In this document: positions 1 through 33,993 of the stretch, in pieces | Layout: each line of letters begins with the position of its first letter | How positions within the stretch are numbered: the stretch's first letter is position 1 | Assembly (NCBI GenBank): GCA_038065795.1 | Contig: JBBTQG010000003.1 | Location: forward strand, 1-33,993 | Reading direction: 5' to 3' | Source: Patescibacteria group bacterium | GTDB lineage: Bacteria > Patescibacteriota > Minisyncoccia > UBA6257 > HR35 | Length of the DNA stretch: 33,993 nucleotides | Program-made: the position numbers and the translations under genes | The notes under the pieces: model-generated | Database searches by the model: none | What the model saw: the letters and a program-made list of their open reading frames with translations, nothing else | Told to the model about the DNA's origin: nothing

Positions 1-542
1 ATCATAAAAATCCAACCAAAACCGAAACCCCACCCCATTGAATTGTTGCCAAAATTCCACATCATAGGATTGTTATTAGTTTGATTAAGTTTTGAGGAAG
101 ACGACCACCCTCCCCACATCATATTCATCATTGGAAAAAAGCCTGCATTCCCCGTTGGCAATGCGGCGGAAGTATCGCAACTGCTCAGCCGTTTGCCCAT
201 TGCCGTGTGAGTTTGTTCTTCACCTTTTTCACCTATCATTCTTTTCATCATCTCATTCATCGCAATGTGCCTTAAAATATCTCCGATGGATTGACCCATA
301 AAATATTCGCCAATTTTTTCAAAATCTGAATCATTGAGTTGCGAGCAACTAACCATTTTATTGTTCAAGTCATCTAAAAATTTTTTACCTTCTTGTTCTT
401 CTTGTTGCTGGCTTTGTATCGCCACATTATCGGGAGATGAATTCGGAAAACTCATCATTCCTTGCGCAAAAACATTTCCGCTAAAAAATTGCGAAATTAC
501 AACTATGCTGATTATGTAAAAAATAGTTTTTTTCATACTCAT
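1..542 (-). CDS. Met-rich exported/membrane protein, partial (runs off the window edge; not in the ORF track)
   Basis: Read by hand on the minus strand from ATG at 542 (alternative start 536): MSMKKTIFYIISIVVISQFFSGNVFAQGMMSFP...HIAMNEMMKRMIGEKGEEQTHTAMGKRLSSC...MMNMMWGGW...GFGFGWIFM. There is no stop before position 1. It has a signal peptide-like N-terminus and lies 4 nt downstream of the DsrE gene. Confidence 0.75.
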   Translation of the reverse strand, partial: MSMKKTIFYIISIVVISQFFSGNVFAQGMMSFPNSSPDNVAIQSQQQEEQEGKKFLDDLNNKMVSCSQLNDSDFEKIGEYFMGQSIGDILRHIAMNEMMKRMIGEKGEEQTHTAMGKRLSSCDTSAALPTGNAGFFPMMNMMWGGWSSSSKLNQTNNNPMMWNFGNNSMGWGFGFGWIFM

Positions 543-546
543 ATTT

Positions 547-873
547 TTAGCCAAAAACCAAAACTTTGTCTGAACTTTCAACCATTTTTAATAAATCGGA
601 GATCGTGGAAATATGGCAAACTTTGCTTTCTTCTTTGCCTCTTAATTTAATACAGGTGCCACAAACATAAATTTCACCACTTAATTTTTTGAATTCTGCC
701 ACCCTCGCGGAAATATCAAAATCTTTCGTGTCGGAAATAGTATCAAGCTCCGACCCCTCATTCATTAAAAAGATTTCCACTTGATGACCAGCTTTGAGCG
801 CAGTAATTCCGAGACGAAATGTATTCCACGCGTGCTCTGGTTTATTTGATTGTAAAATTATGCCTAATTTCAT
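547..873 (-). CDS. DsrE/DsrF-like family protein
   Basis: 108 aa with KLGIIL...GHQVEIFLMNEG and a CGTC motif; ends SDKVLVFG. Confidence 0.85.
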   Translation of the reverse strand: MKLGIILQSNKPEHAWNTFRLGITALKAGHQVEIFLMNEGSELDTISDTKDFDISARVAEFKKLSGEIYVCGTCIKLRGKEESKVCHISTISDLLKMVESSDKVLVFG

Positions 874-1346
874 TTTCTAATTTTAATTTTTTCACATTGC
901 GAAGCAAGATTAATTAGTTCATCCTTGGTAAGAGCATCTTGGGCACAGGGATATAAAATATTGTCCTCTTTATAAATGTGGTCTCTTAAAAGAGAAATCA
1001 TATCCCGAGTATTTTCTTTGAGTTTATCCTCGTTGTTTTCTTTTAGAGCCTCTCTCATTTTGATTAAATAATCTCTTTTGGCCATATGCTCCATAATCAT
1101 CATGCCGATAGGACCACCCTCGTTTGGTATACCTTTCCTCTCTAATGCTGGAAACAAAACTTGTTCTTCTTTTTGATGATGAGGCTCAGCGAATGTTTCT
1201 GTGAAATGCAGAAATTCTTCTACTTCTGCATGGTTAATTGTTGGCTGATTAATCGCCTTCTCCAAATCGTTAAGATGCTTTAAGATGGTCTGATGATCAG
1301 ATTTTAACTCCCCTATACAATTGTGATGATGACAATGTTGAGACAT
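870..1346 (-). CDS. Hemerythrin HHE-domain protein
   Basis: Repeated H...HHQKEE and EH...HIYKED motifs; GGPIGMM; His/Cys-rich N-terminus. Confidence 0.9.
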   Translation of the reverse strand: MSQHCHHHNCIGELKSDHQTILKHLNDLEKAINQPTINHAEVEEFLHFTETFAEPHHQKEEQVLFPALERKGIPNEGGPIGMMIMEHMAKRDYLIKMREALKENNEDKLKENTRDMISLLRDHIYKEDNILYPCAQDALTKDELINLASQCEKIKIRK

Positions 1347-1354
1347 AGAATTTC

Positions 1355-1561
1355 TTATTTTAATAAATCTTCAATCGAAACGCCCAACGTTCTGGCGATT
1401 TTTGCCATTGTTTGCACGCTCGGCTTAGGAACGACACCGCTTTCGATTTTGGTAAGCGTTGTGTATTTAATATCCGCTTTCTTAGCTAAATCGTCTTGTG
1501 TTAGGCCAAGTTTGGCATGGATTTTCTTGATATTTTCGCTGATTGTTTTTCCACTTGTCAT
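1355..1561 (-). CDS. XRE/Cro-family HTH transcriptional regulator
   Basis: GLTQDDLAKKADIKYTTLTKIESG...PSVQTMAKIA is an HTH_3 pattern. Confidence 0.9.
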   Translation of the reverse strand: MTSGKTISENIKKIHAKLGLTQDDLAKKADIKYTTLTKIESGVVPKPSVQTMAKIARTLGVSIEDLLK

Positions 1562-1768
1562 ATAAATAAAGTTTTGGTAGTATTGTAGTAAATGAGGTCA
1601 TTACCCTTATTATTATACTACCAAATGAAATGAATTTAATCAATAAAAAGAAAAGCCCGCTTCTGGCCAGCCCCGCAGCGGCTGGGCAAAGACAAAAAAT
1701 TCAATTTCGCGTTCAAAATCGGCTGGCGAGCCCTCGCAGAGGGTGAGCCAACAAAGACATTTCCCAAC

Positions 1769-1791
1769 TGGCGGAGGAGGTGGGATTCGAA
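1769..1791 (-). repeat. Duplicated 3' end of tRNA-Ser(GCT) (att-like), with CCA
   Basis: 1771-1791 GCGGAGGAGGTGGGATTCGAA is identical to 1951-1971. The minus strand reads TTCGAATCCCACCTCCTCCG-CCA. Confidence 0.85.
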
Positions 1792-1917
1792 GGGGCAGAA
1801 GCCCCATTCATTTTTATTAAGCAATCGTTAATTATTTTTTTGAACATTACCTAGTTTGTTTTTGAAAATTTCTATTTATACAGATAGCATCAAAGTGGCT
1901 TCTCACCCATCATCGCC

Positions 1918-1954
1918 CCGCAATTATAACTATCAGTGATAGTTATAATTGCGG
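1918..1954. repeat. Perfect 18-bp inverted repeat overlapping the tRNA-Ser 3' end
   Basis: CCGCAATTATAACTATCA-G-TGATAGTTATAATTGCGG. Confidence 0.9.
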
Positions 1955-2036
1955 AGGAGGTGGGATTCGAACCCACGAGCCCCTTGCGGGGCAGAGGTTA
2001 GCAACCTCTTGCACTAGGCCTCTATGCGACTCCTCC
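1952..2036 (-). tRNA. tRNA-Ser(GCT)
   Basis: Acceptor GGAGGAG/CTCCTCC, anticodon arm AGAGG-TTGCTAA-CCTCT, long variable arm, T-loop TTCGAAT, discriminator G. Confidence 0.95.
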
Positions 2037-2056
2037 ATATTTTCTAACAGAATTTT

Positions 2057-2139
2057 TCCAAGGGGCAGGATTCGAACCTGCGTAGGGCAAGCCCGCGAGG
2101 TTTACAGCCTCGTGCAATTGACCGCTATGCGACCCTTGG
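2057..2139 (-). tRNA. tRNA-Tyr(GTA) with a C1:G72 pair
   Basis: Acceptor CCAAGGG/CCCTTGG + A, anticodon arm CGAGG-CTGTAAA-CCTCG, long variable arm, GCAGG-TTCGAAT-CCTGC. Confidence 0.93.
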
Positions 2140-2149
2140 GATAATAAAA

Positions 2150-2785
2150 TTATAAAGCCAAATTTTGGAATTTTAGAAATGATTCCCTTGGGTTCCCCGC
2201 GCTATAAATTGCAGAACCGAGAATTATAAAATCAGGGTTAAGAGAAATTATTTTAGAAATATTTTCTTTGTTTATTCCTCCATCAATTGTCATTTTTTGA
2301 TTTTTTTGTAATTCATTTTTTGTTTCTTGTATTTTTTCAAAAGTATTTTCTATAAATTTTTGTCCAGATTTTCCCGGCTCAACTCCTAAAATTAAAACAC
2401 CATCAATATATGGCAAGTATTTTTTTATAAATTCAAATTCAACAGAATGGGATAATGCTATATAAATTTTTCTTCTGATTTTTTTAGCGATTTTTATTAG
2501 ACCATCGGGATTATCAGTTCCTTCTAAATGTAAAATTATTTTTTTTACTCGTTTATTATTCCATTTCAAAATTTCTTGTGGCTTAAGATTTAGCATTAAA
2601 TGCAACCCAATTTCAATGTCCTCGTCAATTTTTTCAAGGTCAATTGGATTACTCCATGTTTGATAATTACAAAAATTTTCGCTCGCAACATCAATGTGAA
2701 ATTCTTTTGTTAAATCTTTGAGTAAATCTATTTTATTTTTAACTTCTTCAAATGTTTGAGAATTAATTGCTGGAATTATTTTCAT
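2150..2785 (-). CDS. rpe: Ribulose-phosphate 3-epimerase family protein
   Basis: IIPAI, HID, HLM, GVEPGKSGQKF, IDGGIN and GSAIY motifs. Confidence 0.88.
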   Translation of the reverse strand: MKIIPAINSQTFEEVKNKIDLLKDLTKEFHIDVASENFCNYQTWSNPIDLEKIDEDIEIGLHLMLNLKPQEILKWNNKRVKKIILHLEGTDNPDGLIKIAKKIRRKIYIALSHSVEFEFIKKYLPYIDGVLILGVEPGKSGQKFIENTFEKIQETKNELQKNQKMTIDGGINKENISKIISLNPDFIILGSAIYSAGNPRESFLKFQNLAL

Positions 2786-3215
2786 ATTCAGTTATTTTGT
2801 TCAGTCTTCGTAAATGTTTTTCATTAGCGATAAACTCTGTGTTTAAAAATATATCTACAAGCTCCCATGCTAAATTTTCATCAATAAAATCCGCAGGCAA
2901 GCACAAAATATTTATGTCGTCATCTTCGCGAGCTTTTTTTGTAATTCCTAAAGAATCAATTAGCGCCGCTCTAATACCGTTAACTTTATTGGAGGCAATG
3001 CAAACTCCTGCTCCTGTTCCGCAAAGCAAAACGCCTTTATTTTGAATGTTTGCTGAAACATTTTGAGCCACATCAAGAGCAAAATTCGTATAATCGTCTT
3101 CTGGTTCAAATTCATTTGCCCCCAAATCTTCAAATTCATAATTATGCAATTCTAATTTCTCTTTAATTTTTTCTTTTAATTCAAACCCTCTGTGGTCAGC
3201 TCCAATGTAAATCAT
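2763..3215 (-). CDS. rpiB: Ribose-5-phosphate isomerase B
   Basis: IYIGADHRGFELK, LLCGTGAGVCIASNKVNGIRA, HLRRL. Confidence 0.92.
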   Translation of the reverse strand: MIYIGADHRGFELKEKIKEKLELHNYEFEDLGANEFEPEDDYTNFALDVAQNVSANIQNKGVLLCGTGAGVCIASNKVNGIRAALIDSLGITKKAREDDDINILCLPADFIDENLAWELVDIFLNTEFIANEKHLRRLNKITEYENNSSN

Positions 3216-3225
3216 TATTATAATT

Positions 3226-4266
3226 TTACAACTTTTTTATTTTTCTGCGGATTTTTTCAATAGCAAAATTGAACCAGTATTTTTTGGAAAAGGCGTAATC
3301 CATTGCTGGAATAAATTTGAGTAATTCGCCACCAAATCCTTTTTTAAATTGTGTCAATCCCCACCATGGATGTTTTTTGTTTACTGATAACGTTATGCCC
3401 CAGAAATTATAATATTTACACCCAGCATTTTTTGCGTCTAATATTATTTGCCACTGAAGTTTGTGATTAATTGGTTCTTTTATTGGCAAGCTACCGCTAT
3501 GATGATAAAAAGCGATATTATGAGAATAAACAATCAAGGCGCAAGAAACAATTTTTCCTTCAACTTTTCCAAAATACAATAACGCCTTTTTTTCGTTTCC
3601 AAAAATTTCAAATTCTTTTTTTATGAGATTATATGAATATGGAGCGAATTCTTTTCGTTTTGCCAAGTCTTCATAAATTTTCCAAAACTCGTCAATTTTA
3701 GAAAGAGCTGTTGAACATTCAATTTCTAAATAAGGTTTTTTCATTGCATCATTAACCAATTTTTTATTTGTAGAAGTCATTTCATTTAATAACTCTTCCT
3801 CGCTTTTTTGTAAATTTTTTACCCACATATTTTCAGAAACAGAATATATCGGGGCAGGGCGGAACTCAATTTTTTTCAGCGCCGCAATATCATCGTCATT
3901 AAACAGCGTTGATGAATTTAATCGTATAAAAGCGTATCGTTTATGATAATCTTCTAATTTTAAAAATTTTATAATCTCAATAATTATGGAAGCGAATTGA
4001 TTTTCAATAATAATTTGTGTGCTTAATACTGGTCCGTGAGGAATAAGTAAAAAATTTCCACGCTTCGCCTTATATCCAATAATTTGACATACCCCCATTA
4101 AGTCAGCGTTAGTCTGCGAATTATAAATTTCCAATCGTAAAATTTCATGCCCTAAGCTTTTTTCAATTTCACCCCATTCAAAATCTTGTAAAAAACTTTG
4201 TGGCTGAACTTCATTTAAAAAATTATCCCAATTTTCCTTGTTGGCTGTTTTTTTTATTTTATACAT
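3226..4266 (-). CDS. FemAB/FemX-family tRNA-dependent peptidoglycan aminoacyl ligase
   Basis: SFLQDFEWG, IPHGP, YNFWGI...GLTQFKKGFGG. Confidence 0.88.
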   Translation of the reverse strand: MYKIKKTANKENWDNFLNEVQPQSFLQDFEWGEIEKSLGHEILRLEIYNSQTNADLMGVCQIIGYKAKRGNFLLIPHGPVLSTQIIIENQFASIIIEIIKFLKLEDYHKRYAFIRLNSSTLFNDDDIAALKKIEFRPAPIYSVSENMWVKNLQKSEEELLNEMTSTNKKLVNDAMKKPYLEIECSTALSKIDEFWKIYEDLAKRKEFAPYSYNLIKKEFEIFGNEKKALLYFGKVEGKIVSCALIVYSHNIAFYHHSGSLPIKEPINHKLQWQIILDAKNAGCKYYNFWGITLSVNKKHPWWGLTQFKKGFGGELLKFIPAMDYAFSKKYWFNFAIEKIRRKIKKL

Positions 4267-4343
4267 TTTTAATTTTTTATATTTTTTTTAATTTATTATT
4301 CCAATGTTTTTGAGAATTTAAGAATAGTTTTTTATACTTTTAT

Positions 4344-5675
4344 TTAATTGCTCTTTAAAATTTTAGCGATTAAACGCGCGTCTTCTTCTGTTGTGTTAAT
4401 ATTTGTTGGTAAATTATATGAGCTTAAAGCTAATTTTTCAGCATTAGGGCATTTTCCATAATAATATCCAAATCTATCCAATCTTTTTTGAACTGGCGCT
4501 AAAACAGATTTATACCAATGCCCGATGTAAATGTGTTCTTTTTTAAATTTTTCAATAATTTTTTGCGGTTTTAATGAAAACATTTGGTATCTTAAATAAA
4601 TTGGTTCGCTTTCTGGGGAGACATTTCCAAAATGAAACACTCCTTCTTTTTTATAAATATTAGCAAGGTGTTTTCTGTGCTCATTAAATTTTTCAAGTTT
4701 ATTCAATTGATTTTCTAAAATTTCAAAAAAAACATCAGGCATTTTTGAAATATATTGTTTTGTTATTAGCCCCCTTTTTTCTATTGGTTCAATTTCCAGA
4801 GACGAAAGTTTTAAGTGTTTTAATAAAAACATTAAAGATTTGCCGATGGAGGTGTAATATTTTTTAGCTTGCCATGAAATAATCCCGTGAATTAATTGTT
4901 TTCTTGTCCAAGATTTTGAAGGCTCTGGAAGTGTTTCATAAAATTTTTTAAATTGCTCGGAAAGTCTTTTGTTATTTATTACAAGCGCCCCGCCAATTAA
5001 ACTGCTTATTACTTTATTTCTGCCAAAACTTAATAAAGCAACATCGCCAAAGTTTCCTAAATATTTGCCGTCATATTTTGCTCCAAAAGAATGGGCTAAA
5101 TTTTCAATAACAAAAAGATTATTTTCTTTTGCGGTTTGTAGAATATTTTTATAGTCAGCAGGAAATCCGAAAGTATTTTGAATAATTAAAACGCCTGTGT
5201 CTTTGTCAATATTTTTTTTCAAATCTTCATTTGATATATTCGCGCTGTTTTCTTCAATATCAACAAAAACAGGAATACCTCCCGCGAATTTTATTGAATT
5301 GGCAACAACAAGACAAGAGTACCCTTGCGTTAAAACTTTTTTTCTAAAATTTTGTGCCAGATAAAACTTTAGAAACGCAGATAACGCGCCTCGCGCAGAA
5401 GAGAAAAAATAAAAATCTCCATTTGAAAAATAGCGTTTAAGTATTTTTTCAACATTTTCGCGTGAGCCTGTATTTGATTTATTTGAATTTGAAAATACAA
5501 ATTTTTTAACAATTTGAATATCATCTTTCTCAAAATTCGGCAAAAAATCAATGTGAACCCCGTTAAAAAATTTGGAATTACAGCTTAGTTCTTTCCGAAT
5601 TACTTTGTTCATTTTCTTAAATTTTACACCCTCAGGCGAATAATCTTTTTTAACGGGGTGAATTAAGTTTTTCAT
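4344..5675 (-). CDS. DegT/DnrJ/EryC1/StrS PLP-dependent aminotransferase family protein, with a 35-aa N-terminal insertion
   Basis: FSSARGAL, QNTFG, IENLAHSFGA, SFGRNKVIS (PLP lysine), CPNAE...NLPT. Confidence 0.88.
   Translation of the reverse strand: MKNLIHPVKKDYSPEGVKFKKMNKVIRKELSCNSKFFNGVHIDFLPNFEKDDIQIVKKFVFSNSNKSNTGSRENVEKILKRYFSNGDFYFFSSARGALSAFLKFYLAQNFRKKVLTQGYSCLVVANSIKFAGGIPVFVDIEENSANISNEDLKKNIDKDTGVLIIQNTFGFPADYKNILQTAKENNLFVIENLAHSFGAKYDGKYLGNFGDVALLSFGRNKVISSLIGGALVINNKRLSEQFKKFYETLPEPSKSWTRKQLIHGIISWQAKKYYTSIGKSLMFLLKHLKLSSLEIEPIEKRGLITKQYISKMPDVFFEILENQLNKLEKFNEHRKHLANIYKKEGVFHFGNVSPESEPIYLRYQMFSLKPQKIIEKFKKEHIYIGHWYKSVLAPVQKRLDRFGYYYGKCPNAEKLALSSYNLPTNINTTEEDARLIAKILKSN
5553..5662. 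mobile_element. MITE-like CCCCGTTA-family element, in frame in the aminotransferase gene
   Basis: 14-bp inverted repeat ACCCCGTTAAAAAA (5557-5570) / TTTTTTAACGGGGT (5646-5659). GTGAA direct repeats at 5553-5557 and 5658-5662 are 105 nt apart. Confidence 0.8.
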
Positions 5676-7213
5676 TTTATTATCTCAAAAATCCAATTTG
5701 GAACGCGACCTAAAATCAAAATCCCGCAATTTTCTTTTTGTAATTCGTTGTAAAAATTTTTAAATTTTTCTTCATCTATAATTTCCGTGTTGTTGAGATT
5801 TTCAGTGAAAATATCAGAAAAATCTTTGAAAGTTAAAAATACTTTATCGGTTTTTTTAAAAGTTTCAATTATATTTTTATAATAACTTTGCGTTTCAGCG
5901 CCCAATTCTAAAATCCCGGCAAAAATAATTATCTTCGTTTGCAATTCTAAATTTACAAAATATTCTGCGCCTTTTTGAACTCCTACAATATTTGCGTTAT
6001 ATGAGTCATCTATTATCAGCGGGTTTTCTTTTTTGGATATAGTATATGAATGTTGTAATAATTTTAATTCTTTAATTTTGTCTGTTAATTCATCGGGCTT
6101 GATTCCATTTAAATAACAACCAGCCATTACTCCAATTAAATTATCAATTTGTTGAGGAGTGATTAAATTAGTTTCAAATTCTGTTTCGCCTTCTGGATAA
6201 ACAAAAGTAAATTTTGTTCCATTTAAAGAATAATTTTCGTTTTTACTATAAAAATGACCATCTCTCCCATACAGATATTTGTTTGTGATATTTAATCCGC
6301 TAAAAATATCTTTTACTAATTCATCATCGCCGTTTAATATCGCAATTCGCGTTTGTTGTTCTCGCGCAAAAATTTCTAATTTGGTTTTAATAATTTTCTC
6401 CATTGAACCAAATGTTGCAATGTGTTGCGGAGCTAATCCTGTCAAATAAACAATGTCTGGTTCAAAAATATTCACAACTGTTTCAATATCTCCAACAATT
6501 CTCGCTCCCATTTCTAAAATTAAATAATCAATATTTTTTAAATCAGCGTCAATAACAAACTGCGTTAAGCCTATTTCAGCGTTTAAGCGCAGTGGCGATT
6601 TTAAAACTTTATATCTTACAGATAAAAGTTGAGCTAATAATTCTTTGGTTGTTGATTTTCCGTAGCTTCCTGTAATTCCAATTACTTTTCCGCCATTTTT
6701 TTTGAATTCAATAATTTTAGCGGTTGCTTTTTTGTGTAAAGGTTTTATAAAGATTTTTGTCAAGAAATTTGCGATAAAAGTTGAAATTAAAACAATAGGG
6801 AATTGTCCAATTTTTGCTAAAAGAAAAACGACAATCAAAAGATTTGTATTTGAATATTGAAGTATTCTAAAAATTAAAATTAAAAGCAAGGCGTTTATAA
6901 ATAAAAATTTTGGAGTCCATTTAAAACTTTTTAAAAATTCTTTGCGTTTGCTAAATAAAGCAATAACTAAAATTAAAGATAATAAACCCCAGATTGAGTG
7001 TATTGGAAAATTGGCTCCTGTTATCGCTATGGCTAAAAGAGCGAACCAAATCAAACCAATAACAATCTCGCGTTTTTCAAAAAATATTTTCCAACTTGAA
7101 GGTAAATCAAAATGCGCCCAAATTGACGGGGAAAAGTAGTCTTTAATCTGAATAATTTTCAGTAAAGGCAAACTCGTCCAAAGATAAATTATCAATGAAA
7201 TCAAAAGTGTCAT
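5672..7213 (-). CDS. murF: Mur ligase, MurF-like, with an N-terminal membrane domain
   Basis: GITGSYGKSTTKE P-loop, LEMGA, IIDDSYNAN, GILELG. Confidence 0.8.
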   Translation of the reverse strand: MTLLISLIIYLWTSLPLLKIIQIKDYFSPSIWAHFDLPSSWKIFFEKREIVIGLIWFALLAIAITGANFPIHSIWGLLSLILVIALFSKRKEFLKSFKWTPKFLFINALLLILIFRILQYSNTNLLIVVFLLAKIGQFPIVLISTFIANFLTKIFIKPLHKKATAKIIEFKKNGGKVIGITGSYGKSTTKELLAQLLSVRYKVLKSPLRLNAEIGLTQFVIDADLKNIDYLILEMGARIVGDIETVVNIFEPDIVYLTGLAPQHIATFGSMEKIIKTKLEIFAREQQTRIAILNGDDELVKDIFSGLNITNKYLYGRDGHFYSKNENYSLNGTKFTFVYPEGETEFETNLITPQQIDNLIGVMAGCYLNGIKPDELTDKIKELKLLQHSYTISKKENPLIIDDSYNANIVGVQKGAEYFVNLELQTKIIIFAGILELGAETQSYYKNIIETFKKTDKVFLTFKDFSDIFTENLNNTEIIDEEKFKNFYNELQKENCGILILGRVPNWIFEIIK

Positions 7214-7290
7214 AATATAATTTTAATTCAAAAATCAAAAGTATTTTAAATCCTAAAAATATGTTATAATTTAATATAGAAGTCTGTACG

Positions 7291-7509
7291 GTGCAACAAA
7301 AAAAGGAAGTGATTGACACGCAAGATGACATTTGTTTACAAGAAAGTCAATGGCGTCGTTGCTATGTGAAAGCATGCGTCAATAGAGCAACCAAAGTCGT
7401 TTCTGGCGATGGTAATAGGCGAGGCAGCATCTTGCTTTGCGGAGAGCATACCTTGAAAGATTATGAAAACTCGCGGGACTCCGTGGAGAGAATATGCACC
7501 GAAAGATAG
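7291..7509 (+). CDS. Small hypothetical protein with a possible Zn-binding motif
   Basis: CYVKAC...LCGEH; followed by a hairpin and T-run; start codon uncertain. Confidence 0.4.
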   Translation: MQQKKEVIDTQDDICLQESQWRRCYVKACVNRATKVVSGDGNRRGSILLCGEHTLKDYENSRDSVERICTER

Positions 7510-7544
7510 TCAGCGCCCGTTTTGTGTTGACTTGGTTGCGTAAG

Positions 7545-7581
7545 TTCATCGTGCGAGTTATTGTAGCGATGGACTTTTTTT
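7545..7581 (+). terminator. Putative intrinsic terminator
   Basis: AGTTCATCG...CGATGGACT stem followed by TTTTTTT. Confidence 0.45.
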
Positions 7582-7628
7582 ATTCCAATTTTTCATATGA
7601 GTATAACAAGTAGTTGAAAGATTGAGAA

Positions 7629-7737
7629 CCCCACACCAAACCCACTTGGCTAATTTATAAATTCTATACTTTTACTTTGCAAATAAAATGTACCGAATAA
7701 CTATAAATCTATATTTTTAAGCGTTTTGGTGCGTGGG
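7629..7737. repeat. ~110-bp element bounded by CCCACACCAAA/TTTGGTGCGTGGG; partial second copy at 18848-18910
   Basis: The reverse complement AATTTATAAATTAGCCAAGTGGGTTTGGTG matches AATTTATAAATTAGCCAAATGGGTTTGGTG near 18876-18905. Confidence 0.75.
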
Positions 7738-8487
7738 CGCCAAAAAGTTTTTTATGTATTCGGAGAAGGTTTTAGGGTCTTTTAGGTGAAAGCTGTGTCC
7801 TCCGGGATGAATTGTTATTTTTGCGTTCGGTAACAATTTTTTGATTTTTAATCCTTGATTTAGCGGAGTCATTGTATCGGTATTTCCCCACAAAACTAAT
7901 GTTTCAGTTTTTATTTTCGGTAAAATGTCCGTTAAGTCCTCTTCTAAAACATTTGACATTGTTTTCTGCATAATCGCAGAAAGTTTCGCATAATCGGAAT
8001 TTCTTACAAAAATTTTATAGAATATTTTTCTTAAAAATGGAAATCGCGCAAAAATAATTCTACCAATATTTTTAAATGATTCAAGATTGAAAAACAGGTT
8101 TTCGGAGTTTTTATTTTCGCGTATGCAAGCCGCGTTATACAGAACTAATTTTTTAACTTTTTCAGGATAAAGTTCCGCAAATTTAGCGGCAACTTGTCCG
8201 CCAAAAGAATGTCCTAAAATAGAAACAGTTGGATGCGGGAGGTGGGGAGTGAGATTGTCAATGTATTGATTTAAGTATTCTACGAAATCATTTAATTGCC
8301 AAGAATTCTCTGGTTGAGGATTTTGTCCAAACCCCGGAAATTCAATAATATGGACATCAAATTTTTTGCCGTTTTTCTTGCTAAATAGCAAGAAGGGTAA
8401 AATATTTTCATAATATTCAGCAATAGAATGTTCTTTGTCTCCGATATATTTTGTCACCCAGCCCGGAAGTATAATCAAAGTTTCCAT
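7717..8487 (-). CDS. Alpha/beta-fold hydrolase
   Basis: ILPGW, FPGFG, GHSFGG nucleophile elbow, WGNTD, GGHSFH. Confidence 0.92.
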   Translation of the reverse strand: METLIILPGWVTKYIGDKEHSIAEYYENILPFLLFSKKNGKKFDVHIIEFPGFGQNPQPENSWQLNDFVEYLNQYIDNLTPHLPHPTVSILGHSFGGQVAAKFAELYPEKVKKLVLYNAACIRENKNSENLFFNLESFKNIGRIIFARFPFLRKIFYKIFVRNSDYAKLSAIMQKTMSNVLEEDLTDILPKIKTETLVLWGNTDTMTPLNQGLKIKKLLPNAKITIHPGGHSFHLKDPKTFSEYIKNFLAPTHQNA

Positions 8488-8519
8488 AAAATTAATTATA
8501 ACCCGTTTAAAATCTACAT

Positions 8520-10679
8520 ATGACTTTAAAAGATTTAGAAATTCCGTTAAGAGAATTTAAAAGATTCGGCGATAAAACTATTGCTAATTTAGAGAAAGGC
8601 GGATTAAAAACCATCAGAGATTTAATTTATTATTTTCCATATCGTTACGAGGATTTGACAAAAGTTGTCAAAATTAAAGATATTATGGATTGTAATAAGG
8701 CTGGCGTTCAAGATGATAAAACAATTTTAGTTATTGGAGAAGTTAGTAATGTAAAAATTTTTCGTTCTCCAAGAAAAAAATTTATTATTGTGAACGCAAC
8801 AGTTACAGATGAAACTGGGAAATTAAGAATTATTTGGTTTAATCAATATTATCTCGCGCAAACTTTTAAGGACAATCCAAAAGTCGCTTTATGGGGAAAA
8901 TTATCAAAAGGCAAATACGGATTAAATCTTTCAAACCCACAATTTGAGAAATTAGAAGCTGGAAGTGGAATCCGCCAACTGGCGGAGGAAGTTGAATTTC
9001 AGCCGAGAATTTTGCCGGTTTATAGTGAAACGGCTGGAATTTATAGCTCATTTTTTGAGAAAAATATCAAAGACATTTTTGAGAATTATGAAATTGAAAA
9101 AATAAAAGACCCAATTCCGCAAAAAATACTTACGGAAATCCCAAATCTCAAATTCCAAATCCTAAAATTGGGTGAGGCGCTTGCGAGCATTCATAATCCA
9201 AAAAGTTTTGAGCAAATTAAGGAAGCGAGACATCTTCTTGCGTTTGAAGAAATTTTTTATATTCAGTTGCAACTATTAAAACGAAAAAAAAATGCAGTGA
9301 AAGAAAAAGCGCCAATTGTGAGCGTTGATAAAAAATTGGTAGATGATTTTTTGAGTAATTTTGATTTTGAATTAACAGGCGACCAGAATAAAGTTTTGGG
9401 TGAAATTTTAGATGATTTAAGGAAGCCATATCCGATGAATAGATTATTGCAAGGAGAAGTCGGAGCAGGGAAGACTTTAATTGCTGAAATCGCGGCATTA
9501 ATGCTTGTAAATAGTGGCTACCAAGTTTTAATGATGGCGCCGACTGAAATTTTAGCAAGACAACATTTTGGCAGAATTTTGGAAGATTTTTCAAAACTGG
9601 ATTTTGGAGTTGGTCTTTGGGTTTCAAAAGACGGATGCTATGGTCACCATGGATTTAGGGCAAAAAAATCTCCAACGGAAATTTTAAAAATGGTTTCGCA
9701 AAAAAGAATAAATTTTCTTGTCGGCACCCACGCTCTTCTTGAAGCAAAAACAGAATTTTCAGATGTTGGACTGGTAGTCATTGATGAACAGCAAAGATTT
9801 GGAATTGCGCAAAGAAAAAAACTTTTGAAATTATCATCACAGAAATTTTCACCGCATATTTTGTCAATGACAGCAACTCCAATTCCAAGAACACTCGCTC
9901 TTACTTTTTACGGAGACTTGGATTTGTCAATTATTCGGGAACGACCAAAAGAAAGAAAAAAAGTTGATACATTTATAGTGAGACCGGAAAAACGAGAACA
10001 ACTTTGGGGATTTGTAAAAAAGGAAATTGAAAAAGGGCATCAAACATTTATTATATGCCCCAGAGTTGAGGTTAGGGATGGGGCGATAGAAATGAGAAGT
10101 GAAATTAAAGCTGTAAAGGAGGAATACGAACGGATTAAAAAAATATTTCCCGAGTTTAATGTTGAGATGATGTATGGAAAAATGAAAGCAGGTGAAAAAG
10201 AAAACGCGTTGAAAAAATTACAAAACGCAGAAACGCAAATTTTAGTTGCGTCATCTGTTATTGAAGTTGGAATTGATTTGCCGCTAGCGACTGTGATAAT
10301 TGTTGAAGGTTCTGAAAGATTTGGATTAAGTCAATTACATCAATTGCGTGGAAGAGTCGGTAGGTCAATACATAAAAGTTTTTGTTTTTTGGTAATGGAA
10401 AATTATTCTTCAACAGCATATGAAAGATTAAAGGCTATTGTTAGGTCTGATAATGCATTAGAACTTGCAGAAAAAGATTTGGAAATTAGAGGGGCAGGGG
10501 AGCTTTTGGGCGAAAGACAATCAGGAGTTTCAGATTTGGCGATGCAGGCGTTGAAAGATGCTAATTTGGTTCAAATTGTAAAAGAATCTTCGGAAAAATT
10601 AATGGCAGAAAATCCAGAGTTAAAAGATTTGCCGTTACTAAGGGAGGAGATTGATAAAAGAGTGGATATAACAGGATAA
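8520..10679 (+). CDS. recG: ATP-dependent DNA helicase RecG
   Basis: MNRLLQGEVGAGKT, MAPTEILARQH, IDEQQRFG, MTATPIPRTL, QLHQLRGRVGR, DLEIRGAGELLG. Confidence 0.97.
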   Translation: MTLKDLEIPLREFKRFGDKTIANLEKGGLKTIRDLIYYFPYRYEDLTKVVKIKDIMDCNKAGVQDDKTILVIGEVSNVKIFRSPRKKFIIVNATVTDETGKLRIIWFNQYYLAQTFKDNPKVALWGKLSKGKYGLNLSNPQFEKLEAGSGIRQLAEEVEFQPRILPVYSETAGIYSSFFEKNIKDIFENYEIEKIKDPIPQKILTEIPNLKFQILKLGEALASIHNPKSFEQIKEARHLLAFEEIFYIQLQLLKRKKNAVKEKAPIVSVDKKLVDDFLSNFDFELTGDQNKVLGEILDDLRKPYPMNRLLQGEVGAGKTLIAEIAALMLVNSGYQVLMMAPTEILARQHFGRILEDFSKLDFGVGLWVSKDGCYGHHGFRAKKSPTEILKMVSQKRINFLVGTHALLEAKTEFSDVGLVVIDEQQRFGIAQRKKLLKLSSQKFSPHILSMTATPIPRTLALTFYGDLDLSIIRERPKERKKVDTFIVRPEKREQLWGFVKKEIEKGHQTFIICPRVEVRDGAIEMRSEIKAVKEEYERIKKIFPEFNVEMMYGKMKAGEKENALKKLQNAETQILVASSVIEVGIDLPLATVIIVEGSERFGLSQLHQLRGRVGRSIHKSFCFLVMENYSSTAYERLKAIVRSDNALELAEKDLEIRGAGELLGERQSGVSDLAMQALKDANLVQIVKESSEKLMAENPELKDLPLLREEIDKRVDITG

Positions 10680-10723
10680 TCGTTCGTTACTCTAATATTA
10701 CTAGGTAGCGGTGCATATTAGGG

Positions 10724-10751
10724 TTGATTTTCAAAAATAATATCTTATAAT
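10724..10751 (+). promoter_or_regulatory. Putative sigma70 promoter for an intergenic RNA
   Basis: TTGATT-N16-TATAAT. Confidence 0.45.
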
Positions 10752-10757
10752 TAAATT

Positions 10758-10935
10758 AGTAAACATTCTGCGGTGCGTCCTAGTTGTTCTGGCTCGTAAT
10801 GTGTCTTCCTAAATCCGAAATGGATGCAGGGCTCTTAGACACGACGCGCGAAGAACACAAGAGTCCCCGTGAATGGTTTACTGGGAAAGTTATAAGCGGA
10901 GTTGACTTGTCCTCCGACGCTTTCCTTTTTTTATT
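10758..10935 (+). ncRNA. Candidate structured ncRNA (rod-like; SRP- or 6S-like, unassigned)
   Basis: GC-rich stretch in an AT-rich spacer. Nested pairings TGTTCT/AGAACA, GTGTCT/AGACAC, TCCT/AGGG, ATCC/GGAT. 3' hairpin GGAAAG..CGGAG/CTCCG..CTTTCC followed by a T-run. Confidence 0.5.
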
Positions 10936-10970
10936 TTTTATAGAAAATTCTTTTAAAATTTCAAGATTGG

Positions 10971-12101
10971 TTATTTTTGTATTGCTTCTAATCCCGGTAA
11001 AGTTTCATTTGCTAAATAATTTAACATCGCTCCGCCACCAGTGGAAATAAAATCAAATTTGCTATGAAGCTTGTGTTTATATAAAAATGAAATTGTATCT
11101 CCTCCGCCAACGATTGTAAAATTTTTCATCCTTACTAGTTCTTTTGCAAACAATAAAGTTCCTGCTTCAGATTCTCCATCAGAAAGTTTTGCAAATGGTC
11201 CATTCCAAACAATAATGTCCATTTTTTTTAATCTTTTTAAAAATATTTTTATGCTTTTTAAGTCTGTGTCATCGTTGACTTTTTGCGGGATTAAAATTCT
11301 GTCATTTTCTATTTGGTGTGTTTCAGTAAATTCTTTTGCGGTTAATCCACCTAAAACAATCAAATCCGCTTTGTTTAAAAATTTTTTTATTAAAGGCAAT
11401 TTTGTTTCAATTTTCGCTCCACCAATCACAATCGCTAATTTATTATCACTTTCAAAAACTTTGTTTAAGTTCCTTATTTCATTTTCGAAATTTATTCCAA
11501 AATACGAAGGTAAAAATTTTGGGATTTCAATAATTGACGCGTGATTTCTATGGCTAACAGAAAACGCCTCATTTACAAAAACATCGGCAAGTTCGGATAA
11601 ACTTTTTGCAAATTCAATATCGTTTTTTTCTTCGCCTTCAAAAAATCTCAAATTTTCTAAAAGTATAAATTTATCATTAGGCAATGCCGAAAATGACGGA
11701 AATGACGAAAAATAAGTTTTCGTCATTTCCGTCGCTGAAAATGAATTATCATTTTCAGCATTATTTTTCGGCGCTAAAAACGACTTATCGTTTTTAGCGT
11801 TTTCTTCATACTTCCAATTCACAAACTTAAATTCTGGCAGATACGGAATAAATTTTTCCAAAGAATAATCTGCGTATCCACGTTGGTCAGCATATGGCGG
11901 TTGTCCTAAATGTGAAATGAAAATAATCTGTTTCGCTGATTCTAAGAATTTTAATAAATCTTTTGCAATTTTAATTCTGTAATTTTCAATCTGCGTAAAT
12001 CCGCATGTTTCAATATTGAGATCAACTCTCACTAAAACTCTTTTGTCTATAATTTTGTTTATATTCTTGCTTAATAAATATTTGTTATTTAGTTTTACCA
12101 T
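10971..12101 (-). CDS. pgk: Phosphoglycerate kinase, with in-frame repeat insertions
   Basis: RVLVRVDLN, ISHLG, LLENLRF, VNEAFSVSHRNHAS, GGAK, VWNGP, VGGGDT, ISTGGGA. Confidence 0.95.
   Translation of the reverse strand: MVKLNNKYLLSKNINKIIDKRVLVRVDLNIETCGFTQIENYRIKIAKDLLKFLESAKQIIFISHLGQPPYADQRGYADYSLEKFIPYLPEFKFVNWKYEENAKNDKSFLAPKNNAENDNSFSATEMTKTYFSSFPSFSALPNDKFILLENLRFFEGEEKNDIEFAKSLSELADVFVNEAFSVSHRNHASIIEIPKFLPSYFGINFENEIRNLNKVFESDNKLAIVIGGAKIETKLPLIKKFLNKADLIVLGGLTAKEFTETHQIENDRILIPQKVNDDTDLKSIKIFLKRLKKMDIIVWNGPFAKLSDGESEAGTLLFAKELVRMKNFTIVGGGDTISFLYKHKLHSKFDFISTGGGAMLNYLANETLPGLEAIQK
11685..11798. mobile_element. 114-bp multi-hairpin element (GCCGAAAA/GCTGAAAA family), in frame in pgk
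   Basis: Hairpins GACGGAAATGACGAAAA/TTTTCGTCATTTCCGTC, GCTGAAAATGA/TCATTTTCAGC and GCTAAAAACGA/TCGTTTTTAGC; a homolog lies at 29636-29731. Confidence 0.85.
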
Positions 12102-12172
12102 TTTACTTGATAGTATTATAATGCTAATCCTTGAACGGGCTTTAGCCCCATAACAAGAATTTATTTTTCAAT

Positions 12173-13672
12173 TTAATCATTTTGCATAAATCTGTATTGG
12201 ATTGCTTCGCCAATGTGTTTTGAATTTATTATTTTTTCATTTTCCATATCTGCAATTGTTCGTCCAACTTTTAAGATTTTATGAACAGCGCGCAAAGACA
12301 ATTTATAATTATCAACAGCTTTTTCAAGTATATTTTCAGCTGATTTTTCAGCATTGCAGTAAATTTTCATTTCTTTTGGAGATAACTCTCCATTATATTT
12401 GCCTTGCCTGTTAAATTGAAGAACTTTTAATTTTAAAATGTTTTGTTTAATTTTTTCAAGGTCAATTTTATTATCTTTAAAAATTTTCTCGCCCTCAATT
12501 CTTGGAACAAGCAAATATATGTCTAATCTATCCAAAATCGGACCAGAAATTTTTTTCTGATATCGGCGTATTTCCGAAGTTGAACAAGAGCATTCTTTTT
12601 CTTTGTCTTGATAAAATCCGCAAGGGCAGGGATTATAAGCGCCAATAAATAAAAAGTTTGTCGGAATTTTTAATCTGCGTTTAGCTCGCGAGATTGTAAT
12701 TTCTTTATTTTCAAGCGGTTCTCTTAATCCTTCCAAAACATCGCGTCTAAATTCTGGAAGTTCGTCTAAAAATAAAATTCCTCTATGCGCTAAACTTATT
12801 TCACCGGGTCGCGGAGAACTTCCTCCCCCTAAAATTGATACAGGCGAAGCAGTATGATGCGGATTGCGAAATGGAGGATAAAAAACAAACTCATCTTGCA
12901 ATTCACCGCAAGAACTATAAATCCCCGTAATTTCAAGAGATTCTTCGTAATTTAACGGCGGAAGTAAATGTGTAAGCGCTTTCCCAATCAAAGTTTTTCC
13001 TGTTCCCGGTGGTCCATAGAGTAAAAGATTGTGTCGTCCCGCGCCAACAATTTCAAGCGCCCTCCAAAGATGTGGCGGAAGTTTTAAGAAATCCAAATCA
13101 ATTTCCAGTGGCTTAGGATTAAATTTTTCGGATTTAATCGGAGGTTTTATTTTTATACCTTCAAGGAATTCAACAACTTCATTCAAATTTTCAAACGAAT
13201 AAATTTCAGCATCTTTTAAAAATCTGATTTCAAATTCATTTTGTGCGGGTATAAAAAATTTTTTAAATCCAAGCTTTGAAGCTTTGAGAATAATAGGAAG
13301 AACTCCTTGAATTTTTTTTAAATTTCCGTCAAGTCCAAGCTCGCCTAAAAATAACACCTTATCTAATCCAGAAAAACTGATTTGTTCCGATGCTTTTAAA
13401 AAACTAATTGCAATTGCTAAATCTAAAAGCGCCCCACCTTTTTTAATATCACCGGGAGCTAAATTGACAATTGTTTTCGCGTTGAATTTTAATGGAGGCT
13501 TTGCTTTAATTGATTTAATCGCAAGCGTAAGTCGTTCGCGCGATTCGCCGATGCTTTTGTCAGCAAGACCTACTATATTGAAGCTGGTCAATCCCTTCAA
13601 AAGTCCTGTTTCAATTTCAACAATTTGAGGTTCTATTCCGTCCAAGACCGCTGAAAAAGTTTTTGCAATCAT
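12173..13672 (-). CDS. comM: YifB/ComM Mg-chelatase-like AAA ATPase
   Basis: IVGLAD, VNLAPGD, GELGLDG, GPPGTGKT, PFRNPHH, GEISLAHRGILFLDELPEF, NPCPCG, SGPILDRLD. Confidence 0.93.
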   Translation of the reverse strand: MIAKTFSAVLDGIEPQIVEIETGLLKGLTSFNIVGLADKSIGESRERLTLAIKSIKAKPPLKFNAKTIVNLAPGDIKKGGALLDLAIAISFLKASEQISFSGLDKVLFLGELGLDGNLKKIQGVLPIILKASKLGFKKFFIPAQNEFEIRFLKDAEIYSFENLNEVVEFLEGIKIKPPIKSEKFNPKPLEIDLDFLKLPPHLWRALEIVGAGRHNLLLYGPPGTGKTLIGKALTHLLPPLNYEESLEITGIYSSCGELQDEFVFYPPFRNPHHTASPVSILGGGSSPRPGEISLAHRGILFLDELPEFRRDVLEGLREPLENKEITISRAKRRLKIPTNFLFIGAYNPCPCGFYQDKEKECSCSTSEIRRYQKKISGPILDRLDIYLLVPRIEGEKIFKDNKIDLEKIKQNILKLKVLQFNRQGKYNGELSPKEMKIYCNAEKSAENILEKAVDNYKLSLRAVHKILKVGRTIADMENEKIINSKHIGEAIQYRFMQND

Positions 13673-13686
13673 TTATTTAATTTATA

Positions 13687-13841
13687 CAAGGTGAGTAAAA
13701 TTTTCTCGATCATTGCAGTCGGTTCGCTCCAGCGGCGAACCGCTGCTCATCTCTCACCCCACCAACCGAGCACCATAAATGGTGCTCGGACCAATCTTGG
13801 CGGGGCTACGAGGCGTGCTCTCAAAAACTTTACTCACCTTG
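13687..13841. repeat. Composite nested inverted-repeat element (MITE-like)
   Basis: Terminal IR CAAGGTGAGTAAA/TTTACTCACCTTG encloses GGTTCGCT/GGCGAACC, CCCCACCAA/TTGGCGGGG and CCGAGCACCAT/ATGGTGCTCGG. Confidence 0.7.
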
Positions 13842-13857
13842 GATTATATGAAAATTA

Positions 13858-14338
13858 TAAGGCATAGAATAAGCCGGATTTTGTCTTGCCCCGCTTAGCG
13901 GGGTGAAGTAGTCATCTATCTAGCCATAAACTTGCGTTTATGGTCAAGCGGTACTCCCAGCACCATAAATGATGCTCGATACGACCTTGAACCCAGAACT
14001 CAAAAACCGCTACGGCAAAATTGCTTTTGCCGAGATGACGGTAGCAAAAGAATGAATGATTTCACACCCGTCAACTTTTCACCTTTTTTACTCCGCTAAG
14101 CGGAGTCGTAGTATTGTCTCTGTGATTTTTGTCAGACATTACTGCCTGCCTCCTTTTAGGGGGATTCACTCGCGCACCCTTTATACCATTATTACAAGGA
14201 GATATTACCGATAAAACAATGTGCCTTCATTAGATATAAAGGGTGCGCGATGGGTTTCCGGACTTTCCTCCTATCCGTAGTTTTTGTAAATTAAAAATTT
14301 ACAAAAACTACGGATAGGCGACCACTTTCCATACCTTA
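13858..14338 (-). ncRNA. rnpB: RNase P RNA (expanded, about 480 nt)
   Basis: Minus strand has GAGGAAAGTCCGG (P4 5' side), ACAGAGA and GGTGAAA conserved regions, and 3' GACAAAATCCGGCTTAT. P1 is TAAGGTATGGAA/TTCTATGCCTTA. Confidence 0.92.
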
Positions 14339-14520
14339 ATATAATTATATCCCATATATTTGCTTTTTACAATTTTTTGGGTATAATTTGAGTATCGTGG
14401 AAGTCAGTCCACGCAGTATTTAATATATTCATAAAATAATTAAAACGCCGAAAATAATTTATTATTTTTGGCGCTGAAATTTGAAAATGTTGAATTTTCA
14501 GATTTCAGCTTTACTGAAAA

Positions 14521-14931
14521 ATGCCGACAATACATCAATTAACAAAAAAGGGAAGAAAATCTAAGAAAAAGAAGCCAAAAGCCGCGGCGCTTTTGAGTGT
14601 TTATAATACTTTAAAAAGAAAAGAGAAATTTTTAGCATCTTCATTTAAGCGAGGCGTTTGTCTTAGGGTCTATACAATGACTCCCAAAAAACCAAATTCA
14701 GCCTTGAGAAAAGTTGCAAAAGTTAGATTGAGTAATGGCAAAGAAGTAACAGTTTATATTCCGGGAATGGGACATAGTTTGCAGGAGCACTCCATTGTTT
14801 TAATTCGCGGAGGAAGAGTGAGAGATTTGCCGGGAATAAGATATCATATTGTTAGAGGAAAATATGATACAACAGGAGTTGAGGGCAGAAAACAGAGTCG
14901 TTCTAAGTATGGCGCAAAAGCTCCGAAGTAA
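14521..14931 (+). CDS. rpsL: 30S ribosomal protein S12
   Basis: [38 protein letters not shown]. Confidence 0.99.
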
Positions 14932-14947
14932 TAAATTACTATAGAAA

Positions 14948-15433
14948 ATGAGAAAAAAATCAACATATAAAAAAAATTGGTCAGCTGACCCTGTTTTTAA
15001 TAGCATAGCTGTAACAAGATTTATAAATAATTTAATGATAGGTGGTGGAAAGGCGACTGCTCAGAAAATTTTTTATCAAGCAATGGATGAAATCAAAAAA
15101 CAGACAGATGAGAATCCTTTTAAGGTTTTTCAATCAGCTTTAAAAAATGTTGCGCCAAATTTGGAAGTTTGGGGAAGGAGAGTTGGTGGAGCTTCTTATT
15201 TGATTCCAAGAGTAGTAAGACCCGAGAGAAGATTTTCATGTGCTGTAAAATGGATTGTTAAGGCAGTTGTTAATAAAAAAGGAAAACCTTCGTATATTAA
15301 ACTCGCAGATGAACTCATTGCGGCAAGCAAAAATGAAGGTGGCGCTGTTAAGAAAAAAGAAGATGTTCACAAGCAGGCGGATATGAACAGAGCATTCGCG
15401 CATTTCGCTTGGTGGGGAAGGAAAAAGAGATAA
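14948..15433 (+). CDS. rpsG: 30S ribosomal protein S7
   Basis: ADPVFNS, RRVGGASY, KKKEDVHKQADMNRAFAHF; follows rpsL. Confidence 0.97.
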   Translation: MRKKSTYKKNWSADPVFNSIAVTRFINNLMIGGGKATAQKIFYQAMDEIKKQTDENPFKVFQSALKNVAPNLEVWGRRVGGASYLIPRVVRPERRFSCAVKWIVKAVVNKKGKPSYIKLADELIAASKNEGGAVKKKEDVHKQADMNRAFAHFAWWGRKKR

Positions 15434-15501
15434 ATCAAGAATCTCTATAATTTATTAAAAAATTTTACATCATTCAAAAAATTCTTTATAATAATAGAAT
15501 A

Positions 15502-15720
15502 ATGAATCGGGTTATAATTGCCGAAAAAGAATATCAAGATTTAAAAAAGCAAGCAAAAGCGTATAGAAATTTAGTTAGTAAAGTTTTTGAATCTGCAATA
15601 AAAGATCCAATTAGCGAAGTAGTTGATGATTTCAAAAAAACAAATTTTTATAGCGAGGATTTTTTGGTTGACCTTGAAAATGGTCTTAGAAAATCTTCTT
15701 ATTCAAAAACAAATCTATGA
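15502..15720 (+). CDS. Putative antitoxin
   Basis: 72 aa; 4-nt ATGA overlap with the downstream RelE-like gene. Confidence 0.6.
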   Translation: MNRVIIAEKEYQDLKKQAKAYRNLVSKVFESAIKDPISEVVDDFKKTNFYSEDFLVDLENGLRKSSYSKTNL

Positions 15721-15971
15721 TATTAAAGCCATTGAGGAAAGACCTCGTTGAATTTATTAAAAAGCATAGATTGACTAAAAAATGGTTAAAAGTAAAAAAA
15801 TTATTTGAGAGCAATAAAAATCACCCGTCATTAGATACAGAACTTTTAAACCCTAAATGGCGAGGTATTTACTCTCTTAGGATAGATAAAAGGTATAGAG
15901 CGCTATTTTTTATTATAAGCGCAGAAGAAGCAGAGATTTTTCTCCTGCAACCTATTGTGGTCGATTGTTGA
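15717..15971 (+). CDS. RelE/HigB-superfamily toxin (C-terminus possibly altered)
   Basis: HPSLDTELL...GIYSLRIDKRYRALF. Confidence 0.75.
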   Translation: MILKPLRKDLVEFIKKHRLTKKWLKVKKLFESNKNHPSLDTELLNPKWRGIYSLRIDKRYRALFFIISAEEAEIFLLQPIVVDC

Positions 15972-16082
15972 CCAGTTTGATTACTACTATAATTATATCA
16001 AACTATTAAAAATAAGTCAAGTTTTTGACATCGCTACGCTATTTTTAGATTTGGGTGGTTTTGTGGTATAATTTATAAGTCA

Positions 16083-16337
16083 ATGAAAGTGGTTTTTACT
16101 GGTCATTTTTTGAAAAGATTAAGCGAACGCAATTTAAATAAATTACAAGTTAGGGAAGTTATATTAAATCCCGATAAAATAGTCAAAGAAAAACCCAATA
16201 GATTTAGGGCTATGAAATTTATATCCAAAAACAATAAGCCGTTTTTGTTTATCGTAATTTATGATAAAATAAATAATAAAAAAGTTGAGGTTGTAACGGC
16301 TTTTTTGACGAGTAAGATTAAACGATACATAGATTAA
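16083..16337 (+). CDS. DUF4258-like putative toxin
   Basis: VVFTGHFLKRLSER...VILNPD...VVTAF; coupled to a DUF2283-like gene. Confidence 0.75.
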   Translation: MKVVFTGHFLKRLSERNLNKLQVREVILNPDKIVKEKPNRFRAMKFISKNNKPFLFIVIYDKINNKKVEVVTAFLTSKIKRYID

Positions 16338-16564
16338 TGAAAATTGAATACGATAAAAAATTAGATGCAATGTATATAAAATTTCTTGATGGAAATTATG
16401 TTGAAAGCGAAGAAGTTTCTGCTGGAGTGATTTTTGATTATGATAAAAAAGGCAAAATAATGGGCATTGAAATTTTAGACGCTTCAAAAAAATTATCAAC
16501 AAAAAAATCCAATCAAATTTTTAATACAAGCAAAATTTCCTTAGAACCATCGTATTCTACATAA
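16337..16564 (+). CDS. DUF2283-like putative antitoxin
   Basis: MKIEYDKKLDAMYIKF...IFDYDKKGKIMGIEILDAS. Confidence 0.85.
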   Translation: MKIEYDKKLDAMYIKFLDGNYVESEEVSAGVIFDYDKKGKIMGIEILDASKKLSTKKSNQIFNTSKISLEPSYST

Positions 16565-16683
16565 TAATAAGATTTACGCGTTAATATATTTAATTATTGT
16601 AAAATAATAAAGCATAAAATAACAAGTTGTTTTGGGCTTTAAAAAACAGATTTTTGACAATATTGTTATTTTAGGTTATAAAA

Positions 16684-18810
16684 ATGAACAGAATTTATCC
16701 AATTGAAAAAACTAGGGATATAGGAATTATCGCGCATATTGACGCAGGAAAAACAACAGTTACTGAAAGAGTTTTATTTTACACAGGAATCAATTATAAA
16801 ATTGGTGAAGTCCATGAAGGAGCCGCAACAACTGATTGGATGCCTCAAGAACGAGAAAGGGGAATTACAATTACAGCCGCGGCAACAACTTGTTTTTGGA
16901 CGCAAACTTATAGAAATTCGCCCAACAGAGATAAGAAAGAGCAAATGGAATTTCGGTTAAATCTTATTGATACCCCGGGGCATGTTGATTTTACAGCTGA
17001 AGTTGAAAGGTCTTTGCGTGTTTTAGATGGAGCTGTTGTTGTTTTTGACGGAGTGCAGGGAGTAGAGGCGCAATCTGAAACAGTTTGGCATCAAGCCGAT
17101 ACCTATAGCGTCCCGAGAATTTGTTTTATAAATAAACTTGATAGAATGGGAGCGAGTTTTGAAGATTCCTTGCAATCAATTCATGATAGATTGACAACAA
17201 GCGCTGTGCCAATAAATATTCCAATGGGGTTGGAAGAAAATCATAAAGGAATTATTGATTTAATAGAAATGAAAGCGGTTTATTTTGAAGGAGACAACGG
17301 AGAAAATGTTGAGTATAAAGAAATTCCAAGTGAGTATAAAGATGAGGCTGAAAAATCTAAAAATTTTATGCTTGAAAAATTAGCTGAAAGCGATGAGGAG
17401 TTTATGAATAAATATTTTGCTAAGAATTTTACAAAAGATGACATTAGAGCTGCGATACGAAGAGGAACGATAAGCGGTCTTTTTATTCCTGTTTATTGCG
17501 GTTCTGCTTTAAAAAATAAAGGAGTTCAACCAGTATTAGATGGGGTTATTGATTTTTTGCCATCTCCTATTGACACGCCTCCGATTGAAGGAATTGACCC
17601 TAAAACTGATATTAAAATCACAAGAAAGAATTCTGACGATGACCCATTTTCAGGATTGGTTTTTAAAATTGCGGTTGACCCGTTTGTTGGGTCGTTATCG
17701 TATATTAGAATTTATTCTGGAATTTTAAATCGTGGCGACACTGTATTAAATCCAACAACAAACGAGACAATTAGAATTGGTAGAATTGTAAGAATGCACG
17801 CCAATCAAAGAGAAGAAGTCGATGCTATTTTTTCTGGAGACATAGGAGCGATTATTGGATTAAAAGATTCAAAAACTGGCGAAACATTATGTTCTCCAAA
17901 GGCGCCAATTATTTTAGAAAAAATTAATTTTCACGAACCTGTTATTTGGATGAAAATTGAGCCAAAGACAAAAATTGACCAAGAAAAAATGGGAACAAGT
18001 TTAAAGGCTTTATCAAATGAAGACCCGACTTTTAATATAAGAATTGACCATGAAACCGCAGAAACATTGATTGGAGGTATGGGTGAATTACATTTGGAAA
18101 TTATGGCTGATAGATTGAAAAGAGAATTTAGAGTTGAAACAAATGTTGGGAAACCGCAGGTTGCTTTTAGGGAAACAATAACTAAAAAAGAAGAAGCAGA
18201 AGGAAAATATATTAGACAATCAGGCGGTAGGGGTCAGTATGGGCATGTAAAAATTAGAGTAGAACCGCTTGAAAGAGATGCTGGATTTGAATTTGTTAAT
18301 GCGATTAAGGGAGGAAGAATTCCTGAAGAATATATTCCATCTGTTGAAAAGGGAATTATTGAAGCTATGGAAAAAGGAGTTTTGGCTGGATATCCGATGA
18401 AAGATATGAAGGTTACTTTATATGATGGAAGCTATCACGATGTTGACTCATCGGATATCGCTTTTAAAATCGCAGGGTCAATCGCGCTTCAAGGCGCGGT
18501 AAAAAGAGCTGGACCTATATTCTTAGAGCCGATTATGAAATTAGAAGTTGTGCTGCCTATAGAATTTTTAGGAGACATCACAGGAGATATGGCGGCAAGA
18601 CGAGCGAGGATTGAAGAAGTTTCAGATAGAAAAAATTTGAAAGTTATCAAATCGAGCGTTCCTCTCGCGGAAGTTTTTGGATATGTGACAACAGTCAGGT
18701 CTTTAACACAGGGAAGAGGATTTTCAACTTTGGAATTTTCTCATTATCAAGAAGTCCCAGCGCATTTGCAGGAGAGTATTATAAATAATAGAGTAGGAGG
18801 TAAAAGATAA
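16684..18810 (+). CDS. fusA: Elongation factor G
   Basis: [53 protein letters not shown]. Confidence 0.99.
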
Positions 18811-18910
18811 TAAATCAACGCGTTATTGGTCGCGCTGAAAAAAAATTTTAAAAATATAAATTTGTAATTAAATAAAATTTATAAATTAGCCAAATGGGTT
18901 TGGTGCGTGG

Positions 18911-18950
18911 TCTTAATGTTGAATGCTATAAATAGCATTCAACATTAAGA
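18911..18950. repeat. Perfect 19-bp inverted repeat
   Basis: TCTTAATGTTGAATGCTAT-AA-ATAGCATTCAACATTAAGA. Confidence 0.9.
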
Positions 18951-19175
18951 TATAAAAATTTTGTTGAAAAATTGAAAAATAATTCAGCGAACTTAAGTAA
19001 AATGATGTTCGTTTTAATACTTAAGTAAAAATTAAAAATTTATACGGGAAAACACTGATAAATTGTGGCACATATAACATCAAGCGTTGGTGTTTTCAAA
19101 GAAATTACAAATGCTTGCATAAAAAATTAAATCAAAGATAGAATTCATTTTTTCGTATAATAATCTTATAAAAGT

Positions 19176-19610
19176 ATGAAAATAGGAAATAAGGGACAGC
19201 TTTTTTTGGAGGTTTTAATATCTTTGCTTGTTCTTTCAATAATTTTAGTGGGGGTTTTAAATATTTTATCCCTTACTCCTAAAATAGTTTTTTTCTCGGA
19301 AAAAAATCAAACTATTTCAAGTTTGCTTAATGAGTATATGAATATTGCGCTATCTTTTAGATATAAATATGACGATATAAAAAATTTAAGTTCTAGTCAA
19401 GACCATTATTTTGAAAAGTCGCAAGACGATTGGGCAGTTCATACAAATGCGCAAGAAACTATAATGGCAGAAGGAAATGCGTATAAAAGATATTTCAGGA
19501 TAGCTAATTATAGTGGTAGCGATTCAAAATTAATGACAATTTATCTGTCATCAACTTCAACTACGGAAAGTTTACAAATAATTATTACAGAATGGCAACA
19601 AGAAAATTAA
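19176..19610 (+). CDS. Type IV pilin-like (minor pilin) protein
   Basis: Class III signal-like NKG|QLFLEVL followed by a hydrophobic helix. Confidence 0.75.
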   Translation: MKIGNKGQLFLEVLISLLVLSIILVGVLNILSLTPKIVFFSEKNQTISSLLNEYMNIALSFRYKYDDIKNLSSSQDHYFEKSQDDWAVHTNAQETIMAEGNAYKRYFRIANYSGSDSKLMTIYLSSTSTTESLQIIITEWQQEN

Positions 19611-20485
19611 AAGGATTTACAATTATAGAATTTCTTTTATACATTGGAATTGCGGGGATTTTTATTGCAATAATATTACCGATAATAACCAGAACTATAA
19701 AAAGCGTTTCGTATTATCAGGCAAAAGTAAATGTGCGAAACGAGTTTTCAAAAATTTCTCAAAAAATAATGCAAGAAAGCCAAAATGCTGATAGTTTGAA
19801 TATTTTGCCTAATTGGGGTATAATATTCTGGAAGGGCAATGAGTATTTAGAGCTCAGAGTAACAAAGCCGAATCTAATAAGCGGGACAAAGCTTACTGGT
19901 TATGCATGGAGTTATCAGGTTGGAGGAATAGCCTTAAATGGGACAACAACAGAACAAAGCCCAGAAACTTTTCAAGTTGAAAGAACGGCAAATTCAGATT
20001 GTCAAATAACAATAGATACGCCAGTGAAAAGCAGTTTTTTATATGATGGTTACGCATGGTCTCCGAATATAGGTTGGATTGATTTTAGAGACATGAGCGG
20101 GCAATCAGAGTATGGAGTATGTGAGCAACCAAATGGCGATTTGCGTGGTTACGCGTGGAATGATGTAATTGGCTGGATTAGTTTTAATTGTATAGATTCA
20201 AATGTATGCGCTACGGCAAACTATAAAGTAAGTCAATCAAATGGCAGATTAATAGGAAACGCCTATAATGATGTAATTGGTTGGTTTAAATTTGATGGCG
20301 ATGAAGAGAAAATATATTTATGGGATGGTGGAAATGAAGAATTATTTACAAATGAATTTGTGAAAGTAAAAAATCTTAATTTTGAAAATATAGGAAAAAC
20401 AACAAGATTTAATTTAAGTATTAGCAATATAGACGAAACAAAAACTTTTACAGGAACCTCGACATTAACAAGATTTAGTAAATGA
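19592..20485 (+). CDS. Prepilin-type protein with G(Y/N)AW...IGWI repeats
   Basis: KG|FTIIEFLLY; four repeats GYAWSYQVGGI, GYAWSPNIGWI, GYAWNDVIGWI, GNAYNDVIGWF. Confidence 0.8.
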   Translation: MATRKLKGFTIIEFLLYIGIAGIFIAIILPIITRTIKSVSYYQAKVNVRNEFSKISQKIMQESQNADSLNILPNWGIIFWKGNEYLELRVTKPNLISGTKLTGYAWSYQVGGIALNGTTTEQSPETFQVERTANSDCQITIDTPVKSSFLYDGYAWSPNIGWIDFRDMSGQSEYGVCEQPNGDLRGYAWNDVIGWISFNCIDSNVCATANYKVSQSNGRLIGNAYNDVIGWFKFDGDEEKIYLWDGGNEELFTNEFVKVKNLNFENIGKTTRFNLSISNIDETKTFTGTSTLTRFSK

Positions 20486-20883
20486 TAAAAAATAAAGCGC
20501 AAGTTTTCTTTGTTTTAATTGTTATTTTGCTTTTAATTACAGTCGCTCTTGCTATTATGTTCGGAGGAGTTTTGTATAGCGAAACAATAACTCAAAAGTC
20601 AAAATTAGAAACAATTAAAGCTGATGGCTTACAAATGTCTGCTGTAAATCTTGCCGTTAAGGAGCTTATTTCAAATTCGCAATTTCAATTACCAACAACA
20701 ACGGTATCTGGAATTTCATCTGGAAGCGTTGTATATTCTGTAAAAAGAATTACGCCAACAACTACAAGAATAAACGCAAAAGCGACATTTGGCAAAATTA
20801 TAAAAGATTCGCAAACAGTAGTTGTGTTTAGCGCTTCAAGTACAACAAGCACAATAATAAGTATCAATGTTAATTATAATTAG
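20482..20883 (+). CDS. PilX-like minor pilin
   Basis: NKA|QVFFVL hydrophobic N-terminus lacking E5; third gene of an overlapping trio. Confidence 0.6.
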   Translation: MIKNKAQVFFVLIVILLLITVALAIMFGGVLYSETITQKSKLETIKADGLQMSAVNLAVKELISNSQFQLPTTTVSGISSGSVVYSVKRITPTTTRINAKATFGKIIKDSQTVVVFSASSTTSTIISINVNYN

Positions 20884-20921
20884 CAAATTTTAGAATTAAT
20901 ATTTTAGCTCATATGGTGAAA

Positions 20922-21036
20922 TTGTCCTGTTAGAAATGCCGTGGTGGTGGAATTGGAAGACACGCACGGTTCAGGGCTGTGTGTCCGCAAGGATGTGTGG
21001 GTTCGACTCCCACCCACGGCATTTCTAACGGGACAA
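20922..21036. mobile_element. CCCGTTAGAAA-family inverted-repeat element carrying tRNA-Leu
   Basis: TTGTCCTGTTAGAAAT (20922-20937) / ATTTCTAACGGGACAA (21021-21036), 15/16 match with one G-U pair. Confidence 0.75.
20938..21021 (+). tRNA. tRNA-Leu(CAG)
   Basis: GCCGTGG/CCACGGC + A; CACGG-TTCAGGG-CTGTG; variable arm; GTGGG-TTCGACT-CCCAC. Confidence 0.95.
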
Positions 21037-21157
21037 GGGAGTTATCGCCGTACCGCCCAATAATATTCCGTATTTTTTGGGATAGTAGATTTAATAAAAT
21101 CTTTAATTTTTCGAAATTTATATCATCTTACACAAGCGAAAATCTGCTTTGTAAGTT

Positions 21158-23008
21158 ATGAAAGAAATGCCACAACAAATAGTTATGGATATCACTCGTC
21201 AGTCATCAAAAACTGATAGAACAAAACAAAGGGTGACAAGAAGAAGGAGTAGCGCGCCAAGCGCAAGAGTAAGTCCAAAGATAAGCCCGAAAATAATTTC
21301 AGGCGACGTCGGAATATTGAAAATTATTCCACTCGGAGGACTTGAAGAAGTAGGAAGGAATCTTAATGTTTTTGAATATGTTCCAAAAGTTGGAAAGTCG
21401 GAAATATTAGTCGTTGATATGGGGTTGGGTTTCCCAGTAATCGGAGAAATGCCGGGCATAGATTTTGTATTGCCAAATATTGAGTATTTAACTGAAAATA
21501 AAGATAAAATCGTTGGAATTATAATTACGCACGGTCATTACGACCATATCGGAGCAATTCCATATTTTTTGGATAAAATTGGAAATCCACAAATTTATGC
21601 CGCTCCTTTAACTCGCGGATTAATCATAAAAAGACAAGAGGATTTTCCTCATGCGCCCAAGCCTCAAATTATAGAATTCAATAAAGATGACAGGAATGTT
21701 TTACAAATAGGCTCGTTTATCATAGAACATTTTCATGTTAATCATAGCATTCCAGACTCTGTTGGGTACTTTATCAAAACGCCGGTTGGAAATATTATGT
21801 ATACCGGTGACTTTAAAATTGATTTTACCCCAGTGTTTGATAAACCAGCTAATTTATCAAGAATAGTTGAGCTTGCTGGGAGGGGAGTAAAGTTATTGAT
21901 GATTGATTCAACGAATGCCTTTGAACCCGGGCATGCTATTTCCGAGAAAAAGATTATGGAAAATTTGGAAGAAATTATAAGACATTCAACGGGAAGAATT
22001 ATTGCTTCAACCTTCGCGTCGCTTCTTGAAAGAATACAGCAGTTAATATATATAGCTGGACTTTATGGGAGAAAAGTCGCAATAGAAGGGCGCTCAATGA
22101 AAACAAATGTTGAAGTAATAAGAAAATTAGGTTATTTGCAGGTTGCAAAGGGTGTGATTATTAAAGCCGAAGAAGCATTGAAACTTCCAGACAATGAAGT
22201 TTTGGTAATTTGCACTGGCGCTCAAGCTGAAGATTCTTCTGTACTAACAAGAATTGCGCATCGCGAACATAAATATTTTTCAATTATTCCGGGTGATACC
22301 CTTGTATTTTCTTCTTCTATAATTCCCGGAAATGAAAGGGCTGTTCAGGGACTTAAGGATGTATTAATAAAGCAAGGCGCAAAAGTCATTACATCTAAAA
22401 TTATGGATATTCACTCATCTGGTCATGCTCGAGCTGATGATGTTAGATTATTTATGAATTTAGTAAAACCAGAGTATGTTATGCCGATTCATGGAAATTA
22501 TTTTATGTTGAAAGCGGTAGAAGAAATAGCGCTTGAATTAGAATATAGCAAGGATAAAATTTTGATTGCGCAAAATGGAGATGTTATTGAAATGAATCCT
22601 GAAAAAATAGTCATCACAAATAATAAAGTTCCAGCAAATCTTGTATATGTTGATGGAATTGGAATTGGAGATATTGGAGAAGTTGTTATAAGGGACAGGC
22701 AAACTCTTTCAAAGGACGGGATGTTTGTTGTAATTGTTACAATAGACAGCCAGACTGGAGCGATACGAACAAGCCCTGATATCATTTCGCGAGGTTTTGT
22801 TTATTTGAGAGAATCCAGAGAATTACTAAGAGATGTTAGGAATCTTATTAGGAGAATTATTGAAAGAAATGTGAAGTTTCTTGGAGAGGAAGCTCCAATA
22901 ATTCAGGAAGAACAAATTAGATATCATTTAAAAGAGGAAATCGCAGAATTTTTGTTTAAAGTGACGCAAAGGAGACCGGTGGTGATACCGGTGGTGATAA
23001 AAGTTTAG
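21158..23008 (+). CDS. rnj: Ribonuclease J
   Basis: IIPLGGLEEVGRN, THGHYDHIG, NHSIPD, TGDFK, DSTN, HSSGH, PIHG. Confidence 0.96.
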   Translation: MKEMPQQIVMDITRQSSKTDRTKQRVTRRRSSAPSARVSPKISPKIISGDVGILKIIPLGGLEEVGRNLNVFEYVPKVGKSEILVVDMGLGFPVIGEMPGIDFVLPNIEYLTENKDKIVGIIITHGHYDHIGAIPYFLDKIGNPQIYAAPLTRGLIIKRQEDFPHAPKPQIIEFNKDDRNVLQIGSFIIEHFHVNHSIPDSVGYFIKTPVGNIMYTGDFKIDFTPVFDKPANLSRIVELAGRGVKLLMIDSTNAFEPGHAISEKKIMENLEEIIRHSTGRIIASTFASLLERIQQLIYIAGLYGRKVAIEGRSMKTNVEVIRKLGYLQVAKGVIIKAEEALKLPDNEVLVICTGAQAEDSSVLTRIAHREHKYFSIIPGDTLVFSSSIIPGNERAVQGLKDVLIKQGAKVITSKIMDIHSSGHARADDVRLFMNLVKPEYVMPIHGNYFMLKAVEEIALELEYSKDKILIAQNGDVIEMNPEKIVITNNKVPANLVYVDGIGIGDIGEVVIRDRQTLSKDGMFVVIVTIDSQTGAIRTSPDIISRGFVYLRESRELLRDVRNLIRRIIERNVKFLGEEAPIIQEEQIRYHLKEEIAEFLFKVTQRRPVVIPVVIKV

Positions 23009-23027
23009 CAGTTCAGAAAAAATTATT

Positions 23028-23152
23028 TGAAAGCACGCGTCTGGCGCCCCAGCGAGGCGCCAGCGCTCTGGCTCGCCCTCGCTCTTGTCAAGTATCGAGC
23101 TATGCTCGATACTTGACAAGCCATGCCCGCTCGGGCTCCGTAAGACTTTCAA
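23028..23152. repeat. GC-rich multi-hairpin element downstream of rnj
   Basis: TTGAAAG...CTTTCAA ends; CTGGCGCC/GGCGCCAG; perfect 17-bp IR CTTGTCAAGTATCGAGC-TAT-GCTCGATACTTGACAAG (23084-23120). Confidence 0.7.
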
Positions 23153-23266
23153 TTAATTTTTTTTTCACTTGTAGGATTTTGATTCATATGACAATCACTC
23201 GTTTCAAAATCCAGTAGTTAAAAAATTTATAAAAAAAGCTAACACAAACGAAATTGAGCTAGCTCA

Positions 23267-23539
23267 TTATCTTTGCGGAAGCTGTATAGATTGAAGCGCT
23301 TCCGTTAAGCGTTCAATGTAGCACTTCAATCTATTGATGGATTCTCGAGTGACAGAATCGTGTTCATTTTGTTCATTCATTATCATTTTCGCGACAGAAA
23401 GAAAATCTGATGCTGGGCTTAGCGCTTCGTCAACAGTTCTATATGGTTCTCCATGTAGCGATAAACCTTTACGCATTTCTTCTAATGCCCTATCAACACA
23501 AATTACAACTTTTGGGTTAGATATTACATAGTTAGACAT
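23267..23539 (-). CDS. Hypothetical protein
   Basis: 90-aa ORF with AAGGAGG upstream. Confidence 0.55.
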   Translation of the reverse strand: MSNYVISNPKVVICVDRALEEMRKGLSLHGEPYRTVDEALSPASDFLSVAKMIMNEQNEHDSVTRESINRLKCYIERLTEALQSIQLPQR

Positions 23540-23611
23540 TACATAGCCTCCTTAGTGCTACGAGCTAAAATAATAATGCAAAGAAAAAAGCTGATATGAT
23601 GGTGTGTCATA

Positions 23612-23890
23612 TCAGCTTTGGGTTGGCAGGTTTTTGGAGATTTCCCAGCTAATCCAGCCTGCTTTGGCGCAGCAGGTACTTTTCAATTTTCCGACGAGAT
23701 TTCCGTTGATGTACACTTCGCATTCCCAGTTTTGGGTGAAGCGAAGCCACGAATTTGAACCAAATGGATGTACGGGTAAGTTAATCCTTATATTCGGCGC
23801 TTTCAGTACTTTCCGCGCATCTTCGTAGAATGTGCATGTTCCGAAATTGATTTGTTCACAAATCTTTTCTAGCGTTTCTTTCGTGGTCAT
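23612..23890 (-). CDS. Hypothetical protein
   Basis: 92-aa ORF with AGGAG upstream. Confidence 0.5.
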   Translation of the reverse strand: MTTKETLEKICEQINFGTCTFYEDARKVLKAPNIRINLPVHPFGSNSWLRFTQNWECEVYINGNLVGKLKSTCCAKAGWISWEISKNLPTQS

Positions 23891-23933
23891 TGCGAGAACT
23901 CCTATTGTATAGGATTTCTGCTAAAATTATACA

Positions 23934-24446
23934 ATGAAAATTGAAATTTATACAGATGGAGGTGCAATTGATAATCCCGGACAAGGGGCTATTGGAGTTG
24001 TTATTAGATATAGTGGGAAAATAAAGGAATACGCAGAAAGAATAGGGGATTGCACGAATAATCAGGCTGAATATAAAGCTGTTATTTTTGGGTTGAAAAA
24101 ATTGAGACTTTTAATTGGGAAAGAGAAACGTGAAGCTTCTCATAATAGGATGCGTAGCATTATTGACAAAGATTTGAAATGCTTCACGTCAAAATTTCGC
24201 AGCAAACTGCGAAATTTTGACATTAAAACATCTGAAATAATTTTACATTTAGACAGCGAGCTTGTCGGTAATCAACTTTTGGGGAAATACAAAATTAAAG
24301 ACAAAGAACTCGCGCCATTATTTATTCAATACTGGAATTTAAAAATTGATTTACCAAATCTAAAAATCAAAATTGTTCCTCGCGAACAAAATAAAGAAGC
24401 CGATAAACTCGTAAAAAGCGCGCTATTTAAAAAAGAGCTGTTTTAG
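23934..24446 (+). CDS. rnhA: Ribonuclease HI family protein, with a 31-aa palindromic insertion
   Basis: YTDGG, NPG, TNNQAEY, LDSELV, VPREQNKEADKL; all four acidic catalytic residues are present. Confidence 0.92.
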   Translation: MKIEIYTDGGAIDNPGQGAIGVVIRYSGKIKEYAERIGDCTNNQAEYKAVIFGLKKLRLLIGKEKREASHNRMRSIIDKDLKCFTSKFRSKLRNFDIKTSEIILHLDSELVGNQLLGKYKIKDKELAPLFIQYWNLKIDLPNLKIKIVPREQNKEADKLVKSALFKKELF

Positions 24447-24467
24447 CATTTTGTATAACGCAAAGTA

Positions 24468-24515
24468 TTGACAAAATTTTAAAAGTGCTATAAAATTGTA
24501 ATACAAAGTATTACA
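24468..24515 (+). promoter_or_regulatory. TA promoter with operator palindrome
   Basis: TTGACA-N17-TAAAAT, then TGTAATAC-AAA-GTATTACA. Confidence 0.7.
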
Positions 24516-24635
24516 CAAATTAAATTGCCAAAAATGATGCCCAAAAATATATTTTTCGGCGCATAAAATAATTAATTATTTTATGCTTTATCATTTTTGG
24601 CTCTGAAAATAACAAGTTATTTTCAATGTTTTAAA

Positions 24636-24851
24636 ATGAGACAAGTTATAAATATTTCACTTCCGGAAAAATTAGCGGATGTGGTTGAAAGGGAAGTTAA
24701 AACTGGGCAATATGCCACAAAGAGCGAATTTTTTAGAGACCTTTTAAGATTATGGGAAGAAGAAAAAATTTTACAAAATTTGAGAAAAAGTCAGCAAGAT
24801 ATTTTAAATGGCAAATGTAAAATTTTAAAATCGTTAAAAGATTTACGATAA
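24636..24851 (+). CDS. Ribbon-helix-helix (CopG/ParD-like) antitoxin
   Basis: MRQVINISLPEKLADVVEREVKTGQYATKSEFFRDLLR; start re-called at ATG 24636. Confidence 0.85.
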   Translation: MRQVINISLPEKLADVVEREVKTGQYATKSEFFRDLLRLWEEEKILQNLRKSQQDILNGKCKILKSLKDLR

Positions 24852-24865
24852 AATTGGAAAGTTGA

Positions 24866-25123
24866 ATGAAAATTATTTATTCATCTAAATTTGAAAAAGA
24901 ATATAAAAAATTGCCTTATAAGATTAAGTTGATTGCGGAGAAAAAAGAGAAACTATTTCGTAAAAATCCATTTAATCCGATATTAAATACGCATAAACTT
25001 CACGGTAGATTATATGAATTTTGGTCGTTTAGTATAACCGATAAATACAGAATTGTTTTTGAATTCACAGAAAGCGATATAATTTATTTTCATTCAGTCG
25101 GCACTCATGAAATTTATAGATAA
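24866..25123 (+). CDS. RelE/YafQ-family toxin
   Basis: IIYSSKFEKEYKKL...LNTHKLHG...WSFSITDKYRIVF...VGTHEIY. Confidence 0.88.
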   Translation: MKIIYSSKFEKEYKKLPYKIKLIAEKKEKLFRKNPFNPILNTHKLHGRLYEFWSFSITDKYRIVFEFTESDIIYFHSVGTHEIYR

Positions 25124-25170
25124 TAAACTCGTAAAAAGCGTATTATTTAAAAAGGAATTGTTTTAGCATT

Positions 25171-25800
25171 TTATTTTTTGGCTTCAATTACTTTATCAAT
25201 AACCCCGTATTCTTTTGCTTCTTCGGCTGATAAATAAAAATCCCTGTCTGTGTCTTTACCGATATCTTCAAAAGTTTTTCCTGTGTGTTTAGCTAAAATT
25301 TTATTCACTCGTTCTTTTATTTTTATAATTTGCCTTGCTGTTATTTCAATTTCAATAGCTTGACCTCCAGCTTCACCCATAATTTGGTGAAGCAAAATTT
25401 CTGTATTTGGGAGCGCCATTCTTTTTCCTTTGGCGCCTGACGCCAAAAGAAGCGCTGCGGCTGACGCTGTCATTCCAATTCCAATTGTTGAAACATCTGG
25501 TTTGATAAATTGAATTGTGTCATAAATCGCCAATGCCGCCATAACAGAACCTCCGGGGGAGTTAATGTAAAAATGAATATCTTTTTCTGGGTCTTCATGT
25601 TCTAAAAATAAAAGTTGAGCAATTACAGCATTTGCAATCGGGTCAATTATTGGACCACTTAAAAAAATTATTCTGTCTTTTAATAATCTTGAATAAATAT
25701 CGTAAGCTCTTTCGCCAAATTGTGTTTTTTCAATAACATATGGAACAATATCAAATGATTTTGGTTCGAAAAATGACGCGTTTGATTTTTCTATTTTCAT
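25171..25800 (-). CDS. clpP: ATP-dependent Clp protease proteolytic subunit
   Basis: [32 protein letters not shown] (Ser), LLHQ (His), DTDRD (Asp). Confidence 0.97.
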
Positions 25801-26408
25801 TTTGATTTTATCTTTTTATTTGCTTTTTTAGCAAAATCCAAATTAATTGGACGAAAAAGAATAATGTATAAAATAATAAAATTGATAACCGCTCTTATTA
25901 TAAACCCTATTGGCAAAAAATAAAAAAGCCAAACAAATTCTGAAACAATAAAGCTTTTCACAAAGGCGTTTGGTGGAGTTTCATTAAAAATAATAAACAT
26001 TATCAAAAAGCTGAGCAAAAATACCGCGAGCATTACAAAAAATGATGATAAAATAGCGCTACCTAATACAAACTGAGAAATTAGTAAAATTAAAAATATG
26101 TACGAAAGCCAGAAAATCTTTTCTTTTTTCCATAATAAAATTAAAGCAATTAGCCAAATCAAAGTTAAAACAGGAATGCTTAAATTAAAAAATGGTTGAG
26201 CTAATAAGAATGGAAGGGGAGCCAAAAATGTTGAAAGCGTAAGTTTTGCTCCCTTTAAAAAATAAAGATTTAATAAAAAGAAAATTATAAAAAATAATAC
26301 AAGAACCCATTCTTTAATAAGAGACCAGTAAAAAAATAAATCACCCAAAGCAAGACCTGACACTAAATGAAAATTATTATATATCCAAGTTTTTGACTTC
26401 CTTAGCAT
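25797..26408 (-). CDS. Multi-pass membrane protein
   Basis: Highly hydrophobic 203 aa; overlaps both gyrB and clpP. Confidence 0.7.
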
Positions 26409-28269
26409 ATGTTTCTATAAATCGCCTTCTGGGCTCAACCTCAGCCCCCATTAATACATTAAAAAGCCTGCTTGCTTCCTCTGAATTTTCAATTGTAATT
26501 CTTTTTAAAACTCTATTTTCTGGGTTTAAAGTTGTTTCCCAAAGTTCTTCTGGATTCATTTCGCCTAAACCCTTATATCTTTGAACATCTGTTGTTTTAG
26601 TAGTTTTTTTCAAGATTTTGTTTCGTTCTATATCAGAAAACGCATAGTCAACTTTTTTGCCTTCGGTTATTTTATATAAAGGAGGAGTTGCGGCGTAAAG
26701 AAAATCTTGTTCAATCATTGTTTTAAAATATCTGTGAAAAAGAGTTAAAAGCAATGTTCGTATATGCGAGCCATCAATATCGCTATCAGTCGCTATTATT
26801 ATTTTTGAATATCTTAAATTTTCTAAATTAAAATCTTTGCCAACGCCAGAACCCATCGCGATAATCAAATTTTTAATTTCTTCTGATTTTAGAATTTTAT
26901 CTAATGTTGCTTTTTCAACATTCAAAATTTTTCCTCGCAAAGGCAAAACGGCTTGCGTGCTTCTGTCTCTGCCCGATTTCATAGAGCCTCCAGCAGAATC
27001 TCCTTCAACTATAAATAATTCTCTTTTTGACACATCTCTATTTGAGCAGTCAGCTAATTTTCCTGAAAGCGTAAGGGTAGGGGATAATCTTTTTTTGAAA
27101 ACAGCTTCTTTTGCTGATTTTGTTGCTTTCCTTACTTCAAAATTCAACAACACTCTTTGTAGGAGCGCTTTTACTTCGTTTGGATTTTTTCCAAAATATT
27201 CTTTTAGAAAATTGGTTAAATTACTTTCAACAAAATATCTAACTTCTGGATTTCCGAGTTTAGCTTTTGTCTGTCCTTCAAATTGCGGTTCGGCGATTTT
27301 TAGTGAAATAATTCCAACAAACCCGCTTTTTAGGTCGTCTGCTATCAACGAAGATTTTTCTTTGATAATATTTGCGCTTTTTCCAAAATCGTTAAATATT
27401 TTTAGCAATCCAGATTTGAATCCATTTAAGTGCGTTCCGCCCTCTGGGTTTTGAATGTTGTTAACAAAAGCAAGTTCTGTATTTTCTTGATTAACTGTAT
27501 ATCCAAAAATTATTTCAATTTCGCCTTTTTCTTCTTTGTGTGAAAAGTAAATTGGAGCTGATATAAGTTTTTTGTTTATAGTGATATGTTTAAAAAAATT
27601 ATTTAATCCTGTTTCAAAATAAAATCCATAACCAAATACAGAGTCCTCTCTTTCGTCATAAAAATTTATTCTTAATCCCGGAGTCAAAAAAGCTTGATGT
27701 CTTAAATAATCTAAAATTTTGTTTCTATCGTAATCTATTTTTTCAGTGAAAATTTGTTGGTCAGGTTCAAAAATTATAGTAGTTCCGGTTTTGGAACTTT
27801 TTTTGCCTTGTTCAACTTTTGTTTGTGGAATTCCGCGTTCGTACTCTTGTGTCCATTCAAAGCCGTCTCTATAAACCACTGCTCTAAGTTTTTTTGATAG
27901 CGCGTTGACAACTGATAATCCTACGCCATGAAGACCGCCAGCCACTTTATAAACTTTATGAGAAAATTTTCCACCTGCATGCAAAAGAGTTAAAACCGTT
28001 TCGAGCGCGGTTTTTTTTGTTTTTAAGTGTATGTCAACGGGAATTCCTCTGCCGTCATCAGAAACAAAAATTTTGCCTCCTTTTAAAAGTTTTACATTAA
28101 TATTTTTTGCATAACCGGCGATTGCTTCATCAACCGCATTTCCAACAATTTCAAAAACCAGATGTTGTAATCCATCAGCGCCAGTTGAACCAATATACAT
28201 ACCCGGCCTTTTCCTAACCGCTTCAATCCCTTCTAAAACCTGAATGTGTTCTGCTTTATAGTCGCTCAT
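26377..28269 (-). CDS. gyrB: Type IIA topoisomerase B subunit (DNA gyrase B)
   Basis: EAVRKRPGMYIG, DDGRGIP, GGLHGVG, VEGDSAGG, PLRGKILN, TDSDIDG, QRYKGLGEMNP; ends KNLDI. ParE is not strictly excluded. Confidence 0.88.
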   Translation of the reverse strand: MSDYKAEHIQVLEGIEAVRKRPGMYIGSTGADGLQHLVFEIVGNAVDEAIAGYAKNINVKLLKGGKIFVSDDGRGIPVDIHLKTKKTALETVLTLLHAGGKFSHKVYKVAGGLHGVGLSVVNALSKKLRAVVYRDGFEWTQEYERGIPQTKVEQGKKSSKTGTTIIFEPDQQIFTEKIDYDRNKILDYLRHQAFLTPGLRINFYDEREDSVFGYGFYFETGLNNFFKHITINKKLISAPIYFSHKEEKGEIEIIFGYTVNQENTELAFVNNIQNPEGGTHLNGFKSGLLKIFNDFGKSANIIKEKSSLIADDLKSGFVGIISLKIAEPQFEGQTKAKLGNPEVRYFVESNLTNFLKEYFGKNPNEVKALLQRVLLNFEVRKATKSAKEAVFKKRLSPTLTLSGKLADCSNRDVSKRELFIVEGDSAGGSMKSGRDRSTQAVLPLRGKILNVEKATLDKILKSEEIKNLIIAMGSGVGKDFNLENLRYSKIIIATDSDIDGSHIRTLLLTLFHRYFKTMIEQDFLYAATPPLYKITEGKKVDYAFSDIERNKILKKTTKTTDVQRYKGLGEMNPEELWETTLNPENRVLKRITIENSEEASRLFNVLMGAEVEPRRRFIETYAKEVKNLDI

Positions 28270-28343
28270 TTTTTTTGAAATAACAAAAATAACCGCCTAA
28301 ATCGGCTATATTTTAATTATAACACACTATAAAAATTCAAAAG

Positions 28344-28769
28344 TTAAAAGTTATGATGCAATTTTTTTCTGATATTTTTAAAAGCAACAATTTTTAAATG
28401 AATTATAAGTGCTATAAAAATTAAACTAACTATCCATATTTTAAGAGGAATAAAAATCCAACCAAAAATTAAATCAATTATAAATATTATTAAAAGTTTT
28501 GGAATATGTGTATGTGCTTTTATAGCTGCTTCTGCATATTCTGAATTAGACCATACTTGAAATACATTCTCAAATCTTTTTGGATCGAAGAGATCTAATC
28601 CTTGTGTTCTTATATGCATTCCAATTTTTTCGTGATAAAAATATTTTTTCTTATCATCCCAAGAGTATCCTTTGCTAATTATAATGTCTAATAATCTTTC
28701 AACTTCCTCTTTTGAGCGATTTTTCAATCGTGGGTTTATCTCTGTTATTTCTTTGTAAGATGGCTTCAT
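28344..28769 (-). CDS. Hypothetical protein with two C-terminal TM helices
   Basis: 141-aa ORF with a hydrophobic C-terminus. Confidence 0.65.
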   Translation of the reverse strand: MKPSYKEITEINPRLKNRSKEEVERLLDIIISKGYSWDDKKKYFYHEKIGMHIRTQGLDLFDPKRFENVFQVWSNSEYAEAAIKAHTHIPKLLIIFIIDLIFGWIFIPLKIWIVSLIFIALIIHLKIVAFKNIRKKLHHNF

Positions 28770-28840
28770 GTTTTTAATTTAACGATAAATTTAATTTGGT
28801 AATATATTTCGCTTAACTCGTTTTTATGTAAAATATTTTT

Positions 28841-29098
28841 TTATGGACTTTTTGTGATTGAGTGAAGACCAATTCGCCTGATAATAAATTTATCGCCTGT
28901 AATTTTGAATGTAAATCGATAATCCTTGCTAATTCTTCCTTCCCAAATGTCGATTACCCCGTGAATTTTCTTTGTGTCCAATGAGGGATGATATGGATTT
29001 TCTGAAAGAAATTTTAATTGCTTGTCTGTTCTAATCTGAATTTGTTTCGGCAATTTTTCGTAATCTTTCTTGAATGGGTCAGTTAATATAATTTTCAT
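28841..29098 (-). CDS. RelE/ParE-superfamily toxin
   Basis: FKKDYEKLP...NPYHPSLDTKKIHG..IWEGRISKDYRFTF..RRIGLH. Confidence 0.85.
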   Translation of the reverse strand: MKIILTDPFKKDYEKLPKQIQIRTDKQLKFLSENPYHPSLDTKKIHGVIDIWEGRISKDYRFTFKITGDKFIIRRIGLHSITKSP

Positions 29099-29107
29099 TC
29101 AACCCAA

Positions 29108-29353
29108 CTATTTTTTTAATTTATCTAGCGCTTTTTTTAATTCTTTCCAATTTTTATAAGGACCACTAACTTTACCATTCTTTATAGCAATGTCAGCTTC
29201 TCGTTCTTTTTTTTGCCATTCTTTTGTCCAAAACCAAAGCTGGTCTTTATCAATTGAATTATAAATACTTTTTAATTCATCGTATTCTTTTTGCGGAACA
29301 ACAACAAGTGCTCCTTTTTCTGTTAAATTTTTTGGAATAGTTATTGTAACCAT
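29108..29353 (-). CDS. Putative antitoxin
   Basis: TITIPK N-terminus; DQLWFWTKEWQKKEREAD..IKNGKVSGP; directly upstream of the toxin. Confidence 0.75.
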   Translation of the reverse strand: MVTITIPKNLTEKGALVVVPQKEYDELKSIYNSIDKDQLWFWTKEWQKKEREADIAIKNGKVSGPYKNWKELKKALDKLKK

Positions 29354-29388
29354 TGTTGAAATTATAACATAAATTTATAATTTTGGAT

Positions 29389-30061
29389 TTAATCTAAAAT
29401 TTGGAATCCGACTTCGGGGCTGAATGCCGCAAGTGTTTTATCATTTGCGGCGCCAAAAAACAAGTTTTTGGCTTTGCGGTGAAGAGCGTCGGTTTTAAAT
29501 AAGAATATTTCTAATGTCCCGCCAACGCTGAAAATAAACAAAGTTTATTTTCAGCCACGAAATTATATTAAATAATTCTTAATTAATGAAATTTCGCGAT
29601 TTTAATTTTTCAAGATGACCGGCAAAAGATTCGAATGCCGAAAAGCCCAAAGATATATCTTTGGGCGCCGAAAACGATAAATCATTTTCGGCATTGTTTT
29701 TCGGTGCTGACAGCGATTTATCGCTGTCAGCTTGTTCGTTTGAAAATGTAATATGAGTATGAATATTAATATCTAATCAGTGTTGGTCTGCGTGTAGTCC
29801 GCGCGAGTCTGCGTCCTTGAGACTGATTTCGCCTGTAATATTTGAAATTTCCATAGAGCCATTAAATTCTGAGGAATGATATTTTTTGTCGTTTATATCA
29901 ATATACGCAACTTTAATATATTACGCGTTTCCTAATCCAAAAAAATATCCACCAAAAATTTTCCATTCTTTGAGAAAATTCATAAATTCTTTATTTGGAT
30001 ATTCTTCGTTTAAGTCAAATCGCAATATCCAATCCCCGGGTTTTTCAAGAATTATTTTCAT
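29389..30061 (-). pseudogene. DUF296/PPC-domain protein pseudogene with four repeat insertions
   Basis: Hand translation: MKIILEKPGDWILRFDLNEE...GYFFGLGNA*YIKVAYID...EFNGSMEISNITGEISLKD[ins]NIHTHITFSNEQ[ins]FESFAGHLEKLK[ins]VGGTLEIFL...HRK[ins]FSPEVGFQILD*. The HxH and GHL motifs are those of the PPC family. Confidence 0.85.
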
Positions 30062-30605
30062 TTTTTAAAAGTTTTAAAAGATGCAGTGTATTACCTCGCT
30101 TAAATGTTTCCCACGCAGATTCTCGTTCATTAAAATAATCCTGAAGAATTTTACTTTTTTCTTCGTCAGTAAAAATAACACCTCCGCCTGTAAATGCGTT
30201 TATAAATGTTGTTTTTTGATAATTTATATTATTAAGAGTTGTTGCCTGTTCAGGATTTTTTAATTTAATAACAATTTCATATGGACTGCATAAATTAATA
30301 GAAAAATCACTTTTTTCTTCAAAATAAAAGCGTCTCGTTTTGTTTGTTTTTTCAACATCTCCGTCTACCAGTGTGGTCATTGGTGTATTTCTATCCAAAA
30401 TTCCAGCTTCATTTGTTCCAGACCCAATTAAAAGATGCTCAAATAAAGTAAGCGTGTTTTGAAATCTATATAAACCAGTATTTTCATCTTCTAAAAGCAA
30501 GTCATCTCTTTTTTTCATTAACTCCTCGAGTGATTTTTGTTTAATCCGTTGTTCTTGTTCTCCTGATGTCTTTTCTAAATTTGTACTCGGTGTTCCTTCT
30601 ATCAT
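30045..30605 (-). CDS. Hypothetical protein
   Basis: 186-aa ORF; no motif recognised. Confidence 0.65.
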   Translation of the reverse strand: MIEGTPSTNLEKTSGEQEQRIKQKSLEELMKKRDDLLLEDENTGLYRFQNTLTLFEHLLIGSGTNEAGILDRNTPMTTLVDGDVEKTNKTRRFYFEEKSDFSINLCSPYEIVIKLKNPEQATTLNNINYQKTTFINAFTGGGVIFTDEEKSKILQDYFNERESAWETFKRGNTLHLLKLLKNENNS

Positions 30606-30635
30606 TATATTTTTATTATATGCAATAAAATTTTT

Positions 30636-31106
30636 TTAACTGTATCTCAAAATTTTATCTATACTTAATGATCCTGCGCCAGTGAATAAAATCAAAATAA
30701 AAAATGCGAGTAAAAAAATTGATTCAGAAATTGGCTCTTTTTTAAATTTCGCTATCAAAAAGATTATCCAAAGTATACTTATCAGCTTTATAAAAAATCC
30801 TGTAAAAATTAATAAAGAGCTAAAAAAATAAATCCAAGCCAGAAGATTTTTTTTGGTAAATGGTTGTCGTAATTTTTCGGGAGTTATTTTTTTTCGTTGT
30901 TTTTCGGCTTTTTCTTTTACGATTTCAACAGGAGCGCTGTTCATTATAGATAATTGTTTTATGGCTGTTTTCTTTTTTTCGTCAATTTTTTCTACAATAT
31001 TATTTTTTGTAAAAAATTCAATACTTTTTAAAAATAATCCAACAAAAATAAGAGTTCGCGCTAAAAAAATTCCAATTGAACTTGATAATAAAATTTGTTG
31101 AGCCAT
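30636..31106 (-). CDS. DoxX-like membrane protein
   Basis: LAR..IFVGLF N-terminal helix; LLIFTGFF; C-terminal GAGSLSID. Confidence 0.65.
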   Translation of the reverse strand: MAQQILLSSSIGIFLARTLIFVGLFLKSIEFFTKNNIVEKIDEKKKTAIKQLSIMNSAPVEIVKEKAEKQRKKITPEKLRQPFTKKNLLAWIYFFSSLLIFTGFFIKLISILWIIFLIAKFKKEPISESIFLLAFFILILFTGAGSLSIDKILRYS

Positions 31107-31239
31107 TATAATACTGAAAATTTTTTACATCAAGTTAATTTTTTAATGACGAATTTTCAGCGTGAAACTTTACAAAATTTTGTATAATTTATTTAAAATA
31201 AACAACCGTAATTTATTATAAGAAGTTTCACATAGATTA

Positions 31240-32283
31240 ATGAATAACGATAACCATCTATATTTTAACATTGTCAATCAGGAATATATGCCATATCAAC
31301 CGCAATTATACAAGGATTTGGAAAAATACAAAAGTTTCAAAAAATTGTGGGAAAATCACGGCTTAAAACTATATAAAAAAGACCCTCAGGTTGAATTTGA
31401 AAAACTCAAAAAATTAGGAATAAAAATAATAACTATTTTGGACGCAGAATATCCTGAAAGTTTAAAGAATATTCCAAGCCCTCCGTTGGGGTTTTATTTG
31501 CTTGGCGAGATGCCTTTAAATTTTCCATTAGCAATTGTTGGAACAAGAAAAGCTGGACATTATGGATTATCAATTGCGACAAAATTTGCAAAAGCATTGG
31601 CGGGATTAGGAGTTGTGATTGTAAGCGGGTTAGCATATGGAATTGATTCAGCGGCGCATAAGGGAACAGTTGAAATTGGCGGAAAAACTATCGCGGTTTT
31701 GGGAGAGGGAATTGATTTGGTTTTGGATTCGCCAAAAAGAAATTTGGTTGCTCAAATTTTAGAAACAGGAGGAGGAGTAATAAGCGAGTTTCCATTGGGA
31801 GCTGGAGGGTTAAAAGGAAATTTTCCATTAAGAAACAGAATAGTTTCAGGGTTAAGTTTGGGAACTATTGTAATAGAAGCGCCAATCGATTCAGGAGCGT
31901 TAATTACGGCAAGATTGGCGATGGAGCAGGGGAAGGAAGTTTTTGTCGTCCCGGCTGAAATTGTAAATAAAAATTTTGAAGGAAGCCATAGATTAATTCA
32001 GCAAGGAGCGAAACTAATAACAACAATTGACGACATTCTCACGGAATTTGATTTTCATAATACAAAAGCAGATGCAAAAGCATATAATGAATTGTTTAAA
32101 TTAAAATTATCGCCAGCCGAAGAAGAAATTTTTAACGCCTTAAAAATAGAGAGCTTGGATTTAATGGGGCTTCAGGAGGAGCTGGATATGAGCACGGGCG
32201 AGCTCTTATCTCTTTTGACCCATTTAGAAATCAAGGGTATAATTAAAAATATCGGAGGGAAGTTTATATGTACGGGCTCGTAG
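31240..32283 (+). CDS. dprA: DNA-processing protein DprA
   Basis: YPESLKNIPSPP, AIVGTR, VSGLAYGIDSAAH, FPLRNRIVSGLS, SGALITA, LIQQGA. Confidence 0.96.
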   Translation: MNNDNHLYFNIVNQEYMPYQPQLYKDLEKYKSFKKLWENHGLKLYKKDPQVEFEKLKKLGIKIITILDAEYPESLKNIPSPPLGFYLLGEMPLNFPLAIVGTRKAGHYGLSIATKFAKALAGLGVVIVSGLAYGIDSAAHKGTVEIGGKTIAVLGEGIDLVLDSPKRNLVAQILETGGGVISEFPLGAGGLKGNFPLRNRIVSGLSLGTIVIEAPIDSGALITARLAMEQGKEVFVVPAEIVNKNFEGSHRLIQQGAKLITTIDDILTEFDFHNTKADAKAYNELFKLKLSPAEEEIFNALKIESLDLMGLQEELDMSTGELLSLLTHLEIKGIIKNIGGKFICTGS

Positions 32284-32347
32284 TTCAGTTGGTTAGAACG
32301 CTACATTGACATTGTAGAGGTCTCCGGTTCGAGTCCGGACGAGCCCA
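32274..32347 (+). tRNA. tRNA-Val(GAC)
   Basis: GGGCTCG/CGAGCCC + A; CTACA-TTGACAT-TGTAG; TCCGG-TTCGAGT-CCGGA; overlaps the last 10 nt of dprA. Confidence 0.95.
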
Positions 32348-32396
32348 ATAAAAATCACTAGGGGCATTTTTCTTTTATAATTAAGTTGTTGAATTT

Positions 32397-32480
32397 GCCG
32401 AAGTAGCTCAGTTGGTCATCCGTCAAAAGCATATGCATTTTGACGGACCCGCCAAAATGCGCAGCTTTTGGCGGGGAGCA
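32397..32480 (+). pseudogene. 5' part of a disrupted tRNA-Thr-like gene, with two hairpins inserted in the D-loop
   Basis: GCCGAAG-TA-GCTC-AGTTGGT [hairpins 32419-32447 and 32448-32475] GAGC-A. Confidence 0.8.
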
Positions 32481-32489
32481 ATTAAAAAA

Positions 32490-32750
32490 ATGCATTATAC
32501 TTATGTATTATTATTAAGTAATAAAAAATTTTACATAGGTTCGACAAGTAATTTGAAATTAAGATTAAAAGATCATAAAAATGGTCGAGTAAAATCAACA
32601 AGACAATTTTTACCGTTAGAATTAGTATATTTTGAGTGTTGTTTTTCTAAAACAGACGCAATAAAACGGGAGTATCAATTAAAGACTGGATTCGGAAGAG
32701 GGTATCTTAGAAGAAGATTGGAAAATTTTTTAAACAATACGCCGACCTAG
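32490..32750 (+). CDS. Small GIY-YIG nuclease (86 aa)
   Basis: YTYVL...FYIGSTSNLKLRLKDHKNG...LVYFE...AIKREYQLK; start re-called at ATG 32490; the stop codon lies inside tRNA-Thr. Confidence 0.92.
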   Translation: MHYTYVLLLSNKKFYIGSTSNLKLRLKDHKNGRVKSTRQFLPLELVYFECCFSKTDAIKREYQLKTGFGRGYLRRRLENFLNNTPT

Positions 32751-32813
32751 CTCAATTGGCAGAGCAACGGTTTTGTAAACCGTAGGTTCGGGGTTCAAGT
32801 CCCCGGGTCGGCT
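32741..32813 (+). tRNA. tRNA-Thr(TGT)
   Basis: GCCGACC/GGTCGGC + T; ACGGT-TTTGTAA-ACCGT; CGGGG-TTCAAGT-CCCCG. Confidence 0.95.
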
Positions 32814-32870
32814 ATAATATTAATTAAATCGCGAATAAAAAGATATAAAAACTAAAAAGGGCTTTAGCCC

Positions 32871-32890
32871 TTCGAATCCGACCTTCGGCT
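32871..32890 (+). pseudogene. 3' part (T-loop to discriminator) of the disrupted tRNA-Thr-like gene
   Basis: TTCGAAT-CCGAC-CTTCGGC-T. CTTCGGC pairs 7/7 with GCCGAAG at 32397, but not with the intact tRNA. Confidence 0.8.
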
Positions 32891-32908
32891 AAGAAATGTG
32901 ACGGACAA

Positions 32909-32973
32909 TCACCCAGTAAATTAGTGGTTCGTCAGGTCATCCGACCTGACGAACCAGTCGGATGACTGGGCGA
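32909..32973. repeat. Nested GC-rich hairpin
   Basis: TGGTTCGTCAGGTC-ATCC-GACCTGACGAACCA inside TCACCCAGT/ACTGGGCGA. Confidence 0.75.
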
Positions 32974-32991
32974 GCCCGACCTTAAGCTCAA

Positions 32992-33231
32992 ATGAACCCA
33001 GAAGCTTTTTCAAAAGAAAAACCAAAGGAATTTTTTAGCAAAGAAGAAATCCAAGATGCTTTATTGTTTTCAATGGAAAAAGAAGATTTGGTTGTTGAAA
33101 ATAGAATGTTGAGTTTATTAAATAATAGAATGGAGTGGGGTGGTAATAAGGAAATTAAATTCAGCGATTTATCAGAACAAGAAATTGAAACAATCAAAAG
33201 AGTATTAGAATTGAAAAAAGAAGCAGAATAA
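32992..33231 (+). CDS. Small acidic hypothetical protein
   Basis: 79-aa Glu/Lys-rich ORF. Confidence 0.6.
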   Translation: MNPEAFSKEKPKEFFSKEEIQDALLFSMEKEDLVVENRMLSLLNNRMEWGGNKEIKFSDLSEQEIETIKRVLELKKEAE

Positions 33232-33296
33232 GTAAATGGGAAATAATTATTGGCGAGGTGTCGGAGTGTCGGAGTGGGGTACAAAGTGCCATTTTA

Positions 33297-33368
33297 GGAG
33301 GAGTGCGCCGAATTGGTAAGGTAGCAGTTTCTGCGCCCAAGGCGCATCCGTCACGGACGGAGAAAACT
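33297..33368 (+). pseudogene. 5' half of a relic tRNA-Ser(CGA)-like gene, with two hairpins inserted in the anticodon
   Basis: GGAGGAG-TG-CGCCGAATTGGTAAGGTA-GCAGT-TT-C[TGCGCC-CAA-GGCGCA TCCGTC-ACG-GACGGA]GA-AA-ACT. Confidence 0.6.
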
Positions 33369-33605
33369 ATGTATTATATTTATATAATTTATAGCAAAAA
33401 ATTAAATAAAAAATATGCTGGTATTACAAAAAATTTAAAGAAACGAATTTATGAACATAATCATAGTAAAGTGCCATTTACATCAAAGGCAAAAGATTGG
33501 AAGTTAATTTACTATGAAGCATTTCTAAATAAGCAAGATGCATATGCGGAAGAAAAATTTTTGAAAAGTGGAAAGGGCAGAGTTCGTTTAAAATATTTAT
33601 TATAA
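33369..33605 (+). CDS. Small GIY-YIG nuclease (78 aa)
   Basis: YIYIIYS...KYAGITKNLKKRIYEHN...LIYYEAF...AYAEEKFLKSG; start re-called at ATG 33369. Confidence 0.92.
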   Translation: MYYIYIIYSKKLNKKYAGITKNLKKRIYEHNHSKVPFTSKAKDWKLIYYEAFLNKQDAYAEEKFLKSGKGRVRLKYLL

Positions 33606-33659
33606 AATACCTTAACAGATATTTGGCGAGGTGCCGGAGTGGTTTAACGGAGCGGCTCG

Positions 33660-33768
33660 CCCCGTTAGAAAATGGAGGATTGGCAGAATGGTAATGCACT
33701 GGTTTCGAAAACCAGCGGGAGTAATCCCTTGCAGGTTCGAATCCTGCATCCTCCGTTTTCTAACGGGG
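33660..33768. mobile_element. CCCCGTTAGAAAA inverted-repeat element carrying tRNA-Ser(CGA)
   Basis: Perfect 13-bp IR at 33660-33672 / 33756-33768. Confidence 0.85.
33674..33755 (+). tRNA. tRNA-Ser(CGA), intact, nested
   Basis: GGAGGAT/ATCCTCC + G; CTGGT-TTCGAAA-ACCAG; V-arm GGGA/TCCC; GCAGG-TTCGAAT-CCTGC. Confidence 0.95.
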
Positions 33769-33896
33769 TAAAAAAACCGCGTCTTCAAAAAAGACTCGTG
33801 AGTTCGAATCTCACCCTCGCCGAATAAAAAATTAATTTGCTTAAAGGTTAGTTGGCAGATATAAAATAGGGCTTGCCCTTTCAAATCCTCCTCCCG

Positions 33897-33936
33897 CCAC
33901 ACAAAATTCCCATTTTAAAATGGGAATTTTGTGTGG
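33897..33936. repeat. Perfect 40-bp palindrome
   Basis: CCACACAAAATTCCCATTTT|AAAATGGGAATTTTGTGTGG. Confidence 0.92.
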
Positions 33937-33993
33937 TGCCTTTTGGTTAAAATCCGAACTTTTTTTGACGAAAATCCTGATTGCGAATTTTGA

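Follow-up and report, generated by a model that had tools for sequence, protein, structure and literature searches.

The DNA analysed here (the window, 33,993 nucleotides) represents contig C3 of a 581-kb Patescibacteria genome (32% GC, 56 contigs, 99.6% complete) that contains one tmRNA gene and 39 tRNA genes, of which only three encode the CCA. In an Rfam scan of the window, curated scores were reached by tRNAs and the RNase P RNA only, the latter being of bacterial type A (13854–14338, minus strand, 132 bits). Close to the left end of the window, on the minus strand between positions 2036 and 1769, lies an intact tRNA-Ser(gct) gene (1951–2036, detected with both ARAGORN and Rfam), the last 21 nucleotides of which (1971–1951, T54 to position 74) make up the first copy of a direct repeat. 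Directly behind the tRNA there is a 33-nt palindrome (1920–1952), not followed by a run of T, that serves as the apex of a long imperfect hairpin formed together with the next element, a diverged inverted copy of the tRNA 3′ end (1895–1921; both elements were recognised by sequence inspection). This inverted copy comprises a strand resembling the 5′ strand of the acceptor stem and a T-arm-like hairpin, with TGAGAA standing in place of the complement of the T-loop, and it is weak, reaching 8 of 12 pairs in an ungapped comparison. Next comes an AT-rich spacer (1806–1894) that ends in a conserved right-end motif, AAAATGAAT, which recurs on contigs C53, C56 and C30. The spacer leads into a GC hairpin, GGGGC-TTCT-GCCCC (1805–1792), the constant right terminus of the module, and the hairpin abuts the displaced original tail of a tRNA-Ser, which comprises the T-loop, the 3′ strands of the T-stem and the acceptor stem and an encoded CCA and forms the second copy of the repeat (TTCGAATCCCACCTCCTCCGCCA, 1791–1769). 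The core of the palindrome (ACTATCACTGATAGT, 1925–1947) resembles a pair of repressor operator half-sites, and a gene for an HTH_3 protein is found 360 nt from it, at 1355–1561.

The orphan tRNA end at 1791–1771 is identical to the tRNA-Ser(gct) end at 1971–1951 in all 21 positions, and the 145 nt separating the two copies match the longer of two size classes described below. The orphan continues with CA into an encoded CCA that the intact copy does not have; across the genome, two of eight orphans encode the CCA compared with three of the 39 intact tRNA genes, a difference that is not significant. Contigs from two RNA libraries match the flank and the orphan at about 87% identity (10 differences over 1715–1791), and past position 1791 they run into the reverse complement of the T-stem and variable arm of a tRNA-Ser. 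These contigs thus join the body of the tRNA directly to the flank, which indicates that related organisms have an uninterrupted tRNA-Ser at this place, and hence that the site 1 orphan is the original end of the gene and the DNA between positions 53 and 54 is an insert. The dprA loci of seven relatives have no tRNA downstream and so offer no empty site for a comparison by synteny. Contigs of two DNA and two RNA runs covering 1300–2400, in a fragmentary manner and mostly from other organisms, revealed neither an excision product or empty allele of the same strain, nor a joint across the module, nor any sign of its expression in this organism. The GC-rich stretch behind the orphan (1640–1768) is single-copy in the genome yet very deeply covered by contigs of other organisms from both DNA and RNA libraries, which points to a widespread conserved or repeated element.

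The first-pass annotation had reported three such fusions of a hairpin with an orphan T-loop in the window, each downstream of an intact tRNA, and sequence inspection together with a regular-expression search located all of them. The second junction consists of GGGCTTTAGCCC (32859–32870) followed by TTCGAATCCGACCTTCGGCT (32871–32890) and the third of GGGCTTGCCC with an additional T (33869–33879) followed by TTCAAATCC and, at its end, CCGCCA (33880–33899), both on the plus strand. ARAGORN places an intact tRNA upstream on the same strand in all three cases, the distance to the hairpin being 145 nt from the end of tRNA-Ser(gct), 45 nt from that of tRNA-Thr(tgt) and 112 nt from that of tRNA-Ser(cga), or 46 nt when measured from the older tRNA in which the last one is nested. 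A lone GGGCTTTAGCCC, noted earlier near position 12137, is likewise present (12137–12148); it lies between two minus-strand genes and adjoins no tRNA end. The pattern GGGC-N2-4-GCCC-N0-1-TTCRAAT matches three times in the window and not once in any of 100 dinucleotide shuffles. In the whole genome, the bare GGGC-N2-4-GCCC hairpin has 28 strand-instances (14 loci), six of which are directly followed by (N)TTCRA compared with about 0.23 expected from a background frequency of 0.008, so the junctions in the window are not a product of chance. Five of these six matches are real junctions (the three sites in the window, C30:617 and C53:6580), and degenerate variants occur behind the genes for tRNA-Ala, tRNA-Val and tRNA-Leu(taa), at C56:25684, at C4:8243 and, in the case of tRNA-Leu(taa), elsewhere on C56, giving at least seven junctions in the genome. 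An A-rich motif before the hairpin, represented by AAAATGAAT at site 1 and by AGATATAAAA at sites 2 and 3, recurs as well, and more than the hairpin alone is therefore common to the junctions. The hairpin does not have the appearance of an intrinsic terminator, as its 4–5-bp stem is followed by TTCGAAT with no T-run and separate terminator hairpins stand behind orphans. A three-copy repeat, AAAAT-GGGCTCCTGCCC-GCAATGCTACGC (C1:6864, C4:8292 and C32:1877, with two copies behind tRNA-Val genes), represents a variant of the hairpin to which no T-loop is joined.

At sites 2 and 3, both on the plus strand, the GC hairpin ends larger cassettes that consist of a GIY-YIG nuclease gene and a replacement tRNA, with matching 5′ stubs of older tRNAs upstream. 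Site 2 begins with the stub of an older tRNA-Thr (GCCGAAGTAGCTCAGTTGGT, 32397–32416) that covers positions 1–20 and ends in the D-loop. The cassette that follows contains two GC-rich hairpins at its left end (32417–32475, recognised by inspection), a small nuclease gene encoding 86 residues (32490–32750; Pfam PF01541, E 1.6e-15), an intact replacement tRNA-Thr(tgt) (32741–32813) with an acceptor stem unlike that of the stubs, a 45-nt AT-rich spacer with AGATATAAAA (32814–32858) and the hairpin GGGC-TTTA-GCCC, behind which stands the orphan, made up of the T-loop and the remaining 3′ part of the older tRNA-Thr. The acceptor strand of the stub pairs with this orphan around a tRNA-Thr that has a different acceptor, which means that the older tRNA-Thr lost its positions 21–53 to the cassette. 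Site 3 is more intricate. The 5′ stub of an older type-II tRNA (33297–33326; acceptor GGAGGAG and D-arm), with a second short stub nearby (33252–33268), is by our assignment probably the partner of the orphan at 33880–33899. A hairpin similar to those at the left end of site 2, CATCCGTCA, precedes the second small GIY-YIG gene (33369–33605, 78 residues). Farther downstream another older type-II tRNA (33625–33822) is split in its anticodon region by tRNA-Ser(cga) (33673–33756), the insert being flanked by 13-bp inverted repeats, CCCCGTTAGAAAA. A 46-nt AT-rich spacer (33823–33868), again with the AGATATAAAA motif, then leads to the hairpin GGGC-TT-GCCC and its T, and the orphan T-loop and 3′ end, degenerate in the T-stem strand, is succeeded by a terminator hairpin (33897–33936). 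The tRNA-Ala locus on C56 follows the same plan as site 2 without the nuclease gene, the Ala stubs pairing with each other and keeping G3:U70. Split or permuted tRNA genes of the archaeal type do not account for such arrangements: the Thr and Ala stubs lack positions 21–53, they enclose or adjoin a complete tRNA gene of their own type, and the RNase P RNA is of the bacterial kind. The earlier account of the junctions stands for the hairpin and the orphan end; it had overlooked the 5′ stubs that match the orphans, as well as the 21-nt repeat and the inverted copy.

Several further arrangements around tRNA genes were noticed in this genome. A 12–13-bp palindromic motif similar to CCCCGTTAGAAAT occurs as an empty palindrome or as inverted repeats in the window (20926–21033 and 33660–33769) and at C43:8330–8602, C32:5642 and C50:23819, and tRNA-Leu(cag), tRNA-Ser(cga) and a GIY-YIG gene are tightly framed by such inverted repeats, giving the impression that these genes had been dropped into the loop of the palindrome. 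At C32:8100–8330 there is an older tRNA-Glu(CTC) that is complete but for two insertions, the one in the anticodon loop being a whole second tRNA-Glu(ctc); the GC-rich motifs that bound these inserts, CCCGCCTGC and GGCGGGCAGG, recur at the tRNA-Ala and tRNA-Val stubs and at locus L066. In the region C40:16950–17400, a GIY-YIG gene and a new tRNA-Cys precede an older tRNA-Cys, which begins immediately behind the D-loop and bears a 30-nt double hairpin in its anticodon loop; this older gene represents a second fixed break point, at positions 20|21.

We consider it probable, at roughly 60%, that the junction of hairpin and T-loop is the right boundary of DNA inserted in a tRNA gene exactly between positions 53 and 54. 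The insert would begin with its own copy of positions 54–74 or, as at sites 2 and 3, bring a whole replacement tRNA, and in both cases the tRNA gene would thereby stay intact. The original T-loop and 3′ end would be pushed downstream and left directly behind the hairpin. In its minimal form the insert would be a non-coding module of about 110 or 180 bp, composed of the 21-nt repeat, the palindrome, an inverted copy tolerant of wobble pairs, the spacer and the GC hairpin, and site 1 is a canonical member of an apparently undescribed family of such modules. The suggestion of the first-pass annotation that the hairpin marks the end of an element is supported by these data, as the hairpin is the sole constant feature abutting T54 of the displaced tRNA end, at no fewer than seven junctions here and at 36 module-type loci elsewhere. 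Its companion suggestion, that the hairpin is a recombination signal, is plausible, with no enzyme being tied to the hairpin.

The loci in other organisms come from a scan of 185,579 species genomes with the pattern GGGCTTNNGCCC-N0-1-TTCGARTCC, which returned 90 stretches, 80 of which were examined. Thirty-six of the 80 are of the module type and are labelled as Falkowbacteria, Parcubacteria, Saccharibacteria, Patescibacteria group, 'bacterium' or, in one set with the same architecture, Gammaproteobacteria. The remaining loci, mostly from Solirubrobacterales and Thermoleophilaceae, look like conserved coding sequence and were set aside by eye. In these other Patescibacteria, modules stand beside at least 12 tRNA types. 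Where a same-strand tRNA is present in the flank (32 junctions), the orphan is identical to it in all 21 positions in 23 cases and in 11 to 20 positions in the other nine. The exact length of the repeat, as determined in 19 units with no internal mismatch, is 21 nt in eight, 22–24 nt in six and 27–73 nt in five, never less than 21 nt, with the longest repeats belonging to tandem units. The distance between the end of the tRNA and the hairpin clusters sharply: among 29 units it is 70–81 nt in 13 and 144–151 nt in another 13, the others measuring 107, 162 and 182 nt; three more modules, in genome G417, measure 140–144 nt. A terminator-like palindrome, with a sequence unrelated between units, lies behind the tRNA copy in these modules too, and a terminator hairpin is found behind many of the orphans. 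The distribution of the modules across the phylum is patchy: the strict junction occurs in one of 41 relatives, namely the genome studied here, and in two of 401 sampled genomes of the phylum, the present one included (four hits in G000 and three in G417), the reversed control pattern yielding two single hits. No Rfam family covers the module (window end and seven other loci, E up to 0.5–10), and the listings from literature searches included no description of it. We rate the modules as a new variant of tRNA-targeted insertion.

Some loci carry more than one module. Tandem units are present at L020 (two units of 181 bp) and L092, and in one array of G041, unit 2 and the third unit are separated by 8 kb of metabolic genes that include no integrase. 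The block sits inside an array of tRNA-Gln modules (L105, G041:C2:1095000–1106000), includes no recombinase gene and encodes a solute symporter, an asparaginase, an S51 peptidase, an aminotransferase, a GNAT protein, an AMP-binding enzyme and a class II aaRS-like protein. A direct comparison is offered by the orthologous tRNA-Gln loci L081 and L085, which are 99% identical in tRNA-Gln and 92% identical along the 1.2 kb that follow downstream. Their inserts, of 146 nt and 498 nt, respectively, are unrelated, and similarity resumes at the first base of the hairpin. The 498-nt insert holds a GIY-YIG gene whose stop codon overlaps the hairpin. This pair fits a hot spot bounded by the hairpin and is just as compatible with a hairpin that represents the resident edge of an older module; since it lies inside the block conserved between L081 and L085, the hairpin could belong to the resident side.

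Arrays of this kind, together with a repeat that spans the T-loop to the tRNA end, invite the idea that the junctions are ordinary attL/attR remnants, left by phages or islands that integrated in tRNA genes through a double-stranded attP and a tyrosine integrase acting in the T-loop and that were later almost entirely deleted. Williams reportedly described such a T-loop sublocation in 2002, in which elements cross over in the T-loop of a tRNA gene and regenerate its 3′ end, and the direct repeat at site 1 (1971–1951 and 1791–1771), with the tRNA kept intact, is of this classic type. The tandem arrays and the 8-kb island at a single site would be in keeping with it, the ssrA islands of Dehalococcoides being a comparable hot spot (PMC3146451). 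However, random deletion would hardly leave two sharply fixed sizes, to which 26 of the 29 units conform, the 8-kb island has no integrase, the junction pattern has no hit in 2.9 million viral contigs and the inverted copy goes unexplained, so we regard this origin as very improbable.

In the inverted copy, the segment that follows the palindrome can pair with the 3′ strands of the T-stem and the acceptor stem and with position 73. For 40 module tRNAs the best ungapped pairing averages 9.3 of 12 (8.1 when shuffled) compared with 7.96 of 12 (7.93 when shuffled) for 52 other tRNAs, and at least 10 of 12 pairs are reached by 15 of the 40 versus five of the 52; the inverted copy thus belongs to the module. 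GAGAA(C) mostly takes the place of the T-loop complement; in clean cases it forms a GAGA loop capping a T-stem-like hairpin. Over 301 aligned positions from 28 units, a G in the direct strand faces C 31 times, T 25 times, G 11 times and A three times, and a C in the direct strand faces G 122 times, A four times, T six times and C twice. Wobble G·T pairs number 30 versus six A·C pairs, an excess showing that base pairing is maintained for the tRNA strand alone, in the form of either RNA or single-stranded DNA. In most units, however, it is the other strand on which the GC-hairpin loop has a GNRA sequence, which counts against pairing restricted to the tRNA strand. When single units are folded, the inverted copy and the orphan form a 12–19-bp stem that has the GC hairpin near its tip; when the 3′ half of the tRNA is included, the inverted copy pairs with it instead of the orphan. 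The orphan is a better fit to the inverted copy than the tRNA copy is in two units (L045 and L089). RNAalifold recovered only the GC hairpin from 11 short-class units, because MAFFT failed to register the tRNA-specific segments.

Pairing that is strand-specific and preserved through wobbles raises the question of a small structured or cis-acting RNA. The module might encode a mimic of a tRNA minihelix, in which the inverted copy and the orphan close an acceptor-like and a T-like stem. Read-through, or a promoter located in the spacer, would produce this RNA, which would act on tRNA processing or as a decoy or guide and could itself ride on a mobile module. The GAGA-capped hairpins, the fixed lengths, the orphans that remain identical while the inverted copy drifts, the long stem with the GC hairpin at its tip and the terminator hairpins behind many orphans would all suit an RNA of this kind. 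It would, however, be present in only two of the 401 phylum genomes, matches no Rfam family and would have to be transcribed from behind a terminator-like palindrome; the RNA-library contigs, which came from other organisms, gave no sign of its expression, and the GNRA loop of the GC hairpin lies on the opposite strand. On balance an RNA function seems improbable to us. By eye, some units fit a candidate promoter in the spacer, with GAGAAC as the −35 box and a TATAAT-like box about 17 nt farther on.

Returning to insertion between positions 53 and 54, the sequences themselves establish the architecture, where the junction falls, the 21-nt repeat and the strand-specific pairing; beyond these, we infer a mobile module, a folded intermediate and an enzyme that acts on it. 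Our tentative proposal, which we hold with less than even confidence and which draws on analogy, is that the module moves by site-specific insertion at 53|54 by means of a folded single-stranded site. The CTX phage and the attC sites of integrons work through folded single-strand recombination sites. The module would travel as a (possibly circular) single strand, in which the 21-nt segment pairs with the inverted copy and creates a duplex look-alike of the corresponding segment of the tRNA gene, with the T-loop largely unpaired opposite GAGAA, the GC hairpin as the other arm and the palindrome as the tip. A recombinase would exchange the top strand at 53|54, replication would fix the insertion and cargo could be placed in the spacer. 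A single top-strand exchange at this point followed by replication would yield the observed order of parts, the arrays and the position of cargo in the spacer. Several observations speak against the proposal. No recombinase is linked to any module, and the inverted copy in the module of the genome studied here is weak (8 of 12). The modules beside different tRNAs of the G417 genome share the ends of their spacers, which the folded strand does not explain, as a fixed copy of positions 54–74 should tie a module to one tRNA type. Units L045 and L089 are the opposite of what it predicts, unless their tRNA changed later.

A less probable reading is that the module is a mini-element bearing a guide. 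Its inverted copy, as RNA or single-stranded DNA, would pair with the T-loop-to-acceptor segment of a chosen tRNA gene and direct a recombinase acting in trans, or the tiny GIY-YIG nuclease, to make its cut precisely at 53|54. The choice of the target would then be programmed by wobble-tolerant base pairing and could drift between tRNA types. An analogue is provided by the bridge RNAs of IS110 elements, in which the target is likewise chosen by base pairing. Three further candidates, namely fold-back repair, transposition with a 21-bp staggered cut and retrocopying of mature tRNA, each cover some of the features; none covers the hairpin and the inverted copy together.

As for the enzyme, integrase-type open reading frames are found neither in the modules of the window nor in the 8-kb island of G041. 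The 581-kb genome encodes a single tyrosine recombinase (on another contig, C10), two homologues of Y1 transposases and one reverse transcriptase, and contains no serine recombinase. Y1 transposases were considered, as they occur in all three genomes with modules compared with eight of 40 relatives without them; this link is too weak, related genomes not being independent samples. GIY-YIG proteins were considered as well. Of the eight matches to this domain in the genome, four sit immediately upstream of a tRNA gene, and in two of these four cases the hairpin ends the cassette. A GIY-YIG gene sits inside or beside the inserted segment at sites 2 and 3 and at L085 and is absent at site 1. The proximity to GIY-YIG genes that the first-pass annotation proposed to test is local only, at two of the three window sites and at L085: such a gene is found within 1.2 kb in only two of 84 loci examined (36 of them of the module type), and 80 metagenome loci that encode related GIY-YIG proteins yielded no junction. 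In nine of these 80 loci, the start of a tRNA falls between −9 and +39 nt relative to the stop codon.

These genes bring in the possibility that the junctions are homing scars. A GIY-YIG nuclease specific for the T-arm, of the SegB type, would cut module-free tRNA genes near the T-loop, and repair would copy the allele with the cassette, using the tRNA body and the segment from the T-loop to the flank as homology arms; modules with no open reading frame would be decayed cassettes, and the hairpin would be the cassette end and the transcription stop of the nuclease gene. The location of half of the GIY-YIG genes directly upstream of tRNAs, the hairpin at the end of two such cassettes and the stop codon overlapping the hairpin at L085 all agree with this scenario. 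So does SegB itself: the recognition sequence of the T4 enzyme spans 27 bp and includes GGTTCRANTCC from the T-arm (PMC2330249), and the enzyme cleaves within tRNA genes, where it drives homologous recombination that amplifies a tRNA segment in tandem (PMC13096335). On the other hand, the rarity of GIY-YIG genes near modules and the absence of the junction from related GIY-YIG loci argue against homing, which also leaves unexplained why the hairpin is constant across 12 tRNA types, why an inverted copy is present and why there are two fixed sizes; moreover, the rebuilt tRNA keeps an intact T-arm target. We therefore think homing unlikely to be the origin of the junctions.

tRNA genes are classic landing sites of mobile DNA. 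Here, landing in tRNA genes leaves a precise and repeatable structure: the cut falls at the first T-loop base, the tRNA end is repeated over 21 nt, a hairpin forms the terminus and the insert contains a strand-specific copy of the target. The hosts are bacteria whose genomes are tiny and whose tRNA genes are single-copy. If the folded strand or the guide proves true, the modules would represent a new system for site-specific insertion, with a universally conserved sequence as its target. Even if it is only a scar, the structure would explain the tRNA fragments, nested tRNAs and GIY-YIG genes that clutter the tRNA loci of Patescibacteria and confuse their annotation.

Among known systems, SegB from the tRNA cluster of phages T4 and T6 shares with our loci a GIY-YIG gene wedged between tRNA genes, a conserved T-arm motif as the target and tandem repeats of a tRNA segment as the outcome of its activity (PMC2330249; PMC13096335). 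SegB is a phage protein with a DNA-binding part, unlike the window proteins of 78–86 residues that have little beyond the catalytic domain, and the consulted passages on SegB describe neither a hairpin terminus nor a 21-nt repeat nor an inverted tRNA-end copy (PMC2330249; PMC13096335). Most modules, furthermore, have no nuclease gene nearby.

Integrative elements that target tRNA genes resemble the modules in combining an intact tRNA with foreign DNA behind it and with a direct repeat that begins in the T-loop and extends as far as the tRNA end, and in forming arrays at one site. The modules differ in measuring 110 or 180 bp with a fixed internal architecture that includes the inverted copy, in sharing one terminus among many tRNA types and in having no integrase, as far as the G041 island and the genome studied here show. 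The attP(+) site of CTX, used by XerCD, and attC sites are similar in being imperfect hairpins with structure conserved on one strand and an unpaired central region at the crossover, in an insertion that leaves both arms adjacent at one end and in cassette arrays with a shared sharp junction. The modules, in contrast, would insert in a tRNA gene instead of dif or attI and have a paired arm that copies this very target, and no IntI-type or dedicated Xer enzyme was identified for them. REP/REPIN sequences with RAYT and the miniature elements of IS200/IS605 cause no target duplication and have similar hairpins at both ends. They are comparable as short, non-coding, hairpin-ended and strand-specific repeats that spread within a genome, and Y1 homologues do occur in all three module genomes; the modules are distinguished from them by a left end that is not conserved, a right end formed by the GC hairpin and the presence of the 21-nt repeat.

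Follow-up and report, generated by a model that had tools for sequence, protein, structure and literature searches.

A 101-bp hairpin-ended element probably inserted in frame near the start of a Patescibacteria aminotransferase gene, and its possible link to a small GIY-YIG nuclease

In the 33,993-nucleotide stretch analyzed here (contig JBBTQG010000003.1, hereafter the window), from the genome of a Patescibacteria group bacterium, an ultra-small organism of groundwater, a gene encoding a DegT/DnrJ/EryC1-family aminotransferase (4344..5675, minus strand; 443 aa) carries 105 extra bases close to its start. These are probably explained by a 101-bp non-autonomous, hairpin-ended element which inserted at a TGAA target with duplication of that target, and which is now read through as part of a disordered tail of the protein. 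The host gene is defined by its open reading frame, orthologs, a structure model and Pfam, with the DegT_DnrJ_EryC1 family spanning residues 52-439 (E 6.3e-39).

Target duplication and family alignment place the element, C-CCCGTTAAAAAA ... TTTTTTAACGGG-G, at 5558..5658. The perfect 14-bp inverted repeat recognized in the initial annotation was recovered as a left arm ACCCCGTTAAAAAA (5557..5570, plus strand) and a right arm TTTTTTAACGGGGT (5646..5659, plus strand), the latter being the exact reverse complement of the former; each arm overlaps a target copy by one base, A5557 closing the left TGAA and T5659 opening the right one. Sequence and family alignment set the two 4-bp copies of the duplicated target at 5554..5557 (TGAA on the plus strand, TTCA on the strand of the gene) and 5659..5662 (TGAA, plus strand). 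The GTGAA direct repeats noted earlier are likewise present 105 nt apart, at 5553-5557 and 5658-5662, but the 5-bp duplication proposed from the sequence is reduced to 4 bp (TGAA) once 46 and 80 copies of the family are aligned, with the G that opens the right-hand GTGAA assigned to the element as its final base; the size is accordingly 101 bp rather than about 103 bp.

The insertion totals 105 bp, lies 15 bases into the aminotransferase gene and is in frame. Codons 7-41 correspond to the element together with one of the two TGAA copies and encode 35 residues, PVKKDYSPEGVK...FFNGVH (PVKK...FFNGVH), within an N-terminus that reads MKNLIH-PVKK...FFNGVH-IDFLPNFEKDD. The host frame is free of stops through these 35 codons, and the 8 codons upstream and 403 codons downstream are also open; it is the only reading frame across the element, which holds no transposase gene of its own. 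Position 5675 is favoured as the true start of the gene because its ATG shares bases, as ATGA, with the stop of the Mur-ligase gene that lies upstream (5672..7213, minus strand). In the AlphaFold2 model of the aminotransferase (mean pLDDT 85.2), residues 1-37 fall below 50 and the remaining fold is confident, and on this model translation of the insert most likely yields a disordered stretch of the N-terminal tail.

A precise 35-residue gap had been predicted for orthologous aminotransferases, and it was observed in 17 of 18 full-length homologs from 18 related genomes, a set that excludes one homolog (L023) truncated by a contig end. These same 17 proteins have only 3-10 residues ahead of the conserved I/P-D-F..PNFE motif, as exemplified by the homolog start MKKLINIDLLPNF facing MKNLIH[35 aa]IDFLPNF in the host protein. 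Removal of the 35 codons, which had been expected to leave a clean N-terminus, yields MKNLIHIDFLPNFEKDD, which aligns with the homolog starts MKKLINIDLLPNFERDD and MIHIDLVPNFENDD, and the edges of the extra residues match the inverted repeat to the base. The homolog of genome G043 (L024) carries a decayed right family end (ATTTCTAATGGGA + TTCA) at the homologous codon, and its longest ATG-started frame opens within this remnant (MRGINKISNGIH-ISL). One contig of a metagenome run (X7) spans 4649-5744 and contains the element; in four runs (X7-X10, contigs over 4000-23900), no empty-site joint at 5553-5662 was present among the 15 joints listed (43 more are unlisted), a search whose reach is limited by the fact that metagenome contigs drop rare variants.

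Comparison of the ends supports the classification of the 101-bp element as a putative miniature, non-coding member of a hairpin-ended family bounded by YCCCGTTAGAAAT...ATTTCTAACGGGR. Its core CCCGTTA agrees exactly with the family ends YCCCGTTAGAAAT / ATTTCTAACGGGR, and both arms show the same 2 departures from the consensus within 12 positions (AAAAAA for AGAAAT). The interior showed no kin when the 101 bp were searched by blastn-short against the family loci and the whole genome, which returned 13-19-base words at chance level only; because the interior resembles no other copy, membership rests on about 13 bp per end, the duplication and the size. When up to 2 mismatches were allowed, the inverted-repeat motif matched 4 times in the window, compared with a mean of 0.99 in 100 dinucleotide-preserving shuffles, none of which reached 4; two of the four matches are the element's own arms, and the other two flank tRNA-Ser(CGA).

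Beyond the window, the motif CCCGTTAGAAA was found in 21 of the 61 genomes searched (host included), frequently in inverted pairs with a spacing of about 100 bp, compared with 0-3 occurrences per strand for the reversed-pattern control. Exact end pairs (core CCCGTTA.../...TAACGGG) are present in at least 122 GTDB genome stretches, most of them from Patescibacteria. An exact 4-bp direct repeat borders 23 of 46 copies from relatives, with 7 more showing 1 mismatch, and 52 of 80 copies retrieved across all GTDB species; shifted-register controls gave 0-4 of 46 and 0-3 of 80, respectively. Among the 52 exact duplications, TGAA is the commonest target (16), followed by TTCA (9), and the ends and target rule of the family can be written as T/C-CCCGTTAGAAAT with a 4-bp TNNA. 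Together, the dispersed family, its 4-bp repeats and the 17 empty sites among 18 homologs support the earlier proposal that the inverted repeat defines a mobile unit.

Many copies of the family coincide exactly with an ATG that opens a reading frame, as seen for 25 of 46 copies in the sample of relatives and, in the GTDB sample, for 42 of 48 copies ending in T...A. Since none of 30 copies ending in C...G is placed on a start codon so as to rebuild the ATG, start-codon placement defines a subtype and not the whole family. The 101-bp copy is of the C...G-ended kind, in which an ATG cannot be rebuilt; its last base is G and not A, and the copy does not occupy the start codon but lies 15 nt past the ATG.

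The host genome holds 7 end-paired units, namely the 101-bp element and six others. Two of them carry tRNA genes and lie in the window: T-CCTGTTAGAAAT ... ATTTCTAACGGG-A (20925..21033, plus strand), directly abutting tRNA-Leu(CAG) at 20937-21022, and C-CCCGTTAGAAAAT ... TTTTCTAACGGG-G (33660..33768, plus strand), abutting tRNA-Ser(CGA) at 33673-33756 and interrupting the anticodon loop of an outer serine-type tRNA, whose two parts lie at 33625-33659 and 33769-33822. Neither has a flanking duplication, as the initial annotation had correctly stated (3 and 4 mismatches out of 4). These two are the only tRNA-carrying units among 46 in the sample of relatives (ARAGORN), and none was found in 80 GTDB family units; a tRNA-derived origin of the 101-bp copy was dropped on these counts.

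A scan of the proteome for inserts bounded by PV[RK]...[SF]NG, as had been suggested, returned two more cases, both due to 29-bp copies in frame in the host genome: PVRNRISNGV in a MetRS gene, and PVRNPISNGAS in an epimerase-family gene, the latter being absent from all four nearest homologs. All three intragenic copies of this genome are open in the host frame; as we estimate from base composition, about 2% of random 105-bp inserts in DNA of 32% GC would keep the frame without a stop. A larger autonomous element was considered in genome G041 (L083) and rejected, the two lone ends there, 3.5 kb apart, enclosing ordinary genes and no transposase.

A full-length copy of 277 bp, T-CCCGTTAGAGAT...ATCTCTAACGGG-A, is located on another contig of the same genome (G000:C43:8328-8604) and is flanked by a TTCA/TGAA duplication; this putative autonomous partner had escaped the initial annotation. 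Its only gene is an ORF of 94 aa, MNPVRDNKIYYVYLLQ...FLSLTG, encoding a GIY-YIG nuclease of the UPF0213 type; the ORF reads through both element ends, with its ATG and TGA supplied by the duplicated target. The protein scores 68 bits against the GIY-YIG family PF01541, and its nearest solved structures are 1zg2 (E 3.6e-12) and 1ywl, both UPF0213 proteins; TIGR01453, a model of group I intron endonucleases, is matched weakly (27.9 bits; cut-off 56). A second GIY-YIG-coding copy, with a variant end, was found in genome G035. Among the best 120 of 2815 homologs, 87 begin with M.PV[RK] and 97 finish with [LF][TS]G, which correspond to the translated element ends; a look at 13 small GIY-YIG genes from 5 genomes showed the family ends in only 2. 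To our knowledge, GIY-YIG proteins are known as nucleases and not as strand-transfer enzymes. By association, we infer that this nuclease is linked to the mobility of the element.

The same DNA insertion could be read with translation starting at the ATG inside the element (Met22, MNKVIRKEL...; 5610..5612, minus strand), as located from sequence and ORF, giving a 20-residue leader and turning the first 21 codons into a short upstream frame. Both the presence of this in-frame ATG (5612-5610) and the G043 homolog, whose longest ATG-started frame opens inside the family remnant, are consistent with such a start. However, the original ATG retains its overlap with the upstream stop, the usual layout for coupled translation, the frame remains open from it, and the internal ATG has its nearest GAGG 17 nt upstream, a long spacing for a Shine-Dalgarno sequence, making an internal start unlikely. 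Considerably less probable still is that the insert is lost at the RNA stage, the element being removed as an intron-like helix-bounded insert or skipped by ribosome bypass between the TTCA words, to give a mature protein devoid of the 35 residues. Known bypass elements have identical words at their take-off and landing sites, identical words also border this insert, and a sister copy occupies a tRNA anticodon loop, a classic intron position. The ends can moreover be paired into an RNA stem of 13-14 bp (MFE -24.7 kcal/mol), but this fold barely beats shuffled sequences (z -1.68; 13 of 200 shuffles fold as well), no Rfam family reached the gathering score on the element, and none was found for nine related copies at E up to 1. 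Neither the RtcB ligase (PF01139) nor the tRNA-intron endonuclease (PF01974) was found in the 99.6%-complete genome. Removal from the RNA is further opposed by the 4-bp duplications, which are a signature of DNA insertion, by the in-frame and stop-free nature of the insert, which would be unnecessary if it were excised, and by the gene of the full-length element, which reads through both ends and thereby suggests that the ends are built to be translated.

We regard as most improbable that no mobile DNA is involved, i.e. that the 35 residues are an N-terminal extension specific to the lineage, with an inverted repeat that is either accidental or a local regulatory hairpin. Such an extension would fit the unique interior and the arms, which outside CCCCG are A/T-rich in a genome of 32% GC. 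It is at odds with the motif count, equalled in 0 of 100 shuffles, with the recurrence of the same core ends around six other units of the genome and hundreds beyond it, with the flanking TGAA, the modal target of the family, and with the base-precise coincidence of the repeat with the boundaries of the extra residues.

Taken together, these results favour insertion of a miniature element that is read through in the N-terminal tail, and suggest a model in which a miniature copy landed at TGAA, 15 nt inside the aminotransferase gene, with 4 bp duplicated. The GIY-YIG nuclease may have acted in trans on the shared ends to move this copy, and the 4-bp duplication would imply a cut with a 4-nt stagger at the target followed by fill-in. 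The copy presumably survived because element and duplication together make 35 codons, contain no in-frame stop and lie ahead of the first conserved motif; an insertion of this kind would result in a disordered N-terminal stretch of 35 residues and leave the enzyme otherwise intact.

More tentatively, and with somewhat less than even confidence, we propose a class of bacterial transposable elements, undescribed in the literature searched, that would owe its mobility to a single enzyme, the 94-residue GIY-YIG protein. If so, the element, having neither a start nor a stop codon of its own, would land on A|TGAA at the start codon of a host gene, where the upstream copy of the target would become the ATG of the element and the downstream copy would provide both its TGA and the rebuilt ATG of the host. 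The space between the 13-bp ends could then be emptied, as in the 29-bp copies, be taken up by unrelated filler, as in the 101-bp copy, or hold a whole tRNA gene, and in-frame copies would regularly supply essential genes of these ultra-small bacteria with new peptide segments.

Rickettsia palindromic elements are short palindromic repeats that occur in frame in unrelated housekeeping genes of a reduced genome, where they are kept as extra peptide (PMC10969869). As far as these elements are described there, the 101-bp copy resembles them in being in frame in a protein gene and leaving the frame open. In contrast, and going by those same descriptions, the present family belongs to another phylum and shows a clear 4-bp duplication, 13-bp ends and a GIY-YIG-coding partner, and most of its members are situated on start codons and not inside genes. 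Known MITEs are linked to classical transposases, of the DDE or other types, whereas the sole gene found here between the same ends encodes a 94-residue GIY-YIG nuclease and has its start and stop codons supplied by the duplicated target. The likeness to MITEs (Neisseria Correia elements, ERIC, RUP) otherwise extends to terminal repeats, duplication, small size, dispersed copies and empty sites. Bacterial MITEs are described as short (30-350 bp), co-transcribed with neighbouring genes and dispersed in many copies, with terminal inverted repeats and a short target duplication, and the same review makes no mention of GIY-YIG, start codons or Candidate Phyla (PMC10969869).

The GIY-YIG catalytic domain (PF01541) is shared with free-standing homing endonucleases of the phage T4 Seg/Mob type and with UPF0213/YhbQ-like proteins. 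Compared with homing endonucleases, the partner protein has, at 94 residues, no room for a separate DNA-binding domain, and copies of the family are found at many unrelated sites and not at one cognate allele. We know of no homing endonuclease genes that are bounded by inverted repeats or flanked by a 4-bp duplication, whereas the gene described here has both. In the literature searched on GIY-YIG/UPF0213 proteins, miniature elements and Patescibacteria, consisting mainly of abstracts, no description of the hairpin-ended family was found.

The ends together with the target rule provide a simple flag for insertions of this type, which are otherwise called as odd N-termini, split genes or extra loops. 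If the GIY-YIG protein is indeed the mobility enzyme, its transposition mechanism would lie beyond the known DDE, tyrosine, serine and HUH classes. The in-frame insertions show how residues get added to conserved enzymes. Overall, a single genome holds every stage of the family, from the nuclease-coding full-length copy to 100-bp miniatures, 29-bp bare hairpins, tRNA-carrying units and three in-frame intragenic copies, and is therefore a good place to study the spread of a very small selfish element in genomes with almost no spare DNA.

The Patescibacteria genome from which the window derives (G000; 581 kb, 32% GC, 99.6% complete, 56 contigs, the window being contig C3) encodes on the minus strand, at 4344..5675, a 443-aa ORF reading MKNLIH-PVKKDYSPEGVKFKKMNKVIRKELSCNSKFFNGVH-IDFLPNFEKDD..., whose product is a DegT/DnrJ/EryC1 aminotransferase (Pfam, residues 52-439, E 6.3e-39) and whose ATG forms an ATGA overlap with the stop codon of the Mur-ligase gene lying upstream. 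The initial annotation had proposed that an inverted repeat with a 5-bp target duplication delimits a mobile unit within this gene. We confirmed the inverted repeat: ACCCCGTTAAAAAA occupies 5557-5570 and is matched at 5646-5659 by its exact reverse complement; the arm has four matches in the window (≤2 mismatches), compared to a mean of 0.99 in 100 shuffles, none of which reached four. The direct repeat of GTGAA (5553-5557 and 5658-5662, spacing 105 nt) is likewise present; its length, however, had to be revised after alignment with the family of elements ending in CCCG...CGGG. According to this family structure, the duplicated target is the 4-bp TGAA (5554-5557 and 5659-5662), the fifth base being the terminal G of the 101-bp element C-CCCG...CGGG-G (5558-5658). 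Our copy is a C...G-ended element, positioned 15 nt inside the aminotransferase gene.

A protein search in 61 genomes (G000, 24 of the same family and 36 of the same order) matched the aminotransferase in 38. Of the 19 best loci outside G000, we excluded L023, which is truncated at the end of its contig; in 17 of the 18 remaining full-length homologs 3-10 residues precede the conserved I/P-D-F..PNFE..DD motif (e.g. MKKLINIDLLPNFERDD, MIHIDLVPNFENDD and MKKLISPDFFPNFEKDD). The precise 35-aa gap predicted for orthologs was observed in all 17 of these short-leader proteins, which lack the segment, and the expected clean N-terminus was recovered as well, since our protein without codons 7-41 (MKNLIHIDFLPNFEKDD) lines up with them (alignment A1). 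The exception, a homolog with 38% identity from G043, which belongs to a different family of the order, carries a 12-residue leader, MRGINKISNGIH; here (L024, G043:C39, ~2715-2740, gene strand) the codon corresponding to our insertion site shows ATTTCTAATGGGA followed by TTCA, which looks like a right end of this element family that has decayed. We tentatively read this remnant as an independent hit, the left end being too decayed for certainty, which suggests that this site has been hit repeatedly.

Together, element and duplication add 35 codons (105 bp) that are free of stops in the frame of the gene; by our arithmetic from base composition, a random insert of this size would be in frame and open with a chance of ∼2%. 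Downstream of the insert, inspection of the sequence revealed no in-frame ATG, GTG or TTG ahead of the conserved IDF, which leaves 5675 and the internal ATG (5612-5610) as the sole possible translation starts. AlphaFold2 on alignment A1 returned a mean pLDDT of 85.2 and a pTM of 0.85, residues 1-37 scoring below 50 and the remainder being confident. The element ends form base pairs as RNA as well as single-stranded DNA, the whole fold being only slightly better than that of shuffles (RNA, -24.7 kcal/mol, z -1.68; DNA, -13.1 kcal/mol, z -2.18). Evidence against removal of the element at the RNA level comes from the absence of any match to Rfam families, from the lack of both RtcB and the tRNA-intron endonuclease in G000, and from the nuclease gene described below, which is translated through the ends. 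The extra segment is inserted DNA accompanied by a duplication of 4 bp, and the inverted repeat bounds a mobile unit, as originally proposed.

The proposed test for PV[RK]...[SF]NG-bounded insertions yielded, as anticipated, two more in-frame inserts in G000, both encoded by bare 29-bp hairpins. PVRNRISNGV (C32:5640-5668, TCAA duplication) lies in a gene assigned by Pfam to the class I (Met) tRNA synthetases, 6 codons before its end. PVRNPISNGAS (C50:23817-23845) occupies codon 112 of a 323-codon NAD-dependent epimerase-family gene, which reads CVY-PVRNPISNGAS-PK compared to C.Y-PK in 4/4 nearest homologs; these 11 residues directly past the conserved S-C-x-Y motif are in a position less obviously tolerable than an N-terminal tail. 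Additional copies in G000 comprise a 112-bp unit at a stop codon (C56:24615-24726, TCAA duplication), a truncated GIY-YIG frame preceded by a left end (C56:16437 onwards) and the two tRNA-carrying units of the window.

One of the latter (33660-33768), carrying tRNA-Ser(CGA), has no flanking duplication and splits a long-variable-arm tRNA (33625-33822; acceptor GGCGAGG/CCTCGCC, discriminator G) in the anticodon loop, leaving outer halves at 33625-33659 and 33769-33822. Ser(CGA) is also the probable former identity of the outer gene, because the left flank CTCG matches a CGA anticodon loop from position 32 to 35; an unbroken tRNA-Ser(UGA) with an identical acceptor stem is present in the related genome G004. 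ARAGORN and the Rfam tRNA model detected neither tRNA-Ser(UGA) nor tRNA-Gly(UCC) in the whole of G000, even though the commonest codons in its 248 long ORFs are UCA (2453/7611 Ser) and GGA (3536/7083 Gly); either disruption or gaps in the assembly may account for the missing genes. With introns allowed, ARAGORN placed the sole tRNA-Asn found in G000, tRNA-Asn(GTT), at C40:82-399 (minus) with a 243-nt anticodon-loop insert. The RNase P RNA match at 13854-14338 of the window (minus) spans 485 nt for a 367-position model and includes a perfect hairpin (14270-14318, arms of 23 bp), possibly another insertion.

The core CCCGTTAGAAA was found in 21/61 genomes, frequently as inverted pairs ∼100 bp apart: it is present in 20/36 genomes from other families of the order, with up to 24 arms in G035, and in 0/24 same-family genomes other than G000 (reversed-pattern control, 0-3 per strand). 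Aligned on CCCG...CGGG, 46 end-paired units (39 distinct ones from relatives and 7 from G000) share the structure [NNNN]-Y-CCCGTTAGAAAT...ATTTCTAACGGG-R-[NNNN], with outermost bases T...A in 31 and C...G in 12. Their flanking 4-mers are identical in 23/46 and differ by one mismatch in 7 more, shifted registers giving 0-4/46. Scanning one GTDB genome per species for exact arm pairs 75-105 nt apart returned at least 122 stretches, the matches listed including many CPR lineages (Nomura-, Saccharibacteria, Kaiser-, Doudna-, Yanofsky-, Kazan and others). An exact 4-bp repeat flanks 52/80 loci examined (shifted controls, 0-3/80), most commonly TGAA (16) and TTCA (9). By ends, target and size, our copy belongs to this family; its interior is an orphan in similarity searches. 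A few exact end pairs occur in MAGs labelled outside CPR (L125, L135, L154, L158, L161, L175, L180, L182, L184, L186, L193 and L199; Deltaproteobacteria, Planctomycetia, Sedimentisphaerales, Gammaproteobacteria, Nitrospirae, Omnitrophota, Phycisphaerae, Pirellulales, Thermodesulfobacteriota, Syntrophorhabdus), which could reflect spread beyond CPR or binning contamination.

Among the 46 units, 25 sit exactly on a start codon that is rebuilt by the terminal base of the element and opens a frame of 60 codons or more. Similarly, 42/48 T...A-ended units of the GTDB sample lie on an ATG with at least 50 open codons after it. None of the 30 C...G-ended units of the same sample does so, as their G end dictates: 19 are not traversed by any open frame, 2 are embedded in ORFs in frame, another 4 are open close to one end of an ORF, and the other 5 are open but have short flanks only.

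G000 also harbors a nuclease-coding full-length copy. One of its eight PF01541 matches, on contig C43, is enclosed by ends of our element's family (277 bp including the terminal T and A) and reads on the gene strand ...TTTA-ATGAA-T-CCCGTTAGAGAT...ATCTCTAACGGG-ATGAAAAAATTAGCC... Its 94-codon frame begins at the upstream ATGAA, which serves as the host start codon and belongs to the duplicated target, translates the left end as Pro-Val-Arg and terminates as ...Ser-Leu-Thr-Gly-TGA, this TGA being the downstream target copy that overlaps the rebuilt host ATG (GGG-ATGA). The closest solved structures are the UPF0213 proteins 1zg2 (E 3.6e-12) and 1ywl. Among the best 120 representatives of 2815 homologs (E ≤1e-5), 87 begin with M.PV[RK] (exactly MNPVRD in 56) and 97 end in [LF][TS]G (FLSLTG in 85), indicating that read-through of both ends with a borrowed ATGAA is general for this protein and not peculiar to a single copy. 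G035 contains another full-length copy, which has the variant end CCCGTACGAAAT. Of 13 small GIY-YIG genes examined in 5 genomes, 2 have family ends, 4 have unrelated inverted repeats and 7 have none found by our script.

Small GIY-YIG frames also occur in the window at 32490-32699 (between tRNA-Val and tRNA-Thr) and 33369-33578 (just upstream of the split tRNA-Ser), both devoid of family ends and preceded by partial 5' tRNA copies starting near 32391 and 33225. On C40, a partial second tRNA copy, with a ∼30-nt GC-rich double hairpin between anticodon-loop positions, lies just downstream of tRNA-Cys (17059-17130, minus strand) and is adjoined by a GIY-YIG frame (17191-17397).

These observations are compatible with a model in which the GIY-YIG protein would work on the shared ends in trans and insertion would be followed by filling in of a staggered 4-nt break at TNNA; the DNA might be joined, at a guess, by host repair or by cutting of the extruded hairpin. 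Our copy would have persisted because the frame was kept and the site precedes the first conserved motif. We found no published description of the family in the literature searched, and a MITE review (PMC10969869) mentions neither GIY-YIG nor start codons. That review describes in-frame insertion of RPEs in housekeeping genes, a behavior which our family shares, as it does that of MITEs in general; it differs from both by its partner gene and its start-codon logic.

What the first reader, a model, noticed from the sequence alone, without database searches (positions are those of the whole stretch)
11685..11798. Coding palindromic element: homologous in-frame multi-hairpin inserts in pgk and the DUF296 gene
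Seen: the pgk insert (38 codons) reads AKNDKSFLAPKNNAENDNSFSATEMTKTYFSSFPSFSA. The DUF296 insert (29636-29731, 32 codons) reads ADSDKSLSAPKNNAENDLSFSAPKDISLGFSA. They share orientation, frame, modular hairpin order and the end GGCA|TT. A 16-codon relative lies at 29425-29472, and intergenic relatives are near 14446-14510, 16612-16638, 24527-24600 and 31114-31161. Stems differ in sequence but keep pairing. Established analogy: Rickettsia palindromic elements insert in frame into genes. Inference: an active modular repeat family adding peptides to core enzymes.
Basis: partly seen in the sequence, partly recalled or inferred. Interest (0 to 1): 0.7.

Follow-up and report, generated by a model that had tools for sequence, protein, structure and literature searches.

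The report
Hairpin repeats translated inside core genes
A tiny-genome groundwater bacterium carries its own family of short hairpin-forming DNA repeats, about half of which sit in frame inside genes such as phosphoglycerate kinase and are probably translated as floppy surface loops, much as the palindromic elements of Rickettsia are.

Summary
None of 19 family- or order-level PGKs has it, nor do the 3 closest database homologues. It is homologous to the 32-codon insert at 29636-29731 (local score 36; 2000 shuffles averaged 8.8, maximum 16).

Both inserts have the same build: one hairpin followed by a three-way junction of two more hairpins. They belong to a genome-wide family of GC-footed hairpin modules (GCYGAAAA...TTTTCRGC):
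- My covariance model finds 75 modules at 59 loci in this 581-kb genome.
- It finds none in 24 genomes of the same family.
- A two-module pattern gives only 16 scattered single matches in 185,579 species genomes, against 9 in this genome.
- 28 of the 59 loci lie inside ORFs. In all, 27 ORFs of at least 186 aa are hosts, including gatB, tsaD, pheT, priA, gyrA, parB, tkt, aaRS genes and rpsI.

Because the modules are palindromic, both orientations encode A-E-N-D-(K/L)-S-F-S-A.

Caveats:
- The "DUF296" (PCC-domain) host is a pseudogene with two in-frame stops.
- The relative proposed at 31114-31161 is not supported.
- The mobilising enzyme is unknown, and no RNA or protein data exist.

Verdict: a Rickettsia-RPE-like selfish element, a new variant of a known kind. 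This scan had already noted a different, GC-rich in-frame repeat family elsewhere in this genome.

The parts
10971..12101 (-). pgk, phosphoglycerate kinase, 376 aa, the host gene
   Evidence: Pfam PF00162, 7.7e-69. Aligns over its full length to relatives' PGKs. AlphaFold2 mean pLDDT is 83.3.
11683..11802 (-). Composite hairpin element inside pgk. The inserted codons are 11685-11798 (38 aa, PGK residues 102-139).
   Evidence: Boundaries come from the alignment with the 95%-identical copy at C40:18942-19061. The insert is absent from 19 of 19 relatives and 3 of 3 nearest homologues. It folds at -64.2 kcal/mol on the mRNA strand.
11772..11799 (.). Hairpin A of the pgk element (12-bp stem, CGCTAAAAACGA/TCGTTTTTAGCG)
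   Evidence: Hairpin scan. Covariance-model hit of 52 bits, E = 9.9e-11.
11734..11759 (.). Hairpin B (11-bp stem, GCTGAAAATGA/TCATTTTCAGC); encodes AENDNSFSA
11695..11733 (.). Hairpin C (17-bp stem, GACGGAAATGACGAAAA...)
11686..11772 (.). Outer stem GCCGAAAA (11686-11693) pairing with TTTTCGGC (11765-11772). It encloses hairpins C and B and so forms a three-way junction.
   Evidence: Minimum-free-energy folds of both strands.
29579..30061 (-). PCC-domain ('DUF296') pseudogene. In-frame TAA at 29921-29923 and TGA at 29777-29779, with an early end at 29579-29581.
   Evidence: Translation. Pfam PF03479, 4e-09, when the stops are read as X. Intact 138-150 aa ORFs in 7 of 24 relatives.
29636..29731 (-). 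Composite hairpin element in the pseudogene (32 codons), with the same build as the pgk element. Hairpins at 29706-29731, 29667-29692 and 29645-29666; outer stem 29637-29644 with 29698-29705.
   Evidence: 91% identical over 98 nt to C56:19248-19345 inside parB.
29425..29472 (.). Two-hairpin relative, intergenic
   Evidence: DNA fold of -16.4 kcal/mol, z = -3.6.
29527..29555 (.).
14446..14509 (.). Two-hairpin copy, intergenic, about 108 nt upstream of the RNase P RNA gene
   Evidence: Fold z = -6.8.
24527..24633 (.). Intergenic composite copy: a three-way junction plus a hairpin, in mirror orientation
   Evidence: Fold of -28.1 kcal/mol, z = -8.1. Covariance-model hits.
16612..16637 (.). Degenerate single module
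   Evidence: Covariance-model E = 0.0016. Fold z = -2.8.

Best explanation
The pgk insert is one copy of a lineage-specific, non-autonomous, hairpin-based repeat family. I read it as selfish DNA of the REP/MITE type that behaves like the Rickettsia palindromic elements.

Anatomy. The unit is a 21-40 nt perfect or near-perfect hairpin with a conserved foot (GCYGAAAA...TTTTCRGC), and arrays are often bounded by AAT...ATT. Units occur singly, in abutting arrays, and nested in one another's loops. A recurrent 96-120 nt composite consists of a hairpin plus a three-way junction.

How it sits in genes. Copies have spread through the genome and landed inside genes as well as between them. Copies inside genes survive only where their length is a multiple of three and the frame is open. 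Each unit is a palindrome that starts with GCN GAA AAY. Either orientation therefore reads A-E-N-D-(K/L)-S-F-S-A in the same phase, a short hydrophilic peptide. In PGK this is tolerated as a disordered loop just before the ENLRF strand.

What is shown and what is inferred. Shown: the family, its restriction to this genome among those searched, the in-frame positions, and the absence of the insert from orthologues. Inferred: that the insert is translated and not removed, that copies spread by transposition of single-stranded hairpin DNA, and which enzyme does it. The only transposase-like genes found are two RAYT-like Y1 (HUH) genes. Their own flanking hairpins are of a different family, so I put their role at about 0.25.
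For: The family is real:
- 61 GC-footed hairpins of at least 9 bp, against 7, 5 and 2 in three dinucleotide shuffles.
- The exact foot pattern has 28 sites, against 0 for the reversed control.
- The covariance model gives 132 hits at E <= 0.01 (150 of 1946 candidates scored), which are 75 unique modules at 59 loci.

It is lineage-specific:
- 0 of 24 family genomes have a hit at E <= 1e-4, against 110 hits in G000.
- Of 300 other genomes of the order, 18 have 1-2 pattern matches, the same range as the control.
- A two-module pattern gives 16 single matches in 185,579 species genomes, against 9 in G000.

Copies are recent: 95% identity over 120 nt and 91% over 98 nt between copies at unrelated loci.

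Copies lie in ORFs:
- 28 of 59 loci, and 27 host ORFs of at least 186 aa, 22 of them with a Pfam family.
- The insert was checked directly against homologues for PGK and for TsaD. In TsaD, query residues 23-51 face 4 residues of 3zet.

The frame is biased and selection acts on coding copies:
- 24 of 30 in-ORF modules are in phase 0, against 47% expected from open placements (p = 2.4e-4).
- Both orientations are used about equally.
- Coding copies are under-represented: 28 of 59 loci against a coding fraction of 0.89 (p = 3e-15).

Other support:
- In the PGK model the only segment with pLDDT below 50 is residues 102-129, within the insert.
- Stem mismatches on the sense strand are symmetric, 12 G-T against 10 A-C. 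This gives no sign of mRNA-specific structure selection.
- Nesting occurs. The 22-nt module GCCCAAAGATATATCTTTGGGC sits inside a GCTGAAAA/TTTTCAGC stem at C11:4166-4203 and side by side with other modules elsewhere.
- The insert is not an assembly artefact. In run X3, from a study other than the probable source, contigs with no differences bridge both junctions (10985-11721 and 11743-12150).
Against: - No RNA or protein data exist, so translation of the insert is inferred from open frames alone.
- No empty-site allele or joint was seen in 4 runs. Contigs drop rare variants, so this says little.
- No target-site duplication was recognised.
- The AAT/ATT ends are present at only 18 (5' side) and 16 (3' side) of 44 arrays.
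- The RAYT-like genes are flanked by another hairpin family, CCCGWCGGG-centred, with 17 sites. RAYT-like genes also occur in 3 of 24 relatives that lack this family.
- My in-ORF calls rest on a crude longest-ORF gene set.
- The pairing and covariation counts are on hairpins that I selected for pairing, so they are partly true by construction.
- Modules within one element are not independent, so the binomial p values are optimistic.
Confidence: 0.8

Rival explanations
1. The copies arose without a transposase, by replication template-switching or hairpin-primed copying at GAAAA-rich microhomologies. On this view the repeats are by-products of DNA synthesis in an AT-rich genome and not a transposon. 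This rivals only the mobilisation step of the best explanation.
For: - No target-site duplication was recognised.
- The left flanks are A-rich and resemble the element's own 5' arm, for example GAAGAAAAC|GC in pgk, and modules sit directly after GCYGAAAA of other modules.
- Stems grow by nested palindromes.
- No rve, DDE_Tnp_1 or OrfB_IS605 gene was found.
- The RAYT-like genes have other flanking hairpins.
Against: - A 120-nt composite was copied at 95% identity between unlinked loci. This is more easily explained by movement of a discrete unit.
- The family is confined to one genome among the 24 same-family and 300 same-order genomes searched, most of them similarly small.
Confidence: 0.3
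2. The inserts are removed before or during translation, by RNA excision or by ribosomal bypass as with the 'byp' elements of yeast mitochondria. The proteins would then be unchanged.
For: The insert folds very strongly on the mRNA strand (-64.2 kcal/mol), and no expression data contradict this reading.
Against: - Every copy inside a recognisable gene is open and a multiple of three. Removal would not require that.
- No gene was found split by a stop-containing copy. Of 6 same-strand ORF pairs flanking intergenic copies, 5 are different Pfam families and 1 has no family.
- There is a phase-0 bias (24 of 30) and a deficit of coding copies. Both indicate selection acting on the encoded peptide.
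Confidence: 0.05
3. The hairpins are host-beneficial structured RNA or DNA signals (terminators, mRNA stabilisers, protein-binding sites). The genic copies would then be incidental.
For: - 27 of 59 loci are intergenic, some close to gene ends.
- The hairpins are very stable.
Against: - There is no T-run after the stems; the T-run is inside the 3' arm.
- About half the loci are inside ORFs.
- G-T and A-C mismatches are symmetric (12 against 10).
- The family was not found in any of the relatives searched, although they share the same genes.
- There is no Rfam match in the window or in L031.
Confidence: 0.05
4. The pgk segment is an intragenic tandem-repeat domain of the PARCEL type that expanded in place. 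It would then not be an insertion of a dispersed element.
For: The segment has a 39-nt (13-codon) period and dyad symmetry.
Against: - The same 120-nt unit occurs in an intergenic position (C40), and relatives of it lie in unrelated genes.
- PARCELs are 25-residue repeats recognised by the DUF285 and TIGR02167 models, in ORFs that are generally not housekeeping genes (PMC2996958: abstract and passages read).
- No such family hit any host or insert peptide.
Confidence: 0.02

Closest known systems
Rickettsia palindromic elements (RPE-1 and relatives; Ogata et al. 2000, seen here only as cited in the review PMC10969869, passages read)
   Same: - A dispersed palindromic repeat found between genes and, in frame, inside many unrelated housekeeping genes of a reduced genome.
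- It encodes a conserved peptide and appears compatible with the fold of the host protein.
- No transposase is linked to it.
   Different: - No sequence relationship was shown.
- The units are much shorter (21-40 nt hairpins; composites of 96-120 nt against about 150 bp) and modular or nested.
- Each unit is a near-perfect palindrome, so both orientations give the same peptide.
- The host is a Patescibacteria-type groundwater bacterium, not an alphaproteobacterium.
- The family was found in one genome only among those searched.
REP / BIME / REPIN elements with RAYT transposases (PMC3116915, PMC3337134, PMC3733652: search listings and abstract starts only)
   Same: - Short hairpins of 20-40 nt with a conserved foot, arranged in mosaics.
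- The genome also encodes RAYT-like Y1 transposases flanked by hairpins.
   Different: - REPs are extragenic; 28 of 59 loci here are inside ORFs.
- No GTAG or CGTC tag is seen in the 24-module alignment.
- The hairpins flanking the RAYT-like genes are a second, different family.
[quoted passage not shown]
   Same: Coding sequence with dyad symmetry that adds repeat peptides to proteins.
   Different: - PARCELs have a 25-residue repeat matched by the DUF285 and TIGR02167 models.
- They lie in ORFs of unknown function, often membrane proteins, and not inside conserved enzymes.
- They are not reported between genes.
- No model match was found here.
The GC-rich ~160-nt in-frame repeat noted earlier by this scan in the same genome (e1-4443114, e1-4443113)
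   Same: The same genome and the same behaviour: a structured repeat between genes and in frame in housekeeping genes.
   Different: - It is a different sequence family: GC-rich, about 160 nt, and reported across the order.
- The present family is AT-rich with GC feet and confined to this genome among those searched.
- A GC-richer repeat of about 200 nt that I saw in three copies, one of them in tgt, carries a two-hairpin unit of the present family inside it. I did not show that it is that earlier family.

Membership tests
Rickettsia palindromic elements (RPE) | Dispersed repeat able to form a stable hairpin-like structure | tested here: met
   75 modules at 59 loci. Folds of -64.2 and -56.3 kcal/mol.
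Rickettsia palindromic elements (RPE) | In-frame insertion into many unrelated protein-coding genes without breaking them | tested here: met
   27 host ORFs of at least 186 aa, 22 with a Pfam family. The insert was verified against homologues for PGK and TsaD.
Rickettsia palindromic elements (RPE) | Sequence similarity to an RPE family consensus or peptide | not testable with these tools
   No tool gave me an RPE sequence. An NCBIfam scan of the two insert peptides at E <= 1 returned nothing. That RPE domain models exist in that library is my recollection and was not checked.
Rickettsia palindromic elements (RPE) | The insert lies where the host fold tolerates it (surface or unstructured segment) | tested here: met
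   This rests on prediction only. In the PGK model, residues 102-129 have pLDDT below 50 while the rest of the model averages 83. In TsaD the insert replaces a 4-residue turn of 3zet.
REP / REPIN-RAYT system | Short palindromes of 20-40 nt in high copy number | tested here: met
REP / REPIN-RAYT system | Extragenic location | tested here: not met
   28 of 59 loci are inside ORFs and 4 are at ORF edges.
REP / REPIN-RAYT system | Conserved GTAG or CGTC tag at one end of the palindrome | tested here: not met
   The alignment of 24 modules shows the flanks AAT|GC or TTCGGC|GC, with no GTAG or CGTC. The definition of the tag is taken from the start of the abstract of PMC3733652.
REP / REPIN-RAYT system | A RAYT gene flanked by copies of the same REP | tested here: not met
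   Two RAYT-like genes exist (PF01797 at 41 and 33 bits; NF047646 at 66 and 58 bits, below its cut-off of 80). They are flanked by CCCGWCGGG-centred hairpins, not by GCYGAAAA hairpins.
MITE (IS-derived) | Terminal inverted repeats, a target-site duplication, and a parent IS in the genome or its relatives | tested here: inconclusive
   The short AATGC...GCATT ends are present at 18 and 16 of 44 arrays. No target-site duplication was recognised. No rve, DDE_Tnp_1 or OrfB_IS605 gene was found. Only 4 transposase families were searched.
PARCEL (DUF285 / TIGR02167) | 25-residue amphipathic tandem repeat recognised by those models | tested here: not met
   The period is 13 codons. No such family appeared among the Pfam or NCBIfam hits of the hosts or insert peptides.

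The most novel reading that the evidence does not exclude
This could be a currently active single-stranded-DNA hairpin transposon of a new type.

- Its units insert preferentially into GAAAA-type sites, including the loops of their own copies. That would build the nested stems and three-way junctions.
- Its palindromic, phase-locked coding (GCN GAA AAY ... on either strand) has evolved so that any orientation yields the same harmless hydrophilic peptide.
- This would let the element colonise essential genes of a 0.58-Mb genome that has almost no intergenic space.
- It would be driven in trans by the genome's RAYT-like Y1 transposases. That would make it the first RAYT-type system operating inside coding sequence.
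Probability: 0.2. Interest if true: 0.8.

Novelty: new variant of a known kind. Interest (0 to 1): 0.6.

Why it matters
[quoted passage not shown] Here the same behaviour appears independently in a Candidate Phyla Radiation bacterium with one of the smallest known genome sizes. It affects about 27 of roughly 615 ORFs, including enzymes of glycolysis, translation and replication.

This suggests that when intergenic space is nearly gone (coding fraction 0.89), a repeat can persist by being translatable in either orientation.

It also gives a natural set of tolerated loop insertions in essential enzymes such as PGK, TsaD, GatB, PheT and GyrA.

There are practical consequences too:
- The repeats break metagenome assemblies; contigs end inside the pgk insert.
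- They lengthen proteins in ways that annotation pipelines could misread as lineage-specific domains.

My two literature searches combining CPR/Patescibacteria terms with repeat terms listed no paper on such elements in these bacteria.

Tried and rejected
- RNA evidence: no RNA holder was listed among the 11 runs from 5 studies, so expression could not be examined.
- Empty-site allele: laying contigs of 4 runs on pgk gave no joint and no indel. Contigs drop rare variants, so this is uninformative.
- Closer relatives with an empty site: the metagenome-contig scan with PGK returned 34 loci. All but five short partial matches (39-54% over 54-93 residues) were 27-34% identical, so none is close. 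The protein search gave a nearest homologue at 58% BLASTP identity, 67% in the alignment.
- Rfam at gathering thresholds on the window and L031: only RNase P RNA and tRNAs.
- 31114-31161 as a family member: rejected (fold z = -1.4, no model hit).
- Assembly artefact: rejected.
- The copy at C40 as part of a duplicated pgk region: rejected. It lies upstream of an IF-2-like gene (my reading of its GTPase motif), which shows only a weak local match to the window's neighbouring ComM-like gene (23% over 94 residues, E = 0.016).
- Split genes around 'intergenic' copies: none was found in the 6 same-strand pairs examined, of 27 intergenic loci.
- RAYT-like genes as an obvious driver: not supported by their flanks or by their distribution (3 of 24 relatives).
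- Covariation in the stems: 96% of cells pair, and 31 cells change on both sides against 9.0 in shuffles. The 24 hairpins were chosen for pairing, so I give this little weight.
- Earlier-findings look-up by sequence returned nothing relevant.
- Supplements of the papers cited were not opened.
Full report
**What is at the coordinates**

The window is a whole 33,993-base contig (C3) of a 581-kb, 56-contig, 33% GC genome. Named database homologues of its PGK are from Patescibacteria/Parcubacteria. The runs that hold the stretch are groundwater metagenomes where a habitat is recorded.

The minus-strand ORF 10971-12101 is phosphoglycerate kinase (Pfam PGK, 7.7e-69).

Three comparisons show that this is an insertion:
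- In a MAFFT alignment with the PGKs of 19 family- and order-level relatives, all 19 have a gap there.
- The three nearest homologues among 5.8 billion proteins (67, 64 and 52% identity in the alignment; 332, 351 and 350 aa) have a gap of exactly 38 residues.
- phmmer against Thermus PGK 2ie8 matches query 20-108 and 139-272 to chain 12-102 and 102-236. This leaves the insert without a partner.

G000's PGK also has a shortened C-domain segment (GGLTAKEF...). The nearest homologues share it, so it is a clade trait and not decay.

**The second insert and its host**

On the minus strand, 29636-29731 reads ADSDKSLSAPKNNAENDLSFSAPKDISLGFSA. The flanking frame matches the PCC ('DUF296') domain (PF03479, 4e-09, with stops read as X).

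That frame carries a TAA at 29921-29923 and a TGA at 29777-29779, and it ends about 35 residues early. Seven of 24 relatives have intact 138-150 aa ORFs. By eye, the insert falls between ...SNEQ and FESFAGHL, where relatives read ...ISGHLKEL. The insert is thus in register with the remains of the gene, but the host is a pseudogene.

**Similarity and architecture of the two inserts**

The two inserts align at a local score of 36. Two thousand dinucleotide shuffles gave 8.8 +/- 1.5 with a maximum of 16 (z = 17.7).

Both fold, on either strand, into one hairpin followed by a three-way junction. In the junction an outer GCCGAAAA/TTTTCGGC stem encloses two further hairpins. The energies are -64.2 and -56.3 kcal/mol on the mRNA strand. 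The intergenic copy at 24527-24633 has the same build in mirror orientation.

**A genome-wide family**

- My hairpin scan found 61 GC-footed hairpins of at least 9 bp. Three dinucleotide shuffles gave 7, 5 and 2.
- The pattern GCYGAAAA-N6-16-TTTTCRGC has 28 sites and its reversed control has 0.
- A covariance model built from 24 hairpins of 26 nt gave 132 hits at E <= 0.01, with 150 of 1946 candidates scored, so this is a lower bound. These are 75 unique modules at 59 loci.
- The pgk copy is 95% identical over 120 nt to a copy directly upstream of an IF-2-like gene on C40. The pseudogene copy is 91% identical over 98 nt to a copy inside parB on C56, where it is read on the other strand as NAEKPKDISLGAENGKSFSALTFGAESDLSLS.
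- Modules also nest. The 22-nt hairpin GCCCAAAGATATATCTTTGGGC lies inside a GCTGAAAA/TTTTCAGC stem at C11:4166-4203 and beside other modules elsewhere.

**Restriction to this lineage**

- The model finds nothing at E <= 1e-4 in 24 genomes of the same family, against 110 hits in G000.
- Of 300 other genomes of the order, 18 have one or two pattern matches and none has more. The control behaves the same way.
- A two-module junction pattern occurs 9 times in G000. It occurs once each in 16 unrelated genomes among 185,579 species representatives.
- G000 is the only member of its genus among the genomes held.

**Copies inside genes**

I used a crude longest-ORF gene set of 615 ORFs, giving a coding fraction of 0.89. 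Of the 59 loci, 28 lie inside ORFs, 4 lie at ORF edges and 27 lie between ORFs. That is far fewer genic copies than random placement would give (p = 3e-15) and far more than is usual for REP-type repeats.

Combining both censuses, 27 ORFs of at least 186 aa are hosts. Twenty-two of them have a Pfam family:
- Metabolism: PGK, transketolase.
- Translation: GatB, ArgS, a Val/Leu/Ile-type class I aminoacyl-tRNA synthetase, IleRS, PheT, ribosomal protein S9.
- tRNA modification: TsaD, Sua5/TsaC fused to a histidine phosphatase domain, TGT.
- DNA: PriA, GyrA, ParB, a LexA plus D12-methyltransferase frame.
- Cell envelope and other: a Mur ligase, three glycosyltransferases, a HAD hydrolase, an RNase H-like protein, a TPR protein.

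For TsaD, query residues 23-51 face four residues of the solved structure 3zet. For the other hosts the insertion is inferred from ORF continuity and Pfam coordinates only.

**Coding logic**

A module starts GCN GAA AAY and is a palindrome. Each strand therefore reads A-E-N-D-x-S-F-S-A from its own 5' end. The central residue is K or L according to loop orientation (GATAAATC against GATTTATC).

Of 30 modules in ORFs of at least 150 aa, 24 are in this phase, 4 are in phase 2 (PKTINRFR-type) and 2 are in phase 1. The K-type and L-type orientations are about equally frequent.

Over 140 module-strands, phases 0, 1 and 2 are stop-free in 127, 28 and 114 cases. Phase 0 is therefore used more than openness alone predicts: 47% expected, p = 2.4e-4. 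Modules within one element are not independent.

Stem mismatches on the sense strand are 12 G-T against 10 A-C. This gives no sign of selection on an mRNA-specific structure.

**Effect on PGK**

An AlphaFold2 model built on the 20-sequence alignment has mean pLDDT 83.3. Its only segment below 50 is residues 102-129, inside the insert at 102-139. The invariant PGK columns are kept, including ENLRF, GGG(D)T and STGGGA. The most economical reading is a disordered loop ahead of the ENLRF strand.

**Is the insert real DNA?**

In run X3, from a study other than the probable source, contigs identical to the window cover 10985-11721, 11692-11755 and 11743-12150. They bridge both junctions. Contigs end inside the insert, as expected for a repeat. 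No joint or indel was reported.

**How it moves**

This part is inferred. Of four transposase families searched, only Y1_Tnp is present, in two paralogous genes of about 230 aa. They show HUH-type and Y-type motifs (my reading of the translations). They match the RAYT model NF047646 at 66 and 58 bits, below its cut-off of 80.

Both genes are flanked on each side by a different hairpin centred on CCCGWCGGG, which has 17 sites genome-wide. RAYT-like genes also occur in 3 of 24 relatives that lack the present family.

I recognised no target-site duplication. Left flanks are A-rich and resemble the element's own 5' arm. Two routes remain open: transposition of hairpin single-stranded DNA by an HUH enzyme acting in trans, or transposase-free template switching.

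**Rival readings**

- Removal at the RNA or ribosome level. This is unlikely because genic copies are all open and in frame. Also, the 6 same-strand ORF pairs I checked around intergenic copies are not halves of one gene: 5 are different families and 1 has no family.
- A regulatory RNA or terminator role. This is unlikely given the genic copies, the symmetric mismatches, the absence from the relatives searched and the lack of an Rfam match.
- A PARCEL-type repeat domain. This is excluded by the period, the hosts and the models.

**Comparison with what is known**

The closest known system is the Rickettsia palindromic elements. [quoted passage not shown]

The behaviour here is the same. The element is different: shorter, modular and nested, perfectly palindromic with orientation-independent coding, and in a different phylum.

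Two full-text searches combining CPR/Patescibacteria terms with palindromic-element, MITE, REP and REPIN terms listed no paper on such elements in these bacteria.

This scan had earlier noted a different, GC-rich in-frame repeat of about 160 nt in the same genome (e1-4443114, e1-4443113). It had also noted a 'short dispersed repeat' inserted downstream of dnaX (e1-3360088). That agrees with the copy I see at C13:33448-33544, after a dnaX-type gene.

**Verdict**

This is a new variant of a known kind. Interest is moderate to high, because it is an independent and denser example of translated selfish DNA in a minimal genome.

Noticed in passing
G000:C10:10436-11128 (+) and G000:C49:2845-3534 (-); loci L039 and L040: Two paralogous RAYT-like Y1 transposase genes, 59% identical to each other. 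Each is flanked on both sides by a long hairpin centred on CCCGWCGGG (for example CCTAACCCAAAAATGTACGCCCGWCGGGCGTACATTTTTGGGTTAGG). There are 17 such sites genome-wide. This looks like a classical REP-RAYT arrangement in a 0.58-Mb genome.
   Followed up: partly
G000:C32:~19770-19990 (inside tgt, locus L031), C13:~30270-30500, C56:~11450-11660: A GC-richer repeat of about 200 nt is present in three copies. One is in frame inside the queuine tRNA-ribosyltransferase ORF, which is 478 aa with the Pfam TGT match split in two. Each copy carries a two-hairpin unit of the present family inside it. There is no Rfam match. It may be the GC-rich family noted earlier by this scan.
   Followed up: partly
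G000:C26:2762-4396 (locus L029): LexA (DNA-binding and S24 peptidase domains) and a D12 adenine methyltransferase lie in one open frame of 544 aa. A two-hairpin element sits exactly between them (...VIRNFENTK-PKSAVALFGDKNDKSFLSFS-LKPKALFEMPSK...). The element may have fused two genes by bridging the spacer in frame.
   Followed up: partly
window 29780-29826: The PCC pseudogene also contains a GC-rich stretch of about 12 codons (KDADSRGLHADQH) that has no counterpart in the relatives' ORFs. It may be a fragment of another repeat.
   Followed up: no
window 13854-14338 (-): The bacterial RNase P RNA (class A, 132 bits) spans 485 nt against a 367-position model. It contains a 24-bp perfect hairpin at 14268-14320, so it probably carries an insertion.
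   Followed up: no
G000:C42:3545-7237 (locus L032): gyrA carries an intein with a LAGLIDADG domain (Pfam Intein_splicing and LAGLIDADG_3), in addition to a two-hairpin element near residue 1062.
   Followed up: no
window 28841-29353 (-): A ParE-like toxin ORF (85 aa, PF05016, 5.6e-05) with a small upstream ORF (81 aa, no family) lies next to the repeat-rich pseudogene region. It is probably a toxin-antitoxin pair.
   Followed up: no

Follow-up and report, generated by a model that had tools for sequence, protein, structure and literature searches.

A tRNA-Leu(CAG) gene as the probable cargo of a short hairpin mobile element in a Patescibacteria genome

Two hairpin-wrapped tRNA genes and related features

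The window, that is, the whole stretch of 33,993 nucleotides analysed here, originates from a Patescibacteria group bacterium (contig JBBTQG010000003.1 of assembly GCA_038065795.1) and carries 2 tRNA genes, tRNA-Leu(CAG) and tRNA-Ser(CGA), each enclosed by the arms of an inverted repeat (IR). The features of the tRNA-Leu locus are as follows.

20907 to 20924, plus strand: 5' relic (stub) of a resident tRNA-Leu, from the acceptor 5' strand to the D-loop, 18 nt (14/18 match), beyond which about 19 nt are deleted
20922 to 20937, plus strand: left IR arm TTGTCCTGTTAGAAAT, with the core at 20926-20936; T20937 pairs with the discriminator A21021
20938 to 21021, plus strand: cargo tRNA-Leu(CAG), detected by ARAGORN and Rfam, the sole tRNA-Leu(CAG) found in the 581-kb assembly
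21022 to 21036, plus strand: right IR arm TTTCTAACGGGACAA, with the core at 21022-21032
21033 to 21059, plus strand: element-borne "B-type" flank ACAAGG followed by the 3' relic GAG ... CGCCCA, with about 30 nt deleted, as defined by flank alignment

The original prediction that a 16-nt IR abuts both ends of the tRNA-Leu(CAG) gene was borne out by an inverted-repeat search and by RNA folding. The former returned arms of 23 nt (20922-20944 and 21014-21036; 96% complementary), each composed of the 16-nt flank and the 7-bp acceptor stem of the tRNA, which was placed at 20937-21022 by ARAGORN and at 20938-21021 by Rfam (46 bits). The latter, performed on positions 20915-21045, produced a single unbroken stem (−64.6 kcal/mol, z = −6.58) equalled by none of 200 shuffled sequences; the single C/T difference between the 2 arms corresponds, as RNA, to a G-U pair. 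Consistent with the suggested kinship with the element around tRNA-Ser(CGA) (33674-33755), both wraps share the core CCCGTTAGAAA/TTTCTAACGGG. In the window, 7 matches to the motif CCYGTTAGAAA (at most 1 mismatch) were counted versus 1.47 expected, a total of 7 being reached in 0 of 100 shuffles, and 4 of the 7 matches are the arm pairs around these 2 genes. The cargo tRNA-Leu is closest to the element-borne tRNA-Leu of 2 metagenome loci, L214 and L246 (85.7% identity, with the variable arm in common), to which it is only modestly nearer than to the best native tRNA-Leu of the family (82.1%).

The stub GCTCATATGGTGAAATTG at 20907-20924, already suspected to represent the 5' end of a tRNA-Leu, is identical at 14 of 18 positions to the first 18 nt of 2 tRNA-Leu(CAG) genes of the family. 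Equally good matches to any of 21 reference 5' ends were found at 39 of 1.16 million non-tRNA positions of the genome, corresponding to a chance of roughly 3e-4 for such a stub in a 10-nt window beside the IR. This genome-wide 18-mer control was used for the stub, a covariance model being uninformative at a length of 18 nt; as expected for that length, cmscan (E ≤ 10) returned no tRNA match to the stub alone. The stub occupies the position of the outer 5' halves in the metagenome copies described below. A 3' relic, which had not been recognized originally, is present at 21033-21059: this segment can be aligned to the sequence on the right side of L255, L214, and L246, in which the 3' half of the outer tRNA-Leu is whole. 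The resident tRNA-Leu survives only as this 18-nt 5' stub and 27-nt 3' remnant.

The second tRNA-carrying element and the remaining features are listed below.

33625 to 33660, plus strand: 5' half of an outer class-II tRNA-Ser (acceptor, D-arm, anticodon-stem 5' strand), with the element-borne flank GCTCGC (33655-33660) at its end
33660 to 33768, plus strand: tRNA-cargo element with arm 33660-33672, tRNA-Ser(CGA) 33674-33755, and arm 33756-33768
33768 to 33822, plus strand: flank GTAAAA, followed by the 3' half of the outer tRNA-Ser (anticodon-stem 3' strand, variable arm, T-arm, acceptor 3' strand, G73)
5559 to 5657, strand not given: non-tRNA family member CCCGTTAAAAA ... TTTTTAACGGG with a 77-nt cargo, between direct repeats GTGAAC/GTGAAT
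2041 to 2051, minus strand: lone left-arm-like half-site TCTGTTAGAAA with 1 mismatch, 4 nt (AATA) upstream of tRNA-Ser(GCT)
32487 to 32750, plus strand: small GIY-YIG nuclease ORF without IR (PF01541, 57.9 bits), the end of which overlaps the start of tRNA-Thr(TGT) at 32741
33369 to 33605, plus strand: small GIY-YIG nuclease ORF without IR (PF01541, 56.4 bits), ending 19 nt before the outer tRNA-Ser

The T-arm in the 3' half of the outer tRNA-Ser contains TTCGAAT and no anticodon remains in this gene, the body of which resembles the tRNA-Ser(GGA) of the source genome itself, a Ser type other than that of the cargo tRNA-Ser(CGA). When the element is deleted in silico, ARAGORN calls a tRNA across the outer junction, and the architecture is the same as that of the metagenome copy L243. 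The tRNA-Ser(CGA) element, around which both outer halves persist, would be the more recent of the 2 insertions. Exact rebuilding of the outer anticodon loop was considered and dropped, no single deletion giving a proper loop; scripted deletions give many differing tRNA calls. No direct repeats are present at the ends of either copy. The DprA-tRNA cluster in which the Ser element resides is not conserved in 22 loci of the family, which thus offered no orthologous empty site, and tRNA-Ser(TGA) was not found in the assembly.

The element at 5559-5657 forms an in-frame part of the N-terminal region of an ORF for a DegT-like aminotransferase (4344-5675, minus strand), the family orthologs of which align only from residues 23-42 onward, with 11 of 19 best matches starting at residues 38-42. 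The half-site noted originally in front of tRNA-Ser(GCT) is indeed present, and no right arm was recognized for it; it is possibly a decayed wrap. For the protein encoded at 33369-33605, the nearest solved chain is 1zg2, a UPF0213 protein (weak match, E = 0.26).

An inverted-repeat family with nuclease-coding and tRNA-carrying members

The IR defines a family of elements. With a cargo of 1 to 130 nt, it was found in 13 of 61 genomes searched, with 0 matches in the reverse-read control; the carriers are the source genome and 12 of 36 genomes from other families of the order, with none among 24 from its own family. The family was also found at no fewer than 80 loci from many phyla. In the full-length form, the arms enclose an ORF for a 94-aa GIY-YIG nuclease, the conserved N- and C-termini of which are encoded by the IR. 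Such IR-GIY-YIG-IR copies are found in the source genome (contig C43, 8329-8603) and on one Omnitrophota and one Parcubacteria contig, and the core around the ORF is an AGAGA variant of that in the short copies. The enclosed ORF encodes nothing but the nuclease, with PF01541 covering residues 10-75 (E = 8e-19). A homology search returned 2815 clusters; among 9 homologues fetched, 7 begin with MNPVRD, 1 with MNPARD, and 1 is devoid of the N-terminal extension, and all 9 share the C-terminal LTG, within RFLSLTG in 7 of them. In the short forms, the arms enclose an entire tRNA gene or some other sequence of 5 to 120 nt, and some family copies are located in frame within protein genes. Integron attC sites carry a GTTRRRY box, which the core GTTAGAA resembles; this candidate was dropped given the wrong box order for a cassette, no integrase context seen, and the in-frame copies.

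The original prediction had pictured a non-autonomous element family and had suggested looking for a co-occurring nuclease or transposase (GIY-YIG, RAYT/TnpA); genes of both kinds were found. Because copies of the same family enclose the GIY-YIG nuclease ORF, the tRNA-carrying copies are plausibly non-autonomous. Counted against the link to the nuclease, a GIY-YIG homolog is encoded on only 5 of the 80 metagenome loci with tRNA elements, in 3 of them within 1 kb. As to the transposase, 2 homologs of the Y1 (IS200/RAYT-like) type are encoded in the source genome, at C10:10661-10921 (41 bits) and C49:3070-3336 (33 bits). The elements could accordingly be REP/MITE-like hairpins moved by a Y1 transposase of the IS200/IS605 or RAYT type, with the GIY-YIG ORF as mere cargo, a view in keeping with insertion of the tRNA subfamily beside a short site without target duplication, which resembles the logic of IS200/IS605 elements as generally understood and as discussed in PMC11893778. 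We regard it as unlikely, considering that neither Y1 gene has an IR half-site (at most 1 mismatch) within 1.2 kb, whereas the IR bounds the GIY-YIG ORF in 3 phyla and encodes its near-invariant termini.

The predicted enrichment in tRNA cargo and preference for targets of the same amino acid are both apparent in metagenomes. A pattern combining the IR with a T-loop matched 80 metagenome loci, 76 of which hold a real tRNA (near-duplicate contigs are among these counts, so that independent events are overstated), and 0 viral contigs. The cargo covers at least 8 amino acids, namely, Ala, Pro, Val, Thr, Leu, Gly, Ser, and Met. An outer tRNA was found around 46 of the 80 tRNA-cargo elements versus 1 of 82 unselected elements, and in 37 of 76 cases the flank resembles the cargo tRNA of the element itself beyond the 99th percentile of mismatched controls. 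The outer homology, where scored, mostly stops and resumes at cargo positions 31-38, that is, in the anticodon loop; in those Met and Thr copies that are exactly readable, the insertion lies between positions 35 and 36. A 7-nt anticodon loop is cleanly restored in some foreign copies, such as L309 (Met) and L239 (Thr), but in neither of the 2 window copies. One element, L257, is nested within another. The tRNA-carrying subfamily is common in metagenomes, its usual site being the anticodon loop of a disrupted tRNA gene that matches the cargo in kind. It is a distinct subfamily, judged by flank type and direct repeats: unlike (A/B type) flanks characterize 58 of 81 tRNA copies, with direct repeats in 3 of 81, whereas among the generic copies, the 2 flanks are alike in 51 of 81 and 6-bp direct repeats (at least 5/6 match) are present in 40 of 81.

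Probable replacement of the resident tRNA-Leu and its alternatives

In all 15 relatives of the family examined, which encode RNase J proteins 62-70% identical to that of the source genome, a tRNA-Leu(CAG) gene lies upstream of the RNase J gene, and in none is it flanked by the IR. Our original suggestion that the IR is a mobile end is upheld by this absence, and the Leu wrap is a lineage-specific gain rather than a conserved processing stem. Away from the family, a wrapped tRNA-Leu(CAG) was found on 6 metagenome contigs, and RNase J is encoded on 5 of these, about 330 to 470 nt downstream of the tRNA in 4 of them and about 2.3 kb away in the fifth (L248). The RNase J proteins of these 5 distant contigs are 48-54% identical to that of the source genome. 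Occupancy of this one locus is hence patchy, and the recurrence of the wrapped tRNA-Leu with RNase J on 5 distant contigs, directly upstream of it in 4, points to horizontal, gene-specific spread. The Leu locus is unaltered in spanning contigs from runs of 2 studies, which supports the assembly. Among the contigs of 4 groundwater DNA runs compared with positions 20500-33993, none joins precisely across either element, and the comparison is silent at the Ser locus, where contigs break at tRNA repeats. No empty/occupied polymorphism was seen in the source population in the same contigs, which counts against the mobile-element reading.

An RNA-level role of the IR, as a processing or stability stem (for instance, a leader-trailer helix cut by RNase III) that evolved for tRNA maturation and is no mobile end, appears very improbable. 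It would agree with the arms, as RNA, lengthening the acceptor stem into one 23-bp helix, and with the finding that no other tRNA in the assembly has the anticodon of either cargo tRNA, which implies that the wrapped precursor must be processed. However, beyond the missing IR at the 15 orthologous loci, the same IR sequence is also found around cargo other than tRNA, around a protein ORF, and around loops of 5 nt, and occurs in frame within protein genes. Furthermore, the sequence of the arms itself, rather than just their pairing, is conserved across phyla, which fits recognition of the DNA by a protein.

Also very improbable is wrapping in place, whereby 2 hairpin insertions flanked the resident tRNA-Leu and lost their inner halves, with no foreign import and with an unrelated stub. 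The ancestral position of the tRNA-Leu and its nearly equal identity to family natives and element-borne copies would suit such a scenario. By contrast, both the stub and the 3' relic can be aligned to outer halves from nested copies found elsewhere, and the element-borne lineage is matched in the variable arm and in the precise junction of arm and tRNA. Moreover, RNase J directly follows the same architecture in 4 distant lineages, a fifth having both on one contig.

The least credible alternative is an intron-like or split tRNA gene, from which the hairpin and inner tRNA would be excised and the outer halves joined: the stems of the outer tRNA-Ser are intact except for the anticodon arm (acceptor 7/7, T-arm, variable arm) and the outer anticodon stems of other copies pair with compensatory changes, but such pairs are also expected if the outer halves are the native gene of each host, most copies, the 2 in the window among them, lack the outer anticodon or have it altered, the outer Leu gene in the window carries large deletions, no splicing-endonuclease homolog (PF01974) was found in the 99.6%-complete source genome (the control being positive in 4 archaea), and neither a group I intron nor any other Rfam intron family was detected at E ≤ 10 in 20800-21200 or 33560-33900. 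A bulge-helix-bulge at the junctions was likewise set aside, with no motif visible by eye and no endonuclease gene found.

We favor, as the probable explanation, that tRNA-Leu(CAG) is the cargo of a short hairpin mobile element which invaded and replaced the resident tRNA-Leu. The 2 arms are complementary and form a helix that continues the acceptor stem of the tRNA. Under gene replacement, the tRNA-carrying element would land in a tRNA gene matching its cargo in kind, in a loop and usually inside the anticodon, destroying the resident gene, the function of which the cargo copy would take over. In the window, the gene invaded and later shrunken would be the resident tRNA-Leu(CAG), located where it is conserved, with pilin-like genes on one side and RNase J on the other. 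By analogy with Ssn nucleases, which act on single-stranded-DNA hairpins, the GIY-YIG nuclease might move the elements in trans by acting on the hairpin or cruciform. Same-kind nesting could result from homing, with repair on the outer tRNA halves, or, alternatively, from structure-guided insertion into any tRNA loop, with only self-compensating events surviving. The cargo tRNA may be transcribed from the resident promoter and freed by RNase P and 3' processing. The self-compensation argument leaves unexplained the mismatch between outer and cargo Ser types and the absent tRNA-Ser(TGA), which we count against it.

More speculatively, and with less confidence than in the replacement itself, we consider that these elements may be "cuckoo tRNAs," i.e., self-compensating gene-replacement elements. 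Such a hairpin transposon might be driven by a tiny GIY-YIG single-strand nuclease, with DNA structure guiding insertion to the end of the anticodon hairpin in tRNA genes that, as single strands, have adopted a cloverleaf fold, and would survive only where the cargo substitutes for the broken gene. Elements of this kind could move tRNA genes horizontally between phyla and overwrite native tRNAs at the loci where these are conserved, leaving split or nested relics (e.g., L257), a route of tRNA turnover that would have gone unrecognized.

Genes for tRNAs are usually regarded as fixed landmarks that are inherited vertically and that large islands use passively as landing sites. In the present case, an element of about 105 bp with a complete tRNA gene appears to overwrite the host copy at its native locus, and the arrangement recurs in many uncultivated lineages. 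If correct, this would explain how tRNA genes of streamlined genomes can be replaced horizontally, account for stray tRNA halves and oddly flanked tRNA calls in metagenome-assembled genomes, assign a natural role and a target class to the little-studied small GIY-YIG (Ssn-like) nucleases, and represent a compact, structure-targeted DNA insertion system. For annotation, the in-frame hairpin insertions of the same family inside ordinary protein genes call for caution.

Comparison with known systems

MITEs, REP elements, and Rickettsia palindromic elements are short non-coding palindromic derivatives of a coding element. The family described here resembles them in that a terminal IR is common to the coding element and the short copies, some of which lie in frame within genes. 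About half of the generic copies have 6-bp direct repeats at their ends, but such repeats are rare in the tRNA-cargo copies. The family differs from MITEs, REP elements, and Rickettsia palindromic elements in that the coding partner is a 94-aa GIY-YIG nuclease and no known transposase, and in that one subfamily carries complete, apparently functional tRNA genes; unlike in REP/RAYT and IS200/IS605 systems, no IR half-site accompanies the Y1 genes at the distance and stringency given above.

Homing elements in tRNA genes include group I introns in anticodon loops and free-standing GIY-YIG homing endonucleases. Features in common are insertion into the anticodon loop of a specific tRNA gene, a nuclease of the GIY-YIG family, and a single conserved site reached by horizontal spread in a patchy manner, whereas here there is no ribozyme, the insert of about 105 nt is mostly tRNA, and harm is offset by a whole replacement gene rather than by splicing. 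Integrative islands and phages that target tRNA genes are kilobases long, integrase-based, and duplicate only the 3' part of the tRNA. As in these, a tRNA gene is the target and the sequence of the element keeps tRNA function, but the present element has room for an entire tRNA within about 105 bp and interrupts the old gene at its anticodon.

No description of IR-wrapped or nested tRNA genes was found in the literature searched, in which subscription journals were thinly covered; the probable swapping of tRNA genes by hairpin elements, widespread among uncultivated bacteria, is apparently undescribed. For the rRNA genes of CPR bacteria, the main text of PMC11270868 describes insertions that are not introns and that code for GIY-YIG proteins; most are located at the top or the base of an RNA stem-loop. 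These share with our elements the bacterial group, the GIY-YIG coding capacity, and the non-intron nature, but reside in rRNA genes, and neither "inverted repeat" nor "tRNA" occurs in that main text.

A close parallel in architecture is offered by Ssn, a small single-domain GIY-YIG protein, the gene of which is bounded by hairpin-forming NTS/SRM repeats (Chenal et al. 2025, PMC11893778). According to the main text of that study, in which the word "tRNA" does not occur, SsnA cuts single-stranded DNA beside its hairpin, and the repeats have many extra genomic copies, the authors noting an IS-like "repeat-gene-repeat" layout. The published SRM motif matches 0 of 8 elements of the source genome (30-nt flanks, both strands) and has 1 match genome-wide. 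Both systems combine a small single-domain GIY-YIG protein, here of 94 aa, with a gene placed between hairpin-forming repeats; each Ssn flank is a complete palindrome of 20 to 50 nt, whereas in the elements reported here the flanks are the 2 arms of one enclosing hairpin.

The wrapped tRNA-Leu and its element family

The genome to which the window belongs as contig C3 (581 kb in 56 contigs, 33% G+C, marker-gene completeness of 99.6%) is present in groundwater metagenome runs. Where its elements and proteins have named relatives, these are mostly Patescibacteria. The tRNA-Leu(CAG) gene at 20938-21021, recognized by both ARAGORN and Rfam and the only tRNA-Leu(CAG) found in the assembly, is flanked by TTGTCCTGTTAGAAAT and ATTTCTAACGGGACAA, which together with the acceptor stem form a 23-nt inverted repeat (IR; 96% complementary). 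As RNA, the repeat is predicted to fold into a single unbroken helix (-64.6 kcal/mol, z = -6.58), equalled by none of 200 shuffles. As originally predicted, the same core surrounds tRNA-Ser(CGA) (33674-33755) in the element at 33660-33768; with at most 1 mismatch, it occurs 7 times in the window versus 1.47 expected, a number reached in 0 of 100 shuffles. The IR anatomy and the excess of the core therefore establish the earlier observation of a wrapped tRNA gene as real. The window also encodes RNase P RNA (13854-14338, minus strand; Rfam), the match spanning 485 nt against a 367-position model, with approximately 120 nt of extra sequence. Elsewhere in the genome, ARAGORN reports a tRNA-Asn(GTT) at C40:82-399 that is interrupted at position 35 by a 243-nt intron, presumably of group I.

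At least 8 bounded IR copies were identified in the genome (C-numbers denote its other contigs):

Window, 2 copies: tRNA cargo (tRNA-Leu and tRNA-Ser)
C32:5641-5667: "empty" IR hairpin with a 5-nt loop
C50:23818-23844: "empty" IR hairpin of 27 bp with a 5-nt loop
C43:8329-8603: IR-GIY-YIG-IR copy, its 253-nt cargo being a complete 94-aa ORF that reads through both arms
Other copies: cargo of 67, 77 and 88 nt

The C50 hairpin and 6 further nucleotides add 33 nt in frame within an ORF (...CVYPVRNPISNGASPKN...), which we take to be GDP-fucose-synthase-like. The C43 ORF encodes a GIY-YIG nuclease (PF01541, E = 8e-19), the kind of co-occurring enzyme that the original prediction had proposed to look for. 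The ORF starts (ATG AAT) within the left 6-bp flank and ends in a TGA that shares bases with the ATG opening the following gene (GGGATGA), an overlap that suggests translational coupling with this host gene. On 2 contigs from other phyla, one assigned to Omnitrophota and one to Parcubacteria, homologous ORFs lie between the same arms in an AGAGA variant, and a protein search retrieved 2815 homologous clusters. Among 9 fetched homologues, the N-terminus reads MNPVRD in 7 and MNPARD in 1, with the extension absent in 1, whereas the C-terminus is LTG in all 9 and RFLSLTG in 7. Because these conserved terminal residues are encoded by the arms, arms and nuclease gene form one unit.

IRs with 68-98 nt of cargo were found at 80 or more loci in species genomes, the matches listed including CPR groups, Deltaproteobacteria, Planctomycetota, Omnitrophota, Nitrospirae and others. 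Copies not selected for tRNA cargo are bordered by 6-bp direct repeats (RTNNAY; at least 5/6 identity in 40 of the 81 listed) and are frequent at gene starts. For instance, the copy at 5559-5657 (99 bp, AAAAA variant) and its 6-bp direct repeat lengthen a DegT-like aminotransferase (4344-5675, minus strand) at its N-terminus by 35 in-frame codons; alignments with 19 matched family orthologs begin only at residue 23-42, and open frames measure 443-446 aa here versus mostly 403-432 aa in the family.

Only 1 of the 81 unselected elements listed carries a tRNA (L106, tRNA-Ala, from a Bdellovibrionales MAG; L-numbers denote loci from other genomes or metagenome contigs). A metagenome scan demanding a T-loop motif between the arms yielded at least 80 elements, and ARAGORN recognized a tRNA inside 76 of the 80 listed, so that tRNA cargo is recurrent in the family, as anticipated. 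Elements of this type occur in 3 of 401 sampled genomes of the phylum (that of the window and two, with tRNA-Met, from one other genus), and the pattern was matched by no viral contig.

Cargo tRNAs among the metagenome matches listed; counts are not all independent because some contigs are near-duplicates
Ala: CGC, 23; TGC, 1
Pro: TGG, 13; CGG, 6; GGG, 1
Val: CAC, 7; TAC, 4
Thr: CGT, 5; TGT, 4
Leu: CAG, 6
Gly: CCC, 3
Ser (TGA, CGA, GGA): 3

The ends of tRNA-cargo copies differ from those of the unselected copies in having 2 unlike 6-nt flanks, one RTNNAY-like and often matching native loop sequence, the other GCNNGY-like and element-borne. This pattern was present in 58 of 81 listed copies and direct repeats in only 3.

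Gain of the element at the tRNA-Leu locus

RNase J, sought by DNA search in 24 other genomes of the family, was present in most, and 15 loci were fetched. In all 15, tRNA-Leu(CAG) lies directly upstream of RNase J and its flanks lack the IR. Exact IR pairs, their arms 1-130 nt apart, were detected in none of the 24 family genomes but in 12 of 36 genomes that belong to different families of this order (reverse-read control, 0). With the site shared by all 15 relatives and the IR absent from the family, sequence comparison indicates that the position of tRNA-Leu(CAG) is ancestral and the wrap a gain in the lineage of the window. A conserved processing stem is ruled out by the same 15 loci, which agree with the mobile end originally proposed.

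Both flanks retain what appear to be remains of a resident gene. Five of the 6 listed metagenome Leu copies share the form anticodon stem-GTTCA[C/T], element, [G/A]CAAGG-GAG-stem, with which the right flank in the window, ACAAGG GAG TTATCGCCGTACCGCCCA, aligns with approximately 30 nt missing; a 3' relic, which the original prediction had not recognized, is thus visible. On the left, tRNA positions 1-18 are kept and the next ~19 nt are missing; this stub (20907-20924), already described as Leu-like, matches family tRNA-Leu 5' ends at 14 of 18 positions (chance ~3e-4 at that spot). The cargo tRNA-Leu is closest to the element-borne tRNA-Leu of L214 and L246 (85.7%, versus 82.1% for the best family native), with which it shares the variable arm and the exact arm-tRNA junction. 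From these relics and likenesses, we infer that a resident tRNA-Leu gene was invaded and has since decayed.

Of the 6 listed metagenome contigs that carry a wrapped tRNA-Leu(CAG), 5 also encode RNase J; the gene starts ~330-470 nt downstream in 4 of them, as in the window, and is ~2.3 kb away in L248. Identity to the RNase J of the window's genome is 48-54% in these carriers and 62-70% in the 15 element-free family relatives. Since the wrap occurs in distant lineages and in the window's genome and is absent from all sampled close relatives, the pattern is hard to explain by descent and agrees with recurrent invasions of a single conserved tRNA gene. No empty-site allele of the Leu locus was found among contigs of 4 groundwater DNA runs.

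Same-kind tRNA genes as insertion sites

Elements were removed by script with 0-12 extra nt per side, and ARAGORN was rerun. An outer tRNA emerged across the junction in 46 of 80 listed tRNA-cargo elements versus 1 of 82 unselected ones (L106). In 37 of 76 listed elements, at least 1 flank aligned to the cargo tRNA of the same element better than the 99th percentile of controls, in which flanks were paired with cargo of a different amino acid (5', 26; 3', 25; both, 14), in agreement with the proposed insertion into genes of the same amino acid. In the scored copies, outer homology mostly ends at cargo positions 31-38 and restarts at 34-38, in the anticodon loop; a few copies (L251 and L257) are instead inserted in the D-loop. 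Read by eye, the sequence without the insert is again TCA|TAA in L309 (Met cargo) and TTTG|TAAAC in the Thr copies, the cut therefore falling between anticodon positions 35 and 36. In L239, the cargo is identical to the outer 5' half over 34 nt, and the 6 Thr copies examined at the right flank have the same 3-nt deletion in their outer 3' halves. On the metagenome contig of L257 (~4700-4960), a wrapped tRNA-Leu(CAG) lies within the D-loop region of a second one, which has its own arms (CCCGTTACAAA ... TTTGTAACGGGG).

The Ser copy has 2 unlike flanks (GCTCGC left, GTAAAA right) and interrupts the anticodon arm of a class-II outer tRNA (33625-33822) with intact acceptor, D, variable and T arms and a lost anticodon. 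This layout parallels L243, in which a tRNA-Ser(TGA) is split at the same place; the Ser type of the outer gene differs from that of the cargo. The split gene resembles the Ser(TGA)-type gene of L243. Neither ARAGORN (40 genes) nor Rfam (38 matches) detected tRNA-Ser(TGA), tRNA-Gly(TCC) or tRNA-Leu(CAA) in the whole 99.6% complete assembly. Just 3' of the outer gene lies a perfect, terminator-like 40-nt palindrome (33897-33936), part of whose flank recurs with 93% identity at C56:24166-24204, ~400 nt from the IR element C56:24616-24725. An IR half-site, possibly a decayed wrap, precedes tRNA-Ser(GCT) in the window; downstream of this tRNA gene, at the expected right-arm spot (1917-1950, minus strand), are an unrelated 31-nt palindrome (CAATTATAACTATCA / TGATAGTTATAATTG) and then CGGGG. 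Part of a right arm may have given way to this palindrome.

Candidate mobility mechanism and known systems

The data establish the anatomy of the elements, the family, the tie between arms and nuclease ORF, the same-kind nesting and the patchy occurrence at the tRNA-Leu locus; the GIY-YIG protein probably moves the IR elements. Five of 7 GIY-YIG matches in the genome adjoin tRNA genes or lie within a few hundred nucleotides of them, including small ORFs lacking the IR:

32487-32750: beside tRNA-Thr, the end of the ORF running into the start of the tRNA gene
33369-33605: beside the outer tRNA-Ser
C40:17191-17397: beside tRNA-Cys
C56:30804-30944: beside tRNA-Lys/Glu

Same-kind nesting could arise in two ways. 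Under homing, a naive tRNA gene, once broken, would be repaired from an occupied allele, the outer halves serving as homology arms, and the deletion shared by the Thr copies would reflect co-conversion or common descent. Alternatively, insertion could be structure-guided into any tRNA loop, with survival only where the cargo replaces the broken gene. IS200/RAYT-like (Y1) transposase homologs are another candidate driver, as 2 paralogous ~240-aa proteins with the Y1 domain (PF01797) are encoded at C10:10661-10921 and C49:3070-3336, but neither gene is flanked by the IR. An intron-like reading of the nested genes is unlikely because most copies have lost or changed the outer anticodon, the genome yielded no gene for a splicing endonuclease and no ribozyme family matched the Leu and Ser element regions.

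For these elements, the nearest published items found are the Ssn family (PMC11893778) and GIY-YIG insertions, other than introns, at the tips of stem-loops in the rRNA genes of CPR bacteria (PMC11270868); IR-wrapped or nested tRNA genes were not found described in the main texts of the articles searched. Ssn enzymes, the closest precedent, are small GIY-YIG nucleases whose genes are flanked by hairpin repeats, next to which the enzymes cleave single-stranded DNA; the IS-like layout is pointed out by the authors. By contrast, one hairpin here encloses the nuclease gene, none of the genome's 8 IR copies matches the SRM motif of the Ssn repeats, and tRNA is absent from the main text of that paper. 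We regard the IR tRNA elements as having an unusual design, self-compensating in nature, that builds on known kinds, namely hairpin or MITE-like elements and homing into tRNA genes.

Follow-up and report, generated by a model that had tools for sequence, protein, structure and literature searches.

A tiny GIY-YIG nuclease gene fused to a tRNA-Thr gene lies between the ends of a second, broken tRNA-Thr gene in a Patescibacteria genome

Introduction

How does a tRNA gene come to be broken in two around a nuclease gene, and how does the cell remain supplied with that tRNA? The question is raised by positions 32397-32890 of contig JBBTQG010000003.1 (assembly GCA_038065795.1) of a Patescibacteria group bacterium; the whole stretch analysed here, 33,993 nucleotides, is referred to as the window. 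A first-pass annotation, made from the letters alone, had described five parts in this region and proposed that a minimal selfish element had destroyed a resident tRNA gene while bringing a complete substitute for the same amino acid. We find all five parts in the sequence as they had been described. We consider it probable, with the reservations given below, that the region is a small selfish cassette of a GIY-YIG gene and a tRNA, free of any recombinase, which has entered a threonine tRNA gene and compensates for the damage with a tRNA copy.

Results

The element in the window (cassette 1; Table 1) is a tiny nuclease gene fused to a working tRNA-Thr gene and placed between the ends of a second, broken tRNA-Thr gene. 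The ATG start of the 86-aa reading frame is internal to a 112-aa ORF, and its stop codon, TAG, forms positions 8-10 of the intact tRNA-Thr(TGT), hereafter the cargo. Downstream, a short hairpin directly adjoins the 3' fragment, whose acceptor strand is the exact complement of GCCGAAG and pairs 7/7 with positions 32397-32403 of the 5' fragment, hereafter the relic. The promoter-like site upstream of tRNA-Val agrees with the consensus at 11 of 12 hexamer positions; as a pattern match alone, it could possibly drive a tRNA-Val/cassette co-transcript.

Table 1. Features of cassette 1, cassette 2 and their surroundings (positions in the window)
Feature	Position	Strand	Basis
Promoter-like site (TTGACC, 17-base spacer, TATAAT) upstream of tRNA-Val	32215..32243	+	consensus scan
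tRNA-Val(GAC), upstream neighbour outside the element	32274..32347	+	ARAGORN; Rfam tRNA 71.9 bits
Threonine-type tRNA 5' fragment: acceptor strand GCCGAAG, D-stem, D-loop until the break	32397..32418	+	sequence
Hairpin pair at the break (hp1 32419-32447, hp2 32448-32475)	32419..32475	+	covariance model R1, 71.4 bits
GAGCA, broken tRNA resumed past the hairpin pair: D-stem 3' strand and position 26	32476..32480	+	sequence
86-aa single-domain GIY-YIG gene, SLX1/UPF0213-like	32490..32750	+	Pfam PF01541, AlphaFold2, PDB profiles, Foldseek
Intact tRNA-Thr(TGT), cargo	32741..32813	+	ARAGORN; Rfam tRNA 70.3 bits
AT-rich spacer (32814-32858), then short hairpin GGGCTTTAGCCC (32859-32870)	32814..32870	+	sequence
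tRNA 3' fragment TTCGAATCCGACCTTCGGCT: T-loop, T-stem 3' strand, acceptor CTTCGGC, discriminator T	32871..32890	+	sequence
Left copy of the 19-base direct repeat bounding cassette 2	33250..33268	+	filled and empty alleles compared
Cassette 2, insertion present or absent in the population	33269..33622	+	allele comparison; Pfam GIY-YIG E 1.8e-15
Outer class-II serine-type tRNA gene, split in the anticodon loop	33625..33822	+	sequence; acceptor and T-arm pairing
13-bp inverted repeat in the outer Ser split	33660-33672 and 33757-33769		sequence
Intact tRNA-Ser(CGA) enclosed by the 13-bp inverted repeat	33673-33756		ARAGORN, Rfam

Misassembly at the junctions would have undone this description. Both junctions are spanned without differences by contigs from the runs of three studies and by a metagenome contig from an independent source (L147) that shows 99.9% identity over the whole of cassette 1. 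The left junction is bridged by contigs covering 31900-32777, 31900-32786 and 31900-32506, and the right one by contigs covering 32761-33261, 32760-33356, 32758-33118 and 32785-33077. An empty allele of cassette 1 was seen neither in four sequencing runs nor in L147. Two joints considered as candidates for it, one of 32412 to 32758 (sample X3, side of 23) and one of 32416 to 32741 (sample X7, side of 21), were rejected because the side is too short in each; they probably derive from tRNA-Thr genes of other organisms.

The 86-aa protein matches the Pfam GIY-YIG profile with an E-value of 7.7e-16 (58.6 bits, cut-off 22.6). Its AlphaFold2 model (pLDDT 95.2) has the GIY-YIG alpha/beta fold, within which the entire chain is contained, with no separate DNA-binding domain. 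Residues Y5, Y15, G17, R25, E49 and E61 are invariant in 74 aligned nuclease sequences, and we take these Tyr, Gly, Arg and Glu residues to have the catalytic roles usual in GIY-YIG enzymes. A profile search of the PDB retrieved 1zg2 at 2.5e-10, 1ywl at 2.6e-8 and SLX1 at 9e-5; neither I-TevI nor UvrC was among the matches with E up to 0.01. Foldseek matched the model to UPF0213, Slx1, HIGLE, I-TevI and the UvrC N-domain, with E-values of 7e-4 for 1zg2, 5e-3 for Slx1 and 0.24 for I-TevI. By profile and predicted fold, the nuclease appears nearer to the UPF0213/SLX1 branch than to those of I-TevI or UvrC. Searches of NCBIfam and PHROGs gave sub-threshold matches to GIY-YIG motifs and nothing better, and none of 41 pattern matches in viral contigs encodes a relative of the nuclease. 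To our knowledge, its protein family has neither a described enzymatic activity nor a described target site.

Is this arrangement found elsewhere? The first-pass annotation had proposed a survey for small GIY-YIG genes accompanied by tRNA pieces, and its outcome is positive. From 195 nuclease relatives in species-representative genomes we used the best 80 for neighbourhood counts, and a tRNA was counted as a neighbour if it was on the same strand and started between -40 and +200 from the ORF stop. Such a tRNA stands at the ORF end in 69 of these best 80 loci; of the 69, 45 have an ORF that terminates within the tRNA, and 33 an offset of exactly -9, which places the stop codon on tRNA positions 8-10. 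Within the same 69 loci, a 5' fragment matching the cargo tRNA lies within 300 bases upstream in 44 (1 in the reverse-complement control) and a matching 3' fragment within 400 bases downstream in 15 (again 1 in the control). In most relatives the repeated tRNA segment is the 5' part. Fragment and cargo are identical on either side of the insertion point in many loci, so a simple model of immunity by sequence difference cannot explain why the intact cargo is not cut. The cassette is present in a few per cent of the genomes of the order, and the Gly-CCC form is spread across many CPR phyla. Decayed copies also occur, as ORFs with internal stops and as ORF-free fragments in one genome (G028). Loci of Akkermansia and Verrucomicrobia show a mirror-image form, in which 45 bases of the tRNA-Val 3' end are repeated and the break carries a hairpin. 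In a quick tree with weak support, nuclease clades follow the tRNA type (22 label changes versus 33.3 in shuffles, with 0 of 200 shuffles as low). These loci represent a widespread and apparently undescribed family of small, mobile-looking cassettes; the openly searchable literature yielded no account of split tRNA genes that hold a GIY-YIG cassette.

The hairpin pair at the break recurs with the cassettes. Over 44 copies, pairing holds in 97.3% of cells, and 14 of the 21 pairs have changed on both sides; 95 cells are changed on both sides versus 17.3 in shuffles, none of 500 shuffles being as high, and G-U pairs occupy 8 of 924 cells. Tallied from the table of the best 80 of the 195 relatives, the pair lies upstream of the ORF in 59 loci and is found again 3' of the ORF in 17. 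It stands 6-28 bases before the start codon in 32 of 36 upstream copies, the distances in the other four being 65, 67, 92 and 920. Insertion is precise and without target duplication in 31 of 37 mapped copies elsewhere, the broken tRNA resuming after the pair as it does with GAGCA in cassette 1; the left flanks are variable, with no constant target tetranucleotide. Distribution is patchy, a covariance model of the hairpins matching 6 of 151 genomes of the order. In one genome, G128, the pair also precedes unrelated zinc-ribbon ORFs away from tRNAs, and thus it may be a more general module. Because the hairpin pair sits exactly at the break points, is conserved and covaries, we regard it as part of the element and not of the old D-loop, to which the first reading of the locus had assigned it.

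A second cassette lies 400 bp from the first, and here both alleles are seen. Besides its 78-aa GIY-YIG gene (33369-33605), cassette 2 contains two short hairpins and older 5' pieces that resemble tRNA. It is bounded by 19-base direct repeats, the left copy of which includes the first 17 bases of the outer serine-type tRNA gene; together with the right repeat, the cassette provides a new tRNA 5' end. It is missing from L147, which is 99.9% identical on either side, and from the major X3 contig, in which 33261 is joined to 33635 at a depth of 13.8; an X5 contig continues into it. The two copies of the repeat differ by one mismatch, T or C at tRNA position 10, and the empty allele has the base of the left copy. 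This polymorphism shows a recent gain or loss, although it cannot alone tell which.

In the genome as a whole, four of the six small GIY-YIG genes are followed directly by a same-strand tRNA (Thr, outer Ser, Cys and Lys); in the Cys cassette, a 3' fragment of tRNA-Cys carries two hairpins within the anticodon. Searched over the whole genome at E up to 1, the Rfam tRNA model finds 38 complete tRNAs and no fragments, and a scan for a T-loop with a complementary acceptor strand gives 241 matches, a noisy set that is mostly AT-rich chance. The layout of a hairpin with a T-loop fragment is also present at 1772-1805 (minus strand) and at 33869-33899. After the gene for tRNA-Ser(GCT) (1952-2036), 21 bases of its 3' end occur a second time without a mismatch, in the style of an integrase attachment site, and a real intron-bearing tRNA-Asn gene occurs in the genome.

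Which tRNA gene was resident before the cassette? The 20-base 5' piece of the relic matches real genes, exactly or with one mismatch, in 24 of 301 genomes of the order, the genome itself included, and the reversed pattern gives 0 matches. Among the 20 matches listed, 12 are Thr-CGT, 6 Thr-GGT and 2 Met, and two genomes (G098 and G181) have intact tRNA-Thr(CGT) genes with this very 20-mer. The closest intact relatives of the relic are Thr-CGT and Thr-GGT and not TGT; relic and cargo agree in amino acid and may or may not agree in anticodon. The cargo is the sole tRNA-Thr(TGT) that ARAGORN finds in the genome, and therefore the cassette cannot be lost without cost. A relative of the same family, G007, has the cargo's own GCCGACC-type tRNA-Thr(TGT) at 95% identity without a nearby nuclease, whereas the GCCGAAG type is found in 0 of 21 genomes of the family. 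Furthermore, the D-loop style of the relic is unlike that of the genome's three intact Thr tRNAs. Given these three observations, the fragments could have travelled with the element instead of being the remains of a resident gene. The 3' end of the cargo and the downstream 3' fragment differ in sequence. The first-pass annotation would have been contradicted by nuclease-free relatives carrying the GCCGACC type, and in G007 this is partly what we see; the original resident may have been of the relic or of the cargo type. To locate comparable loci we used dprA, found in 58 of 61 genomes (the genome itself included); in 0 of 29 relatives' loci is it followed downstream by tRNA-Val and then tRNA-Thr. 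Among metagenome contigs, a dprA search retrieved the same population (L147) and relatives at no more than 54% identity, with nothing between.

Discussion

We propose that the cassettes are units made of a hairpin pair, a few target bases, a short leader and a nuclease gene that runs into a functional tRNA gene; a spacer and a terminal hairpin are extra to cassette 1. The element would insert inside a tRNA gene of matching amino-acid type while the cell stays supplied with that tRNA. In most relatives, and in cassette 2, the supply would be kept by copying only that stretch of the tRNA which precedes the insertion point, and in cassette 1 by the whole tRNA-Thr(TGT). Thus the earlier idea of a selfish element giving a complete substitute for the same amino acid holds in that the family looks mobile and the cargo is a threonine tRNA, but not in its generality: the copy is mostly partial, and the whole tRNA is a special case. 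The nuclease may break DNA in or beside a tRNA gene, and the break may be repaired by copying of the cassette, with conserved segments of the D-arm, anticodon arm and T-loop serving as homology arms. Repair of this kind would lead to fragments and cargo of matching tRNA type and would allow an occasional switch of tRNA family. The proposal builds on the anatomy, its recurrence, the covariation of the hairpins, the presence and absence of cassette 2 and the fold of the nuclease; from these we infer that the nuclease cuts, what its substrate is (tRNA gene sequence or hairpin structure) and which way the event in cassette 1 went.

A more specific version, which we put forward tentatively and think rather unlikely, is that the nuclease reads branched or hairpin DNA structure instead of sequence, which would amount to structure-guided homing with neither a DNA-binding domain nor a recombinase. 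The target might be the hairpin pair, its units pairing in cis or swapping partners like a four-way junction, or else the cloverleaf-forming strand of a tRNA gene, and the few tRNA bases flanking the hairpins might set the register. Recognition of this kind would account for a hairpin at every break point and for almost purely Watson-Crick pairing.

Are the duplications instead scars of recombinase-driven or Campbell-type integration, in which a circular element with a tRNA segment or the hairpin pair on it recombined with the tRNA gene of the chromosome, the GIY-YIG gene being a passenger or otherwise employed? The 19-base direct repeats around cassette 2, a repeated segment of ~70 bases (hairpin pair and flanks) in full-structure loci such as L145 and L127, the 45-base repeat in Akkermansia and the exact 21-base 3'-end copy after tRNA-Ser(GCT) would all fit, and the genome encodes one tyrosine recombinase and two Y1 transposase homologues. 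However, the window contains neither an integrase nor a Y1 transposase: the window is contig C3, and in the genome PF00589 is matched once, on contig C10, and PF01797 twice, on C10 and on C49, which bears out what the annotators had gathered from the window alone, and a recombinase is absent from every cassette examined. The nuclease is the only protein constantly linked to the structure (69 of the best 80 of 195 loci), its clades follow the tRNA type, and the repeats, 17-45 bases in length, are on the short side for Campbell integration driven by RecA. We consider such an origin improbable.

We are equally disinclined to see a stable, domesticated operon of nuclease and tRNA, in which the hairpins would be a cis-regulatory or RNA-processing element of the leader and the fragments debris of slippage or gene conversion. 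The regular spacing of the hairpin pair before the start codon, its presence before unrelated ORFs in G128 and the reach of the Gly-CCC form through many CPR phyla would suit an operon, and a stop codon within the tRNA could link translation to RNase P processing. Yet an operon of this kind is hard to reconcile with a cassette confined to a few per cent of the order's genomes, polymorphic for presence at 99.9% identity and known also from decayed copies. Where the hairpin pair stands 3' of the ORF as well (17 of the best 80 of 195 loci) it could regulate nothing, and the scarcity of G-U pairs is a better fit to DNA than to RNA.

That the outer tRNA-Thr is a functional gene in pieces, made whole in the transcript by excision of an intron or by the union of two halves, is highly improbable. 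The acceptor strands do pair, the D-arm closes across the hairpins and the genome has its intron-bearing tRNA-Asn, but positions 27-53 (anticodon arm, variable loop and T-stem 5' strand) are wholly absent, and most relatives have a single fragment only. A group I or other tRNA intron was rejected on the same missing positions in the exons, with no match to an intron core, other intron or ribozyme in Rfam at E up to 1. Finally, although metagenome contigs do break within tRNA genes, the junction-bridging contigs of three studies and L147 refute a chimera of two tRNA-Thr loci, to which we assign a negligible chance.

If the selfish cassette is real, it would represent a new way for selfish DNA to inhabit essential genes without being an intron or using an integrase: the element breaks a tRNA gene yet carries the piece, or the whole gene, needed for survival, and so is hard to lose. 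It would offer a possible and testable role for the widespread tiny UPF0213-like GIY-YIG proteins, whose structures are solved and whose function is not known; under the structure-guided version, this would be the first biological role for the bacterial UPF0213/YhbQ family. It would also explain the peculiar tRNA fragments, nested tRNAs and broken contigs seen in CPR genomes, features that can lead tRNA annotation and estimates of completeness astray. Since Akkermansia-type genomes have the mirror-image form, it may be possible to test the idea in a bacterium that can be cultured.

How do the cassettes compare with known systems? The phage T4 enzyme SegB is much longer than 86 aa and has a DNA-binding part. 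It is a free-standing GIY-YIG homing endonuclease of the T4 tRNA gene cluster, whose recognition site contains the conserved T-psi-C stem-loop motif of tRNA genes and which spreads its own gene together with adjoining tRNA genes (PMC2330249). The cassette nuclease is likewise a GIY-YIG enzyme encoded among tRNA genes. Unlike SegB, which is a phage protein without split tRNA fragments, hairpin module or ORF-tRNA fusion, it is chromosomal, has 86 aa and is nearer to UPF0213/SLX1 than to I-TevI.

In fungal mitochondria, free-standing GIY-YIG genes (for example in Allomyces atp6) enter the end of a protein gene, bring a replacement end and leave a pseudogene behind. There, as in the cassettes, an essential gene is interrupted, the displaced part is carried as a copy and the old part is left as a relic. 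The cassettes differ in their bacterial tRNA target, in that the compensating piece is usually the 5' part, and in the hairpin pair that marks the break. With integrase-type islands and prophages they share the tRNA target, the repair of the gene by a tRNA segment they bring along and a duplicate displaced to the far end; in contrast to these, they lack an integrase, restore mostly the 5' side or the whole gene and measure 0.35-0.5 kb. Islands of the integrase type are flanked on both sides by a direct repeat of the tRNA 3' end, which is not found in cassette 1.

IS200/IS605 elements and REPIN/RAYT insert precisely without target duplication, and their conserved imperfect hairpin ends fit single-stranded or extruded DNA. 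The cassettes, too, insert precisely and leave the target unduplicated, in the proportion of mapped copies given above; unlike IS200/IS605, they have no Y1 (HUH) transposase and no constant short target, and both hairpins are on one side of the ORF. Presence or absence at one site, a trait of free-standing homing endonucleases, is seen for cassette 2 and not, in the four runs and L147, for cassette 1. Characterised homing endonucleases such as I-TevI have a separate DNA-binding domain that confers long-site specificity, and this the cassette nuclease lacks.

Non-intron insertion sequences with GIY-YIG ORFs, belonging to neither group I nor group II introns, are known from CPR rRNA genes, and are like the cassettes in placing small GIY-YIG ORFs within structural RNA genes of the same bacterial group (PMC11270868). 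That paper mentions tRNA 0 times and judges the GIY-YIG cases to be outside spread by homing, and its relevant passages describe no compensating gene copy, unlike what we find in the tRNA cassettes (PMC11270868). For the bacterial UPF0213 proteins (YhbQ, COG2827), none of the papers listed by a literature search concerns function. SLX1 is a structure-specific endonuclease that acts with SLX4 on branched DNA, and we know of no report linking UPF0213 or SLX1 to mobility or to tRNA. Bacterial UPF0213 members such as BH0048 and EF2693 are equally minimal, single-domain proteins, and it is UPF0213 and SLX1 that the cassette nuclease most closely resembles, as judged by profile and predicted fold.

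Anatomy of the cassette

The window covers one contig, C3, from end to end. The source genome (581 kb in 56 contigs, with features of the CPR or Patescibacteria) holds, downstream of dprA (Pfam E 2.8e-68) and tRNA-Val(GAC), a small nuclease gene that runs into an intact tRNA gene, the cargo, and is framed by the two ends of a broken one, the relic. In this cassette 1 (32397-32890), the sequence matches exactly the order of parts reported in the first-pass annotation. The stop codon of the ORF forms positions 8-10 of the cargo tRNA, and in the acceptor strands the 3' end of the relic is exactly complementary to its 5' part. Because positions 27-53 are missing from the outer gene, the relic is non-functional. 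ARAGORN lists 39 tRNAs in the whole genome, and the cargo is the only Thr(TGT) among them. The inverted repeats immediately past the 3' fragment gave no Rfam match and resemble the hairpins of another locus (L049), which sit within the T-loop of a tRNA-Tyr fragment.

Features of the window and of related sites on other contigs (C-numbers) of the source genome
Feature	Position	Strand	Evidence
Cassette 1, tRNA 5' part	32397-32418	+	sequence
Two hairpins (hairpin pair)	32419-32475	+	sequence
GAGCA, five bases closing D-stem	32476-32480	+	sequence
Nine-base leader	between GAGCA and ORF	+	sequence
86-aa GIY-YIG ORF	32490-32750	+	Pfam GIY-YIG E 7.7e-16
Intact tRNA-Thr(TGT), cargo	32741-32813	+	ARAGORN, Rfam
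AT-rich spacer, then hairpin GGGCTTTAGCCC	between cargo tRNA and 3' fragment	+	sequence
20-base tRNA 3' end	32871-32890	+	sequence
Dense nested inverted repeats around CATCCGAC	32891-32985
Cassette 2, second GIY-YIG gene	33369-33605	+	Pfam E 1.8e-15
tRNA-Ser(GCT) and downstream repeat	1772-2036	-
Palindrome CCCCGTTAGAAA...TTTCTAACGGGG	33660-33769; C43:8329-8603; C32:5641-5667; C50:23818-23844; C56:16437
Interrupted tRNA-Asn(GTT)	C40:85-399	-
tRNA-Glu(TTC), YhbQ-like GIY-YIG gene, tRNA-Lys(CTT), in that order	C56:30571-31059	-
G+C-rich region	C56:31060-31300	-

Cassette 1 is not a product of misassembly. Its left junction is spanned by Logan contigs from runs of three studies (31900-32777 with 0 differences, 31900-32786 and 31900-32506), its right junction by four more (32761-33261, 32760-33356, 32758-33118 and 32785-33077), and L147, a metagenome contig of independent origin, matches the entire cassette at 99.9% identity.

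Recurrence in relatives

Homologues of the nuclease occur in 229 of 301 genomes of the order, often in many copies. A tRNA lies directly downstream in 6 of the 29 best loci of the order, and these include all five closest homologues (53-59% identity). An alignment of the nuclease subfamily gave 195 relatives from species-representative genomes, the best 80 of which were examined. A same-strand tRNA starts between -40 and +200 from the stop codon in 69 of these 80; the offset is exactly -9, as in the window, in 33 of the 69, and the ORF ends inside the tRNA in 45. The cargo is Gly-CCC in 43 loci, Gln in 7, Gly-TCC in 6, Gly-GCC in 3, His, Val, Ile and Lys in 2 each, and Leu and Ser in 1 each. 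When each cargo tRNA was matched without gaps to the 300 bases upstream of its ORF (score at least 24), a fragment of it was found at 44/69 loci, compared with 1/69 in the reverse-complement control, often as an exact copy from base 1 to the break. In the 400 bases downstream a fragment occurs at 15/69 loci (control 1/69) and starts exactly where the upstream fragment ends. The full structure reads tRNA 1 to x, hairpin pair, a few bases, ORF, intact tRNA, spacer, a few bases, hairpin pair, tRNA x+1 to end. The first-pass annotation had called for a survey of small GIY-YIG genes flanked by split tRNAs together with a tRNA for the same amino acid, and its outcome is positive: fragments and cargo match in kind.

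One locus (L041) has a tRNA-within-tRNA nest for Gly-CCC, similar to the serine nest of the window. Decayed copies are found too, as ORFs with internal stops and, in genome G028, as fragments without an ORF. Contigs of Akkermansia and Verrucomicrobia carry the same nuclease subfamily in mirror image: intact tRNA-Val, 20 bases, ORF, ten tRNA bases, one long hairpin, T-loop to 3' end, and the same 20 bases, making a 45-base repeat of the tRNA 3' end. Their long hairpin is nearly identical to one in a CPR Gln cassette (L142). No relatives of the nuclease were found in viral contigs.

The hairpin pair at the break

The two hairpins had been read as part of the D-loop of the old tRNA. Instead they are a conserved pair belonging to the element, which recurs and covaries across copies. 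Each combines a 6-bp foot rich in G+C with a bulge, an A-T step and a tip that varies. Among 44 distinct copies, 97.3% of cells are paired, versus 85.9% in shuffles and 31-50% with partners slid; both partners have changed in 14 of 21 pairs, and all four Watson-Crick pairs are seen at two positions. Cells changed on both sides number 95, versus 17.3 in shuffles (0 of 500 as high). G-U pairs are nearly absent (8 of 924 cells), a hint that favours a DNA hairpin over an RNA hairpin.

By covariance model, the pair stands upstream of the ORF in 59 and also 3' of it in 17 of the best 80 of 195 loci. In 31 of 37 mapped copies the pair is set precisely into the fragment and the target is not duplicated. 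Gly tRNAs hold the pair either within the anticodon, between its second and third bases (~20 copies), or in the D-arm (~10 copies); Val and Ile tRNAs and the Thr relic of the window hold it at the border of D-loop and D-stem. Past the pair the tRNA continues for 4-7 bases, and the start codon follows 6-28 bases after the pair. The pair is rare on a genome-wide scale and occurs in 6 of 151 genomes of the order. In one genome, G128, three copies (L214, L218, L220) each precede a zinc-ribbon ORF by 12 bases; these ORFs are paralogous (start MREERTCQNC...), the leader is conserved, and no tRNA is close by. The hairpin pair may therefore be a module used by more than one kind of cassette.

The nuclease

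The 86-aa protein is a single GIY-YIG domain (AlphaFold2 pLDDT 95.2) with no separate DNA-binding domain; Y5, Y15, G17, R25, E49 and E61 do not vary among 74 sequences. When solved structures were searched by profile, the UPF0213 proteins BH0048 (E 2.5e-10) and EF2693 came out first, then SLX1, and neither I-TevI nor UvrC at E up to 0.01. Foldseek was consistent with this, I-TevI reaching just E 0.24. SLX1 is a structure-specific nuclease; in the parts of the literature consulted, no role for bacterial UPF0213 proteins was found. On a quick tree of weak support, clades follow tRNA type (Gly, 48 rows; Ile/Val, 97% support), and the enzyme of the window is a lone branch beside these two. Labels of tRNA change 22 times, versus 33.3 when shuffled (0 of 200 as low), a clustering that kinship alone can give.

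A polymorphic second cassette

Approximately 400 bp downstream of cassette 1 lies cassette 2, a 354-base insertion (33269-33622) whose presence or absence is direct evidence of recent gain or loss. It is absent from L147, otherwise 99.9% identical, and from the major contig of sequencing run X3, which joins 33261 to 33635 at depth 13.8; cassette-bearing pieces of X3 have depth 2.3-4.8, and a contig of run X5 (depth 10.9) extends into the cassette. On either side of the insertion stands a 19-base repeat, of which 17 bases are the start of an outer serine-type tRNA gene. One base differs between the two copies, and the empty allele has the base of the left copy; therefore the inserted DNA brings its own copy of the tRNA 5' end, and in the filled allele the downstream tRNA gene is a hybrid. 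Cassette 2 also holds older tRNA-like 5' pieces and hairpins, which shows that fragments can move along with the element. The outer serine-type gene was already split in its anticodon, where a 13-bp inverted repeat encloses an intact tRNA-Ser(CGA).

Other tRNA loci of the genome

GIY-YIG profiles match seven places in the genome, six of them small genes. A same-strand tRNA immediately follows four of the six: Thr(TGT) and the outer serine-type tRNA in the window, Cys(GCA) on C40, and Lys(CTT) on C56, where the stop codon is again tRNA positions 8-10. After the Cys cassette comes a 3' tRNA-Cys fragment with two short hairpins within its anticodon. The C56 gene has a frameshift in an A-run, and a G+C-rich, apparently structured stretch of ~200 bases lies upstream of its tRNA-Glu, with no annotation by any search made.

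The palindrome exists in three states: empty in several places, enclosing tRNA-Ser(CGA) in the window, and flanking another small GIY-YIG gene, on C43, where the right arm encodes the conserved C-terminal ...LTG of the protein. These sites look like a second family of hairpin-framed cassettes. About 165 bases downstream of tRNA-Ser(GCT), a short hairpin, GGGGCTTCTGCCCC, is joined by 21 bases that repeat the gene's own 3' end exactly. This hairpin-plus-T-loop layout is shared with 32859-32890 and 33869-33899, but here no ORF lies between. The repeat may derive from an attachment site or from a cassette that has decayed.

The anticodon loop of tRNA-Asn(GTT) on C40 is interrupted by an insert of ~240 bases, probably a group I intron. 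Neither ARAGORN nor the Rfam tRNA model detects this gene, which explains the apparent lack of tRNA-Asn. ARAGORN finds no tRNA-Ser(TGA), tRNA-Gly(TCC) or tRNA-Leu(CAA) genome-wide (the genome is rated 99.6% complete), and these may sit in unassembled or interrupted loci. In relatives, many nuclease homologues lie at contig ends, which suggests that the cassettes break assemblies.

Origin of the fragments and possible mechanism

The fragments may be what is left of a resident gene, or the element may have brought them along. Of 301 genomes of the order, 24 contain the 20-base 5' piece of the relic with at most one mismatch (control pattern 0), and on sequence grounds it is truly of tRNA origin. 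The tRNAs matched are Thr-CGT (12), Thr-GGT (6) and Met (2). The relic is therefore of threonine type, as had been claimed, but Thr-TGT, the type of the cargo, is not among the matches. Cargo-type tRNA in relatives without the nuclease had been named as evidence against a displaced resident, and family relative G007 carries such a tRNA-Thr(TGT) (95% identity) with no nuclease within 1.5 kb, at the site syntenic to the tRNA-Glu/GIY-YIG/tRNA-Lys site on C56. Relic-type tRNA was not found among 21 family genomes, the D-loop style of the relic is unlike that of the genome's own Thr tRNAs, and no empty allele of cassette 1 was seen in the contigs compared, including L147. Thus, of the first-pass claim that the element destroys a resident tRNA gene and supplies a substitute, the broken gene and the intact tRNA for the same amino acid stand, and the resident status of the relic is putative.

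The anatomy is established, a nuclease gene fused to a tRNA gene with fragments of like tRNAs on its flanks and structured hairpins at the breaks, as are patchy spread, decayed copies and insertion/deletion polymorphism. We infer that the nuclease breaks DNA in or at a tRNA gene and that repair copies the cassette from a donor, the tRNA segments serving as homology. Pairing of the right end with the cargo tRNA would give the common form, a 5' fragment plus intact tRNA; pairing further on would leave a 3' fragment behind. Conservation within tRNAs is highest in the D-loop and T-loop, and crossovers there could move a cassette into a different tRNA-Thr gene, leaving the two ends seen in the window. 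Loss of cassette 1 would be costly for the cell, because no other tRNA-Thr(TGT) is present. Several points speak against this mechanism: the nuclease family is not known to have any activity, the protein has no DNA-binding domain, and in many loci fragment and cargo are identical around the break, where the cargo would be expected to be cut as well. As claimed, the window contains no integrase or Y1 transposase; one integrase and two Y1 transposase genes lie elsewhere in the genome.

Comparison with known systems

Fungal mitochondrial endonuclease genes bring a replacement for the gene part that they displace, and the cassette follows the same logic. In integrase islands this logic is known for the 3' end, whereas here the 5' side or the whole gene is compensated. 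The closest known system is T4 SegB, reported to be a homing endonuclease of the GIY-YIG type; its recognition site takes in the T-psi-C motif of tRNA genes, and it spreads tRNA genes that lie next to its own (PMC2330249). Non-intron insertions with GIY-YIG ORFs are reported from CPR rRNA genes (PMC11270868). A search of openly accessible full-text literature gave no account of GIY-YIG cassettes in split tRNA genes. New here are a target in tRNA genes of cellular genomes, an enzyme of minimal SLX1/UPF0213-like type, an ORF fused to a tRNA gene, a hairpin pair conserved at the break, and compensation on the 5' side or of the whole gene.

Follow-up and report, generated by a model that had tools for sequence, protein, structure and literature searches.

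Why should a single site in a bacterial chromosome hold, in close succession, broken pieces of tRNA-Ser genes, GC-rich hairpins, the gene of a minimal GIY-YIG nuclease and one tRNA-Ser gene nested within another? This arrangement lies at the right end of the window, i.e. the whole stretch of 33,993 nucleotides analysed here, from a Patescibacteria group bacterium (assembly GCA_038065795.1, contig JBBTQG010000003.1). The initial annotation took it for the record of three to four successive generations of tRNA-Ser genes at one site. Based on detailed analyses of the locus and comparisons to related genomes and metagenome contigs, we propose instead, at a probability of roughly 0.6, that mobile units which insert into tRNA genes, carrying a working tRNA along, have accumulated here, most likely the work of a selfish element that replaces tRNA genes.

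Direct reading of the sequence recovers all five features of the Ser locus at their coordinates and in the order originally described, all on the forward (+) strand. The first, fragment a (GGCGAGGTGTCGGAGTG, 33252-33268), copies positions 1-17 of the outer tRNA-Ser gene, being identical to 33625-33641 at 16/17 letters with T in place of C at position 10, and runs into an 8-nt tandem duplication (33261-33276), in which TCGGAGTG occupies 33261-33268 and again 33269-33276. Fragment b (33297-33331) is a GGAGGAG-type 5' half with terminal TTTC that aligns locally to the inner tRNA-Ser(CGA), reaching from the acceptor to C34 with a decayed D stem. Its anticodon is split between C and GA by a twin hairpin (33332-33361), a double-hairpin element that recurs in relatives and consists of two perfect 15-nt units (33332-33346 and 33347-33361), each with a 6-bp stem and a 3-nt loop. 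The anticodon loop and stem of b then continue as GAAAACT (33362-33368), as also seen in related loci, and the 78-aa GIY-YIG ORF (33369-33605) starts directly thereafter, 7 nt past the hairpins. Next come the nested tRNA-Ser genes, followed by a right-end hairpin, AGGGC-TT-GCCCT (33868-33879), and by the 3' relic h (TTCAAATCCTCCTCCCGCCA, 33880-33899), which, by its sequence and by analogy with other loci, appears to be the T loop and acceptor end of an older tRNA with terminal GCCA. A terminator-like 20-bp stem was computed directly 3' of it (33895-33938). The Ser locus is one case of an architecture widespread in the ultra-small CPR bacteria, where a tRNA 5' piece, interrupted within a loop by a pair of 15-nt GC hairpins, is followed by a few further tRNA bases, an ORF for a GIY-YIG protein of about 80 aa and a complete tRNA.

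Generic tRNA models do not pick up the short pieces. Fragments a, b and the 3' relic were all missed by the Rfam tRNA model across the whole genome at E<=10 and by a tRNA-Ser HMM in the window at E<=10, the 3' relic alone was not significant with either model, and ARAGORN called no tRNA in the proposed join of b, its continuation and the 3' relic, a join that is devoid of the variable arm and of half of the T stem. The reality of the three pieces rests on specific homology and on the recurrence of the architecture. Fragment b scores 42 in local alignment against the inner tRNA, with none of 2000 shuffles above 28, and fragment a is the top non-self genome match of the outer 5' part (17 nt, 94%, genome-wide E 0.17), in support of the original view that they are relics of tRNA-Ser. 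The 3' relic has counterparts at 32871-32890 of a Thr locus (7/7 acceptor match) and in a 22-nt relic of tRNA-Ser(GCT). Of the two pairings proposed for its end, that of CTCCTCC (33888-33894) with GGAGGAG is exact, whereas the alternative between TCCCGCC and GGCGAGG comprises five Watson-Crick pairs, one G-T pair and one mismatch.

Do the fragments then represent separate generations? If every piece (a, b, outer, inner and 3' relic) were a former resident, one would expect all of them to be tRNA-Ser-like, as they are, and the complementarity of GGAGGAG in b to CTCCTCC in the 3' relic, the 7/7 match of the relic ends at the Thr locus and the CGA anticodon of both outer and inner gene also fit such a history. 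We nevertheless consider it unlikely. The order of fragments a and b is that of the outer and inner 5' parts, with which they are collinear, and upstream relics elsewhere mostly copy the 5' part of the downstream tRNA, exactly so at seven loci of other genomes (12/12 letters in L040, L041 and L042, 21/21 in L044, 36/36 in L054 and 13/13 in L058 and L065), which points to duplication at integration. In addition, GGAGGAG is a common tRNA-Ser acceptor, present also in the tRNA-Ser(GCT) of the window and in L037 and L162. Given this collinearity and the upstream relics elsewhere, a and b look like one decayed duplicate formed when the cassette integrated, not like separate generations; similarity of the middle stretch between a and b to the outer/arm region is not significant (p 0.21). 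Hence, the number of generations at the Ser site would be at most three, i.e. the gene of the 3' relic, the outer and the inner gene.

A further argument against separate generations comes from the population. A contig assembled from a groundwater run (X1) joins 33261 directly to 33635, at a depth of 13.8 that equals that of the flank and with one other letter; the shorter side of the joint measures 75 letters, and 7 letters fit both sides. The contig thus skips 33262-33634, so that this 373-base segment is carried by some genomes and missing from others, as judged from one contig of an assembled metagenome and compatible with either gain or loss. The filled left junction is represented by a contig of run X4 (32760-33356, depth 10.9), so that presence and absence at a fixed site, as known for homing endonucleases, is seen here in one contig only, X1 versus X4. 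Within the segment lie b, the twin hairpin, the nuclease ORF, the remainder of a and, once more, tRNA positions 1-10, while fragment a stands on the left of the joint at 33261. In other words, a (in part) and b lie within a segment that varies inside one population, which again speaks against their being independent former residents. Joints starting at 33755 in X4 and X9 were set aside, as their sides are short and they probably derive from tRNAs of other organisms.

The whole arrangement could in principle be an assembly artefact, if tRNA-containing reads of several organisms had been joined into a chimera in the metagenome bin. The contig ends 94 bases past the locus, assemblies break at such loci (contig C1 ends inside a tRNA-Gly), and among the contigs listed none covers the junction between ORF and outer gene (33623-33634). 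However, independent runs of two studies carry 31487-32777, 32760-33356, 33409-33622 and 33680-33931 with 0-2 other letters, and the same architecture has been assembled in at least 17 unrelated genomes, leaving an artefact hardly credible.

The nested pair is as originally described. The inner tRNA-Ser(CGA) (33674-33755) is called by ARAGORN and scores 62.8 bits with Rfam; no other intact Ser(CGA) gene was found in the assembly. The inner gene sits between two 13-nt inverted-repeat arms, CCCCGTTAGAAAA (33660-33672) on the left and TTTTCTAACGGGG (33756-33768) on the right. Around them, the outer gene, at 33625-33822, retains its acceptor, D, variable and T arms intact and is a tRNA-Ser(CGA) interrupted after G35: its 5' part reaches to G35 (33625-33659; HMM 8.1 bits, E 0.1), and its 3' part (33777-33822; tRNA-Ser HMM 21.8 bits, E 5.5e-6) provides the 3' strand of the anticodon stem, the variable arm, T arm, acceptor and discriminator. 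Between right arm and outer anticodon stem, in-silico removal exposes a T and seven A as extra (33769-33776). ARAGORN calls the outer tRNA-Ser(cga) only after in-silico removal of 33660-33773 or 33660-33775, that is, 4-6 bases beyond the arm-bounded unit must be removed too, while after exact excision of the unit the loop is abnormal and the stem has 4 bp. An un-nested tRNA-Ser of the outer type with a normal CGA loop was seen in run X8. Arm pairs at a distance of 68-98 nt were found in 37/401 genomes of the phylum (0 for a reversed-pattern control) and belong to an abundant repeat family whose content is mostly non-tRNA. We also considered leader-trailer pairing as a general tRNA processing stem and rejected it, as only 2/39 tRNAs show it, both with the same arm motif.

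These findings bear on the idea that the interrupted genes are functional, with hairpins, ORF and nested tRNA taken out of the transcript as in introns or split tRNAs, and with the outer tRNA matured around the inner one. The outer gene has perfect acceptor, D, variable and T arms, the genome contains a tRNA-Asn with a 243-nt intron, and no tRNA-Ser(UGA) was found in the assembly, all of which could be taken in its favor. Yet exact removal of the unit gives the abnormal loop and 4-bp stem described above, and the outer gene adds no decoding capacity, as its anticodon is the same as that of the inner one. No intron family matched in the window at the Rfam gathering score, on which ground a group I intron as ORF-bearing insert was also rejected, and Rfam likewise matched none of six further hairpin-bearing stretches at E<=0.01. 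Furthermore, all hairpin-bearing copies are short of half of the tRNA, the join of b and 3' relic is incomplete as described above, and in-silico deletion of any GC hairpin of the genome uncovers no intact tRNA, so that these copies are dead relics. Maturation at the RNA level is accordingly very improbable.

The same order recurs in the window at a Thr locus (32397-32890), as had been noticed from the letters and as tRNA calling, sequence reading and Pfam now corroborate, and moreover at the Cys, Gly and Ser(GCT) loci of the genome. At the Thr locus, an old 5' part (32397-32416) is followed by two long hairpins (32417-32475), the bases GAGCA (32476-32480), an 86-aa ORF with a Pfam GIY-YIG match (32490-32750), tRNA-Thr(TGT) (32741-32813), a hairpin (32859-32870) and an old 3' end (32871-32890). 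The flanking relics GCCGAAG and CTTCGGC are complementary at 7/7 positions, and the acceptor stems differ between the old and the new tRNA. Hairpin modules of the AGGGC-TT-GCCCT type precede the 3' relics at the Thr, Ser(GCT) and Gly loci too. The genome holds five GIY-YIG copies, one of which is followed by tRNA-Cys, with a relic whose anticodon is split between G and CA by the same type of twin hairpin. A joint from 32412 to 32758 in run X1 could represent an uninterrupted old tRNA-Thr allele or another organism; with a depth of 3.3 and a shorter side of 23 letters it is too weak for use.

No tyrosine or serine recombinase was found at the junction among the ORFs of 30500-33993, where the Pfam run covered only four ORFs, namely DprA, two GIY-YIG proteins and one orphan. 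A 79-aa ORF matched no Pfam or NCBIfam family, and a homologue search with it returned only itself. DprA homologues are present in 38/41 relatives, and none of the 17 loci scanned carries a comparable tRNA array, so that no orthologous empty site was found by synteny.

How far the association of nuclease and tRNA extends was assessed in the 80 most similar nuclease loci, drawn from contigs of one genome per species. A same-strand tRNA lies within -30 to +350 nt of the stop codon in 28 of them, 18 of these being Ser, while the remaining 52/80 have no adjacent tRNA. In a tree of 104 rows, the nuclease of the Ser locus falls into a clade (support 100/98) of 21 members from many CPR phyla, composed of 19 Ser-linked rows, one Tyr-linked row and one at a contig end. 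An association of the homologues with tRNA-Ser, proposed beforehand as a test, is thus borne out by 18/80 loci and 19/21 clade rows. The nuclease of the Thr locus, in contrast, clusters with three Gly-linked ones, and on the evidence of this tree a match of nuclease to isotype is therefore not general. The Thr-locus type is found in 206/401 genomes of the phylum, with as many as 10 copies in one genome; of the 29 loci fetched, 20 are closely followed by a tRNA, of 12 isotypes in all, mostly with a hairpin-split 5' relic upstream, and an automated test detected a matching 5' relic in only 11/20 loci. A search of metagenome contigs with the 78-aa protein returned 19 loci, the best at 57% amino-acid identity, and no strain-level relative above that value.

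In its strict form, the twin hairpin lies 2-35 nt upstream of the ATG in 17/80 related loci, and at 14 of these 17 the hairpins are followed by a tRNA continuation of 3-12 nt. Across 23 aligned copies, 10/12 stem pairs have changed on both sides; a figure of 99.6% paired positions is partly so by construction, as the rows were chosen with a perfect-stem filter. In the genome, the 15+15 type occurs in six dispersed copies, as is typical of double-hairpin elements.

This dispersal raises the question whether the hairpins are REP/BIME-like palindromes moved by RAYT-like Y1 transposases, hitting tRNA genes by chance or through a preference for hairpin loops, with the GIY-YIG gene either carried along as a passenger or encoding a housekeeping repair nuclease whose only tie to the tRNAs is a shared promoter. 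Three of the six copies are remote from any nuclease gene, one of them inside a 387-aa ORF, the two hairpin units are, as in BIMEs, approximate reverse complements of each other, Y1_Tnp genes are present in this genome (two) and in 4/5 other cassette genomes tested, and the 13-nt arms likewise stem from an abundant, mostly non-tRNA repeat family. On the other hand, the spacing of 2-35 nt to the ATG in 17/19 Ser/Tyr-linked loci among the 80 is a regularity beyond chance, and the two RAYT-like genes are flanked by hairpins of a different sequence, not by the cognate repeats of a REP/BIME system. The cassette genome of L054 carries no Y1_Tnp gene (completeness not given), the nuclease clade follows tRNA type across phyla, and the empty allele loses the nuclease together with the hairpin. 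On balance, transposase-driven palindromes with a bystander nuclease are improbable as the source of the arrangement.

We therefore return to the cassette and its nuclease. The 78-aa protein belongs to the GIY-YIG superfamily (Pfam PF01541, 57.4 bits with a cut-off of 22.6, E 1.8e-15), its single domain covering residues 1-70. Among 22 aligned sequences, Y3, Y5, Y16, R26, H30, E50 and E62 are invariant, and the conserved Tyr, Tyr, Arg and Glu are presumably the active-site residues of the GIY-YIG fold. The AF2 model (pLDDT 89.9) displays one beta-beta-alpha-beta-alpha-alpha domain, and scores against the group I intron endonuclease family TIGR01453 (17 and 23.3 bits) stay below the cut-off of 56.05. 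In Foldseek, with E-values all >1e-3, ranks 1-10 are taken by 1zg2, 7wme and Slx1 chains (TMq 0.59-0.73), compared to rank 18 for I-TevI (TMq 0.53) and about 0.54 for UvrC. The predicted model superposes on Slx1 with an rmsd of 1.8-2.3 over 72-73 columns, and at the sequence level only 1zg2 matches (E 0.26). The modelled fold thus resembles single-domain proteins of the Slx1/HIGLE/UPF0213 type more than I-TevI. A homodimer prediction scored 0.11 against a mark of 0.42. The protein has no separate DNA-binding domain of the I-TevI/Seg type, which leaves its target specificity unexplained.

Taken together, we propose the following course of events. Unit 1 would be the CPR-wide cassette, represented here by b, hairpins and ORF followed by the outer/inner gene, and a and b would be the 5' part of the nested gene, duplicated upon cassette integration and decayed as its left copy. 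Unit 2 would consist of the inner tRNA-Ser(CGA) between the 13-nt arms of a widespread inverted repeat, and may have inserted after G35 of the older outer tRNA-Ser(CGA), taking over its function. Flanked by hairpin and terminator, the 3' relic (33880-33899) would be the end of a gene older still. The nuclease would break DNA hairpins that form when tRNA genes (at D, anticodon and T loops) or GC-rich palindromes are extruded, upon which recombinational repair from a cassette-bearing copy converts the broken site in a homing-like manner; the cell would survive because the cassette supplies the tRNA or its missing part. Displaced pieces would then decay, and recombination between the repeated 5' ends may delete the cassette again. 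What the analysis establishes directly is the build of the locus, its recurrence, the tie of nuclease clade to tRNA type, the class of fold and the presence/absence polymorphism; the activity and target of the nuclease, the part played by the hairpins and the order and direction of events are what we infer from the arrangement. We note that at several loci relic and downstream tRNA do not differ across the split site, so that a nuclease simply cutting intact tRNA genes would also cut the donor.

A bolder version is conceivable, to which we attach clearly less confidence. Here, the cassettes would form a new class of bacterial mobile elements, hairpin-bounded and tRNA-replacing, in which a minimal Slx1-like GIY-YIG nuclease recognises DNA structure, moves tRNA genes between CPR phyla and continually overwrites the tRNA set of the host. 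The targets would be the hairpins of tRNA genes and the double-hairpin element of the cassette itself; with structure in place of sequence as the cue, insertions would land in D, anticodon and T loops and in other palindrome loops, recursively. In the openly available literature on GIY-YIG proteins with tRNA genes and on the CPR, no description of such cassettes was found.

If the cassette reading is correct, tRNA genes in the CPR, the largest uncultured bacterial radiation, would be under constant invasion and replacement by tiny nuclease cassettes, which would account for the pseudo-tRNA fragments and the nesting of tRNAs observed here, and perhaps for the breaks of contigs at tRNA loci. It would also provide a route for the horizontal spread of tRNA genes, and a bacterial counterpart to the pairing of mobile endonuclease ORFs and double-hairpin elements in mitochondria. 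A structure-directed nuclease of about 80 aa with a 30-nt DNA element would represent a very small system for study and perhaps for use. For annotation, the warning is that small GIY-YIG 'hypothetical proteins' beside tRNAs belong together with the split tRNA pieces around them.

Among known systems, tRNA-targeting integrative elements carry a duplicate of the displaced gene end and thereby restore the gene. The cassettes would share with them integration in tRNA genes and the carried duplicate; integrative elements, however, are integrase-borne and duplicate the 3' end. REP/BIME palindromes with their RAYT transposases are similar in being inverted, paired and dispersed through the genome, and RAYT-like genes are present here, but REPs are much longer than the 15-nt units, the regular link to a GIY-YIG ORF is no REP feature, and the RAYT-like genes are flanked by other hairpins. 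The structure-specific GIY-YIG nucleases Slx1, At-HIGLE and UPF0213 are the best structural matches of the predicted model, although, unlike Slx1, the cassette nuclease has neither a RING/zinc domain nor an Slx4-like partner. SegB is a phage protein with an added DNA-binding part, has no described relic-plus-hairpin architecture and differs from the cassette nuclease, whose predicted fold is nearer Slx1 than I-TevI. As reported for phage T4, SegB is a free-standing GIY-YIG endonuclease encoded in a tRNA cluster that promotes inheritance of its own tRNA region, and its gene adjoins tRNA genes as the nuclease gene does here (PMC2330249). GIY-YIG ORFs have also been described in non-intron insertions of CPR rRNA genes, most at the tips or bases of stem-loops, but that study concerns rRNA genes only, with the word 'tRNA' occurring 0 times and no pairs of replacement copy and relic described in it (PMC11270868). 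The double-hairpin and repetitive hairpin elements of mitochondria are short, GC-rich and dispersed, both between genes and in RNA genes, are thought to be mobile and are kept in transcripts (PMC10085805, PMC2800124). They are organellar, and the likeness of the twin hairpin is one of form; the twin hairpin, moreover, stands at tRNA loop positions directly upstream of a nuclease gene. A parallel in organization is offered by the mORFs of fungal mitochondria (Allomyces atp6; Glomus atp6, atp9, cox2 and nad3), where an endonuclease ORF travels with part of its target gene to form a functional hybrid, beside which the native part persists as a relic (PMC3630166). The endonuclease ORF of these elements is free-standing, and of the GIY-YIG type in atp9 (PMC3630166). 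In the window, too, the ORF lies beside a duplicated target-gene part of which one copy is a relic, a/b versus outer/inner. The cassettes differ in that they are directed at tRNA genes of a bacterial chromosome and displace, in mirror image, mostly the 5' end, and in that they often carry a whole tRNA, have hairpins at the junctions and encode a nuclease that is a bare 78-aa domain.

From comparison of sequences, the simplest account of the tRNA-Ser locus would be that a cassette (a tRNA 5' piece, a hairpin pair, a GIY-YIG ORF of about 80 aa and a complete tRNA) inserted at the anticodon of an inner tRNA-Ser(CGA), duplicating everything upstream, i.e. the 5' part of an outer tRNA-Ser(CGA), an inverted-repeat arm and positions 1-42 of the inner gene. 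The left duplicate would then have decayed, leaving two fragments, a and b, since these are collinear with the nested gene and agree with the relic pattern of other genomes. Between a and b, the sequence shows no recognisable relation to the outer/arm region (p 0.21), and the duplication step is hence one that we infer. The nest is a separate event, in which a tRNA-in-hairpin unit was placed after G35 of a tRNA-Ser(CGA), and a 3' relic further downstream would predate both the nest and the cassette.

The locus lies on contig C3 of an assembly of 581 kb and 56 contigs, which is 99.6% complete and includes an RNase P RNA of bacterial type; the relatives of this genome belong to the CPR/Patescibacteria. 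Sequence reading found all features listed at the locus by the initial annotation. Fragment a (33252-33268) and an 8-nt tandem repeat (33261-33276) precede fragment b, a GGAGGAG-type 5' half (33297-33331), whose split anticodon loop continues for seven more bases (33362-33368) after two adjacent perfect 15-nt hairpins, here termed the twin hairpin (33332-33361). The 78-aa GIY-YIG ORF follows (33369-33605), then the outer tRNA (33625-33822), broken after G35 and enclosing the inner tRNA-Ser(CGA) (33674-33755) between 13-nt arms (33660-33672 and 33756-33768), a short hairpin (33868-33879) and the 3' T-loop/acceptor relic (33880-33899); a terminator-like 20-bp stem spans 33895-33938. Only the inner tRNA is called at this locus by ARAGORN and Rfam.

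The outer 5' end is 16/17 identical to fragment a, its best non-self match genome-wide, and the alignment score of fragment b to the inner tRNA was reached in 0/2000 shuffles. The outer 3' half matches a tRNA-Ser HMM trained on 24 other genes (E 5.5e-6), and ARAGORN calls the outer gene as tRNA-Ser(cga) once 33660-33773 or 33660-33775 is removed in silico. Fragments a and b and the 3' relic match neither the generic tRNA covariance model nor the tRNA-Ser HMM, the 3' relic being credible by analogy only, with other loci of this genome. Removal of the inserts at the RNA level is unlikely, as the join of relic pieces proposed in the initial annotation is not called a tRNA by ARAGORN, and no intact tRNA comes to light when any GC hairpin in the genome is deleted in silico; the hairpin-bearing tRNA copies are therefore dead.

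The same order is seen at the Thr locus, as had been claimed initially: the locus is flanked by an old 5' piece (from 32397) and an old 3' end (32871-32890), whose acceptor strands are 7/7 complementary, and holds in between a pair of long hairpins, a GIY-YIG ORF of 86 aa and an intact tRNA-Thr(TGT), followed by an AT-rich spacer and then a GGGC...GCCC hairpin. A third cassette-like unit (32926-33231), made up of a tRNA 3' relic and then an orphan ORF, lies between this locus and the Ser locus. The T loop of this relic is split between GGTTC and GCGAGCC (32930/32970) by a twin hairpin of a different kind (32931-32969), whose family recurs in the homologue loci L152, L157 and L162, and the 79-aa ORF (32992-33231) has no Pfam or NCBIfam family, its homologue search returning itself only. 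Contig C40 has a GIY-YIG ORF with tRNA-Cys downstream and, further on, a 3' relic of tRNA-Cys, in which a twin hairpin of the same kind as at the Ser locus splits the anticodon between G and CA. Downstream of tRNA-Ser(GCT) (1951-2036), the stretch 1771-1827 (minus strand) holds a GGGGC...GCCCC hairpin and a 22-nt repeat of the gene's 3' end that terminates in GCCA; the tRNA-Ser HMM has a hit there at E 0.005, and upstream of this gene the left arm motif CTGTTAGAAAA is found again. Contig C1 ends inside a tRNA-Gly, adjoined by a 3' relic with a twin hairpin in its T loop and, upstream of the relic, by a GGGC hairpin holding another long hairpin in its own loop. No tRNA-Ser(UGA), Gly(UCC), Leu(CAA) or Gln(CUG) is called in this assembly despite its rated completeness, and because C1 breaks within a tRNA, some such genes may be lost at repeat-caused contig breaks. 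The only tRNA-Asn(GTT) found (C40:82-399, minus strand), called by ARAGORN solely with the intron option, carries a 243-nt insert in its anticodon loop that looks like a candidate group I intron.

A first sample, obtained by scanning one genome for each species, gave 80 loci; in 28 of them a same-strand tRNA stands beside the nuclease stop codon, and 18 of those 28 are tRNA-Ser of any anticodon. A strict twin hairpin lies 2-35 nt upstream of the ATG in 17 loci, with slightly imperfect ones seen by eye at two further Ser loci, and is preceded by a tRNA-Ser 5' piece; in seven loci this piece matches the downstream gene exactly, and in others it has diverged. The cut falls within the D loop or at its edge (tRNA positions 8-13 or 21), or else in the anticodon (positions 35-36), and 3-12 more tRNA bases follow the twin hairpin in 14/17 loci; 3' relics with a hairpin also occur at L038, L046, L050 and L057. 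The Thr-locus nuclease type is present in 206/401 genomes sampled from the phylum, in up to 10 copies. Among 29 loci fetched as a second sample, 20 have a tRNA just downstream, of many isotypes; an automated test found a matching 5' relic in 11/20, with a GC hairpin immediately after in 9 of the 11, and most remaining loci hold diverged relics by eye. Since independent contigs and genomes show the architecture, an assembly artefact is unlikely.

In a nuclease tree of 104 rows (9 dropped for length or stop codons), the Ser-locus nuclease of the window belongs to a clade (100/98) of 19 Ser-linked, one Tyr-linked and one contig-end row, in which many CPR phyla are intermixed. Together with the 18/28 tRNA-adjacent loci, this upholds the association with tRNA-Ser proposed initially. 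The Thr-locus nuclease groups with three Gly-linked rows (99/94), and nuclease type and tRNA isotype are not matched everywhere. At L057:2865-3000 (Vogelbacteria), a cassette of ORF and new tRNA-Ser has a twin hairpin on both flanks, each time beside the same tRNA bases (six and five), and a second GIY-YIG gene then follows; the arrangement resembles a series of cassettes linked through hairpins.

Four groundwater sequencing runs were aligned to 31240-33993. A 576-nt contig of run X1 (depth 13.8, same as the flank; 1 other letter) covers 32761-33261 and resumes at 33635, its 75 letters beyond that point reaching the inner tRNA; the joint omits 373 bases, and seven letters fit both sides. This allele consists of the upstream flank and an outer tRNA with T at position 10 and the inner gene nested in it; fragment b, the hairpin pair and the gene for the nuclease are missing. 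The 373-base segment is bounded by a direct repeat of 17 nt, formed by a and the 5' end of the outer gene, and may have been gained by recombination or lost by deletion. In run X4, the left junction is seen in its filled form (32760-33356, depth 10.9), and in run X8 a low-depth contig includes a tRNA-Ser of the outer type that lacks the nested insert and has a normal CGA anticodon arm; none of the listed contigs covers the ORF-to-outer junction.

The 30-nt twin hairpin, each unit with a 6-bp stem and a 3-nt loop, occurs in six copies in this genome, three of them away from nuclease genes; one lies in frame within a 387-aa ORF (minus strand; C11:3301-3330, numbered 1302-1331 in L118), where it would add ten codons. 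Across 23 aligned copies, both-sided changes occur at 10/12 stem pairs and the second unit is approximately the reverse complement of the first; rows were selected by a perfect-stem filter, and the share of paired cells is therefore not independent evidence. The 13-nt arms belong to a second repeat family, with empty arm hairpins on C32 and C50, and enclose a whole GIY-YIG ORF on C43, as in a large class of homologues from several phyla. A tRNA-Leu(CAG) (20937-21022, unit 20925-21034) lies between 12-nt arms of the inner tRNA-Ser's inverted repeat, 11/12 complementary; the sequence immediately upstream is similar to part of a tRNA-Leu D loop. Across the phylum, pairs of arms spaced 68-98 nt are found in 37/401 genomes, with at most 20 in any one (reversed-pattern control, 0); their content is mostly non-tRNA, with tRNAs in at least two among the matches listed. 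Two more GIY-YIG genes carry the arm motif CCCGTTAGA: L002 (C43:8327-8609, minus strand), where the ORF reads through both arms, and L003 (C56:16438-16648), shortened by a TGA, where an ABC-transporter-like ORF continues. Such palindromes could be moved by RAYT-like Y1 transposases, genes for which are present in this genome and in 4/5 other cassette genomes tested; however, one of those five yielded no Y1 transposase gene, and the hairpins flanking the RAYT-like genes here differ in sequence from the twin hairpin and the 13-nt arms. The two genes of this genome (~225 aa; C10:10400-11128 and C49, ORF ~3070-3336, minus strand) each carry on both flanks a GC hairpin of their own, built around a CCCGACGGG core.

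The 78-aa ORF is a GIY-YIG domain with no second domain, and Y3, Y5, Y16, R26, H30, E50 and E62 are invariant in 22 nuclease sequences. Its structure model is confident (pLDDT 89.9), and Foldseek ranks UPF0213 BH0048, At-HIGLE and Slx1 above I-TevI and UvrC, at E-values all > 1e-3, as expected at 78 residues. Junctions all fall in tRNA loops, at their edges or in the loops of other hairpins, and, given this fold class of structure-specific nucleases, we propose that the predicted enzyme would make structure-directed DNA breaks, that recombinational copying of the cassette would follow, and that the carried tRNA would render the insertion harmless.

Published work describes related systems: in fungal mitochondria, an endonuclease ORF brings a replacement for the displaced gene part (PMC3630166), double-hairpin elements are known in mitochondria, and in T4 a homing gene of the GIY-YIG type lies within a cluster of tRNA genes (PMC2330249). 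In CPR rRNA genes, GIY-YIG ORFs lie in non-intron insertions at stem-loops, tRNAs being unmentioned (PMC11270868). A search of main texts, mostly from open journals, found no description of bacterial tRNA-linked GIY-YIG cassettes with hairpins and relics. Given these precedents and this search, we rate the cassettes a new form of a known principle, and one that is widespread and well defined.

Follow-up and report, generated by a model that had tools for sequence, protein, structure and literature searches.

The described systems closest to the locus analysed here include MITEs and small TIR IS elements such as Correia, RUP and Nezha; piggyBac/IS1380 elements, with CCC...TAGAAAG ends and TTAA or 4-5-bp duplications; archaeal bulge-helix-bulge (BHB) introns and split or permuted tRNA genes, as in Nanoarchaeum, Caldivirga and Cyanidioschyzon; genomic islands and prophages, which integrate into tRNA genes and bring a copy of the displaced 3' end; group I introns of tRNA genes; and free-standing GIY-YIG homing endonuclease genes, such as the T4 seg genes and relatives of I-TevI.

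The locus lies near the end of the window, that is, the whole 33,993-nt stretch of DNA that was analysed, and consists of the two halves of a tRNA-Ser gene (33625-33659 and 33769-33822) around a 109-bp insert made up of a 13-bp perfect inverted repeat (IR) with an intact tRNA-Ser(CGA) inside. The family to which this insert belongs shares with MITEs and small IS elements its short TIRs, many copies per genome, non-autonomous copies of ~30-120 bp and target duplications in most copies (perfect 4-bp direct repeats of the pattern T-K-M-A at 74 of 120 sampled copies, among the matches listed). It differs from them in that the cargo here seems to be a working tRNA gene, tRNA-bearing copies lie inside cognate tRNA genes without a duplication, the termini are conserved across phyla, and the only ORF found between IRs encodes a GIY-YIG protein of ~90 aa, with no DDE, HUH, serine or tyrosine transposase among the ORFs there. 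CCC-initial termini with TAGAAA and 4-bp T..A duplications also recall piggyBac/IS1380, a resemblance that we take as coincidental; NF033539 scored above its cut-off in none of five element-rich genomes, and its weak match at one locus (L141) was without such termini.

Insertion in an anticodon loop, a GIY-YIG gene nearby and a sporadic distribution are shared with group I tRNA introns; unlike these, the insert is only 109 bp long, leaves an outer loop that cannot be restored and would compensate through a second gene, not by splicing. Rfam RF00028 gave no group I core at the nest, whether at the gathering score or with E relaxed to 10; elsewhere in the genome the model does match one intron (C40:130-375). 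As in BHB introns and split or permuted genes, tRNA genes are interrupted at loops, including non-canonical positions, and a helix joins the halves, whereas here the host is bacterial, the insert is a whole tRNA, and neither EndA (PF01974) nor RtcB (PF01139) was found in this one genome, rated 99.6% complete (in controls, the profiles matched in 4 and 10 of 14 genomes, respectively). The element borders form a 4 x 8-nt internal loop beside a 13-bp helix, and a bulge-helix-bulge is absent from them. Like islands and prophages, mobile DNA would supply the sequence that keeps the invaded tRNA gene working, but there is no integrase, a whole tRNA and not a 3' end is supplied, and the insertion is of ~100 bp in a loop. 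Non-intron GIY-YIG inserts are described in rRNA genes of CPR bacteria (PMC11270868), and the word tRNA occurs 0 times in that paper's text. With homing genes and with those inserts the locus shares small GIY-YIG ORFs beside or inside highly conserved RNA genes and a GIY block that is present or absent in the window, with the target gene partly duplicated; it differs from both in that the 109-bp insert holds no nuclease gene. A literature search at listing level returned no paper on IR-flanked tRNAs nested in tRNA genes.

An intact tRNA-Ser(CGA) gene inside a second tRNA-Ser gene

The nest and its surroundings comprise the following features.

33252..33276, + strand: relic that repeats the first ~17-25 nt of the outer tRNA-Ser (GGCGAGGTGTCGGAGTG...), seen in the sequence upstream of the GIY-YIG ORF
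33369..33605, + strand: GIY-YIG nuclease ORF, 78 aa from this ATG (Pfam PF01541, E 1.8e-15)
33625..33659, + strand: 5' half of the outer tRNA-Ser, GGCGAGG TG CCG GAGTGGTTTAA CGG A GCGG CTCG, with acceptor GGCGAGG, D arm, anticodon-stem 5' strand GCGG, and CTCG adjoining the insert
33660..33672, + strand: left terminal IR arm CCCCGTTAGAAAA, 13/13 complementary to 33756-33768
33673..33756, + strand: inner intact tRNA-Ser(CGA), the putative element cargo (aragorn)
33756..33768, + strand: right terminal IR arm TTTTCTAACGGGG, 13/13 complementary to the left arm
33769..33822, + strand: 3' half of the outer tRNA-Ser, TAAAAAAA (degenerate loop remnant), then CCGC, variable arm GTCTT..AAGAC, T arm GTGAG TTCGAAT CTCAC, acceptor CCTCGCC and discriminator G
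33895..33938, + strand: terminator-like 20-bp hairpin downstream of the nest

The original prediction, of an intact tRNA-Ser(CGA) nested in the anticodon loop of a second tRNA-Ser, with an insert of 109 bp that holds a 13-bp perfect IR and that tRNA only, is borne out by the sequence, by the tRNA calls and by contigs that bridge the junctions. Aragorn calls the inner gene Ser(cga), and the Rfam tRNA model places it at 33674-33755 with 62.8 bits (E 1.6e-11), above the gathering score of 29, and the cloverleaf has the long variable arm of Ser tRNAs and G73; the first T of the right IR arm is also the last base of the inner gene in the aragorn call. The left arm agrees with the family terminus YCCCGTTAGAAA (240 ends). 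The 198-nt nest has a folding energy of -95.1 kcal/mol compared with -58.5 +/- 4.5 in 200 shuffles (z = -8.2), of which 0 fold equally well, and in the predicted fold the IR continues into the inner acceptor stem as a single helix, in line with the stacking foreseen earlier. The IR abuts the inner tRNA, with position -1 paired to the discriminator, in both IR-flanked tRNAs of the window. It had also been expected that standard scanners would miss the outer gene, and indeed aragorn, with or without intron mode, and Rfam, even at E up to 10, report the inner gene alone.

Both junctions are bridged by contigs in four DNA runs from two studies (one may be the source sample), the left by contigs 33623-33709 (X1, X2) and the right by contigs 33680-33931 (X1, X2) and 33696-33931 (X6), and each junction is individually present in two studies, so that the nesting is not an artefact of one assembly. 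No single contig covers the entire nest, the two pieces sharing 30 bases within the inner tRNA, a stretch to which other organisms contribute very high depth. None of the four runs showed an allele lacking the 109-bp insert, and one read-derived allele joins 33220-33249 straight to 33623 onward, without the ~373-bp block of relic plus GIY-YIG ORF. A joint from 33755 to 33793 (one contig each from X1 and X6, side 24) was not used, nor were the numerous loose ends at 33755 and at 33935; their most likely source is tRNAs and repeats of other organisms. One X6 loose end reads uninterrupted as ...TTTCGAAAACCGC... joined to the same T arm as the outer gene, which hints at the presence of a relative with an intact Ser(CGA) in the same samples.

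Identity and status of the outer gene

The outer arms are well formed, as had been noted, with 7 of 7 pairs in the acceptor, 5 of 5 in the T stem and 5 bp in the variable stem; being intact apart from its loop, the outer gene should be either young or partly constrained still. Its anticodon stem contains a C31-A39 mismatch. When the insert was removed in silico, the check proposed with the original prediction, 96 of 216 variants in a deletion series gave an aragorn tRNA call across the junction, which identifies the outer body as a cloverleaf; Ser(CGA) was called only with 5 or 7 further bases deleted (33660-33773 or 33660-33775). Exact removal of 33660-33768 gave 'tRNA-??? (taaa)' with a non-canonical loop, in agreement with the earlier argument that such a loop makes intron processing less likely. 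Since the loop (CTCG / TAAAAAAA) cannot be restored and EndA and RtcB were not found in the genome, our reading is that the inner gene has replaced the outer one, which persists as a relic. Homologous Ser nests elsewhere have degenerate, A-rich loops.

Sequence comparison suggests that, before the insertion, the outer gene too was most likely a Ser(CGA). Its acceptor and T arm are identical to those of intact Ser(CGA) genes in another family of the same order (L173-L175), and its acceptor is identical to that of a tRNA-Ser(TGA) in a genome of the same family (L176). The 25-nt T arm plus acceptor recurs with 0 mismatches in three genomes of one genus of the order, where it is part of intact Ser(CGA) genes; these intact counterparts sit at non-orthologous places. 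The L173-L175 match, together with the readable outer anticodons of other nests (3 of 4, see below), lends support to the suggestion that the residual loop was that of a Ser(CGA). The inner gene has its best matches (84-85%) in other families and reaches at most 77% in its own, which is evidence for a foreign origin.

A widespread family of inverted-repeat elements

A scan of species-representative genomes gave at least 120 family loci, in records whose titles name many phyla, with the terminus YCCCGTTAGAAA, an invariant CCGTTAGAAA core and Y at -2 in 240 ends. The scan pattern demanded exact IR cores and frequencies are given among the matches listed, so all of them come from biased samples. 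Copies carry unrelated inner sequence, and the genome of the window holds more of them, both ~110-bp cargo-less copies and solo hairpins, the latter just upstream of promoter-like TTGACA boxes. Among its 39 tRNAs, a flank helix of at least 13 bp occurs in two, the window's Ser(CGA) and Leu(CAG), and the next longest is 6 bp; elsewhere the spacer between IR and tRNA ranges from 0 to about 10 nt. These similarities support the assignment of the 109-bp insert to a mobile IR family. Further features in the window relate to this family or to the nest.

5558..5670, + strand: cargo-less 113-bp copy of the IR family (CCCCGTTAAAAAA ... TTTTTTAACGGGG), TGAA on both sides
20926..21042, + strand: second IR-flanked tRNA in the window, tRNA-Leu(CAG), with IR CCTGTTAGAAA at 20926-20936, tRNA-Leu(CAG) at 20937-21022, IR TTTCTAACGGG at 21023-21033, then CAAGGGAG
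32397..32813, + strand: parallel layer of a tRNA-Thr, with a relic 5' piece at 32397-32416, a GIY-YIG ORF at 32496-32750 and a complete tRNA-Thr(TGT) at 32741-32813

The CAAGGGAG that follows the Leu unit is the same outer tRNA-Leu loop remnant as in the Leu nests L209, L211 and L330, and GGTGAAATTG upstream of the unit resembles a tRNA-Leu D loop; aragorn calls no outer tRNA at the unit, which by resemblance is probably a second, more decayed nest with an outer relic.

The nested Ser copy has no target-site duplication, with CTCG on its left and TAAA on its right. Nested copies generally lack one and follow instead the flank rule CYYG / T(G/A)AA, a rule that, as far as we can see, simple cut-and-paste does not explain. 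Among the matches listed, only 2 of 127 cargo-less elements are located within a tRNA. Several other identities for the IR were considered and dropped: an integron attC site, for which core and inverse core are in the wrong order, and REP/RAYT repeats, Tn3-like GGGG ends and Xer/dif sites, all judged from sequence. A piggyBac-like 'carried overhang' model fits the Thr and Leu nests and fails for Pro-tgg and Ala-cgc type i; it would account for one native-looking and one foreign-looking flank, and is left as an idea.

The GIY-YIG ORF of the window ends 19 nt upstream of the outer tRNA, and paralogs lie on contigs C3, C40, C43 and C56 of the genome, of which the C43 one has IRs of this family at its borders. 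Between such IRs, GIY-YIG ORFs of 87-94 aa were found at G000 C43/L319, L308, L304, L050 and L084, and a co-varying IR variant occurs at L301 and L320. This association suggests that the GIY-YIG protein may mobilise the elements; counting against it, GIY-YIG proteins of ~90 aa are not known to act as transposases, and only 5 of 37 GIY regions of relatives (3 distinct loci) have an IR-bounded ORF. A PDB sequence search returned a weak match only, to the UPF0213 protein 1zg2 (E 0.26), and NCBIfam gave sub-threshold matches only, to group I intron endonucleases.

Nests recur, are cognate and can be layered

The nest of the window belongs to an architecture that is widespread, cognate-specific and in some cases multi-layered. 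A metagenome scan for IR-flanked tRNAs gave at least 119 loci, with a tRNA between the IRs in 111 of the 119 listed. Once the element was removed in silico, an outer tRNA body was called in 58 of these 119; the others have a downstream T-loop motif (11), neither (44) or too little flank (6), and the 44 might be shells decayed past recognition or ordinary insertions between genes. The best-matching isotype of the outer gene is that of the inner gene in 55 of 59 nests among the matches listed, and where the insert lies outside the anticodon loop, so that the outer anticodon is readable, it equals the inner one in 3 of 4. Six of the 59 listed nests are multi-layered, the outer gene being itself IR-flanked on both sides in three and on one side in three. 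Within the order, 4 of 121 genomes have an IR-flanked tRNA, and the three others are nested too; a BLAST search of 60 relatives with the 198-nt nest as query turned up no second nest, its hits being confined to inner-like tRNAs and halves of tRNA-Ser.

Junctions are largely identical within an isoacceptor group. The CYYG-element-TRAA module occurs in both orientations relative to tRNAs and thus conserves a DNA duplex, not an RNA motif. In Thr-tgt L195 and Leu-cag L209 and L330, removal of the element plus 4 nt would restore exactly the native 7-nt loop, and in the Ala-cgc group the outer anticodon stems are perfectly paired through at least 8 compensatory variants, which fits a constraint on the outer helix equally well as independent invasions. 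Outer shells elsewhere are commonly truncated, and they diverge faster than the genes inside them (outer-outer against inner-inner identity 0.59 vs 0.79 in Pro-tgg and 0.68 vs 0.73 in Ala-cgc). Outer genes are 0.685 identical to their own inner gene and 0.671 to other inner genes of the same anticodon, their own being the best match in 11 of 41, so in-situ duplication of the resident gene is on average unsupported as the source of the inner one; in L185 and L239 inner and outer gene hardly differ in the D arm and anticodon stem.

Discussion

We favour, with a probability of about 0.7, the reading in which the 109-bp insert is a non-autonomous mobile IR element with a tRNA-Ser(CGA) as cargo, which broke a resident tRNA-Ser and replaced it. 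This is the isoacceptor replacement by a miniature element that had been proposed from the sequence, and IR-family membership, the identity of the outer gene and its non-canonical loop all support it. The element would have landed in the anticodon loop of the resident gene, most likely a Ser(CGA), and, as an anticodon loop could no longer form, left it as a relic. The inner gene would then be transcribed from the signals of the resident gene, and RNase P (the RNA of which is of bacterial class A by Rfam) together with 3' processing would free the inner tRNA from the helix of IR and outer anticodon stem, so that it could supply the Ser tRNA function. As a rule, tRNA-bearing members sit inside a tRNA gene of the same isotype, and new copies that invade the currently active copy would produce layered nests. 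Cognate targeting may come about either through homing by recombination via the conserved tRNA halves or through loop-directed insertion followed by selection.

It is quite unlikely that the insert behaves like an intron, one transcript giving two working tRNAs after excision of the hairpin, with the outer halves ligated or held by pairing. Intact outer arms, an insert that forms one long helix and hence a plausible nuclease substrate, the native loops regained at L195, L209 and L330, and the compensatory pairing of the Ala-cgc stems would all suit it, but in the window a Ser anticodon requires the loss of 5 or 7 further bases, the outer stem carries the C31-A39 mismatch, the flanking module is conserved as DNA, outer shells are often truncated and diverge faster than inner genes, and the genome offers neither EndA nor RtcB, nor the nest a group I core. 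It is extremely improbable that an assembly error created the nest by fusing two strains, or two tRNA-Ser genes, across the conserved sequence of the inner tRNA: the 30-base overlap of very high foreign depth, without a contig across the whole, would allow it, whereas each junction alone carries outer half, IR arm and inner tRNA sequence in two studies, the outer halves pair as a perfect 7-bp acceptor stem, and the same architecture is seen at 58 independent metagenome loci among the matches listed and in three other genomes of the order.

Two further rivals concern the nature of the IRs and of the targeting. If the IRs were host hairpins serving as processing or termination signals, with the nest produced by local duplication of a tRNA into such a hairpin, one could understand the pairing of position -1 with the discriminator in the window's two IR-flanked tRNAs, the solo hairpins upstream of TTGACA boxes and the near-identical pairs at L185 and L239. 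We consider this very improbable, given the direct repeats at 74 of 120 listed copies, the unrelated sequence and in some cases the nuclease gene between the IRs, outer genes that are on average no closer to their own inner genes than to foreign ones, and the sporadic occurrence in the order with variable IR-tRNA spacers elsewhere. The same mobile element might also have become nested in cognate genes by chance insertion and survival, without targeting or homing. Purifying selection would predict that cargo-less copies are almost never found in tRNAs, as is the case, and 73 of 111 cargo tRNAs among the matches listed have C34 anticodons, a type that reads a single codon and can often be done without. 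Chance alone is nevertheless unlikely, since a target of ~75 bp in genomes of 0.5-1 Mb should rarely be hit, while at least 58 of 119 listed tRNA-bearing copies are nested, layers are repeated and junctions are largely identical within an isoacceptor group.

Returning to the mobile element that replaces what it breaks, the recurrence of this arrangement in many uncultivated bacteria suggests that such elements are selfish and replace the very tRNA gene which they disrupt. A tentative extension, to which we give somewhat less than even odds, is a self-compensating selfish element, associated with a GIY-YIG protein and bearing a spare tRNA, that homes into the resident gene for the same tRNA. 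Its insertion would be harmless because the cargo replaces the broken gene, taking over its promoter and processing, and successive invasions would build up shells in the manner of a Russian doll. On this reading it would also be the first mobile element bounded by TIRs to have a minimal GIY-YIG nuclease as its own enzyme.

If the replacement reading is correct, an essential and conserved gene can be entered without cost by an element that brings a working copy, which would explain the horizontal exchange and replacement of tRNA genes in genomes of ~0.6 Mb. Since scanners overlook the outer shells, metagenome-assembled genomes will have wrong numbers of tRNAs and pseudogenes and wrong element boundaries. 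The very small GIY-YIG proteins that abound, unexplained, in these bacteria would be tied to a defined DNA end sequence. The element may also represent a natural ~100-bp cassette expressed from a host tRNA locus, and the cognate rule raises the mechanistic question of how an element recognises its own kind of tRNA gene. Should the self-compensating reading hold, tRNA genes of ultra-small groundwater bacteria, and of other uncultivated phyla, would turn over in a drive-like manner.

A complete tRNA-Ser gene inside a second tRNA-Ser gene

The genome whose contig C3 forms the window comprises 581 kb on 56 contigs at 32% G+C, and is rated 99.6% complete. The nest near the end of the window is real, and its parts follow one another as listed here:

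33625-33659, 5' half of the outer tRNA-Ser gene
33660-33672, left arm of the insert, CCCCGTTAGAAAA
33673-33756, inner tRNA-Ser(CGA) according to aragorn (33674-33755 in Rfam, 62.8 bits)
33756-33768, right arm, TTTTCTAACGGGG
33769-33822, outer 3' half, retaining the variable arm, T arm, acceptor strand and G73

The two 13-bp arms are fully complementary, which bears out the original prediction of a 109-bp insert with a perfect inverted repeat around an intact tRNA-Ser(CGA), nested in another tRNA. The predicted fold of the 198-nt nest (-95.1 kcal/mol; z = -8.2 against 200 shuffles) stacks the arms upon the inner acceptor stem, and the inner gene is the sole call of aragorn and Rfam, both as had been anticipated. 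When bases around the insert were deleted in silico, 96 of 216 variants gave an aragorn tRNA call across the junction, which shows the outer body to be a cloverleaf. The expectation that the outer gene would score as a tRNA after excision holds to this extent, but exact removal of 33660-33768 returns 'tRNA-??? (taaa)' with the non-canonical loop that had been foreseen; the outer anticodon is not recoverable in this way, and aragorn calls Ser(CGA) only once 5 or 7 additional bases are deleted. The outer loop runs GCGG CTCG, insert, TAAAAAAA CCGC, and its anticodon stem has a C31-A39 mismatch.

A chimeric assembly had been named as a risk. The left junction is bridged by contigs covering 33623-33709 and the right by contigs covering 33680-33931 and 33696-33931, from four DNA runs in two studies; the assembly may derive from one of these studies. 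No single contig of the four runs spans both junctions. At position 33660, where the left arm begins, sequencing run X1 has T instead of C (one contig, depth 4.8); this is a Y position that varies across the arm family as well.

The window also encodes a bacterial class A RNase P RNA (13854-14338, minus strand, 132 bits), which at 485 nt against a 367-position model has sizeable insertions. Neither aragorn nor Rfam found tRNA-Ser(UGA), tRNA-Asn or tRNA-Gly(UCC) among the 38-39 tRNAs on the 56 contigs; either these loci are unassembled or further genes are concealed by inserts. Elsewhere than the nest, a group I intron lies at C40:130-375 (minus strand; Rfam, 56.2 bits).

The arms belong to a mobile family

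The same arms flank tRNA-Leu(CAG) at 20937-21022, and this gene and the inner gene of the nest are the only 2 of 39 tRNAs in the genome with a flank helix of at least 13 bp. Further copies occur on several contigs:

C32:5640-5668, solo hairpin of 29 bp
C50:23817, solo hairpin of 29 bp
C3:5558-5670, copy of ~110 bp
C56:24615-24726, copy of ~110 bp with TTGA on either side
C32:15968-16058, copy of ~110 bp

TTGAC(A/T) directly follows the right ends of C32:5640-5668, C56:24615-24726 and C32:15968-16058, with TATAAT-like boxes 17 nt on, so that these three copies stand immediately upstream of promoter-like sites or contribute part of them.

A scan for arm cores separated by 72-100 bp, with each species represented by one genome, recovered at least 120 loci with mutually unrelated inner sequences; record titles among the matches listed include Patescibacteria groups (Patescibacteria/CPR), Saccharibacteria, Omnitrophota, Deltaproteobacteria, Planctomycetia, Nitrospirae and others. 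Among the matches listed, the ends read YCCCGTTAGAAA(T), the flanks T-K-M-A, and 74 of 120 copies have a perfect 4-bp direct repeat, which together are a signature of transposition. The arm family is thus mobile and MITE-like. Nested copies lack the repeat; one flank is CYYG and the other T(G/A)AA, and both orientations occur. An IS1380-type source of the mobilising enzyme is not supported, as a search of 5 element-rich genomes found no DDE transposase of this type.

Cognate nesting is the rule among tRNA-bearing copies

A metagenome scan for arms around a T-loop motif returned at least 119 loci; among the matches listed, 111 of 119 enclose a tRNA, with C34 anticodons in 73 of the 111.

Cargo anticodons (loci, among the matches listed)
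Ala-cgc, 36
Pro-tgg, 21
Leu-cag, 12
Pro-cgg, 9
Thr-cgt, 6
Val-tac, 5
Gly-ccc, 4
Thr-tgt, 4
Val-cac, 3
Ser-cga, 3
Others, 8

When the element was removed in silico (81 boundary variants per locus), an outer tRNA was called across the junction at 58 of the 119 loci among the matches listed; 11 more have only a downstream T-loop motif, 44 have neither and 6 have too short a flank. Junctions fall mainly at outer positions 33-40, the exceptions being loci with junctions in the D loop (L249, L245), at position 28 (L255) and in the T loop (L264). The outer anticodon can be read at all four, and three of them share it with the inner gene. Outer halves were also compared with a library rich in Ala, Ser and Pro, excluding the anticodon loop and the inner gene of the nest in question. 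Their top match had the inner isotype in 55 of 59 nests among the matches listed; three of the four mismatches are Val.

Only 2 of 127 cargo-less copies among the matches listed lie within a tRNA, both at about acceptor position 4, in tRNA-Pro(TGG) (L110, 5088-5190) and tRNA-Leu(AAG) (L032, 1914-2020); there the terminal GGGG of the element rebuilds the start of the acceptor strand, and upstream a short remnant of the former 5' end persists. Nesting can also be repeated. The outer tRNA is itself arm-flanked on both sides in 3 of 59 nests and on one side in 3 more (among the matches listed), and three-layer nests (L217, L255 with arm variant CCCCGTTACAAA, and L281/L184) place a tRNA in an arm-flanked tRNA in a further tRNA remnant, all tRNA-Pro in L217. 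Arm-flanked tRNAs are present in 4 of 121 genomes of the window's order; the other three are nested as well, two with a callable outer gene and one with a truncated 5' half.

Outer genes as decayed shells

Related Ser nests have A-rich loops resembling that of the window's nest (L266, TAAAAAAA; L288, TCAAGAAAAA; L239, TCTTGAGAAAAA), and many shells are truncated, including L221, L246, L266 and L333. Outer shells are also less alike among themselves than inner genes are.

Identity, outer-outer versus inner-inner (among the matches listed)
Pro-tgg, 0.59 versus 0.79
Ala-cgc, 0.68 versus 0.73
Leu-cag, 0.60 versus 0.70

On average an outer gene has an identity of 0.685 to its own inner gene and of 0.671 to foreign inner genes with the same anticodon, and in 11 of 41 cases it matches its own inner gene best (both among the matches listed). 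By sequence comparison, the outer gene is not a copy of its own inner gene. The closest matches of the window's inner tRNA (84-85%) are in other families, against at most 77% in its own. The outer acceptor is identical to that of tRNA-Ser(TGA) from a genome of the same family (L176), and the outer acceptor and T arm together are identical to their counterparts in intact Ser(CGA) genes of another family (L173-L175); we therefore take the outer gene for a former UCN-type tRNA-Ser, most likely Ser(CGA), as previously suggested. Neither EndA nor RtcB was found in the genome. In Ala-cgc outer genes, anticodon-stem pairing is kept through at least 8 compensatory variants. The MITE-like family, cognate nesting and decayed shells support the proposed isoacceptor replacement by a miniature element, and we place at roughly 70% the probability that a mobile cognate tRNA has taken over from an outer gene that is now a non-decoding relic.

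GIY-YIG nucleases and the layered neighbourhood

A strong promoter-like site upstream of tRNA-Val at 32274 and a 20-bp terminator-like hairpin downstream of the nest enclose, 5' to 3':

5' piece of a tRNA-Thr relic
32496-32750, GIY-YIG ORF (E 5.9e-15)
complete tRNA-Thr(TGT)
33252 onward, relic 5' piece of the same tRNA-Ser as the nest's outer gene
33369-33605, second GIY-YIG ORF (E 1.8e-15)
the nest

One X1 contig joins 33220-33249 straight to 33623 onward, so an allele without the ~373-bp relic-plus-GIY block exists, and it already has the nest's left junction. A 576-nt contig of run X2 stops matching at this join site and continues unlike the window. Just upstream of the invaded cluster, 31240-32283 encodes a DprA/Smf-like ORF (from translation only), which may be relevant to uptake-and-recombination routes.

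Further GIY-YIG paralogs lie on C40, C43 and C56. The C43 copy (L319) sits between arms TCCCGTTAGAGAT and ATCTCTAACGGGA with TGAA at both flanks, and ORFs at L308, L304, L050 and L084 are bounded in the same manner. These ORFs, of 87-94 aa, read into the right arm and take their stop codon from the flanking TGAA. At L319 (1465-1749) and L308 (1465-1728) the element lies precisely on a host gene's ATGAA start, and the duplicated ATGAA supplies the ORF's start codon at the left and, at the right, a TGA stop overlapping the host ATG. ORFs at L301 and L320 have a co-varying arm variant, CGTACGAAAT, and arms and nuclease seem to co-vary between subfamilies. Both loci belong to one genome of the window's order, with the variant pair TCCCGTACGAAAT / ATTTCGTACGGGA around the ORFs. 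Among relatives, 5 of 37 GIY regions are arm-bounded (3 distinct loci, some listed twice) and 15 of 37 lie within 200 nt of a tRNA. At six loci without recognisable arms (L311, L312, L324, L315, L327, L328), a complete tRNA-Asn(gtt) or tRNA-Gln directly follows the ORF and a partial copy of its 5' part precedes it, followed in the Gln cases by CTTGCCCCG.

A possible mechanism

The loci present a mobile arm family that carries tRNA genes, nests them in cognate genes, accumulates in layers and leaves decaying shells. The inner gene would be expressed from the resident tRNA locus and its tRNA freed by RNase P and 3' processing, while GIY-YIG proteins could act on the arms and may move the elements. 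Cognate targeting might arise through cleavage of insert-free genes followed by homing, via recombination through the conserved tRNA halves, or through tRNA-loop-directed insertion followed by selection for copies that replace the broken gene.

PMC11270868 describes CPR rRNA genes with non-intron inserts that encode GIY-YIG proteins, mostly at stem-loop tips; the word tRNA is absent from its text. Other systems that invite comparison are group I introns, archaeal introns and split tRNAs, tRNA-targeting islands, MITEs and piggyBac/IS1380. The nest is one case of a widespread architecture, and full-text literature searches found no description of tRNAs nested in tRNA genes or of arm-bounded GIY-YIG elements. 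We tentatively suggest that such elements may constitute a targeted, GIY-YIG-linked drive that compensates for the very gene it breaks, a reading we hold with less assurance than the replacement of the outer gene.
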